Origin: Macrostomum lignano
Taxonomy: Eukaryota
Assembly (NCBI GenBank): GCA_002269645.1
Contig: NIVC01001393.1
Span: 62,001 to 126,000, forward strand
Direction of reading: 5' to 3'
Length of the DNA: 64,000 nucleotides
A program made the translations under genes and the position numbers. The notes beneath the pieces were generated by a model that saw only the letters and a list, made by a program, of their open reading frames with translations, was not told where the DNA came from and ran no database searches. This document shows, in pieces, positions 1 through 64,000 of this stretch (the first letter of the stretch is position 1; each line of letters starts with the position of its first letter).

Positions 1-850
1 GCTCAAGCTTAAGGAGTTTGTGCTCAAGCTTAAGGAGTTTGTGCTCAAGCTTATGGAGTTTGTGCTCAAGCTTATGGAGTTTGTGCTCAAGCTTAAGGAG
101 TTTGTGCTCAAGCTTAAGGAGTTTGTGCTCAAGCTTAAGGAGTTTGTGCTCAAGCTTAAGGGGTTTGTGCTCAAGCTTATGGAGTTTGTGCTCAAGCTTA
201 AGGAGTTTGTGCTCAAGCTTATGGAGTTTGTGCTCAAGCTTATGGAGTTTGTGCTCAAGCTTAAGGAGTTTGTGCTCAAGCTTAAGGAGTTTGTGCTCAA
301 GCTTAAGGAGTTTGTGCTCAAGCTTAAGGGGTTTGTGCTCAAGCTTATGGAGTTTGTGCTCAAGCTTAAGGAGTTTGTGCTCAAGCTTATGGAGTTTGTG
401 CTCAAGCTTATGGAGTTTGTGCTCAAGCTTAAGGAGTTTGTGCTCAAGCTTAAGGAGTTTGTGCTCAAGCTTAAGGGGTTTGTGCTCAAGCTTAAGGGGT
501 TTGTGCTCAAGCTTAAGGGGTTTGTGCTCAAGCTTATGGAGTTTGTGCTCAAGCTTAAGGGGTTTGTGCTCAAGCTTAAGGGGTTTGTGCTCAAGCTTAT
601 GGAGTTTGTGCTCAAGCTTAAGGAGTTTGTGCTCAAGCTTATGGAGTTTGTGCTCAAGCTTATGGAGTTTGTGCTCAAGCTTATGGAGTTTGTGCTCAAG
701 CTTAAGGGGTTTGTGCTCAAGCTTAAGGAGTTTGTGCTCAAGCTTATGGAGTTTGTGCTCAAGCTTAAGGAGTTTGTGCTCAAGCTTATGGAGTTTGTGC
801 TCAAGCTTAAGGAGTTTGTGCTCAAGCTTAAAGAACTTGTTGTCAAGCTT
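1..850. repeat. 21-bp tandem minisatellite (GAGTTTGTGCTCAAGCTTAAG and variants), about 40 copies, runs off the window start
   Basis: Direct periodicity; variants TAAGGA/TATGGA/TAAGGG; explains the spurious ORFs 18..887 and 20..874. Confidence 0.97.
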
Positions 851-1879
851 AAAGGGGTTAATGGTGAATCTTGAAAGTTTATGGTGAAGTTTTGTGTCTT
901 TATAAAGAAGTTGCAATGTCTCAAAAATTTAAATAGATTTGTGAGGCAGCTTAAAATATTTCTAAAAGCAGGTGTCCCATTGGTCTTTTTCTGAGCATAC
1001 AGAAAATATCTCTCTTTTTCCAAAAGAAAACTCTCAACAAAAGGCAAAATCTCAGGCTCGCGTCTTCTGCCTTTGTGCCCGCCCGCGGCTCGGGGTGATA
1101 ATTATGCATATAGAAGAAAGTTTTGGCCCATCCCGTTCCGGTCAGCCGCCGATCTATAATGGGAGAGCCGCGGAGAGACAGTCAGCTAGCAGAACAAAAC
1201 CGGGGGAAGTTATCAATTGCGAGTCTTGATTATAGGGGGGGACAGAAAACCTGTTTATGCAAGAAGGCAGGCGGCGGCGGCATTCCTGCTTAAATCTCGG
1301 AGCGAGGGCTCGCGTTGAGACCCGTTAATCATGGACGGCGCACCACCCCCCTCACAGCACACCTGGTTCGGCTTGGGATATGTGAGCAGAATTCAACTCA
1401 ATTTTCCGCCTGACTGCCCGAGAACAGAACAGAGAGATAGGGCGACTTAGAGTTAGGGGGGGGGGGTGGAGGGGAAGAGACGAAGGCCCGAGTTTTCCCC
1501 ATCTATATTTTTTCTACTTCCCATTTCTTAGAAATCCCCGCTTGCCTGTTCCCCGCCAGCTGAGCCCAGGGAGGGAGGAAGGGAGATGGAGGAGCCGGGG
1601 GGGACTCGAGTGCCGCGGCAGGGTAATTACCCCACCCCCCCCCAACTGCTTCGCCGGTTTCAAAGCAGCAGCTAACTAGAGCCATGAAAAGCCTAAGTCA
1701 AGAAGTGACGGCTTGAGGCCTGGGGGTTCCCCACTTTCAGACAACTTTAGGCTGGACTGCGGGTCTTTCAGTTTTTTCATCATACACAAAAGATGGGGCC
1801 GAGCTTCTGAGAATTGGGCGAATTTTAAGGATTAATAAATTTTCTCCATACTTGAGCAACAGTTTTAGTATTTGAGGAC

Positions 1880-3890
1880 CCCAGTTTAGCTACGCAGGCA
1901 CTCAGTTTAGTGTCATCAGGGCACCCAGTTTAGTGTCATCAGGGCACCCAGTTTAGTGTCATCAGGGCACCCAGTTTAGTGTCATCAGGGCACCCAGTTT
2001 AGTGTCATCTGGGCACCCAGTTTAGTGTCATCTGGGCACCCAGTTTAGTGTCATCAGGGCACCCAGTTTAGTGTCATCAGGGCACCCAGTTTAGTGTCAT
2101 CAGGGCACCCAGTTTAGTGTCATCAGGGCACCCAGTTTAGTGTCATCTGGGCACCCAGTTTAGTGTCATCTGGGCACCCAGTTTAGTGTCATCTGGGCAC
2201 CCAGTTTAGTGTCATCAGGGCACCCAGTTTAGTGTCATCAGGGCACCCAGTTTAGTGTCATCAGGGCACCCAGTTTAGTGTCATCTGGGCACCCAGTTTA
2301 GTGTCATGAGGGCACTCAGTTTAGCGCCACAGGGCACTCAGTTTAGTGTCATGAGGGCACTCAGTTTAGCGTCATGAGGGCACCCAGTTTAGTGTCATCT
2401 GGGCACCCAGTTTAGTGTCATGAGGGCACCCAGTTTAGTGTCATGAGGGCACCCAGTTTAGTGTCATGAGGGCACCCAGTTTAGTGTCATGAAGGCACTC
2501 GGTTTAGCGCCACAGGGCACTCAGTTTAGCGCCACAGGGCACTCAGTTTAGTGTCATCTGGGCACCCAGTTTAGTGTCATGAAGGCACTCAGTTTAGTGT
2601 CATGACGGCACTCAGTTTAGTGTCATGAAGGCACTCAGTTTAGCGCCACAGGGCACTCAGTTTAGCGCCACAGGGCACTCAGTTTAGCGCCACAGGGCAC
2701 TCAGTTTAGTGTCATCTGGGCACCCAGTTTAGTGTCATCAGGGCACCCAGTTTAGTGTCATCTGGGCACCCAGTTTAGTGTCATCTGGGCACCCAGTTTA
2801 GTGTCATCTGGGCACCCAGTTTAGTGTCATCTGGGCACCCAGTTTAGTGTCATGAAGGCACTCAGTTTAGCGCCACAGGGCACTCAGTTTAGTGTCATGA
2901 GGGCACCCAGTTTAGTGTCATGAAGGCACTCGGTTTAGCGCCACAGGGCACTCAGTTTAGCGCCACAGGGCACTCAGTTTAGTGTCATCAGGGCACCCAG
3001 TTTAGTGTCATCTGGGCACCCAGTTTAGTGTCATCTGGGCACCCAGTTTAGTGTCATCAGGGCACCCAGTTTAGTGTCATCTGGGCACCCAGTTTAGTGT
3101 CATCTGGGCACCCAGTTTAGTGTCATCTGGGCACCCAGTTTAGTGTCATGAGGGCACTCAGTTTAGTGTCATGAGGGCACTCAGTTTAGCGCCACAGGGC
3201 ACTCAGTTTAGCGCCACAGGGCACTCAGTTTAGTGTCATGAGGGCACTCAGTTTAGCGCCACAGGGCACTCAGTTTAGTGTCATGACGGCACTCAGTTTA
3301 GTGTCATGAGGGCACTCAGTTTAGCGCCACAGGGCACTCAGTTTAGTGTCATGACGGCACTCAGTTTAGTGTCATGAGGGCACTCAGTTTAGTGTCATGA
3401 CGGCACTCAGTTTAGCGCCACAGGGCACTCAGTTTAGTGTCATGAGGGCACTCAGTTTAGCGCCACAGGGCACTCAGTTTAGTGTCATGACGGCACTCAG
3501 TTTAGTGTCATGACGGCACTCAGTTTAGTGTCATGAGGGCACTCAGTTTAGCGCCACAGGGCACTCAGTTTAGTGTCATGACGGCACTCAGTTTAGTGTC
3601 ATGACGGCACCCAGTTTAGTGTCATGACGGCACTCAGTTTAGTGTCATGAGGGCACTCAGTTTAGCGCCACAGGGCACTCAGTTTAGTGTCATGAGGGCA
3701 CCCAGTTTAGTGTCATGACGGCACTCAGTTTAGTGTCATGAGGGCACTCAGTTTAGCGCCACAGGGCACTCAGTTTAGTGTCATGACGGCACTCAGTTTA
3801 GTGTCATGACGGCACTCAGTTTAGTGTCATTAGGGCACTCAGTTTAGCGCCACAGGGCACTCAGTTTAGCGCCACAGGGCACTCAGTTTA
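1880..3890. repeat. 22/23-bp tandem minisatellite (CAGTTTAGTGTCATCAGGGCACC / CAGTTTAGCGCCACAGGGCACT)
   Basis: Direct periodicity with two interleaved unit types; degenerate copies recur at about 4660-4775. Confidence 0.97.
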
Positions 3891-4789
3891 AACCAACTCT
3901 CAGAAACTCGCCTATGTTTTGCGTGCAAACTACTTCAAGAAGTACTACTGCAAGAAGTAAAATCTTGCAAGCAGCCCTGAAAATGCGGATCAAGGCAGCA
4001 GTCACGGCAAGGCCTCTGGACTGGCACAGAATCTCACGCAAAACTCTCAGTTTATACACAATAGACCATCGAGTTATTCCCATTTGATAGCTGAATAAAT
4101 TATATTTATATATATTTCCCAGTGTTTCCCCGAGTGCCTAATGAGCTGATGAAGACAGCGCGGAGCTGGGCTAAAACTTCCCGACTCCATGGATCTAAGA
4201 GCTCCTTGATTGCGGCCAGGGCACCTCGCTGGCAGCCAGACCATGCAGCTCCATGTAAATCCTAACGAGCTGGACAATGTAAAACAAGTGGGCGGAAGGA
4301 GAGAGAGAGAGAGACAGATAGAAAAGGATCGACCCTTTCTTTCTTAGAAATGGGCCCTCATTAACGCTCAACTCAGTGTCGCTGCCTCACCCCAATCAGT
4401 GCGCTCTGACGACTGGCAGCATGGATTAGCCATCATTTCTCTTGTAGCAACATCAGTTCCGGACAGCGAGGCCAATTTAAAGTGGGACTGCAAAGCGGCT
4501 GACTAACCAAGCCGGGAACCCGAAGCACAGGGGGACCGAGCCATGGATTTTTTTTGGCCGGCTAGTGGAGCCGGCAAAAATTCATATATAAATTTAGGGA
4601 ATTGGGGCGTTGGGCTAGCATTGATTTTTGTGCCATATATAACTGAAGCATATATTTTATTCAGTTTAGCGCCTCAGGCCTCTCCGTTTAGCGCCTCAGG
4701 TCGCTTAGTTTAGCGCCATATATAAGGCAACTCAGTTTAGCGCCATAGGGCAACTCAGTTTAGCGCCATAGGGGGCCCTCTTTCAGTCT

Positions 4790-5930
4790 CTCTTGCCCCT
4801 CCGTGTCATTCTGCTTCCCTGTCACTCTTCCCCCTCACTCTCCTCCCCCCTCCCCCTCCTCCCCTCTCACCCTCCTTCCCCCTCACTCTCCTCCCCCCTC
4901 ACCCTTAACCCCCTCACTCTCCGCCCCTTCACTCTCCTCCCCCCGTGTACTCTCCTCCCCTCCTCCCCCGTCACCCTCAACCCCCTCACTCTCCGCCCCC
5001 TCACTCTCCTCCCCCGTCACCCTCCTTCCCCGTCACTCTCCTCCCCCCGTCACTCTCCTCCCCTCCTCCCCCTCACTCTCCTCCCCCTCCCCCTCCTCCC
5101 CCGTCACCCTCAACCCCCTCACTCTCCGCCCCTCACTCTCCTCCCCCCTCCCCCTCCTCCCCCGTCACCCTCAACCCCCTCACTCTCCTCCCCCGTCACC
5201 CTCCTTCCCCGTCACCCTCCTTCCCCGTCACTCTCCTCCCCCCTCCCTCCCCCTCCTCCCCCTCACTCTCCTCCCCCTCACTCTCCTCCCCCTCACTCTC
5301 CTCCCCCTCACTCTCCTCCCCTCTCACCCTCCTTCCCCCTCACTCTCCTCCCCCTTTACCCTTAACCCCCTCACTCTCCGTCCCCTTCACTCTCCTCCCC
5401 TCCTCCCCCTCACTCTCCTCCCCCGTCACCCTCAACCCCCTCACTCTCCGCCCCCTCACTCTCCTCCCCCGTCACCCTCCTTCCCCGTCACCCTCCTTCC
5501 CCGTCACTCTCCTCCCCCCTCCCCTCGCCCTCCTCCCCCTCACTCTCCTCCCCTCTCACCCTCCTTCCCCCTCACTCTCCTCCCCCTCACTCTCCTCCCC
5601 CTCACCCTTAACCCCCTCACCCTCCTCCCCCCTCACCCTTAACCCCCTCACTCTCCGTCCCCTTCACTCTCCTCCCCTCCTCCCCCTCACTCTCCTCCCC
5701 CGTCACCCTTAACCCCCTCACTCTCCGCCCCCCTCACTCTCCTCCCCCGTCACCCTCCTTCCCCGTCACCCTCCTCCCCCTCACTCTCCTCCCCTCTCAC
5801 CCTCCTTCCCCCTCACTCTCCTCCCCCCTCACCCTTAACCCCCTCACTCTCCGTCCCCGTCACTCTCCTCCCCTCCCCCTCACTCTCCTCTCCCTCACCC
5901 TCCTTCCCCACCACCCTCCGTCGCCCCCGC
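4790..5930. repeat. C/T-rich low-complexity composite repeat (CCCCTCACTCTCCTC-type units)
   Basis: Almost pure pyrimidine strand; gives Pro/Ser/Leu pseudo-ORFs in all three frames. Confidence 0.93.
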
Positions 5931-6699
5931 TTCACTGCCCGCCCCAACCGATTGAATGAGAAGAGACGAGCACCGCAAGCGCGAATTTCGAATCAGATGA
6001 TGCCGAAAGCGACAAAGCAACTGGATTGCACATTTGCCAATTGGCATGAAAAATGTGGCGAAGTGAGAATTTGTTTTAATCGGGCATATTTATATTTAAA
6101 TATATTAACTTATTATGAATTGAAAGAAGCGATTCAAAGACTCTGAGGACTGCTATTAAGCGATTCGATCTGCAACAGTTATAACAAAATATTTACAAAC
6201 TAGTTTTTTTTTAAAAAGCAAAATGGCCAACCAATGCAATCGCAATTTCAATTAGTCTGCTTTTGTCAATTCTGTTTTGGAAGAGGAAGTTAATAAATAA
6301 ATTATTAAATTAGCAAAGCACGGGACAGAGACAATTGACTCTGCTGTTATTAGTAATTTTGCTCTGTCTGACAAGGCGTAATGGAAAGCACATTAACCGC
6401 GTGTTTAAACACCAAGGTCTAAAATTTGCAAAAGCAGAAGGCAATAAGCAGTTAGCAACATTGAAGGGCGGGGATATTAGAAGAAAAAAATTGGAAAACC
6501 CAACAAAACGTGAACAGATTGGGACAGGCAATGGCAACAGCAATTAGGAAGTCAGTACATTTATTTCCGGCAATTAAAGCAGCAAAATGGAACTGATTGA
6601 CGAGACTATTGCACAGAGGCAGCAAATGGGACTGAGTGGATGTAGGAACACATCGGAATAGAAAGAATTGTATCAGATAGAATTATATTTTTCGTGTGC

Positions 6700-7110
6700 C
6701 ATTATCCCAGCTGCAACTGGCCATAAACAGTGCCATTACTCAGCTGCAACTAGCCATAGACAGTGCCATTACCCCAGCCACAACTGGCCATAGACAGTGC
6801 CATTACTCAGCTGCAACTGGCCATAGACAGTGCCATAACTCAGCTGCAACTGGCCATAGACAGTGCCATTACTCAGCTGCAACTGACCATAGATACGAGT
6901 AGTGCCTTTACTCAGCTGCAACTGGCCATATGAAGTGCCTTTACTCAGCTGCAACTGACCATAGATAGTGCCATTACTAAGCTGCAACTGACCATAGATA
7001 CGAGTAGTGCCTTTACTCAGCTGCAACTGGCCATATGCAGTGCCATTACCCCAGCCACATCTGGCCATAGACAGTGCCATTACTCAGCTATAAGTGGCCA
7101 TAGACAATGT
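6700..7110. repeat. About 33-bp minisatellite (CAGCTGCAACTGGCCATAGACAGTGCCATTACT)
   Basis: About 12 imperfect tandem copies. Confidence 0.92.
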
Positions 7111-7814
7111 CATTAATTCAATTTTAATTCTAGAAACAATTCTATTACAAGATCTGATAAAAATTGATTCCAAAGCACTTATATTGACAAGTCCTAAAAT
7201 TAATTTAATACAAAAATCTAGCATTGCAAACCAATGAATCACACACATACACAAAAGGCGACAATGATAATTTCTATGCATACAGCAACGTGACATATGA
7301 ACATAAGTTGGAGGTTGGAGGATCTTAAAGCAATACGGCAGCAGACCCATTGGCCTGCAGGCGGATGCATTGAGACACATTGGAACAGCTCTATCTGATA
7401 AGATCCGATATAGATTTCAACTGTTAATGACAGTTACAAGATTAGTTAGAGAAGACAAATTGCTTCGATCGTCACCAAAAATGGAATGGTTGGTTTCGGA
7501 GATCTACACGACAAAAAGGTTGCATCATTAAGAAATATGGGAGGTATTTAAAGCATCAAGGGAGATGATAGGAAACAAGGAATTAAAAAAATAACCAAAG
7601 CAGCAATCAGAGTAAGCCAAAGAAAACCCGATTTAATAAAAACGTGCTAGCCATACTACTGACAGTGCAACAGCAGTAGGCAGATTGGAACATGCAAACT
7701 GGAATTTTATGTTGTTATTTTTGGTTCATCGCACAAATTACGGAGAAAAGAAAGTGAGGTGAATTGACGGGCCAAACCGGGATGGAGGGGGTTGAACCGG
7801 TGCCGGCAGCTGGG

Positions 7815-7906
7815 CTAGGACTGCTGGGCGGAGTCCGCCGACTCAGCAATAGGCAGCACAGTGAACCGGCCGACGTGGGTAGCGCAACCGGAGCCCCGTC
7901 TGGCGC
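7815..7906 (-). CDS. WNK: Probable terminal coding exon of the WNK kinase (xARRGSGCATHVGRFTVLPIAESADSAQQS*)
   Basis: Acceptor TGTACAG at 7907, phase 1 compatible with the upstream exon ending 13080; encodes GRFTV, an RFxV motif of the kind WNKs use to dock SPAK/OSR1; GC-rich island; TAG at 7817-7815. Confidence 0.6.
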
Positions 7907-8274
7907 CTGTACAATGCGGGGGCGGAGTATTGTAATTGCTACTTACAGTAGCGCTGCCATGATTTCTGAATAAACTGCAATCCGATAAAACAGAAAAAGT
8001 ACACCAAAATACAATAAATAAAGGACATATATAATAAGCAATTGGGTGAGGCTTGGTTTCATCTGATGAAGCTTATGTTGATTCTGTGAAAATTCTGCTT
8101 TGGAAACGAAACAATTCTTCAAAGAAGCAACAACGACATAAGCGGAATTAGGTAGACATTGGCTAAGTAGGTGGTTGGCTGCGGTAAATAAAGGAGAATC
8201 ATCACTTTAAGATTCATCACTTTTGCACCCCTGGATCTGCCTCTCGGCCCCACACTCCTTGAGAATCTCTCTCC

Positions 8275-9550
8275 CTTGAGGGATTGGGATTCTGGGATTG
8301 GGGATTGGGATTCTCGGATTCGGGTTTGGGATTCTGGGATTGGGGATTGGGATTCTCGGATTCGGGTTTGGGATTCTGGGATTGGGGATTGGGATTCTCG
8401 GATTCGGGTTTGGGATTCTCGGATTCGGGATTGGGATTCTCAGATTCGGGTTTGGGATTCTCAGATTCGGGATTGGGATTCTCGGATTCGGGATTGGGAT
8501 TCTCAGATTCGGATCCGGATTCTCAGATTCGGGATTGGGATTCTCAGATTCGGGATTGGGATTCTCAGATTCGGGATTGGGATTCTCGGATTCGGGTTTG
8601 GGATTCTCAGATTCGGGATTGGGATTCTCAGATTTGGCATTGGGATTCTCAGATTCGGATCCGGATTCTCAGATTCGGATCCGGATTCTCAGATTCGGGA
8701 TTGGGATTCTCATGTTTCGGATCCGGATTCTCGGATTCGGGTTTGGGATTCTCGGATTCGGGTTTGGGATTCTCAGATTCGGGATTGGGATTCTCAGATT
8801 CGGGATTGGGATTCTCAGATTCGGATCCGGATTCTCAGATTCGGGATTGGGATTCTCAGATTCGGCATTGGGATTCTCAGATTCGGATCCGGATTCTCAG
8901 ATTCGGGATTGGGATTCTCATGTTTCGGATCCGGATTATCGGATTCGGGTTTGGGATTCTCGGATTCGGGTTTGGGATTCTCAGATTCGGGTTTGGGATT
9001 CTCGGATTCGGGATTGGGATTCTCAGATTCGGGATTGGGATTCTCATGTTTCGGATCCGGATTCTCGGATTCGGGTTTGGGATTCTCGGATTCGGGTTTG
9101 GGATTCTGGGATTCGGGATTGGGATTCTCGGATTCGGGTTTGGGATTCTCAGATTCGGGTTTGGAATTCTCAGATTCGGGTTTGGGATTCTCGGATTCGG
9201 GATTGGGATTCTCGGATTCGGGTTTGGGATTCTCAGATTCGGGTTTGGAATTCTCAGATTCGGGTTTGGGATTCTCGGATTCGGGTTTGGGATTCTGGGA
9301 CTCGGGATTGGGATTCTCAGATTCGGGATTGGGATTCTCATGTTTGGGATTGGGATTCTCAGATTTGGGATTGGGATTCTCAGATTTGGGATTGGGATTC
9401 TCAGATTTGGGATTGGGATTCTCAGATTTGGGATTGGGATTCTCAGATTTGGGATTGGGATTCTCAGATTTGGGATTGGGATTCTCAGATTTGGGATTGG
9501 GATTCTCAGATTCGGGATTGGGATTCTCATGTTTGGGATCCGGATTCTTA
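8275..9550. repeat. 21-bp GGGATT-based minisatellite (GGGATTCTCAGATTCGGGATT)
   Basis: Direct periodicity; explains ORFs 8276..9592, 8284..9582, 8298..9551 and 8877..9530. Confidence 0.96.
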
Positions 9551-9833
9551 GATCACAAAATCACAAAACATGGGGTAGCTAAATTTACATAAACTTATTA
9601 ACAATAGGCTAAGCATGCCAAATAAAATATTGCCTTTTTAATTAGCCAATACTTTAAATAAATCAACAAAAACGCTTTTTATAGCAGCGACTGAAAAATT
9701 GAAAAAGCAACTGCCCCAATCCGAGTAACAATACCTAGGCAACGTGAGCAAACCCAAAAAAGTCTCCGAGATGAAATCAGAGCAAAAAAACAGCCAGTGC
9801 TCAGGCCCTTAATCCTACGCATTTTTTTTCATT

Positions 9834-9901
9834 TCAAGAGTCGGTAGACGGCGGAACTCTCGTCAGGCGCGTCGGTCGAACGGCCGCTGCCCCAGTTCCG
9901 C
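9834..9901 (-). CDS. WNK: Candidate alternative or cassette 3' exon of WNK (GGTGAAAVRPTRLTRVPPSTDS*)
   Basis: Long pyrimidine tract plus TTGCAG acceptor at 9902; GC-rich island; in phase 1 it reads 22 codons to TGA at 9836-9834. Confidence 0.35.
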
Positions 9902-10204
9902 CTGCAAGCGACGCGTTGAAAGGAAAAACAATAATAAAAACACCAAGCCTACCGATATGTATCGAAAAAACTGTTTCCGTAGCATTTTTTGTTTCAAATT
10001 CTAATCAAAGTCTAAGTCTAATAAACCAAAAGTTTCTCCATGTTTCACCTTTTCAGAAAAAAGCTGGTTTCTTAGAAACTGTAGCGACTTTCTAAGAAAA
10101 AGTTATATTTTTAAACACTGTGACTGTGATTCCATTACTCCGGGGAATAACAGCAAAATGAAATTATTTACAAAATGCCAACTACCTGAAAATAAAAACA
10201 ATTT

Positions 10205-11066
10205 TCAACCATCCACGGGAGTGATTCTCAACCATCCACGGGAGTGATTCTCAACCATCCACGGGAGTGATTCTCAACCATACACGGGAGTGATTCTCAA
10301 CCATACACCGGAGTGATTCTCAACCATACACGGGAGTGATTCTCAACCATACACGGGAGTGATTCTCAACCATACACGGGAGTGATTCTCAACCATACAC
10401 GGGAGTGATTCTCAACCATACACGGGAGTGATTCTCAACCATACACGGGAGTGATTCTCAACCATACACGGGAGTGATTCTCAACCATACACGGGAGTGA
10501 TTCTCAACCATACACGGGAGTGATTCTCAACCATACACGGGAGTGATTCTCAACCATACACGGGAGTGATTCTCAACCATACACGGGAGTGATTCTCAGC
10601 CATACACCAGAGTGATTCTCAACCATACACCGGAGTGATTCTCAACCATACACGGGAGTGATTCTCAACCATACACGGGAGTGATTCTCAACCATACACG
10701 GGAGTGAGTCTCAACCATACACGGGAGTGATTCTCAACCATACACGGGAGTGATTCTCAACCATACACGGGAGTGATTCTCAGCCATACACCAGAGTGAT
10801 TCTCAACCATACATGGGAGTGATTCTCAGCCATACACCAAAGTGATTCTCAACCATACACCAGAGTGATTCTCAGCCATACACCGGAGTGATTCTCAACC
10901 ATACACCGGAGTGATTCTCAACCATACACGGGAGTGATTCTCAAACATACACGGGAGTGATTCTCAGCCATACACCGGAGTGATTCTCAACCATACACCG
11001 GAGTGATTCTCAACCATACACGGGAGTGATTCTCAAACATACATGGGAGTGATTCTCAACCATACA
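10205..11066. repeat. 23-bp minisatellite (CAACCATACACGGGAGTGATTCT)
   Basis: About 37 near-identical tandem copies. Confidence 0.97.
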
Positions 11067-11554
11067 GCAATTCTCTTTAAACTGTTCAATAATCAGGTGT
11101 CAGCATAGAATTAGCCAGTATTCATAGTGTCCAATGGGCACCACTTCATTTTAAGTATCTTTTAATACGCTCTGATACAGTGGCTGCATGAGAAACACAC
11201 TAAAGGCAATGCTTACTTATGACATGCAAAGTTATGCTTATTAATTTACTAAAACTACTAAAACGGTGTACCATGCAAATCTACTACGGGATATACACAA
11301 AATACCATAAATCTAGGCAAAATATAAATGCCTGTATAATGCATCATATACTACTAAGTAGGCAATTAAGTGCATTCGAGTGCATTGCTGTCATCACACG
11401 TTCATGCTGCTGTCATTAGCTCGTAGCAATAAAAGACCACGCACAAATCTAGCATTCTAGATTGTTGGTAACCATGGATACCGAGGCTTTTAAGAAGTTT
11501 TTGTACTTTAGGGACCAATGTTTCACAATGACAACCAACGGTGAATCTAAGGAA

Positions 11555-12915
11555 ATCCCTGCCGCTAAAGGAATTCTATTCAAGAGATATGTTTGTTGCT
11601 ATCCAAGGGAAACCCCAGTTTGTAATAGTATAAAAAGTCCCTGTTGCTAAGAGATAGTAGTATCCAAGGTGAGTTCCTGTTGCTAAGAGATAGTAGTATC
11701 CAAGGTGAGTCCCTGTTGCTAAGAGATAGTAGTATCCAAGGTGAGTTCCTGTTGCTAAGAGATAGTAGTATCCAAGGTGAGTTCCTGTTGCTAAGAGATA
11801 GTAGTATCCAAGGTGAGTTCCTGTTGCTAAGAGAGAGTAGTATCCAAGGTGAGTTCCTGTTGCTAAGAGATAGTAGTATCCAAGGTGAGTTCCTGTTGCT
11901 AAGAGATAGTAGTATCCAAGGTGAGTTCCTGTTGCTAAGAGATAGTAGTATCCAAGGTGAGTTCCTGTTGCTAAGAGATAGTAGTATCCAAGGTGAGTTC
12001 CTGTTGCTAAGAGAGAGTAGTATCCAAGGTGAGTCCCTGTTGCTAAGAGATAGTAGTATCCAAGGTGAGTTCCTGTTGCTAAGAGAGAGTAGTATCCAAG
12101 GTGAGTTCCTGTTGCTAAGAGAGAGTAGTATCCAAGGTGAGTTCCTGTTGCTAAGAGATAGTAGTATCCAAGGTGAGTTCCTGTTGCTAAGAGATAGTAG
12201 TATCCAAGGTGAGTTCCTGTTGCTAAGAGAGAGTAGTATCCAAGGTGAGTTCCTGTTGCTAAGAGATAGTAGTATCCAAGGTGAGTTCCTGTTGCTAAGA
12301 GAGAGTAGTATCCAAGGGAAACTCCTGTTGCTAAGAGAGAGTAGTATCCAAGGGAAATCTATGTTGCTAAGAGAGAGAATAGTATCCAAAGGAATTTTCT
12401 GTCTCTAAGCGATACTGGTATCTAAGGAAAGCTAAATCCCTGTTGCTAAATGTTATTAGTATTCGAGGGAAATCCCTGTTGCTAAGTAATATTAGTATCC
12501 AAGGCAATTCTCTCTTGCTAAGTGATATTAGTATCCAAGGGAAATCCTTGTTGCTAAGAGATAGTAGCATCCAAGGGAAATCCCTGTTGCGAATTGATAT
12601 TATTATCCAAGGGAAATCCTATTTGCTAAGAGATAGTAGCACCCAAGGGAAATCCCTGTTGCTAAGTGATATTAGTATCCAAGGGAAATCCCTGTTGCTA
12701 AGTGATATTAGTATCCAAGGGAAATCCCTGTTGCTAAGTGATATTAGTATCCAAGGGAAATCCCTGCTGCTAAGTGATGTCAGTATCCAAGGGAAATCCC
12801 TGTTGCTGAGAGAGTAGTATCCGAGGTAAATCCCTGCTGCTAAGTGATATCAGTATCCAAGGGAAATCCCTGCTGCTAAGTGATATCAGTATCCAAGGGA
12901 AATCCCTGTTGCAAT
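11555..12915. repeat. 36-bp minisatellite (CCTGTTGCTAAGAGATAGTAGTATCCAAGGTGAGTT) with diverged flanks
   Basis: Direct periodicity; homogenised core about 11640-12310; explains ORFs 11580..12389 and 11644..12408. Confidence 0.96.
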
Positions 12916-13079
12916 GCTGCTAAGACATTAGGAACGAAATAAATCGGTAGTATGATTGCACCAGTTATTGATGGCATGGGCATGAAACTAAACTACACTA
13001 CAAAAGCAAAATATTAACAAACTGGCATGCCTGCTATGAAACAGAGGGCAAGAATCTCTATATAAAATTTGAGATATAC

Positions 13080-13169
13080 CCATTGGCGAGTGACTGGGCG
13101 GGTTCAGCACTAGACGATCTGGCAACAAAGGTTGCTGGGATTCACTTGTATTAACTGATAACCATTCGT
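13080..13169 (-). CDS. WNK: Probable 90-bp internal exon of WNK (DEWLSVNTSESQQPLLPDRLVLNPPSHSPMG)
   Basis: Acceptor GCATTTCAG at 13170, open in phase 1, donor G|GTATAT at 13079 (weak); symmetric phase 1-1. Confidence 0.5.
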
Positions 13170-13254
13170 CTGAAATGCAAATAGTTTCATAGAAATACGA
13201 GCTGCGCTCAGATTTCAGATTTATCTAAATCCCGTTGAGCAATATACACTCCAT

Positions 13255-13436
13255 GATCAATACTCCCTACACACCCATGACCAATGCTCCCTAGACACCC
13301 CATGACCAATGCTCCCTACACACCCATGACCAATGCTCCCTACACACCCATGACCAATGCTCCCTACACACCCATGACCAATGCTCCCTACACACCCATG
13401 ACCAATGCTCCCTAGACATCCCATGACCAATGCTCT
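13255..13436. repeat. 24-bp minisatellite (CCATGACCAATGCTCCCTACACAC) starting at a WNK donor site
   Basis: About 7 copies immediately after the GTGAGA donor at 13439. Confidence 0.93.
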
Positions 13437-13439
13437 CAC

Positions 13440-14057
13440 CACCCTCCCCAAACACGGACGGGCGCTCACCCAGGCCAGTGGGAGTGCCAGGTGCACCCTG
13501 GTCAGTCTCCACCCGTTGAACGTCGCCGCAGTCGGCACCGTTCGTCGCAGTCGCAGCCGATGCCGACGCCTGCACGGCGGACAGCACGGCTAGCACGTCT
13601 TCCAGACGCATCTGCGGCCCGCCATCGAAGGCCAAGCAGGTGACGGTGGTGGCCGGCGCCTGCGTTCCAGACGCACTCGGGCAGAGCAGAAGGCAACGCC
13701 CGGCCTCAAGTCCTGGCAGAGGCTGCGGTGGCAGGCCCGGCAAGAGCAGCTGAGCGGAGCCGGAGCTCATCGTTGTCCAGTGCTGCATGAGCCGCTGCTG
13801 GCTGAGCGGGTGAGCGGCTGTAGGCGTGGTCGGAGGCGCCGGCGACTCTGCTCGGCGCCGCTGCTGCTGCTGCTGATTGGCGCCGCTGCTTTCCTTCCGA
13901 CAGCGGACCGCAGGCGAGACCGGCGCCGACAGAGCCGCTTCGCCGGCGTCCAGAGACAGCAACAGCGGCGAGGATGGCAGGTCAGCAGAGACCGGCGCCA
14001 CCAGCGATGACGTCACGGTGGCGGTCACGGTGGCGTTCACAGAGGAACTTGAGATGA
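13440..14057 (-). CDS. WNK: WNK exon, low-complexity C-terminal region (polyQ, Pro/Ala-rich)
   Basis: Acceptor TTAATTTCAG at 14058 (phase 1), donor G|GTGAGA at 13439; lies within ORF 13291..14109. Confidence 0.78.
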
Positions 14058-14111
14058 CTGAAATTAATCCGAATGTGGGATCGTTCAAATAAGTTGCTCT
14101 TATAGGCACTC

Positions 14112-14550
14112 AGATCCCACACCGGGATAAAATGGGGATCAATGGGAGCTAAGAGTCATTGAAATCCCACATTGGGATAAAATGGGGATCAATGGGAGCC
14201 AAGAGTCATTGAAATCCCACAATAGGATAAAATGGGGATCAATGGGAGCTAAGAGTCATTGAAATCCCACAATAGGATAAAATGGGGATCAATGAGAGCT
14301 AAGAGTCATTGAAATCCCACATTGGGATAAAATGGGGATCAATGGGAGCTAAGAGTCATAGAAATCCCACACCGGGATAAAATGGGGATCAATGGGAGCT
14401 AAGAGTCAACTAAACCCCACAATAGGATAAAATGGGGATCAATGGGAGCTAAGAGTTATTGAAATCCCACATTGGGATAAAATGGGGATCAATGGGAGCT
14501 AAGAGCCCCTTAAATACCAAACCAGGATAAAATGGGTTCAATGGGAGCTC
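14112..14550. repeat. 50-bp intronic minisatellite (GAAATCCCACATTGGGATAAAATGGGGATCAATGGGAGCTAAGAGTCATT)
   Basis: About 9 copies filling the WNK intron 14595-14058. Confidence 0.95.
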
Positions 14551-14595
14551 AGTCACATACAATGATTTTGAATAAATATGAAATCCAACACTCAC

Positions 14596-15100
14596 AAGAA
14601 TTAGACGCTAAAAAGTCGTACTGAAGCCCGTTGCCATGGTGCTGCCCGTTCATAATGGCCGACATGGACGCAGACATGGCGGCTGGCAAGCTTTCTACCT
14701 GCGGCTGGTAGCCCGGACTGCCCGGCACGCCAAAGTAGCCAAAGTTTTGATCAGCGGGCGCCTTTGGCGATTCGTTCAGCGGCTGCTCGCACAGACAGTC
14801 GGCCAGTTGCTGTTGCTGCTGCGGCTGCGAGTCGACCTGGCTGACCTGCCTGGAGACGGCCGCGGACGAAGGAGCCGTGACAGGCGAGGCCTGGCCTTGG
14901 CCGCCGCTGCCGCCGCCGCCCGCCTCCTCCTCCCAGCGCCCGTTGTAGTCGTCTCGCTCCTTGATGACGCGCCGTTTCGCTTCGGCCCATCGGCGCGCCT
15001 GCAGGCCGAGCCGAACGATGCAGGTGTCCAGCTCGCTGTCCTTCTCGGGCTCCGAGTCGCGGATCAGGTCCATGAAGTAGTTCCAGATGCCCGCTAGCAC
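14596..15100 (-). CDS. WNK: WNK exon (VLAGIWNYFMDL...FLASNS)
   Basis: Acceptor CTCAG at 15101 (phase 0), donor T|GTGAGT at 14595; within ORF 14549..15100. Confidence 0.82.
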
Positions 15101-15154
15101 CTGAGCGATATTGTTTCAGATGGGGCTTGAATGTCTTGCAGTTATTGGATTGGG

Positions 15155-15690
15155 ATAGATTAGCAATCCATTCTATCCCTAATCCACATGGGCTAGATTA
15201 GCAATCCATTCTATCCCTAATCCACATGGGCTAGATTAGCAATCCATTCTATCCATAATCCACATGAGCTAGATTAGCAATCCATTCTATCCATAATCCA
15301 CATGGGCTAGATTAGCAATCCATTCTATCCCTAATCCACATGGGCTAGATTAGCAATCCATTCTATCCCTAATCCACATGGGCTAGATTAGCAATCCATT
15401 CTATCCATAACCCACATGAGCTAGATTAGCAATCCATTCTATCCATAATCCACATGAGCTAGATTAGCAATCCATTCTATCCATAACCCACATGGGCTAG
15501 ATTAGCAGTCCATTCTATCCCTAATCCACATGGGCTAGATTAGCAGTCCATTCTATCCCTAATCCACATGGGCTAGATTAGCAATCCATTCTATCCCTAA
15601 TCCACATGGGCTAGATTAGCAGTCCATTCTATCCATAATCCACATGAGCTAGATTAGCAGTCCATTCTATCCATAATCCACATGAGCTAT
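15155..15690. repeat. 38-bp intronic minisatellite (AATCCACATGGGCTAGATTAGCAATCCATTCTATCCCT)
   Basis: About 14 copies filling the WNK intron 15711-15101. Confidence 0.96.
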
Positions 15691-15711
15691 ATTATCCCAA
15701 GAATATCGCAC

Positions 15712-16255
15712 CTTCTTCCGGTAGTACAGCAGTTGGTTTCTGACGCTGTTCACCACCTTCTGTCGCAGCCGACGCAGCTGATCGGCGCTGAGCCCCGGCG
15801 CGTCCGACTCGGCCAAATCGGCAAACGAATTAACGACATTCTCCAAATCCTCATCGATGAAGCAGTCGAGCTGGAATTCGAATCCGACACCGGGCAGGAT
15901 TCGCATCTGCTGCTGCAGCGCTCGATCGTTCACCACCAGACGAAAGTCGGCCACGTGATAGTAACGACCGGGATCGCCGACGTACTCGACGTCAGCCGAC
16001 AAGGCCCGATGCCTGGCCGTCGAAGAAGTGCCAGATATTTGTTGCTGGGCGGCGGCTACCGTCGGTTGAGTCGGCGACACGGTATCCTCGTCCTGCCAGC
16101 GGACTGTCTGGGACAGGCGGACCAACTGCACCTGAACTGGGATCGGCTTCAGATTGAAGATTTGCAACGAGAGCAGCTCCTCGGAGGTGGGCCGGAAATC
16201 CGGCAGCGGATGCGTGCACGTGAAAAATATGTCCCGGATTTCCGGATTCTCCAGC
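15712..16255 (-). CDS. WNK: WNK exon: kinase C-lobe end (RLENPEIRDIFFTCTHPLPDFRPTSEELL) plus PF2/autoinhibitory-like segment (FRLVV...GFEFQL)
   Basis: Acceptor AAATCAG at 16256 (phase 2), donor AAG|GTGCGA at 15711; resembles kinase subdomain XI and the WNK autoinhibitory domain. Confidence 0.85.
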
Positions 16256-16319
16256 CTGATTTGCAGAGAAGGCGGGTGGGATCGAATGCCTATGGATAAT
16301 AGATGTTGAATAGATCACG

Positions 16320-17020
16320 AGACTAGTTGTCACCTAGACATTCAGCTGTCAACTAGTTGTCAACTAGATGATGACTAGATGCAAACTAGATCTAGATGAT
16401 GACTAGATGCAAACTAGATCTAGATGATGACTAGATGCAAACTAGATCTAGATGATGACTAGATGCAAACTAGATCTAGATGATGACTAGATGCAAACTA
16501 GATACTGACTAGATGCAAACTAGATGATGACTAGATGATGACTAGATGCAAACTAGATACTGACTAGATGCAAACTAGATGATGACTAGATGCAAACTAG
16601 ATACTGACTAGATGCAAACTAGATACTGACTAGATGCAAACTAGATACTGACTAGATGCAAACTAGATACTGACTAGATGCAAACTAGATGATGACTAGA
16701 TGATGACTAGATGCAAACTAGATACTGACTAGATGCAAACTAGATGATGACTAGATGCAAACTAGATACTGACTAGATGCAAACTAGATACTGACTAGAT
16801 GCAAACTAGATACTGACTAGATGCAAACTAGATACTGACTAGATGCAAACTAGATACTGACTAGATGATGACTAGATGCAAACTAGATACTGACTAGATG
16901 ATGACTAGATGATGACTAGATGCAAACTAGATACTGACTAGATGCAAACTAGATACTGACTAGATGCAAACTAGATACCGACTAGATGCAAACTAGATGA
17001 TGACTAGATGCAAACTAGTT
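16320..17020. repeat. About 22-bp intronic minisatellite (GACTAGATGCAAACTAGATACT and variants)
   Basis: Fills nearly all of the WNK intron 17036-16256. Confidence 0.95.
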
Positions 17021-17036
17021 GCCAATCAATTCTCAC

Positions 17037-17366
17037 CTGTTCAGCACCTGAGGCGGAGTGGTGCTAGCAATCCTTTGCCAGACATCCATAAAGTTCTGGC
17101 ACTCCTGATACGGCACACAGTTGGTGACCAGCTCCACCATGAGCAGGCCAAAGGCGAATATGTCGACTTTCTCGTCGTATCGCTCCTGCAGCATCTCCGG
17201 AGCCATGTAGCCCAGAGTGCCCAGCATGGTCTTGCGGCTCTGAGTCTTGGCAGTGGCCAGGCCGAAGTCGCCAATTTTGATGTTATAATATTCGTCAGGA
17301 TTCTCGCCATCGGCTATGAACACGTTCTCCGGCTTGAGGTCGCGGTGGATCACTGGCGGGTTCATT
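17037..17366 (-). CDS. WNK: WNK kinase exon, subdomains VIb-X (HRDLKPEN, DFG, APE)
   Basis: KMNPPVIHRDLKPENVFI...IKIGDFGLAT...GTLGYMAPEM...YDEKVDIFAFGLLMVELVT; acceptor at 17367, donor AG|GTGAGA at 17036. Confidence 0.93.
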
Positions 17367-17569
17367 CTGCGATTAAAGGAAATCGGCAAAATAGTTACAA
17401 CTCATTAAAAGATATAAAAATATTTACGTGAAACTATTTAAACAAAGACCAGTCCTATATTGGAAAACCCAACATTCGTTTTGTTAATTCATGTTCAAAT
17501 AATAAAGACTCTTTCTCCGGGATGAGACGAAGACTGATTCTGAAGTATTAAACAAAAACTTATTGAGAA

Positions 17570-18225
17570 ACATGATGAAACTGACTTATTTAGGAGCACG
17601 ATGAAACAAAGACCTATTTAGAAACATTATGAAACAAAGATCCATTTAGAAACACGAGGAAACAAAGATTCATTTAGAAACATGATGAAACAAAGATCCA
17701 TTTAGAAACACGATGAGACTTATTTAGAAACACGATGAAACAATGACTCATTTAGAAACATGATGGAACAAAGACTTATTTATAAACACGATGAAAGACT
17801 CATTTAGAAACACGAGGAAACAAAGATTCATTTAGAAACATGATGAAACAAAGACTTATTTAGAAACATGATGAAAGACTTATTTAGAAACACGAGGAAA
17901 CAAAGATTCATTTATAAACATAATGAAACAAAGACTTATTTAGAAACACGATGAAAGACTCATTTAGAAACACGATGAAACAAAGACTCATTTAGAAACA
18001 CGATGAAACAATGACTCATTTAGAAACATGATGGAACAAAGACTCATTTAGAAACACGAGGAAACAATGACTCATTTAGAAACATGATGGAACAAAGACT
18101 CATTTAGAAACACGAGGAAACAATACTCATTTAGAAACATGATGGAACAAAGACTCATTTAGAAACACGAGGAAACAATACTCATTTAGAAACATGATGG
18201 AACAAAGACTCATTTAGAAATACTC
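17570..18225. repeat. About 28-30-bp AT-rich intronic minisatellite (CATTTAGAAACACGATGAAACAAAGACT)
   Basis: Imperfect tandem copies in the WNK intron 19599-17367. Confidence 0.92.
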
Positions 18226-19074
18226 ATGAAGACTCGTTGCTACGGATTAAACAAAAACTTATTTTTTATTTTACTTGCGCAAATACTGGTGATTTTTGTA
18301 TAATAGAAATGCAGTATTATTTTGCAAAATAATGCAAATGAAATCAAATAAAGCATGTTCAGTTCTAGGAGCTCAAAAATTCCATGAAGTGTAGCATTAT
18401 TAATGAGCTAGTGAAGCCATGAGCAATGAGCCCAACCAACTAGTCAAGAAGACAAATAAATGCGCAATAGCAGGGTCAAAGCAACGCTTTGAAACTAACA
18501 AAATGGCCTAATAGTGCACAGTTGTAAAAAAGACAAGGCGCTCTCACAATTTCTCGGCTGTAGTCACGCGACTTAGTTTATCTTCTCAATGCCTAAGACT
18601 GAGAAGACTGCAAGTGCGCAGTCTAGCTAAAAGAAATTCTTATCAATTATACAGCTAAAGAATTGTCGCCAAGCCCCCCCCCCCAGCCCAGGGTGCAGAG
18701 TACAGGGACATGTACAACAGCCCAGGTTTATGTTTCATAACGTGTGTCATGACACACCAACTTTTAATTTTGGCATACTGAAATTTGGACTTTTGAATTA
18801 AATTTTCATAATTTGTTACAATATTTCACACAATTCAGTTGCCAAATTGTCGATAATACACAGACAAATAAGGGCAAAGCAAGTAAGCGGGGTGTTCAAA
18901 AGTAGCCTTATCACCATGAAATATTGAAGCAGAAATTTTGCAAATACAGTTTCAACTTAGGCTGGATTATTAGCCAGCGTGTGAATGTGAATGTGAATAT
19001 TCGGGTTTTGGTCACCATGGCTTGTACAGATTCACAATTGTGAAGATTTTAAAGCTTTGGTTCCGTGAAGATTC

Positions 19075-19520
19075 GAGTTAGTAAGTATTTTTAGTGAAAA
19101 TTCGGATTCGGGTTGGTGAAAATTTGGGTTGCAGATTCAGGTTGAAGATTTGGGTTGGTGAGAGATTCGGGTTGGTGAGAGATTCGGGTTGGTAAAGATT
19201 CGGGTTGGTGAAGATTCAGGTTGGTAAATAATCAGGTTGGTGAAGATTCGGGTTGGTAAATATTCAGGTTGGTGAAGATTCGGGTTGGTAAATATTCAGT
19301 TTGGTGAAGATTCGGGTTAGTAAATATTCAGTTTGGTGAAGATTCGGGTTGGTGAAGATTCGGGTTGGTAAAGAGTCGGGTTGGTGAAGATTCGGGTTGG
19401 TGAAGATTCGGGTTGGTGAAGATTCGGGCTGGTGAAGATTCGGGTTGGTGAAGATTCGGGCTGGTGAAGATTCAAGTTAAAGATTTGAGTTGGTGAAGAT
19501 TCAGTTTGATGAAGATTCAG
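19075..19520. repeat. 16-17-bp intronic minisatellite (GAAGATTCGGGTTGGT)
   Basis: Tandem copies near the donor end of the same intron. Confidence 0.92.
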
Positions 19521-19599
19521 TTTTTGAAGGTTTGTCTGGTGTTTGGTGATGATGAAGGTTAAATTTAAAGTCCAACAAAAGCATCTAAACCAAACTCAC

Positions 19600-19865
19600 T
19601 TGTGATGCATGTGCCTCAGTCCCTCGAGAATCTGCTGCATCCAGGACTGAAACACGCTGAACTCAACCACAGCCTCTCTGGTCTGCTCATTATAGAAAGT
19701 CTTCATCTTCTCCTTGAGCGTGCCCTCGCTCATGAACTCGGTGACAATCACGGTGGCTTTCACTTTCTCGCCTCTCTCGCCGTTCTCGTCTAGTTCAAAA
19801 TAGCAGTCGAGCAAGTCATAATAGCGGACTATGTTGGGGTGCTCGCACTTGATCATCATCTCAAC
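19600..19865 (-). CDS. WNK: WNK kinase exon, subdomains III-VIa (VEMMIKCEHPNIVRYYD...IVTEFMSEGTLKE...QILEGLRHMH)
   Basis: Acceptor CGCAG at 19866, donor AA|GTGAGT at 19599; typical kinase motifs. Confidence 0.93.
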
Positions 19866-19884
19866 CTGCGAGTTAGCGGGTTTA

Positions 19885-20285
19885 AGGTTAGCAATTTTAA
19901 GGATTGTGATTTTGAAGATTGGGATTCTAGAGATTGTGATTTTAGGGATTGGGATTTAAGGGATTGTGATTTTAGGGATTGGGATTCTAGAGATTGTGAT
20001 TTTAGGGATTGGGATTTTAGGGATTGGGATTTAAGGGATTGTGATTTTAGGGATTGGGATTCTAGGGATTGTGATTTTAGGGATTAGGACTTTAGGGATT
20101 GGGATTTAAGGGATTGTGATTTTAGGGATTGGGATTCTAGGGATTCGAATTTTAGGGATTCGGATTTTAGGGATTGGGATTCTAGGGATTCGAATTTTAG
20201 GGATTCGGATTTTAGCGATTGGGATTCTACGAGTAGGAATGGTATTTTAGTGATTGGGATTCTAGGGATTGATATTTTAAGGATT
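19885..20285. repeat. About 15-bp intronic repeat (GGGATTTTAGGGATT) rich in TTAGGG
   Basis: Fills most of the WNK intron 20360-19866. Confidence 0.92.
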
Positions 20286-20360
20286 AAGATCTTTAGGAAA
20301 GGGATTGTGAAGGATTATTTGTAAAAATTGTAGAGTCTCACAAAAAAGATAGGATCTCAC

Positions 20361-21252
20361 CTCTTTGCGAACCTGATCCCTCTCGGCCGGTTTGTCCTTC
20401 CCAACCTGGTACTTGAGCTCGCACCAGGCTATGGGCCGGCCCTGCTCCCGATCGTAGCCCCTGTACACTCGTTTGTAGGCGCCTTCGCCGCACTTTAAAT
20501 TATGCTTAATCCACCGGCCACACGGACTGACCGCGATGCCCCGCTGCTTCAGCTGCAGCTCCATCTGGTGCCGGCGCCACATCTGCGCCTCGCGCCGGCG
20601 CTGCCTCTCTTTCTGTTTCTCCTCGCGCGACCTGCTGTGATGCGACTGCTGCTGCTGGGAAGAATTAGTAGACGATTGACGGGACAGCTTGACGTGAGGA
20701 GATGGCGGCTGTTGCTGCTGCTGTGGCTGCTGCTGCACCTGCGACTGAGCAGCCGCAGTTGACGACGCCTCCTCTGACGAAGAAGCAACAACAGCGCCGA
20801 CGATGGAACCGACAGAGATTGTCGTAGCCGATACAGCAGGCGACGACGGCGAAGGCGATGTTGAAGCCGAGGCGAAGGTGCGAATCGCCGCAGCAGCAGC
20901 AGCAGCCGGCGGCGGCAGCGTCGGCATGGCAGTTGTTGCCAAGCTGATGTCGCCATTGACAACCAGAACTGGCGGCTCGGCAACCCCGGCAGGCGATACG
21001 GAGGGAGCGGCCGGCAACTCAGGGCAGGACTCGTCCGCCTGCGGCGCCACAACAACGACAACTCCGGTGGTGGGAACTGCTGTAGACGTCGTCGGGTCGC
21101 CGTCGTTGTCGTCTTTGCTGTCGACCATCAGCCGCGGCGGCGCCTCCTTCGAAGACGAACTGGCAGCGGAGTCGGCGGCGTCGGCGCCAGAGCTGCCAGG
21201 CGGCGCCATTCGATGCGCTGGCTGCGGCTCCGTCAGCGACAGCCTGCGGATT
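20361..21252 (-). CDS. WNK: WNK exon: disordered N-terminus plus kinase subdomains I-II (CGEGAYKRVYRGYDREQGRPIAWCELK)
   Basis: Lys in the glycine loop (GEGAYK) and Cys in place of the subdomain II Lys (AWCEL) are WNK hallmarks; acceptor TTGGCAG at 21253 (phase 2), open into ATG 21209; donor GAG|GTGAGA at 20360. Confidence 0.92.
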
Positions 21253-21361
21253 CTGCCAAGGAGATGAGGGGAGCGGGACGGAAATTAGAAATTTCCCAAT
21301 TTAAAAGTTTAGAGCTGCAAAGGCGAAACACTCTCCAATAGCTCAATAACTTTGCGGCCTA

Positions 21362-21474
21362 CCCCCAAGGCGCAGAGAGTGTACATGCCAGAAAGTCACG
21401 GCCGCTGTACACCCTGTGTGAGCGCGTGCCTGCGTACATATCTGTGCGTGTCTTCAGGAGTCAGCGGAATGGGC
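21362..21474 (+). repeat. Unclassified dispersed repeat, copy A (GCAGAGAGTGTACATGCC...GCCGCTGTACACCCTG)
   Basis: Homologous to 39490-39620 (-), 40341-40560 (-) and 53640-53754 (+). Confidence 0.8.
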
Positions 21475-21489
21475 TTGACGACTGACAAA

Positions 21490-21522
21490 CCCACTAACTA
21501 ACTAACTTATTAACTAACCAAT

Positions 21523-21559
<37 letters not shown>

Positions 21560-21865
21560 GACTAACTAACTAACTAACTAACCAATTAACTAACTAACTA
21601 ACCAATTAACTAATTAACTTATTAACTAACCAATTAACTAATTAACTAACTAACTAACTAAGTGACTAACTAACTGACTGACTAACTAACTAACCAATTA
21701 ACTAATTAACTAACTAACTAACTAACTAGCTAACTAACTGACTAACTAACTAAATAAATAACTAACTAACTAACTTACTAACTTATTAACTAACCAATTA
21801 ACTAACTAACTAGCTAGTTACCTAACTAATATATTAACTAACTGTTCAATTAACTAACAAATAAC
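21490..21865. repeat. (AACT)n microsatellite
   Basis: Direct periodicity. Confidence 0.95.
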
Positions 21866-22364
21866 TAATACTACATGCACGTCTTACCAAGTGGAAACGA
21901 AAATATTTGCCAATGCAGTCCCTTGACAATTTATTGTTTAACGCTAAGTGAATCTCTTTAAATCTGTGTTTATTTGTTTAGTGGCAAAATTAGGCCAGTT
22001 AATGGCTTGGACAGCCGCAGGTATTTTTATAACCTAAAGCAAAGCGCCGGGCACAGAGGCAGGGGAGTAGGGGGCGGATTGGGGTCAACTGCTCTCGCCA
22101 CTCCCGCAGTCCAGTCAAGTTCGCTGAGTGCAATGGGCAAAGGTAGGCCGGAGGTGTGAATAGGGATACTTTGACCGATATATACTACTAGCAGCGGTAA
22201 GTATAGCTTTAATCTGGAAGGAATATATTAATAAATACAATTCTTTATTGCTCGATATATAAGGGGCCAATACTTTCACTAGCTGGGAGCTAGATCTGAA
22301 AACCAATTAAACAGATTGGATAATATAAAGGTTATGGTTGATTAACTTTGCTGACTACAAAGTG

Positions 22365-23275
22365 TTCGGATTATGAAGTTAGGGGGTCATAGAATTAGGA
22401 GATTATGGAGAAGGGAATCATGAGGAGAGATAGAAGCAGGGGGTTATGAAGTAGTTTATTATGAAGCAGGGGATTATGAATTAGGGGATTATGAAGTAGG
22501 GGATTATGAAGTAGGGGATTATGAAGTAGGGGATTATGAAGTCGGGGACTATGAAGCAGGGGATTATGAAGTAGGGGATTATGAAGTAGTTTATTATGAA
22601 GCAGGGGATTATGAAGTAGAGGATTATGAAGTAGGAGATCATGAAGCAAGGGATTATGAAGTAGGGGATTATGAAGTAGTTTATTATGAAGCAGGGGATT
22701 ATGAATTAGGGGATTATGAAGTAGGGGATTATGAAGTAGGGGATTATGAAGTAGGGGATTATGAAGTAGGGGATTATGAAGTCGGGGACTATGAAGCAGG
22801 GGATTATGAAGTAGGGGATTATGAAGTAGTTTATCATGAAGCAGGGGATTATGAAGTAGGGGATTATGAAGTAGGGGATTATGAAGTCGGGGACTATGAA
22901 GCAGGGGATTATGAAGTAGGGGATTATGAAGTAGTTTATCATGAAGCAAGGGATTATGAAGTAGGGGATTATGAAGTAGGGGATTATGAAGTAGTTTATT
23001 ATGAAGCAGGGGATTATGAAGCAGGGGATTATGAATTAGGGGATCATGAAGCAAGGGATTATGAATTAGGGGATCATGAAGCAAGGGATTATGAAGCAGG
23101 GGATTATGAATTAGGGGATCATGAAGCAAGGGATTATGAATTAGGGGATCATGAAGCAAGGGATTATGAAGTAGTTTATTATGAAGCAGGGGATTATGAA
23201 GCAGGGGATTATGAAGCAGGGGATCATGAAGCAGGGGATTATGAAGCAGGGGATTATGAAGCAGGGGATTAGGAA
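22365..23275. repeat. 15-bp intronic minisatellite (GGGGATTATGAAGYA)
   Basis: About 60 copies; explains ORF 22395..23159 (HNPLL repeats). Confidence 0.96.
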
Positions 23276-23346
23276 GCTTGCTGCTTGAGTTTCGGGACCA
23301 TTAAGTTTGGGGAATACGAATATTATGTACTATGAGGTAAACTCAC

Positions 23347-23759
23347 TCAACAAGCCGACAAGCTGAGTAGGAGCCGCTGTTAGACCCGCTAGCGGAATCA
23401 TCTAACAGAGTTTCCCTGATTGTCACCCGTTTGCGCAGCACCCGAGGGCCGCCGCCAATGCTTGAGCGCAGCGCACTCCTGCCAGGCGGCGGCAGGGGCG
23501 GCGGCGGCGGCGCAGGTGGAGGCGGTGGCGGCGGCAGCCGAACAATCGCCGAGGTTGGCGTCACAGCCGGCGTGTTGCACGGCGGCTCCGTGGCCGAGCG
23601 GCACCAGCCGTTGCTGTCAGCCGATGCGGCCGGCGCTAGCAGCAGCGGAGGCGTCGACGCCAAATAAGGCGGCTGCGGCGACGGCAACGCAGCCGACGTA
23701 GACGACGCAGAGGTCAGGCCGAGCGGCCTCGACGGTGGGCTATCAGCGCCGTGCGCCAT
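23347..23759 (-). CDS. WNK: Probable first coding exon of WNK (MAHGADSPPSRP...polyPro...RKRVTIRET...RLVE)
   Basis: ATG 23759 just after the acceptor TTTGTACAG/TTGCAG; donor GA|GTGAGT at 23346 is phase 2 and joins in frame to the acceptor at 21253 (...VE|IRRLSLTEP...). Confidence 0.75.
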
Positions 23760-24364
23760 CTTACATGAAGACTGCAACTGTACAAATTTGGGCTGCTATA
23801 TTCGCTAGTAAGCTACTGTCAGTAGGCTAAATTGAATGAATATTATATTCTACATTTCTACGTCTCTTGAAGTCATAAAATCAAACTGTTTGAAAAAAAT
23901 ATTCACTTTAAAACCAGCAATGTCAAGCCGACTGTTAAAGTGCTGGCAAGGCTTGATTTGGCCCACTCATCTAATTAATAAAGTTTAGCAAATTAATATG
24001 CAAACTAATTGCTCGCAAGCCAGTTAGAATACGAAGTTAATGAGAAAGGAACAGCGACAGAACGAGACACCCTGGAGAACCCCTGGATCATACATCATTA
24101 CCCACAGACACCTAGCAGCCTAGACCGGACCCCAGTCAGGAAGTCGGCAATATTAAAATGCTCATTTTTTTCCCGAAAGCCTGCCACAAGGGTAATGCAA
24201 TTAAGCTAAGGCGAACGAATTGCTTTGCTAAACAGTTGAGACATGGGGTCTTAGCCAAGTCACGTGGGCGAGCGCTTGTACCAAATTTGTGGCACGTAGC
24301 TGTAAAATTAGAGAATATTTATTTGTCGTCTAGCGAACTGGAGAACTACTCAATGCTTTCGGTG

Positions 24365-24905
24365 GGACTAGCAGACTGAGATTTCTCAACTATGGGATTT
24401 TTTCTACGAGACTAAAGGACTCAAATATCCCAACTATGGGATTCTTTCTGCGGGACTAGCGGACTCAAATATCCCAACTATGGGATTCTTTCTGCGGGAC
24501 TAGCGGACTCAAATATCCCAACTATGGGATTCTTTCTGCGGGACTAGCGGACTCAAATATCCCAACTATGGGATTCTTTCTGCGGGACTAGCGGACTCAA
24601 ATATCCCAACTATGGGATTCTTTCTGCGGGACTAGCGGACTCAAATATCCCAACTATTGGATTCTTTCTGCGGGACTAGCGGACTCAAATATCCCAACTA
24701 TGGGATTCTTTCTGCGGGACTAGCGGACTCAAATATCCCAACTATTGGATTCTTTCTGCGGGACTAGCGGACTCAAATATCCCAACTATGGGATTCTTTC
24801 TGCGGGACTAGCGGACTCAAATATCCCAACTATGGGATTCTTTCTGCAGGAATAGCGGACTGAAATATCTCAACTAGGGGATTCTTTCTGCAGGACTAGC
24901 GGACT
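24365..24905. repeat. 44-bp minisatellite (TCAAATATCCCAACTATGGGATTCTTTCTGCGGGACTAGCGGAC)
   Basis: About 12 near-identical copies with no spacers. Confidence 0.96.
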
Positions 24906-27301
24906 CACATTCAACAAATTCTCTAGTGAATTATCAAACTCAATTCTTTCAACTCATTTTTAAACGGGGACAAGTTCAATTTTGAACTAGTAAAAATTCA
25001 AATAGAATTACGTCGTACTAATTTAATTGAACGACACTACGAAAGATTCCCACTGAGTATTCGGTACAAAAAACTGCTAACTTAATAGTTCATTTAAAAC
25101 AGAGGATAGATTGCATATTATACGCGATATAAACCATATGGTGCAAAATCTCATTTTATTTATAAAATCGTTACGAAGGCGCACGCAGTGGCAGTCTGCC
25201 AGCCAGTAAGCTGAGCACTATGCTCTATGCCTATGCGTACAGAATCTGAAATCAGCAGCCGCCAGCACGCGGCAATTAATTTCATCGGATCCTGCTAGCC
25301 CTCGGCACAGATCCAGCCCCAGAGGCTTGCCCCCCCCCAACCAGCTGATGGATCGATCAGCTCTGTCTGCCTGCTGCTACCGGAGCGCTTCTAAAGGCCG
25401 TTCTCTGCAGGCTATCCAAAACTGACTGATTAAAACAGTTCAGTTCTCCACAACACGGCGCGGAACATAATGACTAACAGCTACTGGTGTACTTTTAAAA
25501 AGTACCGCAGCAACCAACTCTTTAGTGCGTCTGTTTCCTCACTCTACCTCTGTTGCCATTGGCATGCGTGAATGAGCTTTTGACTTTTGGCATGCACTAT
25601 TTGGCTAGCTAAGCCATGCAGTCGACGACTGAACACCCGAAACAATAATTAAAAAGCAATGGTTGCGAGAGTGAGCATTGGTAATTCAGGCAAGGCGAGT
25701 TGGCAGCGTGCAATGCACACGGCGACTGGCCCTCCTTCCCCTGGCTATTCAATTGCGAGGTTCCGAAACCACCTGCTTATCGGGTAACGTCTAACAGATT
25801 TAGTAAGGAGAGTTTGCGGACAGTACAAGTCAACTACGCTCTCAGTGTATAGCTTAATTCTGGTCGCACACGTAGCAACAATAATTTCGGAGTGTGGAAG
25901 CTCCGGCTAGATTGAGCTGAGCTCTGCTGACTCTCTCCGGACACTATTCTATCTCGGGACTCAAGACAAAATGCGAGGTTCCTTCTTGACAACCGATACA
26001 GAACAAATTGGATATCTTGGGACCCACGATGAGCGCAAAGGAAGCAAAGCTGCTATCTTGCAAAACGCTTCGGAACCTTCTAGTCTCGAAATCACAAATA
26101 AGATTCAAAAGAAAGACTTGACACCGATTTGCTATATCAGAATCCACAACTGTAAACTACTACTCGAACGAGACACGGGCGTACCTACGTGTCAGGCAAA
26201 AATTAAAAGAGGCAAGCGGCTAAATGTCAGCAGCAAAATTTGTTTAAAGAAAATAGACTGTCACCCATACGGCTAGGAGAGTTAAACAATTTTCTTGCAT
26301 AAACAAAAAACCAATACCACTGCAGCTTAAGCCTACTTTACACAACAGAAACCAATCACGTGTAGTTTTGAGGAATCCCACGAGGACGGGAGGACAGAGA
26401 AAGTTCGCTGGAACTAAAATGTCACTAGAGGAAGCGCGCTGATGCCAGATGGAGAGAAAACGCACGGAAACAAATAGAAAATTGCTGCCAAACCAAAACT
26501 GCGCTATTGCGTTGCGAATGCTCAGCAGTATTCATGCACTGGCAAATTCTACGGAGTCAAACTACAAGCTCGTAATAGCATTGCGAATTGGTAGAAACCC
26601 GAAACCAGCTAGCATAATAGTGCGCATAACGGCAGGACTACGCGACTCGCAGTAACGAACAAGCGGTTGCCTGGGTTGCAAATAGGAGAGTAAATGCAGC
26701 TCGATCAACGAATTTCCTAACAATTACTATCCACGTACTAATATTCACAAGACCCATGCATTGAAATTTCAGACAACAGTGTTGAAGTATGCTTAAATCA
26801 ATTAAGAACATATTGAATTAAAAGTACATCGCTAGGCAGAAGTACCATTTTTGTCGAATCCGTTAGATCACGCGACCGCTATGGAAGCTCCTATGCTTGC
26901 TACCATGTAGAATAGTAGCTCCAACGCAGATATAAACTAGACTAACATGCAGCTAAATGCGGAATAGCAATAGAAATACATTTATTTATCACAAGCGCCG
27001 CTACTTGTGCCACTATTTATAGCGACTAGCCCGGCTGCCTTGTATAGCGCATACACACAATTTGTGCTAAAACACTAGTCAGCTAGCACTGCTGTCTCTT
27101 CAGAAGTCGCCCCTCTCCTTTTTCATCTCCTGCGCAGTGAGAAAGACGCCGCACTTAATCATCAACGGTTCGAATTCGGCTTTGACTTCCGGCAAAATCG
27201 GCCTTCGGACTTTCGGATAAATTTTCTAAGCAAATAATAATCGCAATTATTACTCAGAGCGCCCGCTTTAAATGCGTAAATTTTAAATTCTATTAAGTCG
27301 T

Positions 27302-29668
27302 TTAACCCCCCCCCCCACACTGATGGTACGCCAGGCGTGCCATGGGTCTCATTTAACCATACACTGAGAATACGTGTCTATGGCCTAGATGGTTTAGCAT
27401 AAATGACTTTCTCGACATCCCCATAAGTCACGGATGGCACGCTGTGCGTACCATGTTATTTTTTCGCAATTTTTTAACTATATTTGACTGCAAGTACAGG
27501 ATAGATAACAAAAACTTTAAAAGCGGACAACAAAAGAACAAAAAACAATTAGGTAAACAATATTTAAAAACTCGATGAGGCATTTAGGAGGAGCGTTTTG
27601 AATTTCGTATTCTGAACGTAATTAAGTTTTGCACCGTACCACCAGTGCAACTACTGTGCTGCTGCAGTGTGCCAATTCTGAAAGCATGGGACAGCACACA
27701 GCCCGGGCTCTCCTGGGCAACCAGCGCATACGAACACCGTTCTTTTGGCCACACCATTGCTGTAGCAGACTCTGCATCGCTTTGTCGGCCTCGCATTGGC
27801 ATCTGTCGGCGGCAGCTTCGATGGCGCATGCTGTGAGACGGCCCTGCGCTTCGATGTATTCAGACGTTTGCCCTGGCCTGTCTGCTCCATGAGAGTGCGG
27901 ATCGCAGCTTCCAAAAATTCAACGAATTTGATTTTCCTTCCTCCTTGGCAGTTGCAGATCCAGGCATTGTGGACCAACTGCAGCAAAATGTGGAACCCGA
28001 GCTTCTGGTGCCATCTGTATGTTCTTCTCCCCGCACTGTAAGGCGCTGCAGTGCTGCATCAAGGGGATCAACGCCTCCCATGTACTTATTGTACTGCAGC
28101 ACCGAATTCGGTTTTAAAACTGACTCCTCCGCTCCGCCTCGGATCACTCGCCTCACTTCCGTGCTTTCAGCAACACCGTGCGTGTCCAACAAGTACACAG
28201 TTTTGCGACCGCTTGCCTTCCTGTCTACCAGCTTGACTGCGAGAACATCGCCGCGGCGCATCTGGGAGTGACTGACGGGTTGCAGGGGCAGCACTTTCAG
28301 CTCATTCGGCACACCTCGATTGGGGCTCACCGTCCCAGTCAGTAAACTACTGCGTTCCAGCAGAAACTGCGCCAGACGGAGCGATGTGAACCAGCTGTCA
28401 CAGAAGACCTTGTGCCCCAGGTCCAGCAAATTTTTACTCAATTCAACGACGATCTTCTCGCTCATCGACAAATTCCCGCAGTTTAATCCATCTCCAAACT
28501 TGTCGTTATCCTGCTTAGCAGCATGTACACGAAAGTTCCACAGAAAACCTGTCGAAGCTTCCGTCAAGCAGTAGACCTTGATGCCGAATCTGGCACGCTT
28601 GTTGGGCATGAACTGCCGAAAAATGAGCCTGCCCTTGTACATGACCAGTTCTTCATCGACAGACACCTCTTGACTTGGGCTAACATTGGGCGGGCAATGT
28701 TAAGAAAAGGTTGAATCTTTTTCAAAGAGTCCTGGTGGTTGACGGTGGTGCAGTCGTAAAATCGAAGGAATGATAAATCTGCACAAACCGATCCCTTCCA
28801 AGGCAATGTTCTTTCTGGAAGTATACGCCGCCGTAGAAGTCTCCCATGGACCAGTACATGTGCATTTCGGGCTTCTTCACAAGACCCATGTACAGAACGA
28901 TTACTAGAGACTTCTTCACCTCATTGTCGGTACACGGTCTCCAAGTTGATAGCAAATTGGGAAAAGCTCCATCCTGATCTTCAGCTATCAAATGTTGAAG
29001 CTCCATGTCAGCTCGGGCGTTGGTCCAGATGCAAATGGCAGACACCAGATCAGCGGTGAGAAAGTGCTGCAGATAGAATTGCACCTGGGCCATTTTACCT
29101 TCAGGAGCTTGTGCTTGGATGTCTGGGTTCAGGCCAGGCACAGCAAGGAATTCGGGCAGATCGCTGAGACGCAAATCCTCACCATCTTGAGCAGCTGTCC
29201 ATTCATTCTCGTTAGCGAACTCGACTCCATGCTCAGCTACTTCCGCATTACTCTCACCATCTTCCTCGTCCAGCAACTCTCCATCGACATTCGCTGTCGC
29301 TGCCATCGCTGGTGAAAACAGGGGAACCTTCCATAATTGCAATTGCAGCCTCGTCAATGTTGTTAGCCATTTTGAGTCTTGTGTAAGTTGAATTAATTAT
29401 ACAGTAAAGTTCGAAAAGTTTGTGGAATCAGGAAAAATTTACTGCATGATTCTGGACTGTTTTACCATAGACAGTTTTAAAATAGACTGTAGTATCAGTC
29501 AAGCACAAATTTTAGGACAGTTGGAACTCAATAGTTAAGTAAGCCAGTCAGTAGTCTATGGGAATTTCTTGAGCCGTAAATTGACACAGTGCTCTGTGGT
29601 AGTGGGAAAGAGATTGAAGCCCCGTGGCATGCCATCCGTCAATAAGCTCAGTGCGCTACTGGTTTTAA
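27302..29668 (-). mobile_element. piggyBac-like DNA transposon (PGBD4-type), boundaries approximate
   Basis: Transposase homology inside; TTAA followed by CCC at 27302; candidate TTAA at 29665-29668; subterminal inverted motifs CCCRTGGCAYGCC / CGGATGGCAYGC near both ends; terminal TIRs match poorly. Confidence 0.75.
27651..29370 (-). pseudogene. piggyBac transposase with at least 4 frameshifts
   Basis: MANNIDE...SDGSDSE start at 29370; motifs SVDE, DSWFTS, NKYMGGVD (DDD triad) and C-terminal Cys-rich RCRVC...CAGC...LCAVPCFQNWH, spread over ORFs 28722..29357, 28564..28806, 27860..28666 and 27651..27986. Confidence 0.88.
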
Positions 29669-32600
29669 GTAAACCCCCCCTGCAGCCCCACAGAGCATCA
29701 GTGGCCCATTAAACAATAATCCACTGGAAAAAACATACGGCTAGATTGTGGCCATATTCAGGCTTCACTTATTTATGCAACAAACTAGAGCATCAGACGG
29801 CAGCTATGTTTGTGTACTTTTGCTTAAACTAGATCAGGCATCTTAACACGTCGGCCTCTCTATCTTCGTCTGTCCTTCATTGCGCTTTAATTATCTCTGC
29901 CCAGCTGTACTTTTCCTTTGTACAGGGAAAGGAAAAGAAAAACGGATGGATAAAGGAAAGAATAAGAATGTGTTCAATCTAAACTGGTGCATCCATCAAA
30001 TAATTACAGGCCGCAAGTAAGTGTTACTTCCACCTTCTATGCTTTCGCGACATTGCTAAGGACAACGGTAGGCCGATGAGGTAGGTTTACGAGAAAAAAA
30101 CACGAAAGCGCCTTAGAGCAGTGAGTGAAAGGGTGAAAGTTGACGCAAAGGCCAAGTCAAAATGCCTTCGTCTATAAACAGTACACTGTAGCAATCGACA
30201 GAGGAAACTAAAAGAAAGTAGCACGCCATTTCAAATCCAGAGCCTTTATACGCCTCACAAAGCATTTCTGCCCCACTCTCTAAACCACAATGCGCCCGGC
30301 TGTAATAACACGATAATCAATATTACATATGGAAATTGAGCAGGACAACCTTCTGACTATCATATTTTTTAAATTCCTCACTCCTCCCATGCTTAACTTT
30401 GCGAATTAAACAGCGCGTCCGCCCATTAGAGGCTTGAAGACGAGTTTCCTCTCATGAATAGGGAAATCCTCTGAGAAAAATCCCCCCCCCAAATTTAATG
30501 CAGTTGCGGCCCGCTCCGGGGCACAAGTCGATGACAAATGCATTCAGTGGGCGACAATTTCCAGATGGACACACACATACTGTATTCACACAAGCACACC
30601 AATTGTACGTGCGTTAGGGTGGGAAAGCGTGTTGGCATAGAAAATATACACACCACGTGAGTGAGAGGGAGAGAGAGAGAGAGGAAGAAACTCTGGGGCG
30701 GTCCAATACAAAAGACCAGGCTTAGCGGCACTGGAGGGCAAAGCTAGATCCAGAAACACACTTGACAAGTGAAAATTTCTAACAAAAAAGTGCGAAGATA
30801 GACCCCGTAGCGGCCTCTCGAGCGCTCAGTTAAAGCTTATCGTGGGCAAACAGGAACTGCCAATGCATTGCGTGTGTATAGGTGGACATGCGGAATAAAA
30901 AATGGATGAAATTCAATCAATGCCAAGCCAATATATATAATATATGATACACTTGAGTGCGTGCACGGACCACTTATTCGACTTTTCAGGCCGCGGCCGC
31001 AGCAGCAGCAGCACCAGAGAGCAGGGAATCCCTCATAAAAGGGCCAGTTCAGTGGCCAAATAGCGCAAGTTTGCACGAGGCTGAACCCCGAAGCATTTTC
31101 AATGCACTATTAAGCTTGGATTCAGAAGTCAAATGAATCGCTACCTTAAACAAGAGAAAACTGGTCTCTCTACATTCTGTATGTTATTTATACATAAAAC
31201 ATTATTTTGACTTAAAACTAGTCCTTAACTTAACATTGTATTCTAAAAAAGCTATGGCTAGATTAATGCGATTTTTAAACCTATTTTTAAAAATCTACCT
31301 GCACACAAATGAAGCCACCATGCAAGCTATAGACCCCCGAGACCTTAAATAAAATTCACATCATATTGAAATTAGGGAGGCCAAGATCTGCAGACGAGAG
31401 TAGATTGAGGAACCAGGAAGTTACTACGCTCAAACATAGAAAGATGACAGGCTAAAAGTCGCAAGAACATGCACAGCCAGGATGATGAGGCAAGAAATGC
31501 ATCAATGAAGGGTCCTGTAAGCTGCCTAGGCTGCAGTAGGCTTAAGTTACCACCGTCCAATCCCAAATGCTCCTCCAAAACAGGTACAGTCAGGCACAGC
31601 CATATACGCACGCGCAGTGATGGAAAAGGAAGAGCCCGTCAAGTGCAATTGTACTTTTAAAGTTGGCTCTACTGCACTGCATCAATTCTACAGCTGGGAG
31701 GGTGACACTCGCGCATTGCAAATAAATTTCCATATCACCTAAATCATTAACTAATAGATGACAGAAATAAACAGTGAAAATGAAAGAAACACATTGCACA
31801 CGCAAGGTCTCTCTAGAATAAGAGCTAAGAGAATTGAGTGGGGATTTATTATTAAGCTCAACTGTAAATGTCCGGGTTAAGCTATAGAGTATAGACTCAA
31901 GGGAGAGACGGAATCATAAGGGATTGGAGTGGGAACCGGGACGGGATGAAGGGACTGAGGAGGGAGGGAGGAGGAGGCCCTCACAGACAGGCGGCAGAAG
32001 CAAGAGAGAGGGTGAGAGAGAGAATTAGAGTCTAACAGAAGTGTCTGGGAGAAGAATGCACTCTTAGTAGCCGAGATTATGATTCAGTCTAGGGCCAGAG
32101 GGGGAGAGAGAAGGGGGAGACCTGGGGATCCCAATGCAGGGGTGGCTGGCCTGTCTAGCCAGCGATGGGGATGGGGAAGCAACTGGAGACGAAAAGAGAG
32201 GAGGGAGAGCGACAGGGGACGAGAGGAGACTGGGGAAAAAGGGCAAACTGGCTGGCTGCCTGTTTGGGTCCGAACCGAGGACTGACACGCGCAGGCTGAG
32301 ACAGAGTAGTAAGCGACGACACAGACAGACAGGGCAGACAAACTACATAATATTAGTCGGACCCAATGCATGCGAGTATGCACAAAATACAGACAGACAG
32401 ACGCGCGCACGAAAAAACTAAAAGGGTGCAAAAAACAAGGCCAAAAAATCACAAGAACTATAGAAAGTGCTAAAGATGAAAGACGGTAGCCTGCTATGTC
32501 GAATCAGTTGGTTAGAGGATTAAATTATTGCTAATAAAAACAAATAAAATGCCCATCTTTAAGGGCGAGAGTTCACTAGCCTGTCTGCATGCTGTTTTAT

Positions 32601-32954
32601 CGCTATCTCTATCTAACTAGTCAGCATATTTATTGTTTAACTAACTGTTATATTGTTCTCAATTTCACTCGGGGAGGGTTCGCTAGCAGTAAACTGCGGC
32701 ATAAATGAACGAATTCGCGAGTAGCAGTAAGCGGCATGCAATAGGCAGATAGTACACCTGAGCAGCAGTATGAGTTAGCAGCGGTTTCTGCTCAAAGCAA
32801 TCCACGTTTGAATGTAAAAAACCTCTTCTTAGCTCTAAAGAATTCAACTGTGACTTTGGAAACTCTGGATAGAGTCCAAAAGGTTGGTGGAAGTATGAAT
32901 ACGAGATCAGAAATAAGAGCACGCTTAAAAGAGACAGGTGGGGTAGAATGTAGC

Positions 32955-32967
32955 TAAATAGATGAAC

Positions 32968-33024
<57 letters not shown>

Positions 33025-33033
33025 GATAGATAT

Positions 33034-33092
<59 letters not shown>

Positions 33093-33123
33093 GATAGACA
33101 GACAGATAGACAGATAGATAGAC

Positions 33124-33200
<77 letters not shown>

Positions 33201-33252
33201 CACAGACAGACAGACAGACAGACAGACAGATAGATAGATAGATAGACAGATA
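32955..33252. repeat. (GATA)n/(GACA)n compound microsatellite
   Basis: Direct periodicity; explains the YLSI ORFs. Confidence 0.97.
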
Positions 33253-36200
33253 GAATCAACGCCCACAAGCGGCGAGATTATCAGTCAGGCCTAGAGCATA
33301 GACTAACCCCAAATCCATTCAGGAAAAGCGCGCAGGCACATCAAAGAAACCAGCATAAACAAATGAGGAAGCCAAATAAACCGCAGACATTTATTACCCT
33401 AAGAGACTAAGAACATAACAAAATCGGCTATTCGGGCGAACCGTTCGACTGCAGGGCTAGGCCTGGTCACGCAGTCCTAAGTCATGGGAGGGAGGACAAG
33501 CAAGCGGGGGGCTATATGTTCTAGCCCCACCTCCCGCACACTACACTAGAGTATGCAACTCAAAAAGTAACTCGACTTGCTATTTAGGAAAGCCACCAGA
33601 GAGCTGAAAGAAACGATATCGCTTTTTTTCCTCGATTAGAAGACATTGAAGCTTATATAAACGTCAGTCGTCAAACGAGGCGAACTTATGTGCAGCATGT
33701 GCTCAAACAAGCTCAAGGCCTAAGTGTACATGCACTTCTATTTTATAATGAACTAACAATGATGGACACTGAAATGTTAGCATACTATAGGCTGGAACAA
33801 TAGCGACACATATTAGAAAATAGAGACAGAATACCCAGACCTAACCAAAGCTACATGCGTGTATTACAGTGCTTGCACAGCACACATACTCTGTAAAAAG
33901 ACAGTCCTCAATTCCTGTCGAGTGGCGACCAATTAGCCAAGTCTGTCTGTTGCTGCTACAACCCTATCTGGAGCACATCTCTTGCTTCAATAGTTATCAT
34001 TCTTATTGTTTAGCCAAGAAGAACCACTTGGCCAAGTCTTTACTCTGTATAGCTAGCTCTCATTGAGGCGCCTATCTGTGGGGCAGAACAGCCAATATCA
34101 ATAGTGCAATGGCAATGTAGCTATAGCTTAGAAAGGCTTTTTCTAATAGTACAAATTTGTAATAGTTAAGGGTGTTTATAAAGTAATAGCTGGGTTTGCA
34201 TTATGCATTGCAAATACACTCAGCAACATGCTAAAGTTTCCACCCAGAAACTAATAGTCAACTTTTCTCAGAACTCCAAGCGATGCAATTCACACACATC
34301 TATGGTTCTCATCTATGGATATGTATTTTGAATCACAAGGCCTTAGATCTAGGCTAAGAGAGTGGAAACTGATGACTAAATTTGGATTAAAGCTATCACT
34401 TGTTGACCACTAGCACTTTGTTGCATACATTGCTTAATAGTCCTTATCCAAGTTATACCAATAAACACACTTATTCAACCCTTGGGCTAGCTATAGACTA
34501 TAGAAATATATTTATTCTTCCTTTGGGCCAGGCCATAGACTATAGAAATGTATTTATTCTTTACCTAGGCTTGGCCATAGACTAAAAAAACATTTATTCC
34601 TATTTAGGTCAAGATTATAGAAATATATTTATTTTGATTTTTGTCTGCAGTCTATAGCCAGGCCAAAATAAAAAATAAATACTTTTTTTCTACTTACTTT
34701 AGTCAAAAAAACAAAAACTTGCTGGTTAAAACTTAATATTTTTAGAGGAATTTTAATAAATCTTTTGTTATACTAGAGCATAGTAACCTATAACAAGTTT
34801 TTGTGGTTTAATTATTAGTAGTTCTAATATAGATCCTATTTTGAAACAAAGTATTAATATATTAAAAAGTCATATAGGCTCATATTATAAAATATCTCAA
34901 AGAGCAAGATAAAACTCTTTCTTTAATATGCAAAGTTAAACTTATTCTAAACAATGAGACAATAGGCTAATAGTTAAACTTCTTAAATTTTCCAATAGCT
35001 AAATATATCATCTAGTCTATTTGCAAATATATATTGCTAAGACTTCTATAAATTATTTCTTGTTCTATTTTTTAAATTACTGTTAAAGTTAAGCCAAATA
35101 CATTATTTTATTAAGCAGTTATATAAATACTAAAATAATATACTGGTATTTAAAAAACAAAAAAATATACAAAATATTTAAAAAATTATAAGACAAATTG
35201 GCTTAGATCTATGGTATACCTATATACATGTTAGGATCAAATAAAATGACTTTACATACATGTAAAATTTGCTACATGCAACACTGTCAATATAAAACAA
35301 GGAATAAAAAAACAATTTTAAATTTTGTACCCTAAAAACTTATTTTTTCTTAAATTTTAACAACTTAAAGTATTTAAATTAAGGTACTTCTTTTCTAATT
35401 GTCTTTTCTCATTGCACATTGCAAAAGTGCATAGTTTTAAGTTTGTTACTTTGTATGAATAATAAATTCAAGAATAAAAAAGTGTATAACTTTGGTATAC
35501 AAAGTTGAAAACATTTTTAATATTGGTATACAAATATAGTCTTGTACTTTTTTCCTTATTGGACCCAGCATACACAAATACACAATCTAAACTATAGGCT
35601 AAGATTAGGACAAGATCTTATAATATAAAGTATATAATATAGTCTATAGAGTTTTATTATATTATTTAGCCTAAGTTAGGCTATTCTTATTTTCAATATA
35701 CATAAATAGAATCTACAAACATAATAATAAAAATCTTTAAAATTGGTTATCTTGGATAAAAAAATGGATGAAAAGATGAAAAATTAGGATGATACAAATA
35801 TTTTTATTCAAAAATATTTTTACTTATTTTACAACAGCTAATTAATACTTAACTAACATTTCCTAGTCATTTTGTTGTCATTCTGTTATTTGCTATCTTA
35901 GTATTTTGTCATTTGGATGTCTATTACTTCATTCAAACTGAATTGCCAGACTTTGGAAGGTTATATAGAAAACTAGAAAAATTCAGGCATACAAATGATC
36001 CCTTTCAAAGTTGTTATACAAATTTAGGCACATAGGCATAAAAATTTATGCATTTTTGGTGTACCAATTTCAGCATACAAATTCATGCCAATTTTTTGCA
36101 TATAAATTTTGGTGAATAAATTCATGCCATGCATCAAAATAGTAATGTAAATTAATGTTGTCATATAAAATAAAAGAAAATTTGTATTGTCTTTTGTCTA

Positions 36201-38754
36201 GAAAACTAGTGATAAATTCTTTGCTTCTTTAAAATCAAAAATAAATTAAAATAGTGAAAATTATTGCTAAAAACATAAATTTTGTGTCATTATTTTTAGA
36301 GATTTTTTTTTGTCAAAAATAAAAATTTTTGTAATATTTAAAAAAGATGTTTTGTACAAAAGCCTCTCTTAGAAAACTCAACTTGTGAAAACTGAATGAA
36401 CTTTTTTAGTAGAAACTTTGGGATAAATTTTAAGGAATTTTTTTCTTTTTGGCATACATTGGCCTACATTAAGCTAAGATAGGATTCTTGTTCTGGCGTA
36501 TACTACGACACAATCTGGACCCTGGTCGAATTGCTAATTGTGTCAATTCCAAATGAATTAATATGGAAATGATGTGTATAAAGTATGAATTGCTTCAATT
36601 TTTATATGAATTTTAATGTTAAAAAGATGTGTCCTAAATTTTTGGCGATTTCTCTTCTCTTGTGATTGAGGACAAAGAAGTGTCCAAATTTCCAGGAGTT
36701 TTGTGTGTAGTGCATTGAATATTCACTATAGGCCCTACAAAAAATATAGTGAATCACTATACAAAGCATTTTCATTCATTACCATTTTACCGATTGATGA
36801 CAAAGTATTATGAGTATTCAGCTAGTAATATTTGATATTCAGTATCTGAAAGCTTAAATCAATTCTTCATCATATATGACGACATGGAATATGACGATCT
36901 ACTAATTTAATTAGCAACCTAATTAACAACATACTCCATACTCGTAGTCGTACTTTATGCTTATACAATTGAAATATTGAGAAAATTACCTGTGTAATTG
37001 GTGGGATGGATAAAATTAATCTACATAGCATGGTGGCCCTAGTCCTATTAATTGCGCCAAGCGATATGACTTTAAAAAGTCCGATAGATAGCACTCTATG
37101 TAAATATGGAATTTAACTTAGCACGCTACGCTGGTCAAACGCGCGCCATTTGTATTAAATAGGTAAATCAAAATAGAAGCTGTTTTAAAATATAGTATGC
37201 AATACAAATTCTTGTTACAAATCATTTGGTTTATTTATTTCTGTGAAATTTTATAGACTTTTCAGTTGTAAATTCTATTATTTATGGACGAAATGAAAAG
37301 GCAAAGGAGGTCATAAATGCATATATACGCATGTTTGTTTTATGCATGCGTAGCGTATGTTAGTATATACATTTAATTGCTGGAAAAGAAGCAAATTTTC
37401 TTTTTGAGTAGCGAAAGTAATAATTATCATGCGTTCCTACTAGGCTCTTTAACCCCACTTAGCACCGCTAGGCCTTTTCAAATTAGTCTTTAGCAAACAT
37501 GTACGTGGATATAAGCTATATTCTGGACCAAACTGTAGACGTAGTCAAAGAAATCAGGGTGATGTATTTTTAGTACATGCCCATGCAGTTTTTAGGCTCA
37601 AATGGTGTAGGGGGTAGATGGAATACATGCATGTATTACAATTATAACATGAAATCATTAGCAGTCCATGTACATGTACATGTATGAACATAATGCAACT
37701 ATATATATGGGAACGGCTCTACATTTGCATGTTTTATTTTTTGTGAAGAAGAATTCCCAAATACAAGTGACGATTTAAGTCGACGGCAAATTTCGTACTC
37801 TGCACTGTATACCTGTACAGTACATACATATACAATACCTGTACCTGTATTCTGAATATCTGTACAATATTCCGACGTCGATAGACGTCCATGGCAAATA
37901 TGAGTAGGCACTTTTACAATATTTTGAAGGCGGCTGACGTATAAACCCTTTTTTCGCAAAAGATCATGTAGTGAGATACTTTTAGCTAGCGTTGGCATAA
38001 TGCAAATTCATTAATTTGCATCCGACGTCACAGGACATGGCAGATTGTTGTGGATAGTTAATTACGCACTTGTACATTATACGTACACGTATGGATTCCC
38101 ATGCAGTGTGCACCCAAAGTGCGCCCGAAGAGGCTGAAATTAGCCCCTTGTTGTTTAACTATAACAAGCCTCCATCAATCAATGCCTGATCCCAACCGTG
38201 TTAGCCTGCAGTGAAGCCGCTATATGGCAACGATACACGATGCTTGGTATTAGTCATTGGGGAAATGCGAATTCGTGTTTCACAGCCAACAAAAGAGTAA
38301 CTCATGATGATGAAGATGTAAATAGTAAAGTTTACATGCAATAGTTCAATTCAAACACGCGCTTGTGATGGGCAACTGGGTCTTTTTGTGACGATTGAGA
38401 GCTGCCTGCATACAGAATTAAAGCTGCAGGCTCTGGAAAGTCATCTGCTCTACATGCATTTGTAGCTAATAGCATGCGGTGAGTGCAAGTCATGTGATCT
38501 GACCTGCAAACAATCAACGAATGGACAATCTACATGTGGCCTTTGCTGTTTGCCCAGTCAAAGTATGCGCTGTTGCGTACAAAAAAGGTTTTAGCACTCA
38601 CGGCGCCTGGTGTGTGGAACTAATGACAAATCATTCGTAGCGAGAATTTTCATTTCCCGAATTCTGTAGCAATCAACACTGGTTGCTTCACCACAGAAAT
38701 GTAGCCATGATTTTTATTGGGGTTCTTAATGAGCTCCTGGCCTTACTCCTGACA

Positions 38755-38890
38755 TTGAGCACTCCTCACCCTGAGTACTCCCCACCCTGAGTACTCCCCA
38801 CCCTGAGTACTTCTCACCCTGAGTACACTCACCCTGAGTACTCCTCACTCTGAGTACCCACCCTGAGTACTCGTCACCTTGAGTACTTTT
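38755..38890. repeat. About 20-bp short tandem repeat (CACCCTGAGTACTCCC)
   Basis: About 6 imperfect copies. Confidence 0.85.
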
Positions 38891-39489
38891 AACCTTGAAA
38901 ATTAAGAAGCTGCAGCGTAGCACCGTGGACAAATCAATCAAAAGGGTGCTGCTTCGTTCGAGGTTCACTCGCAGGCTTGTTGAGAAAAAGTAAAAAATGC
39001 TATTAGAGAGCAGCAAAGTTCAAAAAAGAGTTGCTGATTTTGCTAAAATTTGCTTTTTTCGCATTTGCGCTGAGTGGAATTTTGCCATAAAAAATCTGTC
39101 GAGAAATATCCATCTACCAAAATACCCTGAATCATTGCTTGTCTGCCGGTATCATGAAAAAATATCTTGACACATGCTTGCTTCTTTTGTACGAGTAATT
39201 TAGAAGTCCAGAACGTGAGCTATAGTATATTTAGTGTTAAAACAACCGAAAACTTTCTAACTTATCGTCTCAACCCAGCGCCCTTCGCTTGAGTTGTCCA
39301 CGCATAGCGTTTCTACGAGCTCGTATAGCACTCCTGCTGACACACCTGATAGACCTCACAACTCATCTCAAAGCCAAACCTGGTATCGCGGCATGATAAT
39401 CAAGTCATCCATTAGTTTGTTTGACAGTTCGCAGGGGGCTTTGGGCGCTGAGGCAAATCAGAGACGAGAGCCGACCCGCTGCCACCTCA

Positions 39490-39620
39490 CGCTCAAGGAG
39501 AGCACGCTTACGGATACATGCGCATGCAGGCGCTCACGCAGGGTGTACAGCGGCCCTGACTTTCTCATCGTCAGACAGTATAGACTCTGCGATATTGGGT
39601 TCGGCCCCCATGGGTGTGAA
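39490..39620 (-). repeat. Unclassified dispersed repeat, copy B
   Basis: Reverse complement contains CTGACGATGAGAAAGTCAGGGCCGCTGTACACCCTG. Confidence 0.78.
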
Positions 39621-40340
39621 CTGCAGAAATCAATTAAAAAGGAAAAACAAGGCTGGGGTCCTCGGGCAGTGTGCACCAGACCACGTGACGTCAGTACCTA
39701 TTTTTAGAACTGACGTCACCTCCCGCCTTAGAGAAGGCCGGGGTCCTGGGACACGTGATTCCCCCGTAAACACAGGCCAGCGAGTGCATTAAACATGTTT
39801 AATGTACTTTTGGACTGCAGGAAAACACGGCTTGTTGTGTGACTTGCTCACAAGACAAGGGAAAACAGACCACCACCCGTGACTTCAAGACTGGAGCGAA
39901 ACGAAGAGTAGACCACAGCAGAGATGCCCGTGGCTGCAAACAAGAGCGCAGAAAAAAGGGAGGGAGGCAGAGAACAGGCAGACAAAAGGGGAGGGAGGCT
40001 GCCCAGCGGCAGATAACAGCCCAGGGCGAGGGTGAGGGCGAGGGAAACGGCTTAAAATAGTGCGACACCTAACACCAAGTAGCGGCTCACTACACAATTT
40101 TAACGCAGTCGTGCACGGAAGACGGAATCGAACCCACGTATCATTTTGGGGCAAAAGTCAGACGCGCAAACTGCTGAACTGCTCCAACTGCTTTGATATT
40201 CGGAAACTTTTTAGGAATCGCGGAAGTTGATGAGATTGGACACGTCTGTCACTAATAATTATATTTGTAGGAGAGCTGCGGGCAACCCTGAGCAACGCCT
40301 TTGGCGACATCGTCTCACAGCCAGCGCTGACGGCAATTCT

Positions 40341-40560
40341 GCCCATCCCGCTGGCTCCTGAGCACACATGTACATGTACAAGCGCGCCAATACTGTACGC
40401 AGGCACGCACTCACACACACGCTCACACAGGGTGTACAGCGGCCCTGACTTTCTAACTGTCAGGCATGTACACTCTCTGCGCCATGGGGGGGGGGGTTGG
40501 TGAATCCCATGACAACAGCCCCTCCAATTCTCGTGCACACAAGCCCCAAATGGGTTCTGT
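40341..40560 (-). repeat. Unclassified dispersed repeat, copy C
   Basis: Reverse complement GCGCAGAGAGTGTACATGCCTGACAGTTAGAAAGTCAGGGCCGCTGTACACCCTGTGTGAGCG; upstream homology to copy D (GCACGARAATTGG...GATTCACC). Confidence 0.82.
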
Positions 40561-41392
40561 GGCGCGAGAGTCAGACACATTCACCGTTGAGCTGCTCAGC
40601 TCCTGGACACGTCCATCTCGAAGCAGCAGGAGCGGATGATTGGCTCTGAGACAATCGACTTGCTGCAGACTCTCATTCCGTTCTACTCTGGGTAGCTACA
40701 ATAAAATAGGCTGCATGTCTCGGGCTCATCAAAATCCTAAGCCCATCATCACATATCCCACAGGCTCAGCTCTCTTGTAAATGTCACGCACAGCTTAGCC
40801 GGGCACATGCTGCGCGCAAATGAGAGAAAAGTCCACCGGAATCTGCGCATTAATATAGGATTTGCGCTGCTGACAGCTTGTCTCTCAGAACAGAACAATG
40901 CCCCTTGCATTGTAAGCATAGATACACGCTAGCATGGTGTCTCAGTTGACATGCAGTTCACATCAAGCTGGAATGCGGCACTGCTGACCAGAATTCCACA
41001 TAAATTAAAAAGTCAGGTCACGGCTAGGTAGTTTGACAACTATTGAAAGGCGGTTAGAAAGAGTATCGCGGCACAGCCAGCCCGTTCCTGGAATGCAAAT
41101 CTGACCTATTTTTATGTACGAAAGCTTGCCGAAGCTTAAATAAGTTTTACAATTTCGATTGTTTGTTAACAATCTGTCATAAGCGAGGTGTTCATCTGGT
41201 TTGAAGTCTATCTACATACTATAAATCGATGGCAACTCCAATAGAATGACGCTGCACTTGCAAGTTTATCAATATGTTGTACTTTTCCTTGAAATACTAC
41301 GGGAGACTAATGCCAGCCTTACTGCCATAGACAAAAGCTCTATTTACTCGTACTTTGGCAAACATATCTTGGATTAAATTCAATGGATAAAT

Positions 41393-41487
41393 AATCAGCG
41401 GTCCCAGTGCGTGACAACGATTGTCTGGCGAGCGCCGGTAGGCGCGAGCCATAGACAAATCGTTGTCACGTGCTGCGACCGCTGATT
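41393..41487. other. 95-bp long inverted repeat/hairpin (MITE-like or pre-miRNA-like)
   Basis: AATCAGCGGTC..GACCGCTGATT, CGTGACAACGATTGTCT..AGACAAATCGTTGTCACG, GCGCC-GGTA-GGCGC. Confidence 0.8.
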
Positions 41488-41650
41488 CTTTGCATTGTTT
41501 TTCTGTTTGACGATCCTACAGACAATGCATTGCTTGTAGTAATGATTGTTCTGCATAAAATATGCGAATAATGATCGTCAAATTGCTAAACAATGCGTGT
41601 AAGCCCAAATGGGCAGATCTGGACGCTGCGTACGGCTGTTCAGTCCAAGG

Positions 41651-41840
41651 ACTGGGGGGTCGCCACACACACCCTCAATTACCCCAGCTAATGCTGGCTG
41701 AATTTTACAGCTGGGTGAACTGAAGCAATGCAGAGTTAAGTGTCTTGCTCAAGGACACAAATTGTTCCAAGTGAGTCAAGAATCGAACCCCCGACCTTCA
41801 AGTCATGAGTCCGACGCTCTAACCACTAGGCTACAACCCT
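41651..41840 (-). mobile_element. tRNA-Met-derived SINE with CORE-like central domain, copy 1
   Basis: A box TAGCCTAGTGG, B box GGTTCGATTC, CTCAT anticodon region like tRNA-Met, then TGTGTCCTTGAGCAAGACACTTAACTCTGCATTGCTTCAGTTCACCC; homologous to 50790-50985. Confidence 0.82.
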
Positions 41841-42384
41841 GTAGAAAATGATGCTGCATTGCGCTTAGTCTATTTCAGACATAATCTGCTCACATGGCCT
41901 GTATAGAAAACGACTGGCTCTTCATCATGGCTGCCGATGCGCGCAGTTTTACTCTCGAAAAAAAGTGCACCTCGACGGAGTTTCCCGATCGCCTGGCTTG
42001 GCTGGCAATTTTCTCAGTATGCAGTGCACAGGGCCGCCTGACGAATACTCAGTTTATTTATTAAGCGATATTGCGGCAGAGCCCCTATAGCAGCCGCCAG
42101 TTTATAAAACTCGCTCTCGAGGGCTGAACTTCATCAGTTCTGTTTCGGCTTAATTGTCCTTCACTCCCTCCCCCATTGGGAATGGTGGGCTGAACGGACG
42201 TTCACTTATTACGACGACTGTTATGAAAGGGCCACTGCTATCGATCTCTTCTTTCTTGCATAACCGGGTACTCTTGCTTTTACTACATAGCTTTGCTTGC
42301 TCTGATAGATTATTGTAAGTAACTGGATAAAAGTCTGCCGCGATTTCCAATTAGTGCAATAAAGACATGTATAGACATACAGAA

Positions 42385-42630
<246 letters not shown>

Positions 42631-44334
42631 GAGGCACTAAGCTCGGCCAGTCAGCTGGGATTAGTGGGTGGTAAAGTTTGCTTTCTCCCAGCCCAGAAAA
42701 AATCGGTCAGTTTGCTCAGCGCCGAGTCGATCGCAGCGTCTTTCACATCCGCCATCACGCAGGCACAGAAAGCGTGAGGGTTAGTAGGGGGGGGGGGGGC
42801 GGAGCAAGACGGGCGAACGACTTTCGAAACCCTAGTCGAATTTTCGACTTCAAATCCTGGGATATTCGCCCCAAAATCCTCCGCCTAGTGAGGATTCAAG
42901 TATTTGCCCCATTTTTTCAATCCTCTTCGTAGCGTAGCCTCATTTCCTTCATTTCCCCTCGTTTCTATTAATCTACCCAAAGGCGTACAGCTCTCCTGTC
43001 TGCGTGTGTGTTGGTTCAAGGCTTCGTGGGTAGAAGCGATTTTTACGTAAAAAACACGCGCGTGTGCACTAACAAAACCGCACAATTTCGCCCAAAGCGT
43101 CTCTCCATTCCTCTTTCTCTCTCTTTCTCTCTCGCCGTTTCTCTCATCCCCAAGCCGGCCGCTTCTCCAATCCGCACTGATCCCCTGCGCGCCACCTCCT
43201 CTGCCTCTACTGCCTATTCTTGCCCAGACTAAAGCTTTGCGGTCCAAATTACCCGGCCGTATAAGCGAAGGGAGAAAATTTGGATTCCTCTGTAGGCAGC
43301 AGGCTCTCTGGAACCTGTCCGGGATCCCTTCCAAACACCTGCGCCAATCATCTCCGCGGTTTTTCCCTTGCCCACCTCCCCTCCTCTCCTGTCGCTTTCT
43401 GGCTCTCCTTTTTACTCTCACCAGTTGCCTACTAAAAGAAAGCACAACACAGCAAGGAGTCAATCGGAGTCAAGAGAGACTAATCCTTGAATCGTGGCGA
43501 CTATCAAGAATCTGTCTTCAAATTGAGGTGAGTTTAGGCTCCTGTACAGCCGTGTGAAAGATTAATCCTCTAAATCCCCGTGACAGGACAGATCCCAAAT
43601 GGCTTTTAATCCAAATTTACTAGCAGCAAAATTAATTTTCCCACTGACTCACGCCTGCCTCAGGGGGGGGATATCCGCGTGACTCATCACGACCTGGATG
43701 GCCACACACACACATGGACGGGCGGGTACTCGTAAAACATACGAAAACTCTTAGGAACCTAAAAGAGGGGTGCGGAACGGATACACGCGACGGGGGCAAA
43801 GTACTTTGCTATTATTACAAGCAAGTATTGGTGCACCCAGCTCTTGCTAATAAGGGTTGACGTGACGCAGCTGACTTCAGTTTAGTCATTTATAGCTATA
43901 CTGCACTTGTGTTATCCCAATAATTTTCTCCCAACCTAAAAGCCTACCCTATAGTCAAACCTCGCTTTCTACGTGAGGATAAAAGATGAGAAAAAAGCTG
44001 CTATTTTTTGCCTATGGACTGGGGAAATAATTTCCGGTAAACGGTCAATAATAGTTTCTTTGAAGAAGACAAAAAAGTGAAGCGTGCTGTGCAGAACCTA
44101 ATGATTTTAGTACGAGCTACTAGGCTAGCCCAAGGACGAGTTTGGGTCCTCGTTTTCTATAATTAGATCGTATTTCTGCTCTCAATTGAAATTTTTAGAT
44201 TCCAGAAAGTTAGCGTATTTAGTGCGCAGCTGAAAAGGCTGCTTGCGTCAAACCTTGGTAAAGCCGATGGCGAATTGAAAGTTAAGCTGAGTTCACCAGC
44301 TCCAAATCACCCTGTCTGCAGCTCTGGGTTGAAA

Positions 44335-44575
44335 GAAGAGAGAGAGAAAAGAGAGTAGAGGGGAGAGAGGAGAGAGAGGTGAGGGGAGAGAGGAGAGGGG
44401 AGAGAGGGAAGGGGAGAGAAAAGGAGAGAGGGGAGGGTAGAAAGGGGAGGGTGGGGAGAGAAGAGAGGGAGAGGAGAGGGTAGAGAGGGGAGAGGGGAGA
44501 GAGAGAGGGGAGAGGGGAGAGGAGAGAGAGGGGAGAGGAGAGAGGGAGAGAGAAGAGGGAAGAGAAGAGAGAAAG
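44335..44575. repeat. GA-rich polypurine tract
   Basis: Almost exclusively G and A. Confidence 0.93.
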
Positions 44576-45054
44576 ACAGCTGAGAAAAGCCGCAAATCTT
44601 GAGCGGGCCAAATCTCAGTTTCAAAAAACCAGTGGGCCGGAGTTGCCGACTCCTGCTATGCACAGTAACACAAGTCCTAAAGATGCGCCACACCTGGCCG
44701 CATTGATGTTGAGTTTTAATTTCGGCGGTGAAGAGTTTAGCCCCAATTAACATAGGATGAAGCGGCAAGATCACAGAGTAGTTTTGGCTGATCGGGCTCA
44801 CAGTTTGCTTGACAAAATCGAACCCCGCACAACAGCATGCCATCACTGCCAACTGGCAAATAAATCTCAACAATTTGCAATTTTATTTGGCGCATATCGG
44901 ATTACATTTTAGCGCACAAATTGATCAAACTGATATTGTGGGCGCATATGTATTTGGAAACTGGGTATTGATTAGCATTCTGCGCATAAATAACCTGCAA
45001 GTCCGTCGCTGGATCTGCTCTCTGAATGAATAATGAATGCAGGCTAACACAAAT

Positions 45055-45057
<3 letters not shown>

Positions 45058-45120
<63 letters not shown>
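45058..45120. repeat. (CT)n microsatellite
   Basis: Perfect dinucleotide run. Confidence 0.97.
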
Positions 45121-45122
<2 letters not shown>

Positions 45123-45803
45123 CCTCTGCCATCTACAGCTTCTGTTGTAAGTAAAGATAGAGAATTGGACTTTGCATCGACGCATACGCAGCCACGGGGC
45201 AACTTCTATGGCTGCCAGAGGCACCTCATCGATCAAGTGTCGGAACACAGCTGGGCTGGGAGTTGGGTTGGTTTTTGTATCCTAAGCTAATCCACCCTGG
45301 TAACTAGCAGATCTCTCTACCTCTCCCCTCTCCTCTCTTGGCATTGGACCTTGCTGCCTACAATTGTCTTTGACTGATTTTTTCCTGCCCCTAAAGTATT
45401 CAAGGAGAAGCTTTGCAACTCCCAGCATAGTATGGCGCGTTTCCAGTCTCGTTAGGGGCGATTGCTGCAGGGGTCGAGAGGGCGATGGTAATGGAAAACT
45501 TTACCCCCATTGACCGTGACCCAAGAAACTGCGCACTTTATCCGCACAATTTCCATCTTCTGCGTTCAAGGCGGAGGCCGCAAACCGTTTAACCATTTAT
45601 CTTCCCACATTTTGGCAAGCACCAGATGCGCTACTCTGCCCTAGCGGTTTGACTTCGACGGCTTGCTTTCGTAAATGTGCCATTGGATGAATAATAGCTC
45701 TGCATGATAAATTATTGCACTTGTGGCCACAATTTTTCTTTCCAGGAGCAGAAATGCTGAACATTGTCTGAATAAGCGCCTCCTCTGCGTTCTGGAATGA
45801 GAA

Positions 45804-46267
45804 ATGTCCCAGCAAGGGCTGCTGTTCCTGCAATTGTTGACCGTTGCCATACGGTTGCTAGGGTCCGGCCGAGCCCTTATTCTATTCGACACTGAGTCAT
45901 CTGATCGCCCGACTAGGGTGCTGCACTTTCTCAGCGCTCCGGCCATAGACAGCGACTGCGACCGCGCCTCCCCGGAGGTGATCCCCATCGAGGGCTACTT
46001 CAAGCTGACCACGGCGCCGGCGCCACATGGCACCAAAAAACTTTGCCGAACTCCTCTGGTGCCGTCTGGCGCTCGAGTTGACGACCCGCGCGGCATCAGC
46101 TTCTGGTTCATGCGACTGCGAGTCACCCGGCTGGCCGCCGGACAGAAGCTGAGCATCGCCAACACCGACTATGAGGATCGGCACTCGATGAAAGTTGGCA
46201 ATGACCAGCTGATAGACCTCACTAGCGACTCGCATCGGTACCCAGTTGTGCTGTATCTGAAGTACAG
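45804..46267 (+). CDS. Type I membrane protein exon 1: signal peptide and most of a CUB-like domain
   Basis: MSQQGLLFLQLLTVAIRLLGSGRA hydrophobic leader; C...EGYFKL...C...ISFWF...KLSI pattern; donor AG|GTAAGA at 46268 (phase 2). Confidence 0.8.
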
Positions 46268-46339
46268 GTAAGAGTATAATATATTCTAATATAGGTTATA
46301 TATTATATACTCGTATTATATTACATTCTACACAATAAG

Positions 46340-46700
46340 AGAGCCGGATTCTCAGGACACTGAAGGAGCGGAGAGGCAGATTCTCAAGGACAGTGAAGGA
46401 GCGGAGAGGCAGATTCTCAAGGACAGTGAAGGAGCGGAGAGGCAGATTCTCAAGGACACTGAAGGAGCGGAGAGGCAGATTCTCAAGGACAGTGAAGGAG
46501 CGGAGAGGCAGATTCTCAAGGACAGTGAAGGAGTGGAGAGGCAGATTCTCAAGGACAGTGAAGGAGCGGAGAGGCAGATTCTCAAGGACAGTGAAGGAGC
46601 GGAGAGGCAGATTCTCAAGGACAGTGAAGGAGCGGAGAGGCAGATTCTCAAGGACAGTGAAGGAGCGTAGAGGCAGATTCTCAAGGACTCTGAAGAGAGC
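46340..46700. repeat. 33-bp intronic minisatellite (GAAGGAGCGGAGAGGCAGATTCTCAAGGACAGT)
   Basis: About 11 copies inside intron 46268-46846. Confidence 0.96.
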
Positions 46701-46846
46701 GGCAGCCCTCTTAATTGAGTGAATTTCGCTCCCACTGTCAACGCAGAATAATTTATCGGTTTGTCACTCTGCTCGAATGCATAAAGATACGCTCGAGTCA
46801 ACGTCATCAGTAATTGACTCTCATGACTTTTTCAATCTCCCCGCAG

Positions 46847-48212
46847 ATACGTCCGACTTTACTGGAGCAGCAGCGGGCCCGCCCGGCTCAACAACCCCGT
46901 CAACATCACGGCGGCCGCGTACGCCAAATACAAGGACGGCTTGAACGAGACGGTCCGGCAGGATCTCTGCAAGCGGCACGGCCACTCCTGGTGCCAGCCA
47001 AATCGGCAGGCCGCCGGCATCTGCCTGGCACCCGGCGGCTGCTCGCAACGCGATGATTGCTTCGACTCGTTCAACGATCCCGAGAGATGCCCTGTGTTCG
47101 GGAACCTGACTGGCTGGGGCAGCAGCGGCGCCGGCGGCCTCCTGCCGTCGGGTGCGTGGGTGCTAGACCGGCTCCGCTGGCTGGCGCTCGCCGCCCTACC
47201 GCTCGCGCTTGTCGCCGCTCTGGCGCGGCTATGCGCTCAGCAACGTCGGCTGGACATTGACGAGAACTACGACTACAAACCAGGCGACGACGGGGCCGAA
47301 GAGGCGGATGCGGCCGACAACGAAGCGGACGAAGAGGCCGACAATGATGAGAGGCCGCTGTCGGTTGCGGCAAGTGGAGGCGGGGGTGGCGGCAATGAAG
47401 CCTACTACTCCTACCCATCCTGCCCGCCAACCCCGCCGGCCCGGGCCGCCACCGTGGCCACTCTGGCTGCCTCAGCGACCGTCATTACTTCGCCATCGAC
47501 GCCGCCGCCGCCACTTCCGCCCATCAGGTCGACGCCAACCCCCAGCAGCAAGGCTAGCGATAGCGTTGACAGCGAGACCGGCGAACGAGATCGGCGCAGC
47601 AGTAGCAGCGGTAGCGGCAGTCAGCCGCCGCCACCGACGCCTCCGCCTAGAAGTCGACGACGAGGCAGCCGTCAGCTGCCGTCGGTGGACGAGGCGAGAG
47701 AGGAGAAAGAAACAGTCGTCAATATTGAGCTCGGCGATGTCTGCTTGCGTCGGAGTGTGCGGTCGCCAGCGGCGCCAGCGGCGGCGGCTGCCAGCGGCGA
47801 CTACACAGAGTGGCGCAGCCGACGTGCCTCCGTGCCGTCCGCTGCCGCCTCGTCGCGGTGCAGCTACACCCGGCTGCTGAACCAGCCATCGCCGGACACC
47901 ATCGAGGAGCTGCTCGAACGACCATCGGCAGCAGCAGAGTCGCCGGATCGGGTTGTGTACGCCCAGCTGGTCCTGCCGCCGCAGTCCTGCCTGCCGCGCC
48001 CGTCAGCACCGCCACGGATGAAACAGTCGGCGATGAAGACGCCTTCGTTGTTGCATTTCAAAGCTCCGTCGGCGCCGGTGGAGCGCAGCGGACGGGAGCG
48101 GCAGACGCAGATGGAGATGCGGGCGGTGGCGCCGAGGCCTCCACCACGAAGTCGTCGAGGCGAACTGCCGTCGGTGGTGGACCCGTACGATTTGCACTAC
48201 ATTGTGGTGTAG
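46847..48212 (+). CDS. Type I membrane protein exon 2: CUB end (RYVRLYWSS...ITAAAY), 6-Cys LDLa-like module, TM helix, Pro/Tyr-rich cytoplasmic tail
   Basis: Acceptor CCCCGCAG at 46846 in phase with exon 1; CKRHGHSWC...GICLAPGGCSQRDDCFDSFNDPERC; TM WLALAALPLALVAALARL; total 609 aa. Confidence 0.82.
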
Positions 48213-48414
48213 CGTGGCGGCCAATTCTGTACAGCGTTCCAAACCTGATGTACGATAGATAGTAATGTCAGTGATAGTACTATCTACTGATAGTGATCAG
48301 TAGTGATCTACTGATAGTGATCAGTAGATAGTACTGAGTCATTAGCTCACTTACATTTTTAATTAGTTGCCTTGCGAATGCATTCTGAAATTAGATAATA
48401 ACGTTTTAATTGAC

Positions 48415-49305
48415 CTTGGAGGCAAATTCTCAATCACTGTGGGAGCAGAGTGGCAGATTCTCAATCACTGAGGGAGCATAAAGGCAGATTATCAATCACT
48501 GACGGGAGCAGAAAGGCGGATTTTCAATCACTGACGGAGCAGAGAGGCAGATTCTCAATCATTTGGGGAGCAGAGAGGCAGATTCTCAAGCACTGAGGGA
48601 GCAGAGAGGCAGATTCTCAAGCACTGACGGAGCAGAGAGGCAGATTCTTAATCACTGAGGGAGCAAAAAAGCAGATTCTCAATCACTGAGGGAGCAGAAA
48701 GGCAGATTCTCAATCACTGAGGGAGCAGAAAGGCAGATTCTCAATCACTGAGGGAGCAGAGAGGCAGATTATCAATCACTGACGGAGCAGAGAGGCAGAT
48801 TCTCAAGCACTGACGGAGCAGAGAGGCAGATTCTCAAGCACTGACGGAGCAGAGAGGCAGATTCTCAATCACTGACGGAGCAGAGAGGCAGATTCTCAAG
48901 CACTGACGGAGCAGAGAGGCAGATTCTCAAGCACTGACGGAGCAGAGAGGCAGATTCTCAATCACTGAGGGAGCAGAGAGGCAGATTATCAATCACTGAC
49001 GGAGCAGAGAGGCAGATTCTCAAGCACTGACGGAGCAGAGAGGCAGATTCTCAAGCACTGACGGAGCAGAGAGGCAGATTCTCAAGCACTGACGGAGCAG
49101 AGAGGCAGATTCTCAATCACTGACGGAGCAGAGAGGCAGATTCTCAAGCACTGACGGGAGAGCGGAGAGGCAGATTATCAATCACTGACGGAGCAGAAAG
49201 GCAGATTCTCAATCACTGACGGAGCAGAGAGGCAGATTCTCAATCACTGACGGGAGAGCGGAGAGGCAGATTCTCAAGCACTGAGGGAGCGGAGAGGCAG
49301 ATTCG
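48415..49305. repeat. About 31-bp minisatellite (GAGCAGAGAGGCAGATTCTCAATCACTGAGG), related to the 33-bp array
   Basis: About 28 copies; shares GAGAGGCAGATTCTCAA. Confidence 0.95.
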
Positions 49306-49819
49306 CACATTCAGTGTGTGAGAGAGCAAGTTAAATATAATAATCTAGTCAAACAGATCCTTCAGAGTCTGACTTCTCTGTGTGATAAAAGCGCAGGAAA
49401 AAGCACAGTGTATTCGTTGCAGAAATATTTAGTATTCCAGTGCGCACTAAGCACGCCGTGTTATTCTGCAGCATCAAACGATTATCTGAAAATCGATCGC
49501 TCTATCAGTTCATTTTCGAGAGATCGCAGAGCGGATATTTACATTCGTTTCTGCAAATAAATGTGCAGTGTTAAATTTATGAACCAAACTAATTTTACTA
49601 CTTTGAGTAGAAATACGAGGATTTTGCTTGAGTTTTGTTAATTCAAAGTGAATTTTATTAATATTCATTGAAGTCTGATTGCTTAGCGATGAAATTCTCG
49701 CGATCCGCGTGAGTTCGAGTGCTGGCAGCGGATCGACTGTCGCATTGACTCTTTCTCGGCACCTTCATCTGGACGAAGAAGTCTGTTGGTTTGCTTGTTA
49801 CTTCTACGAGTATTGAATA

Positions 49820-50185
49820 AATTCTTCTCTCCTCTCATCTCTCTCATTTCTTCTCTCCTCTCATCTCTCTCATTTCTTCTCTCCTCTCATCTCTCTCATT
49901 TCTTCTCTTCTCTCCTCTCCTCTCATTTCTTCTCTTCTCTCCTCTCCTCTTCTCTCATCTCTCCACTCCTCTCCTCTAATCTCTAATCTCCTCTCTCCTC
50001 TTATCTCTCTTCTCTTATCTTTCATCTCATCTCTTCTCTACTCTAATCTCTCTTCTCTTATCTTTCTCATCTTTTCTCTCATCGCATCTCTCATCTAGCC
50101 TCTCGCCTCTCCTCTCTTCTACCATCTCTCATCTTTTCTTTCTTCTCTCTCCCCATTTCCCTCTCCTCTCCTCTCCTCCCTCATC
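49820..50185. repeat. CT-rich polypyrimidine low-complexity tract
   Basis: CTCCTCTCATCTCTCTC-type units. Confidence 0.9.
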
Positions 50186-50597
50186 TGGCCCGCAGCAATG
50201 CACTAGATTCTCTATCTGGCCCTTTAGGTAAAAAAAGTTGCCGAACCCTGCCCTACAGAAACCCATGACAGCCAATGGGAGACGGGATCTGCTCAACACT
50301 CTCCGTGCGGCTCATCAATTCTGAGCCAAGCGAAACTCGCTCCCAAAAGTACCGGGAAGGAGAGGAAAGAGGATTAATGTCGCGGGCAAGGAGAACAGCC
50401 CCATTCCATAGTTAATCCCGGGATTAGGATTGAAAAATGGAGAAGAGAAAGAGAAGCATAATAATGCGCCCAGCGCTCGGGCCGCGGTGATTCTGTCGCA
50501 GAAGGCAAATCTTAGCTGGGAAAAATAGCGGTCAAAAGATCCAAACAAAGGAGGATTTCTAATCGAAAAAGCGGAACATCAAAGAGCCACCAGTCTG

Positions 50598-50751
50598 ATG
50601 TGCGGGAAATTTTCAATGCTGCTGCTGCTGGCGCTACCTTCGCTGCTCATCTGGCCGGGCCTGGGCGCAGCGTCGCGGGCCAAAAATCTTGGCACCGCCG
50701 CGTCCGGCCGGGCCTCGGACACCGGACACTCCGGACTGTCCGGACCGGACG
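50598..50751 (+). CDS. nAChR alpha-type subunit exon 1 (signal peptide MCGKFSMLLLLALPSLLIWPGLGAA...)
   Basis: Hydrophobic leader; donor G|GTAACT at 50752 (phase 1) matches the next acceptor; alternative ATG at 50616. Confidence 0.75.
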
Positions 50752-50787
50752 GTAACTATCCAGCTTCTCGATAATGGCGAAGACTTG

Positions 50788-51074
50788 GCGAGGTTGTAGC
50801 TTGGTGGTTAGAACGTCTGACTCATGACTTAAAGGTCGGGGGTTCGATTCCCGACCCACCTCGGAAAAATTTGTGTCCTTGAGCAAGATACTTAACTCTG
50901 CATTGCTTCAGTTCACCCTGTAAAATGCTGTAAAATGGGTGCCAGCATTAGCTGGGGTAATTGAGGGTGTGTGTGGCGACCCCAGCCTTCAGATGCGCCG
51001 CGCAATGGCTGCGGCTGAGCTGTCGGTTGCACATCTGGCTATTGGGGCAGCTGTAATCAATTATTATTATTATT
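50788..51074 (+). mobile_element. tRNA-Met-derived CORE-like SINE, copy 2, with (ATT)n tail, inside nAChR intron 1
   Basis: A box TAGCTTGGTGG, B box GGTTCGATTCC, CORE-like GTGTCCTTGAGCAAGATACTTAAC...GTAAAATGGG, ends in ATTATTATTATTATT. Confidence 0.85.
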
Positions 51075-51135
51075 AGTTGGCAAAAGCTCAATACATTAAT
51101 GAGGAGAAAATTGCTCAAACCCGTCCCGGACACAG

Positions 51136-51314
51136 GTGTCACTCGGCTGACCGCTGAGTGCGCCGATCACTGCCAACGCAGGCGCTGCTCCAGTGAGCAG
51201 GCGGCCAAGGAGGCCCTGCTGTGCGGCTACGACCGAACCTCCAGGCCGGTGATCAAGGACAGCACGCAGATTCGCGTGCACATAGCTGTGGCGCTGTTCC
51301 ACATACTGGACACG
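51136..51314 (+). CDS. nAChR exon 2 (…EQAAKEALLCGYDRTSRPVIKDSTQIRVHIAVALFHILDT)
   Basis: Y...RPV...V.V motif of the Cys-loop receptor N-terminus; CAG acceptor at 51135, donor ACG|GTAGGC. Confidence 0.88.
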
Positions 51315-52462
51315 GTAGGCTGGGCACTGAATAAATCACAGTTGAAATGACACCAAAAACCCGAGCCATCTAGATTCTGAGAGGACCATTTTAAGCTGAA
51401 ATCCTGCGTTGATTCAAGTGCAATGTTTTCTGATGTTTCAAAGGTGTTTACGGCTGCCGAATATCTTTGAGTGTTACATAATCTGTCTGATTGCAGTAGA
51501 GCTTTGATTGGCTTTCATGTGCTTCTGAATAAAAAGAGGTTTTGAATGCTTTTTCTGTTTTTGCTTGTAGTGGTTACATTTAAATGGATCATCAGGTCTT
51601 CGGCCCATGGACCAGTTCAGGTAGTGCATGGACACCGACTGTGTACTTTGTAAGGAATGTTGTTGACAACGCTGAATTTCAAGGCTATCCAGACTCCAAG
51701 AGTATTTACCAGCTCGTCACATATAAGAAATCCCACGCTGTATGCCTTTCCTGTGACGTCACCTGAAATATATCCATATTTGACAGCCAGTATGCATCTC
51801 GCAACTGTACCAAATGTTGCCTGACCATCTGAGGCGTCTCTTGGTTGTTTGCGTACACTTTTACGAGTTAGTTGATCCAATTTGTTGAGACAAGAACTGA
51901 GTCCTGTCTTGTTTGCTCTAGCGTCAAGAGCTAACCTTTGAGTTAATACCTGTGCAGACTCTGTGCGAGTTGTTATTTTGCCCTCGATTGAACTCGCTGC
52001 GCTGTGGGTGTCCAGTAGTCTTCCTATTCTTCTCCTTCAAGTTGTACTCGGGGTTTGAGACAGGGGAAAGAAGTGGAGCAAAATATTATGCGTAAGCTTA
52101 GCTTAATATGTCGGATTTCCAACAATAAATTCCACGATCAACATGGCCGGGTCTTATTCTGGCTGAATAGTAACTGACAAGGGCATCAAGCACTTGCCTG
52201 CCAGCTTAGCCATGCCAATGGACAGGCCCTAAAAATGGTCTAGTAATTGCATGTAGCTCCTTCACATAGGGACATTTTCCTTAATCTCTTGGGACCTGTC
52301 TCGAAATGAGGACTTGGATTAATTTTCTCAGCTCAGCTCAGGGTCTGAGCGTAGAGAACTCCAACCCCCCCCCCGTAAGCAGCACAGGTACGCGACCTGG
52401 ACTTGAATGCTTAAGAATCCATGAGCATCTGAAAGTGACTGTTTTCGATAACTGCATTGCAG

Positions 52463-52507
52463 GACGAGAAGCACCAAACCTTTTCTGCTTTGATGTCAAT
52501 CCGGCTG
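52463..52507 (+). CDS. nAChR exon 3, 45 bp (DEKHQTFSALMSIRL)
   Basis: TTGCAG acceptor, CTG|GTGAGT donor; DEKxQ motif and the 45-bp exon length typical of nAChR genes. Confidence 0.9.
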
Positions 52508-52919
52508 GTGAGTGCTTCACGGTTTCCCTGGCCTTTTTTAGGCTGTGAATTCTTCTATAATCTGTCTGAGCATACTATGAAGCAAACTATTTAAGTCTAA
52601 CGTTTAATTTCGTTGAGTAGACTATGATGCAGCGTGTAGACGAGAGAAAAATGGCCTACTACTCATTGCTCATAGTCGCTCCAGTCGCATCCAGCGCTCC
52701 TGTCGCCTCACAGTCATAGTTCCATACAGACTAATTGCCTTCGCTTACAGGCGCAGTTCCGGCTCGCCATTAACTGACTGGCAGCTTCAAAAATAAGCAG
52801 ATGACAGAAAATGCTGACATTGCTTTCAGTTAGCAACTGCGGATCTATAGCTGTTATAACTGGGCGGACTGGGTTAGCGAGAGATAAACTGACATTGTCA
52901 CGGTCACGCTCAGATAGCT

Positions 52920-53176
52920 GGGAAACTGGGACACTGGGACACTGAGACACTGGGACACTGGAACACTGAGACACCGGGACACTGGGACACTGAGACACTG
53001 AGACACTGAGACACTGAAACACTGAAACACTGAGACACTGAGACACTGGGACACTGGGACACTGGGACACTGAGACACTGAGACACTGAGACACTGGGAC
53101 ACTGGGACACTGAGACACTGGGACACTGGGACACTGGGACTGGGACACTGGGACACTGAGACACTGAGACACTGGG
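52920..53176. repeat. 8-bp repeat (GRGACACT)n
   Basis: Direct periodicity. Confidence 0.95.
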
Positions 53177-53285
53177 AAAATTCTCCCCACTTGCGGTGCA
53201 TCTAATCTTGCTGCATTAGATCCGCTTTCTTTGTCGCTTTCCGTTCCCTTTTTGACACAAAGCTCCCTTCTAAAAAACCTTCAAG

Positions 53286-53395
53286 CGCTGGACAGACGAA
53301 TACCTGACCTGGGATCCGGAGGACTTCAACGGCACCACAAATTTGCATATCCCATCCAGTGCGATCTGGACTCCGGACATCGTTATCTCTAATAG
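53286..53395 (+). CDS. nAChR exon 4, 110 bp (RWTDEYLTWDPEDFNGTTNLHIPSSAIWTPDIVISNS)
   Basis: W.D..L.W.P and W.PD motifs; TTCAAG acceptor, AG|GTGAG donor. Confidence 0.93.
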
Positions 53396-53639
53396 GTGAG
53401 CCAAGCATTTTCATCAAATTGAATTTCTCTGATATTGCAGAGCAAAAAAGTTGCCGCAAACATTTCTTTGATGTCAATTTAATTGGCGTGCGCTCTGATA
53501 AGTACTATTCACCCCCACGTAATTGCACTTACCGGCTCCGATAGACTTCAGCTGGGCTATTAGTATAGAGCTAAAATGTTTCATGTTTTATTGCTTTCAC
53601 GGTCCAAATTGATGCCAATTTTAAAGTTGAAGAAATTGC

Positions 53640-53754
53640 ACGAAAATTGGTCGGGAGGTTGTTGGGCGATTCACCCATGTGAGTGCCAACCCCCCAGACA
53701 CAGAGAGTGTACATGCCTGACGATTGGAGAGTCAGGGCCGCTGTACACCCTGTG
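53640..53754 (+). repeat. Unclassified dispersed repeat, copy D
   Basis: CAGAGAGTGTACATGCCTGACGATTGGAGAGTCAGGGCCGCTGTACACCCTGTG. Confidence 0.8.
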
Positions 53755-55244
53755 TTCCTGCCGTACTTATCCACTGTCGCCTTGACAAGGACCTAGTGGT
53801 TCTAAGTGGTCATTCTGTTGGCTACAGATACTATTTGAAAAGCTATTTACATACTGGGACAGTGTCTGTCATATTTGGCCTCAAGGCACTTATTAAACTC
53901 CGTACAGTCCTCGGTGCCCCGGCAACTGACGCATCACACGAGTTGATAAGATCAGCTGGGGCGAGGCAGCCCTGCAGTCTCAGCAAATCAATATTCGAAT
54001 GTCAAGCTTCTCAAAAATTTCAGAGCAGCCGTCGGAATACGACTTTGATGTCATCCACAATCGATACGTCATCCATGTCTTTATATGATATGAACTGCGC
54101 ACTCTATAACTTGGCCATTGGATCGTTGCAAACCTCATTAGGGCCGAGTTATTCTTATAATTATGCCCTGCAGCCCTTCATCATATTTTGTACAGCATTC
54201 CGGTCAGGACGATGCCTGTCGTCCAACAAGACACATCTTGACTTAACTGGCACTAAACCTCAGAAAAAACTGAACAATAATTCTTTTTGAAGCACACAAA
54301 GCTGACTTTTAACACCAAATAATGGTCCGTACTAATGCATGGAGTTCTAAAAATAGCAGGAGCTGCTGAAGTTCACTGGATCCTTGACCTCACAGAAGTC
54401 TATAGACAAAAGCCAGTTCACCAACAGTTATGCGAGGCCTAAAGTTATATGGAACCTTGAAAGAGACACCAATGATCCTGGCAGCCTTCTGCACGGTCCA
54501 ATAAACTAAGATGGGAATCACTGGCAGATTCACATACAATGAAACAATACGTGAAAGAAATCAGCTCGTCTTGTGTCCCGATGCTATATTTAGATATCCA
54601 TGAAATTTCCTTGTGACATCCCTGGACTGGAAACGAGTCGGGAAAATTCCTATGCTTTGCTACAAAATGCAATGCCCGAAAATTCAATCGAAAATGCGTT
54701 TCAAGTGAATGCTGAGACCCAATTGCTGGGAGTCGCAGAGAACAATGACGACAGGATACAAAACTGCGGGTAGACAGAGCAGGTTTCAAAAAAGTACATA
54801 AAAGACTCGGATGAAAGCAGCTCAATAGAGACTCAGGCCCAGCTTCCTAAACAGGGTGAGTCTTTTACAATAAATACGGAAAACGCGACGCTTTGAGTCG
54901 GGTGCACATTGAGTAAGACGCGTTTCTTTTCAATGAAACAATTTTTTTCTTACTCAACCGTCCTCAACTTTTGTTTCTTTCATCTTGGTAGATAGCGTAG
55001 CTTTCTCAGCATCCGCAAAGCGATTGAATATTGGTGAAGCGTGAACTCCGCCACTTGATGAAAAGGGAATAGAAAAAAACCATTACTGCACTTTGTATTG
55101 CTGCTGATACAGCTATTTGAATCGGCTTGCCATGTCTCTGGGGGGGGGGGGTTGCGAGGAGAACATTTTCAGGTTTGAATTTTATCTGTAAGCACAGTTT
55201 TTTCGTGCTTCTGGGTTAGTCGGCAGACAGAAAACTCATTCCTT

Positions 55245-55825
55245 TGAATAAGCGCCACTGCCCCCAGCCCTTTGATTAAGCGCCACTGCCCCCAGCCCTT
55301 TGATTAAGCGCCACTGCCCCCAGCCCTTTGATTAAGCGCCACTGCCCCCAGCCCTTTGATTAAGCGCCACTGCCCCCAGCCCTTTGAATAAGCGCCACTG
55401 CCCCCAGCCCTTTGAATAAGCGCCACTTTCCTCAGTCCCTTAATTAAGCGCCGCTATCCCCAGTCCCTTGAATAAGCGCCACTTTCCTCAGTCTCTTAAT
55501 TAAGCGCCGCTATCCCCAGTCCCTTGATTAAGCGCCACTACCCCAGGTCCCTTGATTAAGCGCCGCTATCCCCAGTCCCTTGATCAAGCGCCACTTCTCT
55601 CAGTCCCTTGATTAAGCGCCACTACTCCAGTTCTTTGATTAACGCCAGTGCCCCCAGTTCTTTGATTGAGCGCCCCTACCCCCAGTCCTTTGATCAAGCG
55701 CCGCTGCCCCCAGTCCCTTGATTAAGCGCCACTTCCCTCGGTCCCTTGATTAAGCGCCGCGGCCCCCAGTCCTTTGATTAAGCGCCCCTATCCCTGCAGT
55801 CTTTTGATTAAGCGCCGCTGCCCCA
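55245..55825. repeat. 28-bp intronic minisatellite (GATTAAGCGCCACTGCCCCCAGCCCTTT)
   Basis: About 20 copies that diverge progressively. Confidence 0.93.
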
Positions 55826-56614
55826 GTTGTTTCCCTCTCGCCTACAAACTCACTGAGCATATTAAAAAGTTTCATAATATTAAATTAAAAAGTAAAATAA
55901 ATAATCTTACACTATAAACTCACTTCCCATGTACTTTTGAACTCCTGCAATTCTAACCATATCCAGTCAGTCAAAGAGAAAATCCAATACAATCTGAAAT
56001 CAGTCATTCAACTCGATTTACGCCAAACATATAGGCAAATTTTAATCCACTGAAACTCTCAAGTTCTCAAGTGCTCGGCCCAGGTGCAGTTTTCCCAGCA
56101 ACTGAGGCGGGCATGAGTCGCATGCAGGTGACGCTGCCGATAGGCCTCAGCTAAGCCCTACGAGCGTATTTACAGCCTTTAAAACTCCAATGCATCATCC
56201 GAAAGCTATGGTGTGGACAGACAATTTTTCTCCCGACCAACACAATGAACTGAAATTTCCATTATAAAGTCGGCTTGCCAGATATGACAAGAGAAAAGTC
56301 TGCTGCTCTGCGAGGCTCTAAAAATAGAGCATGAAAAGAAGCTGCAGAGCAGATGAAGAGAGTACAATGACTGAACGGGAAATAAGTACTTCATCTTTGT
56401 GTCCTCTCGCAATGAAATAACAATTTATGGGCAATAATAATAATCGCATCAGTATTTAATTTTAAATTAAAAGCACACAGGTTCTTATCCGTGTGCTGCC
56501 ATCTGCACACAGAGCTACCCAAACGCTTAAATTATCAATAAGAGTTCCCACGTGATGCAGTCTACAAAATTAGGTAATTTTTACTATTCTTTCCCACTGA
56601 TAATTTTATTTATG

Positions 56615-56790
56615 TAGCCAGATAACAGCCGAACCCCACCTCGAAGCTGATTGGCTGCCGAAGCCCCCAGTCTGGCTGCTGTAGCCAGATAACATCCGAA
56701 CCCCACCTCGAAGCTGATTGGCTGCCGAAGCCCAGTCTGGCTGCTGTAGCCAGATAACAGTCGAACCCCACCTCAAAGCTGATTGGTTGT
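56615..56790. repeat. About 65-bp tandem repeat, 2-3 copies (GTAGCCAGATAACAGCCGAACCCCACCTCGAAGCTGATTGG...)
   Basis: Direct repeats seen in the sequence. Confidence 0.88.
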
Positions 56791-56906
56791 TGAACTTACT
56801 GAAGCCAAATCCAACTTTAAATGTGTTTTTCCCTGACCAGACGTTCTAGATTTATCAGATAATTAATAATCCGTTTTCCATATGATTTTACTTCTCTTTA
56901 CTTTAG

Positions 56907-57150
56907 CGCCGACGAGAGCAGCAAAAAGTTCATGACGACAAATACAGTGGCCTGGTACAATGGCAGCGTGCTCTGGATGTTTCCGGCCGTGGTCAAGGTC
57001 ACGTGCACCCTGAATGTCCGCTATTTCCCATTCGACCGGCAGACTTGCATGATAACCTTCATCAGCTGGACTTATCACCTGTTTGAGGTGGATGTGTGGC
57101 ACGACGAATCAGTTGATGCAAATAAAAATTACTATAGGGAGAATAACCAG
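56907..57150 (+). CDS. nAChR exon 5 with Cys-loop (CTLNVRYFPFDRQTC) and loop B (SWTY)
   Basis: Canonical 15-residue Cys-loop; TTTAG acceptor (phase 2), CAG|GTGTGC donor. Confidence 0.95.
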
Positions 57151-57214
57151 GTGTGCCCTTGTATGCCTTTTGCATCGTATGCGACACGATTTGCATCGTT
57201 ATTTGTGTCATAGG

Positions 57215-57500
57215 TCAGTCTCAATTAACCGGAAGCAGGTCATCTTAATAAGCCGGAAGTAGGTTAGTCTCAATGAACCGGAAGTAGATTAGTCTCAATG
57301 AACCGGAAGTAGATTAGTCTCAATGAACCGAAAGTAGATTAGTCTCAATGAACCGGAAGTAGATTAGTCTCAATGAACCGGAAGTAGGTTAGTCTCAATG
57401 AACCGGAAGTAGGTCAGTCTCAATGAACAGGAAGCAGTTCATCTTAATAAGTCGGAAGTAGGTTAGTCTCAATGAACCGGAAGTAGATTAGTCTCAATGA
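57215..57500. repeat. 25-bp intronic minisatellite (GTCTCAATGAACCGGAAGTAGATTA)
   Basis: About 11 copies, most containing ACCGGAAGT. Confidence 0.93.
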
Positions 57501-57621
57501 TCATGAGCCTCATGGGTTCATGACCCGTAGATAGTTCAAGTTTCATGACCCCGGGTGTGGTTCAGCCTTTATGAAATATTTATAGTTCAGAAAATTGTAC
57601 TCCTCTTTATCTCCCCCGCAG

Positions 57622-57919
57622 GAGTGGAACGTCTCGGCCATAAAATTTTCTAGAACGGAGGGTGTCTACGCCTGCTGCAAGGAGCCGTGGCCGGACGTTA
57701 CCATAGTGATCGACATGACTCGACGCTCGTTGTTCTACGTATTTAACCTGATATTTCCCTGCCTGCTGATGTACGTGGCCAGCTTTCTTGGCTTCTTCCT
57801 GCCGATTGAAACGGGAGAAAAAGTCAACTTGGAGCTGACCATCCTGCTGGCTCTGGTGGTGTTCCTCCTCATCGTTGGGGACACACTGCCGCCAACGCCT
57901 GACGCCATTCCGCTTGTGG
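57622..57919 (+). CDS. nAChR exon 6: loop C vicinal cysteines (YACCKEPW), M1 and M2 (GEKVNLELTILLALVVFLLIVGDTLP)
   Basis: Vicinal CC defines an alpha-type subunit; GEK before M2 indicates a cation-channel-type linker; CCGCAG acceptor, G|GTGAGT donor; M3/M4 exons not found in the window. Confidence 0.95.
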
Positions 57920-58418
57920 GTGAGTGACAACAGACTGGGCACTCACCTGAGGGAGGATGAATTTCCCAGCCTCTCCGAGTGAGGGTGCTCACCTGAGAGA
58001 GGATGAAGATTCCCCAGCTTCTCCGAGTGACTGCATGGACACTCACCTGAGAGAGGATGAAGAGGTGCCCCAGCCTCTCCGAGTGACTGCATGGACACTC
58101 ACCTGAGGTAGGATGAAGAGGTGCCCCAGCCTCTCCGAGTGACTGCATGGACACTCACCTGAGGTAGGATGAAGAGGTGCCCCAGCCTCTCCGAGTGACT
58201 GCATAGACACTCACCTGAGGGAGGATGAAGAGGTGCCCCAGCCTCTCCGAGTGACTGCATAGACACTCACCTGAGGTAGGATGAAGAGGTGCCCCAGCCT
58301 CTCCGAGTGACTGCATAGACACTCACCTGAGGTAGGATGAAGAGGTGCCCCAGCCTCTCCGAGTGACTGCATAGACACTCACCTGAGGTAGGATGAAGAG
58401 GTGCCCCAGCCTCTCCGC
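57920..58418. repeat. 56-bp minisatellite starting at the nAChR donor site (GAGTGACTGCATGGACACTCACCTGAGGTAGGATGAAGAGGTGCCCCAGCCTCTCC)
   Basis: About 9 copies; the first unit overlaps the GTGAGT donor. Confidence 0.95.
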
Positions 58419-59064
58419 ACAAGCTCACTAAGCGGTTTGTGCGCATGCATCGCAGGCTATGAAAGTTCTACACTGGCGCACCGCCGTCCTCTATTGAACA
58501 AAGTGAACTGAAGTGCCCAATTCCGATTTCATGCAGAAAAATCCTGCTCCACCCTTTCAAACGCATACTTTTAAGCTTCTAGCAGCTGGTGATTTTCTCG
58601 ACCTGAGCAGATTTATTCACTCAACTCCCCGATCTTGTATGGCGGAGTGGGTGGATATAAAAAATTCAAAAGAATAGCTGAGTGAAGTACTTAAGTGTCC
58701 GAAGTTGAGTGTCCTAAGCTCACACACGCGGCCCATAGCAACAATCTGGCCTGGCCTTTGAGCTAGAGCTATAGCGGAGGCGCCAGAGCCCTTGAATTCA
58801 ACGCAAACTCACAGAGACCAATTTTTATGAGGCATAAAATCTTATTAAAGGTAAAACCAATTGAAGAAAGTTTACATTCTGATTTGCCCTACGTAGGTGT
58901 TGGTAAGTATGGACCCGATTTGTCTTCTAAGAGACAAAATAAAATGCCTCATGATTGCCAATTCATTTAGAAACCGCGGATTCAACTGATTAAATTTAAG
59001 CATTATTTTTTAATACCGGGTTGTACTCAACTTACGTCTGCGTTTAAAAAGTGGTGGGTTGCAA

Positions 59065-59236
59065 ATTGGGTGGGCGTCAATGGGGTGGGTGTCGATGGGG
59101 TGGGTGTCAATGGGTTGGGTGTCGATGGCGTGGCTGTTAATAGGGTGGGTGTCGATGGGGTGGGTGTCAATTGGGTGGGTCTATGGGGTGGAGTGTCAAT
59201 GGGGTTTGATGCTAATGGGGTGAGTGTTAATGGGGG
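59065..59236. repeat. 15-bp G-rich repeat (GGGGTGGGTGTCAAT) abutting the 5' LTR
   Basis: About 11 imperfect copies. Confidence 0.9.
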
Positions 59237-59401
59237 TATAGATATTTTGTTGTACTTTTATTTGCGGCTTGGTTTGCCATGATTTTACCATAGATTAATT
59301 TCCTTTTACAGTTCTTTCTCGCAGTTAAGTTTCTCGCCCCAATCCTTTCATCTTTTAACTCATAAAATATATTTTTCAAGTTTACTTGTAGTTTCACTAC
59401 A
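59237..59401 (+). repeat. 5' LTR (165 bp, TATAG...CTACA)
   Basis: Matches 63780-63945 except for one substitution (CCAATCC vs CCAAACC) and one T in a T-run. Confidence 0.95.
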
Positions 59402-59471
59402 AATTGGTCCGGTGAGGCGGATGAGATAAAGATATTACTCGCATACTCAGTACTCACAGAAGACAAATCCA

Positions 59472-60383
59472 ATGACGGACAGTGCCAGCAACAATTCCGC
59501 TCCTACGCCAACACCTACAACCACGCAAGCCGCACCAAGTTCAGCCGCACCAGTGGTTACAACTGCAGTAGGAAACGCCGCCGACACTGCTACCGTCTCC
59601 CTGGCTCACCTGAAGCTACCAACCTTCTATCGCAACAACCCGGAAGCATGGTTCCTCACCCTGGAGGCCCAGTTTATGCCCAACAGGGTGACCAACGAGA
59701 CTGCCAAATTTTACCACCTAGTCTCTCATCTACCGGAGGATATTGCGGCCCTGCACTTGTCCGCTCAGACTCCGAAACAGTACGAACAACTGAAAACAGC
59801 GATAACATCAACTCTGCAGAAGTCCAAGCAGGAGAAGGTTTCGGAAGTATTGCAAGTCTCGGACCTCGGAGGAGACAAGCCATCGATTTTCATGCGCAAG
59901 CTCCGGAGCAAGATGGAGCAGTGCCAGATACAGCCCGATGAGGAACTCCTCAAGGCCACACTGATGCGCTGTCTACCACAGGACCTTCGTATCGCACTTT
60001 CGGGATTCCAACAGCAGTCATCCCAGCAAATTTCCGAGATTGCTGACTCAATGTTGATCGTCAGAGGCCTTAGCTCTCCATCACCAGCGACAGTTTGCCC
60101 AATTCAGCAGACCAGTGCAGACCGGGCACACCAACAGCGCTTTGAGCAAGCTCCACAGCGACAAGCACCTGCTGGTAAGCCCACTGGAACAGACCCATTT
60201 AAGGCTGGCCAACGCCCCGTTGTTTGCCGCTCACACCTCTACTATGGCCGCCGTGCTCGGTCGTGTCGCCCCTGGTGCCAGTTTCCCAAGGACAGCTCGC
60301 GTCCGATCCGAGTGCTGCATCCCAATGAAAAAACGCCATCTCAGTCGCGTTCATCATCACCTTCTCGACAGCCGGAAAACTAA
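59472..60383 (+). CDS. gag: Gypsy Gag (303 aa)
   Basis: LKLPTF...PEAWF...EAQF and C-terminal CRSHLYYGRRARSCRPWC motifs of gypsy Gag. Confidence 0.9.
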   Translation: MTDSASNNSAPTPTPTTTQAAPSSAAPVVTTAVGNAADTATVSLAHLKLPTFYRNNPEAWFLTLEAQFMPNRVTNETAKFYHLVSHLPEDIAALHLSAQTPKQYEQLKTAITSTLQKSKQEKVSEVLQVSDLGGDKPSIFMRKLRSKMEQCQIQPDEELLKATLMRCLPQDLRIALSGFQQQSSQQISEIADSMLIVRGLSSPSPATVCPIQQTSADRAHQQRFEQAPQRQAPAGKPTGTDPFKAGQRPVVCRSHLYYGRRARSCRPWCQFPKDSSRPIRVLHPNEKTPSQSRSSSPSRQPEN

Positions 60384-60417
60384 GTCGCACTGCGACCGAG
60401 GTCGCGGTGCGCAGTGC
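60374..60417 (+). promoter_or_regulatory. Candidate -1 programmed ribosomal frameshift signal (G_GAA_AAC plus 12-bp GC-rich stem)
   Basis: Heptamer 60374-60380 just before the gag TAA; -1 frame open into the protease; stem 60387-60398 pairs with 60405-60417. Confidence 0.7.
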
Positions 60418-63400
60418 CGAGATTCCATCGACCACCTGTTTGGAGTTAGACGTTAAAATCAACAATACCTACAGCAAGTTTCTTGTGGATACCGGAGCCT
60501 CGGTTTCCATTGTTGCACCTCACCTCGTTAACGCACTCGTTCAAGATACGAACGTTCGTTTAATTACTGCTACCGGAGCCGCCATACCAGTTCGCGGGTC
60601 GGTCCTACTGGATGTCTCAATCCGCGGTTTGCGTCGCGCCTTCCAGTGGACCTTTCTCGTGGCCTCGGTGGTAAAACCCATCATCGGTTACGACTTCTTG
60701 GCTCACCATGGGTTAGTTGTCGACTGTCAGCGCAAACACGTTCGAGACTCAGAAACAAGACTGTCTACTGTTACCTTGTCAATTTCAAATGTTCATTGTG
60801 GCCCGTTCACTGTGTCGCTAGAACTGCCACCCAACCTGGATACTCGGACGAGTACGCTGTTGACAAAGTTTGCAGATTGTTTTTCTTTCGTTGAAGGCGG
60901 AGCCCTTCCGCCAGCTTCAGAGGTCAAGCACGACACTGTTCACCGACTAGACACTGGCAGTGGACAACCGGTTCACTTGCGACCCCGGCAACTGCACCCT
61001 GCAAAACTACAGGCTGCAAAGTAGGAGTTTCAGCATCTAATCGATGCTGGCTACCTCAGACCTTCCTCAAGCGCTTGGGCGTCACCCCTCCACATGGCAC
61101 CCAAGGGAGCTGGCTGGCGTCCGTGCGGTGACTATCGTGAATTGAACAAACGAACAAAGCCGGACAACTATCCGGTTCCACATATTCAAACCTTCACTCG
61201 GTACCTACACGGAGGCACTGTGTTTTCAAAGTTAGATCTTGTTCGTGCCTTTCATCAAATTCCAGTCGCCGAAGAGGATATTTGCAAAACCGCTATCACT
61301 ACACCGTTTGGATTGTTCGAGTACACACGCATGCCCTTTGGCCTAAGGAATGCAGCACAAACATTTCAACGCTTCATCGACTCTGTTTTTCACGGACTTC
61401 CATTCGTCATCTCTTACATCGATGATGTCCTGATATTCTCGAAGACTCGAGAGGACCACTACTCACATTTGGAACAAGTTTTGGACCACCTAAGAACACA
61501 CGGCCTGCAGGTTCATTTGAAGAAGTGCGAGTTCTTTCAGTCCGAGGTAGATTTCCTTGGCCATCGCGTGACTCCTGAAGGAATAAGACCTCTTTAGAAG
61601 AAGATCCAAAAAATCACTGACTGGCCGACACCCACGGATTCGAACGCACTTCGGCGCTTCCTCGGCGTCGTCGGTTTCTACCGCCGATTCGTTCCCAACT
61701 TCGCTGATCGCATCTGTCCGCTGCAGGACCTACTCACTGCATCACTACAGTCAGCAGGAAACTTTCAATGGACAGAGCAGCATCAGAAATCCTTCGAAAA
61801 CATCAAACAAGCTCTCTCAGAGAGACTACTGCTGCATCATCCGAACCCAAGCTGTACTGCGTACCACCTGTACACTGATGCCTCAGCCGACTGTGTTGGT
61901 GCCGTTCTGCATCAAACCTCTCCAACCGGAACGTCACCTCTTGGCATGTTCAGCAAGAAGTTGTCGTCATCTCAAAGGACGTACAGCACGTTCGACAGAG
62001 AACTACTCGCGGCGTACCTGGCAGTGTTGCACTTCCGCAGCCTCATTGAAGGACTGAGCATGACCTTGTTCACCGATCATAAACCACTAGCTCAGGCCTT
62101 CCACGCCAATCGCACCACTACATCAGATTGCAATCAGCGCTACTTGACCGTCTTGTCCGAGTACGTGGCAGATGTCCAATACATTCGCGGTGCAGACAAC
62201 GTAATAGCTGATGCTCTTTCTCGACTGCCTGACTTCCCAGTGAATGATCACGTGTCCAACATCGCAACAGCCACTGCAGTCGCTGCCCCATCAAGCCAAT
62301 TCCCTGTTGACCTTCCCAGTATCGCTGAAGCACAACGACCGAAGTCGTTCTCACCTGCACCAAATATCCGATCGTATTCTCAGGACAAAGACGTCGTCGT
62401 TTGGTGTGAGACGTCAACGCCGTATCCTCGTCCGATCATTCCGCCGTCTCTCCGCGACGCCGTGATTGCTTCCTTCCATCGACTTGGTCATTTCGGCTAC
62501 CGTAAAACAGCAAAACTCATCACAGAACGCTACTTTTGGCCCGGAATGCGCAAGTCCATCAAGACCTACTGCTGGAACTGCCAGGACTGCCAACGGAGTA
62601 AAGTCACTCGCCACACTGTCTCCCCGCAACAGGCCTTCGCACTACCATCAAATCGCTTTGAGGTGGTACACATCGATATTGAGGGACCACTTCCACCAGC
62701 TAATGCCACCACCTTTTTTTTGGCCACCAGTCTGCCCGCTACCTTCTCACGATGGTCGACCGCTCGACTGGCTGGCTAGAAGCTACTCTACTGCAATCAA
62801 TAACCGCGGAAGTAGTCGCCCATGCATTCGTCTCGTCCTGGGTCTCGTGCTACGGAGTGCCACTGTATGTAATCACTGATAGGGGACGCCAGTTCGAATC
62901 AGAATTCTTTCTCTCGGTCTCGTCATCAATTGGTTTTCATCGATTACGCACAACGGCGTACCACCCTCAAACCAATGGCAAGGTCGAGCGAGCCCATCGC
63001 ACCCTGAAGACGATGCTACGCGCTCGAGGCAATGACTGGCTGACAGACCTACCTGTAGCTCTTCTCGCGATGCACGTTGCACCTGACGACCAAGGAGTAT
63101 CACCGTTCACCAGGGTTACAGGAGAGCTTCCGATGGTTCCGCGCGTTCTAACTTCCGAACCACTCGCCCCAACGGACATCCGGACACGGCTGCAGGAACT
63201 GCTGACAGAGCTACCGAATCCACACGCGACGACGCATGAACCACGGAGCTACATACCCAAGGACCTGAAAATGGCTGAATTCGTCTGGTTTCGAGTCGAT
63301 CGCGTGCGGTCGCCGCTCGAGGCGCCGTACTCAGGACCGTATCGCGTTAAACAGCGAACCGACAAGTTCTTCGTTATTTTCCTACCGTCAGGCAACACCG

Positions 63401-63591
63401 AGTCTGTCTCTATCGATCGCCTCAAGCCGGCGCGACTGTCGTCTCCAAAGCCTGCTGTTAAGCCGGCCGCGAACACGCTGCCGGAAAAAGCCGCCAAACC
63501 AGAGGAAACGGTGGACTCATCACCTCCTAGAGCGACCTATAGCGGGCGCCGAGTCCAGTTCCGACGCCATAATGATTACATTTATTATTAA
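60377..63591 (+). pseudogene. pol: Gypsy Pol (protease DTG, RT YIDD, RNase H TDAS, integrase HHCC and DDE) with TAG stops at 61022 and 61595 and a frameshift near 62700-62735
   Basis: ORFs 60407..61024, 61094..61597 and 61946..62779 share one frame and are separated by single TAGs; 62752..63591 continues the integrase in another frame. Confidence 0.92.
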
Positions 63592-63779
63592 CCTTCTAAT
63601 ATGTAATGTTTACTGACCATTCTTCGCACTATTCTCAATATTTCTAAATATTCGACCTCTCGTAAACCATTTTTTTATTGCATTCCCACCACTTCGTTTT
63701 GATCGTTGAGCCATCCCACCATCTTTGACTTCAGTTACAGTATCTTTTCCCCGTGCTCCGCATTTGGAGGGGGGAGTCA

Positions 63780-63945
63780 TATAGATATTTTGTTGTACTT
63801 TTATTTGCGGCTTGGTTTGCCATGATTTTACCATAGATTAATTTCCTTTTACAGTTCTTTCTCGCAGTTAAGTTTCTCGCCCCAAACCTTTCATCTTTTA
63901 ACTCATAAAATATATTTTTTCAAGTTTACTTGTAGTTTCACTACA
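63780..63945 (+). repeat. 3' LTR (166 bp, TATAG...CTACA)
   Basis: Follows the polypurine tract at about 63766-63776; followed by the GGGG TSD. Confidence 0.95.
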
Positions 63946-64000
63946 GGGGATATGCAAGGCGCATATGTAAGCATAGAAATACATATTGAACAGCATTTAC

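Follow-up and report, generated by a model that had tools for sequence, protein, structure and literature searches.

The flatworm Macrostomum lignano carries a WNK kinase in which the DLG motif is naturally replaced by DFG, and the same DFG signature was found in every flatworm WNK recovered, across Macrostomum, monogeneans, tapeworms and flukes. WNK kinases are regarded as conserved intracellular chloride (now also potassium and osmotic) sensors of animal cells, and the DLG leucine is the residue that everyone mutates to break their chloride sensing. The reading that we favour, and consider probable from the analysis presented here, is that this protein represents a diverged flatworm WNK ortholog that is probably ion-insensitive and still acts through SPAK/OSR1. 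The more sweeping proposal that all flatworms run a WNK without direct inhibition by Cl-, K+ and bound water, as a result of natural L369F and E388G changes (WNK1 numbering is used throughout) together with other pocket changes, is put forward more tentatively, as a serious possibility that falls somewhat short of being probable.

The gene lies on the minus strand of the window (the whole stretch of 64,000 nucleotides that was analysed, to which all positions refer). Its full coding span (7815..23759) comprises eight coding exons and 1209 codons, from an ATG at 23759 (MAHGAD) to a TAG at 7817-7815. A splice check showed that the spliced model is a single open frame with GT-AG at all introns, and it is identical to the M. 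lignano UniProt entry A0A1I8GZD7 (P0269) over 1080 of 1080 residues (100%). Coding exon 1 (23347..23759), which was delineated by tblastn of P0269 and P0121 against the window combined with the splice check, encodes a Pro/Ser-rich N-terminus. In exon 2 (20361..21252), a low-complexity N-terminal region is accompanied by a basic stretch that resembles a coiled coil (20627-20538), and the kinase domain begins here, spread over exons 2-5 from 20537 to 16153. Exon 3 (19600..19865) covers helix C to the hinge region, exon 4 (17037..17366, bounded by an AG acceptor and a GT donor) the catalytic loop, the DFG and the activation segment, and exon 5 (15712..16255) the last part of the kinase domain, then a linker and a further, post-kinase domain. 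The remaining exons encode a conserved helix (LAGIWNYF...RRWAEAKRR) and, after it, a Gln/Ser-rich region (exon 6, 14596..15100), a low-complexity C-terminal region (exon 7, 13470..14057) and the C-terminus with a GRFTV motif and the stop codon (exon 8, 7815..7906).

The initial annotation, which was attached to the interval 17230-17350 inside exon 4, the fourth of the eight coding exons, had described a WNK-type kinase with DFG in place of the chloride-sensing DLG. The WNK hallmarks that it quoted are real, but they lie two exons upstream of exon 4 and thus outside that interval. One is the GEGAYK glycine loop in exon 2 (20489-20472, minus strand), whose Lys is the equivalent of the catalytic Lys233 of WNK1 and is aligned with K233 of every WNK in a MAFFT alignment that includes 134 canonical WNKs. 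The other is AWCEL (20429-20415, minus strand), in which the same alignment places a Cys, equivalent to Cys250 of WNK1, where other kinases have the usual beta-3 Lys. Within exon 4, computation of the codon positions on the minus strand places HRDLKPEN (canonical HRDLKCDN) at 17347-17324, the DFG (GAC TTC GGC) at 17269-17261 and its Phe codon TTC, at the position of Leu369, at 17266-17264; both of the latter intervals agree exactly with those first given. The reading of the activation loop and P+1 loop, SRKTMLGTLGYMAPE (17239-17195, minus strand), likewise holds in exon 4, and this segment has Ser at the position of Ser378, Thr at that of Ser382, Leu at that of Ile384 and Gly at that of Glu388. 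As a whole, the M. lignano WNK reads DFG, HRDLKPEN and RKTMLGTLGYMAPE. Judged from the aligned sequences, the case is stronger than the initial annotation knew, as Glu388 is replaced by Gly and two other pocket residues are also changed: exon 3 encodes IVRYYD (19832-19815, minus strand), with Tyr at the position of Phe283, and TVIVTE (19754-19737, minus strand), with Ile at that of Leu299.

By its structure matches and its motifs, the M. lignano protein is a true member of the WNK family. A phmmer search of the PDB gave the WNK3 and WNK1 kinase domains as by far the best matches (E 2.6e-60 to 1e-58), followed by PKR (E 2.5e-23) and by NEK and STE20 kinases (1e-23 or weaker). A chance likeness to WNKs is rejected, since the E-values of other kinase families are 37 orders of magnitude weaker. 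The protein also matches the Pfam Pkinase family (E 1.8e-47), and the single-domain non-flatworm matches near the top of the HMMER listing are all canonical WNKs. Furthermore, the equivalents of E268, D349, K351, D368, G370 and T386 are kept in all 10 aligned flatworm sequences. The kinase therefore appears intact and catalytically competent, with the Lys in the glycine loop, the helix-C Glu, the HRD Asp, the catalytic-loop Lys, the DFG Asp and the APE motif in place.

The site-by-site comparison rests on 134 canonical WNK representatives and 10 flatworm kinase domains aligned with MAFFT. The motifs that had been quoted as usual for WNKs hold: Leu369, and hence DLG, is found in 134 of 134 canonical representatives, as are Phe283, Glu388, Tyr420 and Cys352, and HRDLKCDN, GTPEF, Ser382 and Leu299 are near-invariant among them. 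The flatworm sequences have F369, G388, T382 and I299 (10/10 each), Y or C at position 283, T, V, I or S at position 420 and P, A or S at position 352. Among the pocket residues Phe283, Leu299 and Leu371, M. lignano keeps only the last (Tyr, Ile, Leu), and neodermatans have Cys, Ile and Leu. The flukes and tapeworms have exchanged a bulky Phe283 for Cys and Leu369 for Phe, a pair of changes that could conserve packing volume. Overall, the flatworm kinase domain is changed at 38 of 132 canonically invariant positions. As L369F is one of these 38 lineage-wide changes, a rebuilding of the pocket, and not just its filling, may have taken place.

DFG was also found in fragments from Echinostoma and Clonorchis, in a further fragment (P0291) and in the Schistosoma haematobium sequence printed in PMC4669435. 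DLG is kept in the other animals sampled, i.e. the mollusc Babylonia, the rotifer Rotaria, nematode, insects, Limulus, amphioxus and vertebrates. In an exhaustive HMMER search of 1.84 billion representatives, only flatworm proteins (from Paragonimus and Dicrocoelium, 'WNK4' of S. japonicum and 'WNK1' of Echinococcus) scored 283-308 bits among the matches listed (best 150), and a gap separates them from the canonical WNKs, which score at most 236 bits among the same matches. On this sampling, these DFG-type WNKs form a flatworm-only clade and the trait is an old, lineage-wide feature. It had been suggested initially that the protein might be a special paralog standing beside a DLG WNK; this does not look to be the case, as the same signature is found in the WNKs of all flatworm groups sampled and belongs to the sole WNK of S. 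haematobium. Indeed, in the published kinome of this species the only kinase classed as WNK is the Smp_154440 ortholog, which is of the DFG type, next to one NRBP (Smp_046140 ortholog) and an OSR1/gck-3 ortholog. Since endoparasitic flukes and tapeworms carry the same signature, an adaptation of the single aquatic species M. lignano is also rejected.

The functional meaning of these changes can be approached through mutants of mammalian WNKs. The replacement of Leu by Phe at the DLG (L369F) is the standard chloride-desensitising mutation (PMC7606576, PMC13397483), as the initial annotation had stated; in WNK3, the corresponding L295F also reduces inhibition by K+ (PMC13397483). WNK1 E388A and WNK3 E314A/Q are active, yet less sensitive to Cl-, K+ and water, and Tyr420 is part of a conserved water network (PMC13397483). 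Because mammalian WNKs become less susceptible to inhibition by Cl-, K+ and water with either L369F or E388A/Q, an ion-insensitive flatworm WNK is plausible. The coupling between motif and phenotype is loose even in mammals: WNK3, although it has a DLG, already shows activity when cell chloride is high (PMC7606576).

Downstream of the kinase domain, exon 5 encodes the core of a probable WNK autoinhibitory/CCT-like (PF2-like) domain (FRLVVND...GFEFQLD; 15865..15945, minus strand). Comparison of the flatworm and canonical WNK post-kinase regions by hhalign gave a probability of 81% (E 1.2e-5 over 35 columns), and the match takes in a LRLR..D...EF.FD core. No match to Pfam OSR1_C or CCT-like domains was found in the post-kinase region of M. 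lignano or Paragonimus, even at E 10. An AlphaFold model of the region, built from a 6-sequence alignment, reached a pLDDT of 70.7, and none of its Foldseek matches in the PDB was significant; the WNK1 autoinhibitory domain (2LRU) ranked second with an E of 0.34, which is no more than suggestive. For the kinase domain, the AlphaFold model built on seven flatworm sequences was unusable (pLDDT 41). At the C-terminus, exon 8 encodes GRFTV (7871-7857, minus strand; RFxV itself at 7868-7857), a candidate RFxV-type docking motif for SPAK/OSR1 that is a motif match alone, one per protein being about the chance expectation. Similar G[KR]FxV motifs are present in the orthologs from flukes and tapeworms, within their disordered tails.

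Taken as a whole, the regulation of the flatworm WNK might be viewed as follows. The inactive dimer that ions and water stabilise would probably not hold the enzyme, whose sensitivity to intracellular Cl- and K+ would be greatly reduced or absent. Activation would still occur via autophosphorylation of the activation loop, at Thr570 in our own numbering; Ser378 is matched by Ser and Ser382 by Thr, a residue that could in principle be phosphorylated. Restraint would come from the autoinhibitory-like post-kinase domain, and the signal would be relayed to a SPAK/OSR1-type kinase via the C-terminal RFxV motif.

It is conceivable, although we regard it as rather unlikely, that the flatworm ortholog has retained chloride sensing. 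The pocket residues would then have changed in concert, DFG would be a compensated swap with no regulatory meaning, and a cavity beside the backbone amides of the DFG Gly and of the Leu after it would still bind Cl-. Clade-wide, three pocket side chains out of four have indeed changed together, with Leu371 and Gly370 kept, and in neodermatans a large-to-small F283C accompanies the small-to-large L369F; however, M. lignano has at position 283 a Tyr, which is not smaller, so that crowding in its pocket should increase. Backbone amides hold the chloride (PMC7606576) and WNK1 has further chloride sites near T301 and I470 (PMC13397483), which would suit continued binding, but a lone Leu-to-Phe change is reportedly enough to desensitise WNK1, WNK3 and WNK4 (PMC7606576, PMC13397483). 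In addition, all flatworms have Gly in place of Glu388, which is independently needed for Cl-, K+ and water sensitivity, and Tyr420 is lost too.

The relationship of the flatworm clade to canonical WNKs bears on another alternative. A neighbour-joining (NJ) tree of flatworm, canonical and protist WNK-type kinases (200 bootstraps) only partly delivered the phylogenetic check that had been proposed: it recovered the flatworm clade (97%), but failed to place its long branch relative to canonical WNKs. These formed a clade to the exclusion of flatworms in 99% of the bootstraps, canonical and flatworm sequences were grouped in 4%, and the flatworm-to-canonical distance (1.09) exceeds the protist-to-canonical one (0.94). 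As the NJ placement failed, the case for orthology is built not on the tree but on gene content, domain order and the shared Cys250; on these grounds, the M. lignano gene is inferred to be a strongly diverged flatworm ortholog of WNK.

The very long branch and the monophyly of canonical WNKs without flatworms could also be read as the sign of an ancient or neofunctionalised WNK-like paralog, acting outside the WNK-SPAK/OSR1 pathway on its own substrates via the P+1 loop GTLGY, while a canonical DLG WNK is, or once was, present elsewhere in the genomes of free-living flatworms. This appears improbable. A conserved basic coiled coil at the N-terminus and the form of the P+1 loop are indeed peculiar to the clade, but a probable autoinhibitory-like domain is in the right place and the RFxV-type motifs are kept. 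DFG could be an old state, as the WNK-like kinases of unicellular eukaryotes often have it; yet flatworm and animal WNKs have Cys250 in common, a position taken by Asn in the protist and ichthyosporean relatives, and the best non-flatworm matches are canonical animal WNKs (233 bits vs 178 bits for protists). No clade member was found outside flatworms among the HMMER matches listed, and the S. haematobium kinome has no WNK other than the DFG-type gene. Finally, a meaningless Phe codon due to a sequencing or assembly error or to a decaying pseudogene copy in a polyploid genome is effectively refuted: M. lignano is described as a hidden polyploid in PMC10468722 and has several copies of the gene, some with garbled predicted proteins (P0002, P0007), but all 1209 codons lie in an uninterrupted frame joined at canonical splice sites, and the Phe and the full signature are shared by a paralog of 83% identity (P0001) and by every ortholog from monogeneans, flukes and tapeworms.

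A diverged ortholog with reduced ion sensing would have several consequences. The sequences are public and annotated as WNK, and the novelty lies in how the motif pattern is read and not in the gene; a literature search found no natural DLG/DFG variants in WNK chloride sensing and no paper on flatworm WNKs or Smp_154440. With their catalytic machinery kept and DLG, Phe283, Leu299 and Glu388 replaced, flatworm WNKs represent a ready-made natural experiment, and M. lignano is amenable to RNAi. If the enzyme is ion-blind, it would show the WNK pathway working without ion sensing; if chloride is still sensed, it would show that the pocket can be built differently. An ion-insensitive flatworm WNK would mean that WNK ion sensing is not universal in animals and that cell volume and protonephridial salt handling are under other inputs (such as the N-terminal coiled coil, the autoinhibitory-like domain or crowding). 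It would also mean that the regulatory pocket is precisely where the one WNK of schistosomes and tapeworms departs from the enzymes of their hosts. As the gene is the sole WNK listed in the kinome of S. haematobium and is annotated WNK1 or WNK4 in tapeworms and other flukes, this divergence may be of interest for work on parasite-selective kinase ligands.

Compared with known systems, the flatworm kinase domain shares about 43-46% identity with those of canonical animal WNKs (human WNK1-4, Drosophila Wnk and C. elegans WNK-1). It resembles them in the glycine-loop Lys, the beta-3 Cys, all catalytic residues, its best PDB and HMMER matches, a probable post-kinase autoinhibitory-like domain, the RFxV-type motif and a long disordered Gln/Pro/Ser-rich remainder. 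Besides the substitutions in and around the pocket (DFG for DLG, Thr for Ser382, Gly for Glu388, Ile for Leu299, Tyr for Phe283), HRDLKPEN for HRDLKCDN and the changes at invariant positions counted above, it differs from them by a distance from DFG to phospho-site that is one residue shorter and by a clade-specific basic coiled coil immediately before the kinase domain. The closest relative of WNKs is the sister family of the NRBP1/Madm pseudokinases (PANTHER PTHR13902), of which flatworms have one (Smp_046140 ortholog). NRBP lacks catalytic residues. Since the M. lignano protein keeps all of them and matches WNK structures, an NRBP-type pseudokinase is rejected, the distinction being drawn from the general description of NRBP.

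WNK-like kinases of unicellular eukaryotes (metagenomic proteins bearing the JGI label 'WNK lysine deficient protein kinase' and CFRG2963T1 of Creolimax fragrantissima) share with the flatworm WNK the glycine-loop Lys, the absence of the beta-3 Lys and the WNK-type C-lobe motifs. Most of them have DFG (P0009-12, P0293-298, P0300), one has DLG (P0299) and that of Creolimax has DMG; natural DFG in a WNK-type fold is therefore not unique to flatworms. Unlike the flatworm WNK, however, they have a beta-3 Asn and GTPE[YF]MAPE with Glu388, are short and lack an animal-type tail, and they score below animal WNKs against the M. lignano protein.

The last reference set consists of the engineered mutants WNK1 L369F (and L369F/L371F), WNK4 L322F/L324F, WNK3 L295F, WNK1 E388A and WNK3 E314A/Q. 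Both classes, at Leu369 and at Glu388, keep activity and reduce inhibition by Cl-, K+ and water (PMC7606576, PMC13397483), and like them the flatworm WNK has, in this case naturally, Phe369 and no Glu388 carboxylate. Unlike the double Leu-to-Phe mutant, it keeps Leu371, and its residue 388 is Gly and not Ala or Gln. Unlike all of these mutants, the flatworm changes are natural, are fixed in all sampled flatworm lineages, and are combined in one protein amid many other substitutions.

By its sequence, the product of the minus-strand gene at 7815-23759 is a WNK-family kinase. Its kinase domain (Pfam, 1.8e-47), compared with all PDB sequences, has WNK3 and WNK1 as best matches (E 2.6e-60 to 1e-58; the next family is PKR at 2.5e-23, then NEK2/7, MST3, CDPKs and SPAK/OSR1), its catalytic Lys lies in the glycine loop and its beta-3 Lys is replaced by Cys. 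It looks active rather than a pseudokinase, since it retains the Glu of helix C, the HRD Asp, the Lys of the catalytic loop, the DFG Asp and Gly and the Thr before APE. Read on the minus strand, 17230-17350 encodes ...VIHRDLKPENVFIADGENPDEYYNIKIGDFGLATAKTQSRKTMLGTLGYMAPE... and lies in exon 17366-17037, bordered by AG and GT. This exon carries HRDLKPEN (17347-17324), the DFG codons GAC TTC GGC (17269-17261) and the activation and P+1 loop SRKTMLGTLGYMAPE (17239-17195); the glycine-loop GEGAYK (20489-20472) and AWCEL (20429-20415) are encoded two exons upstream, all on the minus strand. The initial annotation, which had proposed a WNK with DFG, is borne out both on family membership and on all these motifs, including the Phe codon, TTC at 17266-17264, read directly in the window sequence.

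After the kinase domain, the protein carries a stretch FRLVVND...GFEFQLD (NLRLRFRD...ESLEFDLD in flukes and tapeworms) that is likely an autoinhibitory-like domain: profile against profile, it lines up with LRLRV.D...EAIQFEFD, the core of the autoinhibitory (CCT-like) domain in canonical WNKs (81% probability, E 1.2e-5). Pfam gives no autoinhibitory-domain match for this stretch, and with an AlphaFold model of the region (pLDDT 70.7) the WNK1 autoinhibitory domain 2LRU is the second match, a non-significant one; the kinase-domain model, built on a shallow flatworm alignment, is unusable (pLDDT 41). The last exon ends ...THVGRFTVLPIAES... and contains an RFxV-type candidate SPAK/OSR1 docking motif at 7868-7857 (minus strand), and the parasite orthologs, too, carry similar G[KR]FxV motifs in their disordered tails. 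Directly N-terminal to the kinase domain lies a strongly basic, coiled-coil-like stretch, REEKQKERQRRREAQMWRRHQMELQLKQRG (20627-20538, minus strand), kept as KEERKKEREKKKEEEMLKKYQAEQEAKQK across flukes, tapeworms and monogeneans and apparently confined to the flatworm WNK clade.

When 1.84 billion representative proteins were searched exhaustively with HMMER, the top matches listed below the gene's own product were only flatworm proteins at 283-308 bits (plus one unnamed sequence), from Paragonimus heterotremus, Dicrocoelium dendriticum, Schistosoma japonicum (annotated WNK4) and Echinococcus granulosus/multilocularis (annotated WNK1). A score gap follows, canonical WNKs reaching at most 236 bits. 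Word-index searches added the monogeneans Cichlidogyrus and Protopolystoma, the tapeworm Schistocephalus, the flukes Echinostoma and Clonorchis and one unnamed fragment. The flatworm sequences that span the motifs read GEG[AG]YK, AWCE[LF], HRDLK[PAS][ED]N and [IV]GDFGLA, and nearly all those spanning it read RKTMLGT.G[YF]MAPE. In a MAFFT alignment of 134 canonical representatives versus 10 flatworm sequences, five residues invariant in the former (134/134) are replaced: L369 by F (10/10), E388 by G (10/10), F283 by Y or C, Y420 by T/V/I/S and C352 by P/A/S. L299 (about 132/134) is I and the near-invariant S382 is T in all 10, while L371 is kept, as is S378 in 9/10 (Thr in P0001, a M. lignano paralog). 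Numbering follows a WNK1 reference sequence, 99% identical to a retrieved representative, which reproduces K233, C250, L369 and S382. Among the canonical sequences are those of other spiralians (the fast-evolving rotifer Rotaria and the mollusc Babylonia) as well as of nematodes, insects, Limulus, a barnacle, amphioxus and vertebrates; since these animals keep DLG, DLG is the state in the relatives of flatworms. Taken as a whole, the alignment identifies the natural DFG as a lineage-wide flatworm feature. The Thr-based activation loop first noticed in the window thus holds in 10/10 flatworm sequences, and the gene does not look like a peculiar paralog, the same DFG signature being found in WNKs from flukes, tapeworms and monogeneans.

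By analogy with engineered mutants, the flatworm WNK would have reduced ion sensitivity, a reading given slightly better than an even chance. According to the main rival, the pocket is compensated and goes on binding chloride. Such compensation would fit the parasites, in which Phe283-to-Cys goes along with Leu369-to-Phe, but M. lignano has Tyr at position 283, and this possibility is regarded as rather unlikely.

In a neighbour-joining tree (200 bootstraps), the flatworm clade obtains 97% and the canonical clade without flatworms 99%, but the tree does not place the flatworm branch. The mean flatworm-canonical distance (1.09) exceeds that between protist WNK-like and canonical proteins (0.94), and of the 132 columns with an invariance of at least 97% among canonical WNKs, 38 differ in every flatworm sequence; DFG is thus one among many lineage-wide changes. 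The kinase is nevertheless very probably an animal WNK ortholog with a fixed DFG, because the clade has no member outside flatworms among the matches listed, it is the only WNK of schistosomes, Cys at beta-3 is shared while unicellular relatives have Asn, the domain order is WNK-like, and the best outside matches are animal WNKs (233 bits versus 178 for protists). A neofunctionalised old WNK paralog in free-living flatworms is considered improbable. For one flatworm, Schistosoma haematobium, the published kinome settles the paralog question: its supplementary table lists a single Other/WNK kinase, Sh_Smp_154440.1, ortholog of S. mansoni Smp_154440.1 (PMC4669435). The printed sequence is of the DFG type like the window protein; the "unclassified" kinase C_01296, annotated WNK1-like, is a fragment of this one gene, nearly identical in sequence, which that paper tellingly failed to classify. 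The only remaining PANTHER-family member is an NRBP, and an OSR1/gck-3 ortholog is present (PMC4669435).

The gene model, built with the closest database proteins as guides and checked at every junction, comprises eight minus-strand coding exons (23759-23347, 21252-20361, 19865-19600, 17366-17037, 16255-15712, 15100-14596, 14057-13470 and 7906-7815) with GT-AG at every intron and a single open frame of 1209 codons. An artefact as the source of DFG is effectively excluded. M. lignano is a free-living marine flatworm. Its UniProt protein A0A1I8GZD7 is identical to the window protein at 1080/1080 positions, and A0A1I8GJT5 is nearly identical. The second gene, P0001, carries the same motifs (identity 83% over the query, 91% over the kinase domain), and the species is described as a hidden polyploid (PMC10468722). 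Both UniProt models omit an in-frame 72-codon Ser/Ala/Gln-rich stretch without GT-AG boundaries (20840-20625, minus strand), and A0A1I8GJT5 lacks 26 kinase N-lobe residues (VEMMIKCEHPNIVRYYDLLDCYFELDE), which the first part of exon 19865-19600 (minus strand) clearly encodes; both gaps are probably annotation artefacts. Each sampled intron (12000-23000) holds at least one minisatellite array of its own, all distinct, and these take up much of the length of the shorter introns: 36-bp unit x25 (12000-12912), 24-bp x8 (13246-13435), 50-bp x9 (14114-14549), 38-bp x14 (15151-15694), 22/44/165-bp (16363-17022), 28/80-bp (17550-18220), 16-bp x26 (19105-19518), 15-bp x26 (19894-20297), (ACTA)n (21493-21868) and 15-bp x42 (22368-22994). 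Elsewhere in the window, ORFs in differing frames at 59472-63591 (plus strand), with Pfam matches to gag-like DUF7041, retroviral-type aspartyl protease, reverse transcriptase, RNase H and an integrase zinc-binding domain, represent an LTR-retrotransposon-type element belonging to the flatworm genome and seemingly split over several frames. Two adjoining ORFs at 27860-29357 (minus strand) each match one half of a DDE transposase of piggyBac type (PF13843; E 9.5e-29 and 5.6e-10), which suggests a gene interrupted by a stop or frameshift, and 34001-38000 is markedly AT-rich (GC 0.27-0.31 versus 0.40-0.60 in the rest).

The gene and its orthologs are already public, annotated WNK1 or WNK4, and no paper noting DFG, Glu388 loss or possible ion-insensitivity in flatworm WNKs was found in the searchable literature. 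Judged on sequence features, the protein is a WNK by those that define the family and lacks those that define the chloride-sensing class, a surprise for those who hold DLG universal in animal WNKs, and it offers a clean, testable natural experiment. The whole picture, held with moderate confidence, is that of a flatworm WNK ortholog with reduced ion sensitivity and SPAK/OSR1 output. Its ion- and water-stabilised inactive state would be weakened or absent, and a much lower sensitivity to Cl- and K+ would therefore be expected; autophosphorylation of the Thr in the activation loop would control the enzyme's activity, together with the autoinhibitory-like domain and lineage-specific elements, with output to SPAK/OSR1 via the predicted RFxV docking motif. 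This functional claim is an analogy drawn for a kinase domain that has also changed at many further positions.

Flatworms are not alone in having a natural DFG in a WNK-type kinase. The unicellular WNK-like proteins retrieved are mostly DFG, with one DLG, and the ichthyosporean Creolimax protein has DMG; outside animals, therefore, the residue that follows the DFG Asp varies. Short metagenomic WNK-like kinases, probably from unicellular eukaryotes (P0009-P0012 and P0293-P0300), have a glycine-loop Lys like the flatworm WNK but Asn at beta-3, where the latter has Cys. Among engineered kinases, WNK1 L369F and L369F/L371F and WNK4 L322F/L324F are chloride-insensitive and more active (PMC7606576); WNK1 E388A and WNK3 E314A/Q keep wild-type activity but respond less to chloride, potassium and water, and potassium inhibition is also reduced in WNK3 L295F (PMC13397483). 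Compared with these mutants, the flatworm WNK naturally joins Phe at 369 to Gly at 388, with two further pocket side chains changed and Tyr420 lost.

Follow-up and report, generated by a model that had tools for sequence, protein, structure and literature searches.

A gene for a predicted flatworm-restricted membrane glycoprotein lies head to tail with an alpha7-like nicotinic receptor gene

Within the stretch of DNA that we analysed (64,000 nt; hereafter the window), two genes lie on the + strand, to which all coordinates below refer. Judged by best hits, none of them identical, the DNA most likely comes from a Macrostomum-like flatworm other than the sequenced M. lignano strain. The upstream gene, gene A, has two exons. 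Exon 1 (45804-46267) runs from the start codon through a signal-like N-terminus into the beginning of a beta-rich N-terminal ectodomain (aa 1-155), and direct reading of the open reading frame and the donor (AG/GTAAGA) showed that it ends in phase 2. The GT..AG intron (46268-46846; 579 nt) contains a tandem repeat (33 bp x 11, at 46339-46702), which shares the 15-mer core GAGGCAGATTCTCAA with an array in the 3' flank. Exon 2 (46847-48212) encodes the remaining ectodomain, an LDLa-type module, a transmembrane (TM) segment and a 320-aa low-complexity tail, and closes with the stop codon at 48210-48212. No junction other than 46267/46847 leaves one uninterrupted frame, and the product of that frame is exactly 609 aa. 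Residues 90-155 of exon 1 align with the M. lignano proteins P0118 and P0117, and in the trematode homologues the position equivalent to the gene A N-terminus holds a clear signal peptide. The initial annotation had described a 609-aa gene ending at 48212 and a second gene starting at 50598 on the same strand, and both gene models hold.

The gene A product has one strong hydrophobic segment (about aa 263-287), with its sole strong Kyte-Doolittle peak at aa 267 (2.19, 19-aa window). The TM segment predicted there (47175-47243; about aa 265-287, then QQRR) aligns with a hydrophobic segment in all homologues. The ectodomain has three N-glycosylation sequons, and the 320-aa tail is rich in P, S, A and R. 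We infer that the product is a type I membrane protein, ordered as a signal peptide, a beta-rich domain, a membrane-proximal LDLa-type disulphide knot, one TM helix and a long disordered cytoplasmic tail. By eye, the tail holds two YxxPhi motifs, YTRL and YAQL, the first of which is kept in M. lignano (SYTRL occurs in both the gene A product and P0118). The hydrophobic C-terminus is also conserved, reading ...YDLHYIVV in gene A and ...YDSNYIVV at the end of the gene A part of P0118, with LLL in Clonorchis. Such a protein would be a cell-surface receptor or adaptor, and its tail may govern sorting, endocytosis or scaffold binding.

In an exhaustive HMMER search over 1.84 billion representatives, homologues of gene A were found only in M. 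lignano, Clonorchis sinensis, Schistosoma turkestanicum and one Logan contig, with the M. lignano proteins matching the ectodomain at E 7e-39 and 8e-34. Every homologue is labelled 'hypothetical' or 'unnamed', and a literature search found their identifiers in no paper. Gene A thus belongs to a small, unnamed family of flatworm-restricted membrane glycoproteins and is, as had been suspected, undescribed.

The six-Cys module of gene A (46968-47090; aa 196-236, CKRHGHSWCQPNRQAAGICLAPGGCSQRDDCFDSFNDPERC) had been called LDLa-like. Alignments showed that all six Cys together with W203, D224 and F227-D228 are invariant in the family. We scored the module with an HMM built from PDB LDLa repeats and calibrated on 2000 Cys-fixed shuffles. 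The trematode and Logan modules reached 20-23 bits (shuffles as good: 0/2000) and are recognisable LDLa, whereas the window copy reached just 4.7 bits (83/2000), so that the call stands by homology and not on the window copy itself. Pfam Ldl_recept_a scored 21.2 bits in the homologues, which is sub-threshold (cut-off 24.1), and a profile search of PDB gave the LDLa of LDLRAD3 as the best structural-database match of the family's module (E 0.016). In the alignment, the acidic cage is lost from gene A (FDSFNDPERC vs trematode FDGGSDEVGC). Judged from its sequence, the module is a degenerate LDLa by homology with no acidic Ca2+ cage; since the SDE calcium cage is lost in the Macrostomum-lineage module, it probably serves as a stiff spacer and not as a ligand clamp that depends on Ca2+. 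Gene A and LDLRAD3 are both single-pass with a tyrosine- and proline-rich tail, but the LDLa repeats of LDLRAD3 are canonical and bind Ca2+, LDLRAD3 lacks a large beta-rich domain at its N-terminus, and the likeness is limited to the approximately 40-aa module.

The N-terminal domain is beta-rich, about 170 aa long and of no detectable family. It had been described as CUB-like, but we recovered no CUB signal by Pfam, PDB profile search, hhalign, shuffle-calibrated HMM scoring or AlphaFold/Foldseek, the structure models being of low confidence. Of the architecture proposed in the initial annotation (signal, CUB, six Cys, TM), the signal-like N-terminus, the six Cys and the TM segment hold, whereas the CUB is unconfirmed. 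The domain could be a very divergent CUB: four Cys persist in a CUB-like arrangement in the trematode family members, a profile built from trematodes alone aligns in the same register to the second, C-terminal half of the CUB domain (P=0.021), and the CUB score of the family member Logan122 was equalled or bettered by just 11/2000 shuffles. Were it a CUB, the analogy with NETO and LEV-10 considered below would carry more weight.

Six exons of the downstream gene, gene B, lie in the window, and their splice phases are consistent throughout. Exon 1 (50598-50751) begins with the ATG at 50598 and encodes a signal peptide; its phase-1 donor (G/GTAACT) is compatible with exon 2 (51136-51314), where tblastn of annelid homologues and P0118 identified the N-terminal helix and beta1 of the ligand-binding domain. 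Exon 3 (52463-52507, DEKHQTFSALMSIRL) is a conserved 45-nt exon, found by scoring open exons of 42-48 nt flanked by AG..GT against homologues; it scored 37 and all other candidates -5 or lower. Exon 4 (53286-53395) covers the loop A region (...IWTPDIVISN), exon 5 (56907-57150) the Cys-loop CTLNVRYFPFDRQTC and loop B (SWTY), and exon 6 (57622-57919), which ends in phase 1, loop C (YACC), TM1 and TM2 with GEK at the inner mouth. The window thus holds the 5' two-thirds of the gene, without TM3, the intracellular loop and TM4, and an LTR retroelement lies 3' of exon 6. Matches to Pfam Neur_chan_LBD (E 5e-53) and Neur_chan_memb (E 1e-12) and to human alpha7 (E 2e-64) agree with the earlier identification as a nicotinic acetylcholine receptor (nAChR) alpha subunit, and the label 'alpha' is right because of the Cys-loop (C-x13-C) and the YACC loop C.

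By sequence, gene B is a cation-selective, alpha7-like nAChR alpha subunit. It shares the Cys-loop, YxCC loop C, GEK inner ring and 45-nt exon 3 with vertebrate alpha7 and the spiralian alpha7-like expansion, and is 58-67% identical to annelid subunits. Unlike vertebrate alpha7, it has S in place of Y93 and W55, which replaces two of the five aromatic-box residues in the alpha7 alignment, as well as W in place of Y195, and its N-terminus is extended by an additional Cys-rich stretch (ECADHCQRRRC). Given the two aromatic-box replacements, the subunit probably cannot act without a partner subunit, or else its pharmacology is atypical.

P0118 (A0A1I8FBY0) is a fused M. lignano model in which a gene A orthologue (aa 125-298) and its tail are followed by a match to the second nAChR exon (aa 618-667; tblastn against gene B exon 2 of the window, E 6e-5), and adjacency and orientation therefore appear conserved in M. 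lignano. The proposed linkage did not extend to the trematode gene A orthologues, which have no nAChR exon within the gene or within 10 kb. The second copy in M. lignano, P0117 (locus L001), has no nAChR in its vicinity, but this copy is partial (aa ~100-280 only), intron-less and in an unrelated context, and is for that reason no evidence against synteny. We favour, with some confidence, an explanation in which the locus holds two separate head-to-tail genes, one for a flatworm-restricted type I membrane glycoprotein and one for an alpha7-like nAChR subunit, and in which their adjacency is microsynteny inherited in common with M. lignano. Such inheritance is likelier than a receptor/auxiliary pairing.

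Against this explanation, the linkage appears to have been kept across sequences that are only 43-46% identical, which carries some weight.

The two genes may also come from one transcription unit. Between the gene A stop and the gene B ATG lies a gap of 2385 nt (48213-50597), of which about 1308 nt (55%) is tandem or simple repeat (48270-48327; 48419-49304, 31 bp x 28; 49823-50186, TC-rich), bearing out the earlier remark that much of this 2.4-kb gap is repeat. AATAAA occurs in the gap at 49556 and 49816, and sequences resembling splice acceptors lie at about 50188-50194, 50253-50258 and about 50494-50500. The premise of trans-splicing was sound, as SL trans-splicing and operons are used in M. 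lignano and its clade, where operons are defined by a repeat-adjusted distance <1 kb, spacers are known to be inflated by repeats, and the modal spacer is about 100 bp (PMC8629364). With repeats subtracted, the spacing from stop to ATG is about 1.08 kb, which is borderline by that definition and would be smaller still between transcript ends.

Genes A and B are thus a candidate SL trans-spliced operon, which would yield one polycistronic pre-mRNA and, as in many flatworm and nematode operons, require no functional relation. They share a strand with no gene in between, acceptor-like sequences precede both gene A (TTCCAG at 45741-45746, upstream of the ATG) and gene B (TGTCGCAG at about 50494-50500, with no ATG from there to 50598), and the M. 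lignano gene predictor merged the two genes into one model. In C. elegans, des-2/deg-3 is an operon of two co-assembling nAChR subunits. We nevertheless consider an operon unlikely. The gap without its repeats is still ten times the modal spacer, and gene B may have a promoter of its own in 50190-50597, where the sequence is unique and includes a CCAAT-like box. Hexamers that resemble acceptors often arise by chance, and the fusion in the M. lignano model may be a gene-prediction error made on an error-prone assembly.

The initial annotation had likened gene A to LEV-10 and NETO, partners of ionotropic receptors. We found no sequence relationship of the gene A family to either, its profile matching no Neto2 chain of PDB at E<=10. 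The architectural analogy is partial. Like NETO1/NETO2, Drosophila Neto and C. elegans SOL-2, the gene A product would be a type I protein with an LDLa-type module just outside the membrane, a beta-rich domain before it and a cytoplasmic tail after it, and its C-terminal YIVV may bind PDZ scaffolds, as the class II ligand of NETO2 may. NETO, however, has two bona fide CUB domains, where gene A has one N-terminal domain without detectable CUB signal and an LDLa lacking the acidic Ca2+ cage, and its partners are glutamate receptors (as iGluR auxiliary subunits) rather than nAChRs. NETO is not known to be genomically linked to receptor genes. C. elegans LEV-10 is likewise single-pass, type I and LDLa-containing, and is functionally tied to a nicotinic receptor (L-AChR clustering), a tie only proposed for gene A. 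In LEV-10 five CUB domains do the work and the ectodomain alone rescues (PMC9083331), whereas gene A combines a single orphan domain with a very long tail; moreover, the gene that overlaps the lev-10 locus is eat-18, a further nAChR partner rather than a receptor gene (PMC7173930).

A receptor/auxiliary pairing of the two genes is accordingly a conjecture from adjacency and this partial analogy. On this reading, the adjoining nAChR would have in gene A a lineage-specific subunit with an auxiliary or clustering role, the gene A ectodomain contacting the receptor's extracellular domain, the gene A tail anchored to a scaffold, and the linkage kept via co-regulation. The order of ectodomain, LDLa, TM and tail matches the membrane-proximal half of NETO/SOL-2, and the hydrophobic C-terminus (YIVV; LLL in Clonorchis) recalls the NETO2 PDZ ligand (PMC9083331). 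Same-strand adjacency appears to be kept in M. lignano, the gene B receptor may depend on partners given its two missing aromatic-box residues, essential nAChR partners include small single-pass proteins such as EAT-18 (PMC7173930), and PDB holds LDLa-containing receptor auxiliaries (8v14, 'NMDA receptor auxiliary protein'). We judge the pairing improbable, however, as CUB domains, which mediate receptor binding in LEV-10 and NETO (PMC9083331), were detected in gene A by none of the methods, and the family profile has no sequence similarity to Neto2 in PDB. The LDLa is dispensable in LEV-10 (PMC9083331), so having one in common carries little functional weight. In addition, the trematode orthologues lack any nAChR exon inside the gene or in the surrounding 10 kb, and the adjacency was chosen post hoc out of a genome-wide scan.

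Finally, it is very improbable that gene A is a decaying, non-functional copy whose long GC-rich frame is open by chance. In favour of decay, the exon 2 region is 61% GC and has alternative-frame ORFs of 223 aa and 150 aa, its LDLa module is degenerate, and M. lignano has the fragmentary copy at L001. Against it, joining the exons at one clean GT..AG junction produces a 609-aa frame in which signal peptide, ectodomain, TM and tail are correctly ordered, all family-invariant residues are retained, and the extreme C-terminal motif ahead of the stop is shared with M. lignano.

Tandem repeats abound in the window, which is animal DNA, and two genes on its forward strand could be rebuilt. The upstream gene (gene A) comprises two exons (45804-46267 and 46847-48212, + strand) separated by a GT..AG intron, which together form a single 609-aa frame ending in a stop codon at 48210-48212. 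None of the neighbouring junctions around this intron yields one open 609-aa frame, and the reconstructed join (46267/46847) and stop reproduce the model and coordinates proposed in the initial annotation. The predicted protein has a signal-like N-terminus, one N-terminal domain of ~170 aa, three N-glycosylation sequons within the first 262 residues, six closely spaced cysteines (aa 196-236), and one strong hydrophobic segment (~aa 263-287) followed by QQRR. Its 320-aa tail consists mostly of P, S, A, and R.

The downstream gene (gene B) was rebuilt from six exons, all consistent in phase and bounded by canonical splice sites (50598-50751, 51136-51314, 52463-52507, 53286-53395, 56907-57150, and 57622-57919, + strand). 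The resulting 343-aa product matched Neur_chan_LBD (PF02931; E 5e-53) and Neur_chan_memb (PF02932; E 1e-12), and human alpha7 aligned to gene B with E 2e-64. A C-x13-C Cys-loop (CTLNVRYFPFDRQTC), the vicinal cysteines of loop C (YACC), and a GEK inner ring together identify gene B as a cation-selective, alpha-type nAChR subunit, and the earlier call of an nAChR alpha subunit starting at 50598 was upheld. Relative to alpha7, Ser takes the place of Tyr93 in loop A and of Trp55 in loop D, and Trp that of Tyr195, so that three of the five aromatic-box positions are still aromatic. Of the membrane helices, TM1 and TM2 lie inside the window; exon 6 ends at 57919 in phase 1, the exons for TM3-TM4 fall outside, and exon 6 is followed by a 56-bp tandem array and then by a young LTR retroelement.

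Several smaller features accompany gene B. Its second exon encodes (51136-51200) an unusual Cys-rich N-terminal extension (ECADHCQRRRCSSEQ) before the canonical N-terminal helix, and this extension is conserved in a fused M. lignano gene model (KCSDHTALRRTCSNEQ). Intron 1 carries a tRNA-like sequence (50790-50870, + strand; T-arm GGTCGGGGGTTCGATTCCCGACC), with a diverged second copy upstream (41774-41796, - strand). Since neither ARAGORN nor Rfam called a tRNA in it, this sequence is probably a tRNA-derived SINE fragment. The LTR retrotransposon (59237-63919, + strand) lies ~1.3 kb 3' of exon 6 in the same orientation, and its terminal direct repeats of 140 nt (59237-59376 and 63780-63919) are 99% identical. 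Matches of separate, unassembled pieces give the order aspartyl protease, RVT_1, and integrase core, and the element presumably sits inside an intron beyond which the 3' exons of the receptor lie.

We searched for relatives of gene A in several ways. A Pfam scan of the protein (E<=10) found no match, nor did a word-indexed homology search with the full 609-aa sequence, in which relatives were probably missed because they were swamped by the low-complexity tail. An exhaustive HMMER search with aa 1-299 against 1.84 billion representatives returned only six proteins, and exact look-up identified two from Macrostomum lignano (PAA69274.1 and UniProt A0A1I8FBY0, the fused model P0118), one Clonorchis sinensis cluster, one Schistosoma turkestanicum protein, and one anonymous Logan contig. 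The sixth, P0119, was treated as spurious, being a repeat protein whose match is broken into nine short stretches. A third homology search, queried with the family alignment, recovered the entry P0122 alone, and a metagenome scan with the same alignment found no relatives. All homologues are labelled 'hypothetical' or 'unnamed', and a literature search for their identifiers found no mention in any paper, in keeping with the earlier description of the upstream gene as undescribed. Because only flatworm and Logan relatives were found, all of them so labelled and absent from the papers searched, gene A is a member of a small, undescribed family seen in flatworms only. The firm gains are modest, and include the delineation of this previously unnamed, flatworm-restricted membrane protein family.

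The N-terminal domain had been called CUB-like, and this call was not recovered by any of the approaches we applied. Pfam (E<=10) detected no CUB domain (PF00431) in the window protein or in five homologues, and the family profile searched against all PDB sequences (E<=10) matched no CUB-bearing chain, Neto2 included. Against an HMM built from eight genuine PDB CUB domains (cubilin, PCPE-1, neuropilin-1) and run with all filters off, the window domain scored -1.3 bits, a score equalled or bettered by 505 of 2000 shuffles; the sole borderline score came from the Logan fragment (11/2000 shuffles equal or better). With hhalign, the whole family aligned to CUB with a probability of 0.4%, and the trematode members alone with a probability of 2.2% (P 0.021), in an alignment that keeps register with CUB's C-terminal half. 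The CUB pattern is one of four cysteines paired in C1-C2 and C3-C4 disulphides, and the window domain has two (C52 and C81). With regard to the ten-stranded jelly-roll beta-sandwich of CUB domains, AlphaFold2 was run twice with the six-sequence alignment as input; both models were rich in beta structure but low in confidence (pLDDT 48 and 55), and Foldseek comparison of these models with PDB gave zero matches at E<=1e-3, returning generic jelly rolls, MAM domains, and a BAI3-CUB/C1q entry at rank 14. We set these Foldseek matches aside as fold evidence, given the low confidence of models from a six-sequence alignment. The trematode homologues do retain four cysteines in a CUB-like order, with longer spacing (33/36/27 residues), so that the domain may represent a CUB that has diverged greatly; we treat this as a lead.

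The call of an LDLa-like module (LDL-receptor class A, PF00057) fared better, in part. The six cysteines are spaced C196-x7-C204-x9-C214-x5-C220-x5-C226-x9-C236, which fits an LDLa-like pattern of ~40 residues, and the family alignment shows invariance of all six cysteines, the Trp before Cys2, and a D-C-F-D motif. The window module had no Pfam match, and scored 4.7 bits against an HMM built from genuine LDLa repeats from PDB, with 83 of 2000 shuffles that kept the cysteines fixed scoring equal or better. In contrast, the trematode and Logan modules scored 20-23 bits against the same HMM (0/2000 such shuffles equal), and 15.7-21.2 bits against Pfam Ldl_recept_a, just below its cut-off of 24.1. 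The best PDB match of the family profile was the LDLa of LDLRAD3 (E 0.016). LDLa membership of the window module thus depends on homology by transitivity, its own score being weak and its homologues carrying a recognisable LDLa. The acidic calcium-binding cluster (D-C-x-D-x-S-D-E) is absent from the window (DDCFDSFNDPERC) and M. lignano (DDCFDLFSEPSRC) sequences as compared with the trematode sequence (DGCFDGGSDEVGC), and the S-D-E triad of the calcium cage is gone in both Macrostomum-type sequences (FDSFNDPERC versus FDGGSDEVGC). With homologues that score as LDLa, a window copy at 4.7 bits, and the loss of S-D-E, the module is read as an LDLa by descent that is degenerate in the window. The gene A family offers a clear example of LDLa decay inside one family.

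The initial annotation had likened gene A to LEV-10 and NETO. LEV-10 has a type I ectodomain with five CUB domains and one LDLa, and its activity in clustering a nicotinic receptor is carried out by the CUB domains, the LDLa being dispensable (PMC9083331). NETO, SOL-2, and Drosophila Neto each combine two CUB domains with an LDLa, and a class II PDZ ligand is present in NETO2 (PMC9083331). Where LEV-10 has its five CUB domains, gene A has one ~170-aa domain with no CUB signal alongside one degenerate LDLa; likewise, it lacks the two CUB domains of the NETO/SOL-2 arrangement (two CUB, LDLa, TM, PDZ-ligand tail), and the Neto2 chains in PDB bear no similarity to its family profile. As in NETO/SOL-2, the order is LDLa, TM, and tail with a hydrophobic C-terminus, as judged by eye only. 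What gene A shares with LEV-10 and NETO is thus limited to three features, a membrane-proximal LDLa, single-pass topology, and a hydrophobic C-terminus. Because it fails the CUB features that define both families, gene A belongs to neither, and the proposed LEV-10/NETO-like architecture does not stand as family membership. Known single-pass partners of nAChRs include some with no relation to CUB, such as EAT-18 (PMC7173930).

We then considered whether the two genes are linked in other flatworms. P0118, the fused M. lignano gene model, is 1148 aa long; its residues 125-298 are a gene A orthologue (42% identity, E 7e-40), and its long tail ends in ...YDSNYIVV, compared with ...YDLHYIVV at the end of window gene A. 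About 45 residues past ...YIVV, aa 618-667 match nAChR exon 2 at 51153-51299 (tblastn E 6e-5). The intervening 40 aa gave no significant match to nAChR exon 1 read in another frame. Since P0118 holds a gene A orthologue, its tail, and then the nAChR exon 2 match, the most economical interpretation is that this pair of genes lies side by side in M. lignano as well, with order and orientation kept, and that a predictor merged them. To judge from this protein model, which is the sole source for the M. lignano linkage and is placed on no contig, the gene A/gene B linkage is shared with M. lignano. In the trematodes the linkage was not recovered: no nAChR exon was found inside the Clonorchis or S. 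turkestanicum orthologues or within 10 kb of them, a limited test given that these genes span 65 kb and 27 kb, respectively. Six other short loci with nAChR exons (L002-L007) contained no gene A relative.

A second M. lignano copy of gene A (P0117, locus L001; NIVC01001335.1, 10001-10702) carries the annotation of a hypothetical protein of 233 aa and had no nAChR within +/-10 kb. It is a partial ectodomain copy covering only aa ~100-280, without the intron and with nothing else in common with the window, and was set aside as counter-evidence to synteny on account of its fragmentary, intron-less nature and unrelated context. It looks like a dispersed fragment, uninformative on synteny, and may be a retrocopy. 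A tandem-repeat insertion (SVNRSLSVTQSGNRSL...) separates its LDLa module from its TM segment.

The gap between gene A and gene B is 2385 nt long and 55% tandem or simple repeat, in agreement with the ~2.4-kb, largely repetitive gap described initially. The best matches situate the window within or close to Macrostomum. In M. lignano, operons resolved by SL trans-splicing have been recognised by same orientation, a repeat-adjusted distance of <1 kb, and SL trans-splicing of the downstream gene, and their spacers are repeat-inflated with a mode near 100 bp (PMC8629364). Here the two genes lie on the same strand, as expected of operon members, and the repeat-adjusted stop-to-ATG distance of ~1.08 kb is borderline. 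AATAAA occurs in the gap at 49556 and 49816, acceptor-like sites lie upstream of both start codons, and the window lacks the SL sequence of M. lignano; Rfam and tRNA scans of the whole window were also negative. Co-transcription is neither supported nor excluded by these features. The des-2/deg-3 operon of C. elegans shows co-transcription of nAChR components to be possible in animals that trans-splice.

Two minisatellite arrays, one in the gene A intron (46339-46702; 33 bp x 11) and one just past the stop (48419-49304; 31 bp x 28), carry the same 15-mer core (GAGGCAGATTCTCAA) in the same orientation. This core has 35 matches (0.03 expected) and is absent elsewhere in the 64 kb, so gene A exon 2 is bracketed by related arrays.

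Taken together, both genes are real: gene A encodes an undescribed LDLa-type membrane protein specific to flatworms, and gene B an alpha7-like subunit that is ordinary, though somewhat atypical. It is improbable that gene A would serve as an auxiliary subunit of the neighbouring nAChR, a proposal we grade low because it draws on adjacency and partial architectural analogy, with the key element, CUB, unverified. Slimmer still are the chances of the full combination, in which this flatworm-specific single-pass protein, with a decayed LDLa and an orphan domain that may be an ultra-divergent CUB, would serve the neighbouring alpha7-like receptor as its dedicated auxiliary or clustering subunit, the pair being kept together across Macrostomum species and perhaps expressed as an SL trans-spliced operon. 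If true, a receptor/auxiliary gene pair of this kind would for the first time be seen in genomic linkage. Were gene A to modulate or cluster its neighbour, it would represent a new class of nAChR partner in flatworms, and its orthologues in the trematodes Clonorchis and Schistosoma would merit testing as co-factors. Flatworms include major parasites, their cholinergic receptors serve as drug targets, and attempts to express flatworm receptors heterologously often fail because accessory proteins are missing. The gene pair is directly and cheaply testable in the transgenic model M. lignano.

Elsewhere in the window, a multi-exon protein kinase gene (~13291-21209, - strand; Pkinase E 5e-25 at 17033-17389) has a WNK-like N-lobe at 20277-20600, assigned by eye, together with Q-rich and low-complexity exons, and is unrelated to the kinase beside the M. 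lignano fragment locus L001. PiggyBac-type transposase-derived ORFs (27651-29357, - strand; DDE_Tnp_1_7, E 1e-28) are split across adjacent frames, and this copy is probably decayed or domesticated. Between 34001 and 38000, G+C content falls sharply to 27-31%, compared with ~45-50% elsewhere.
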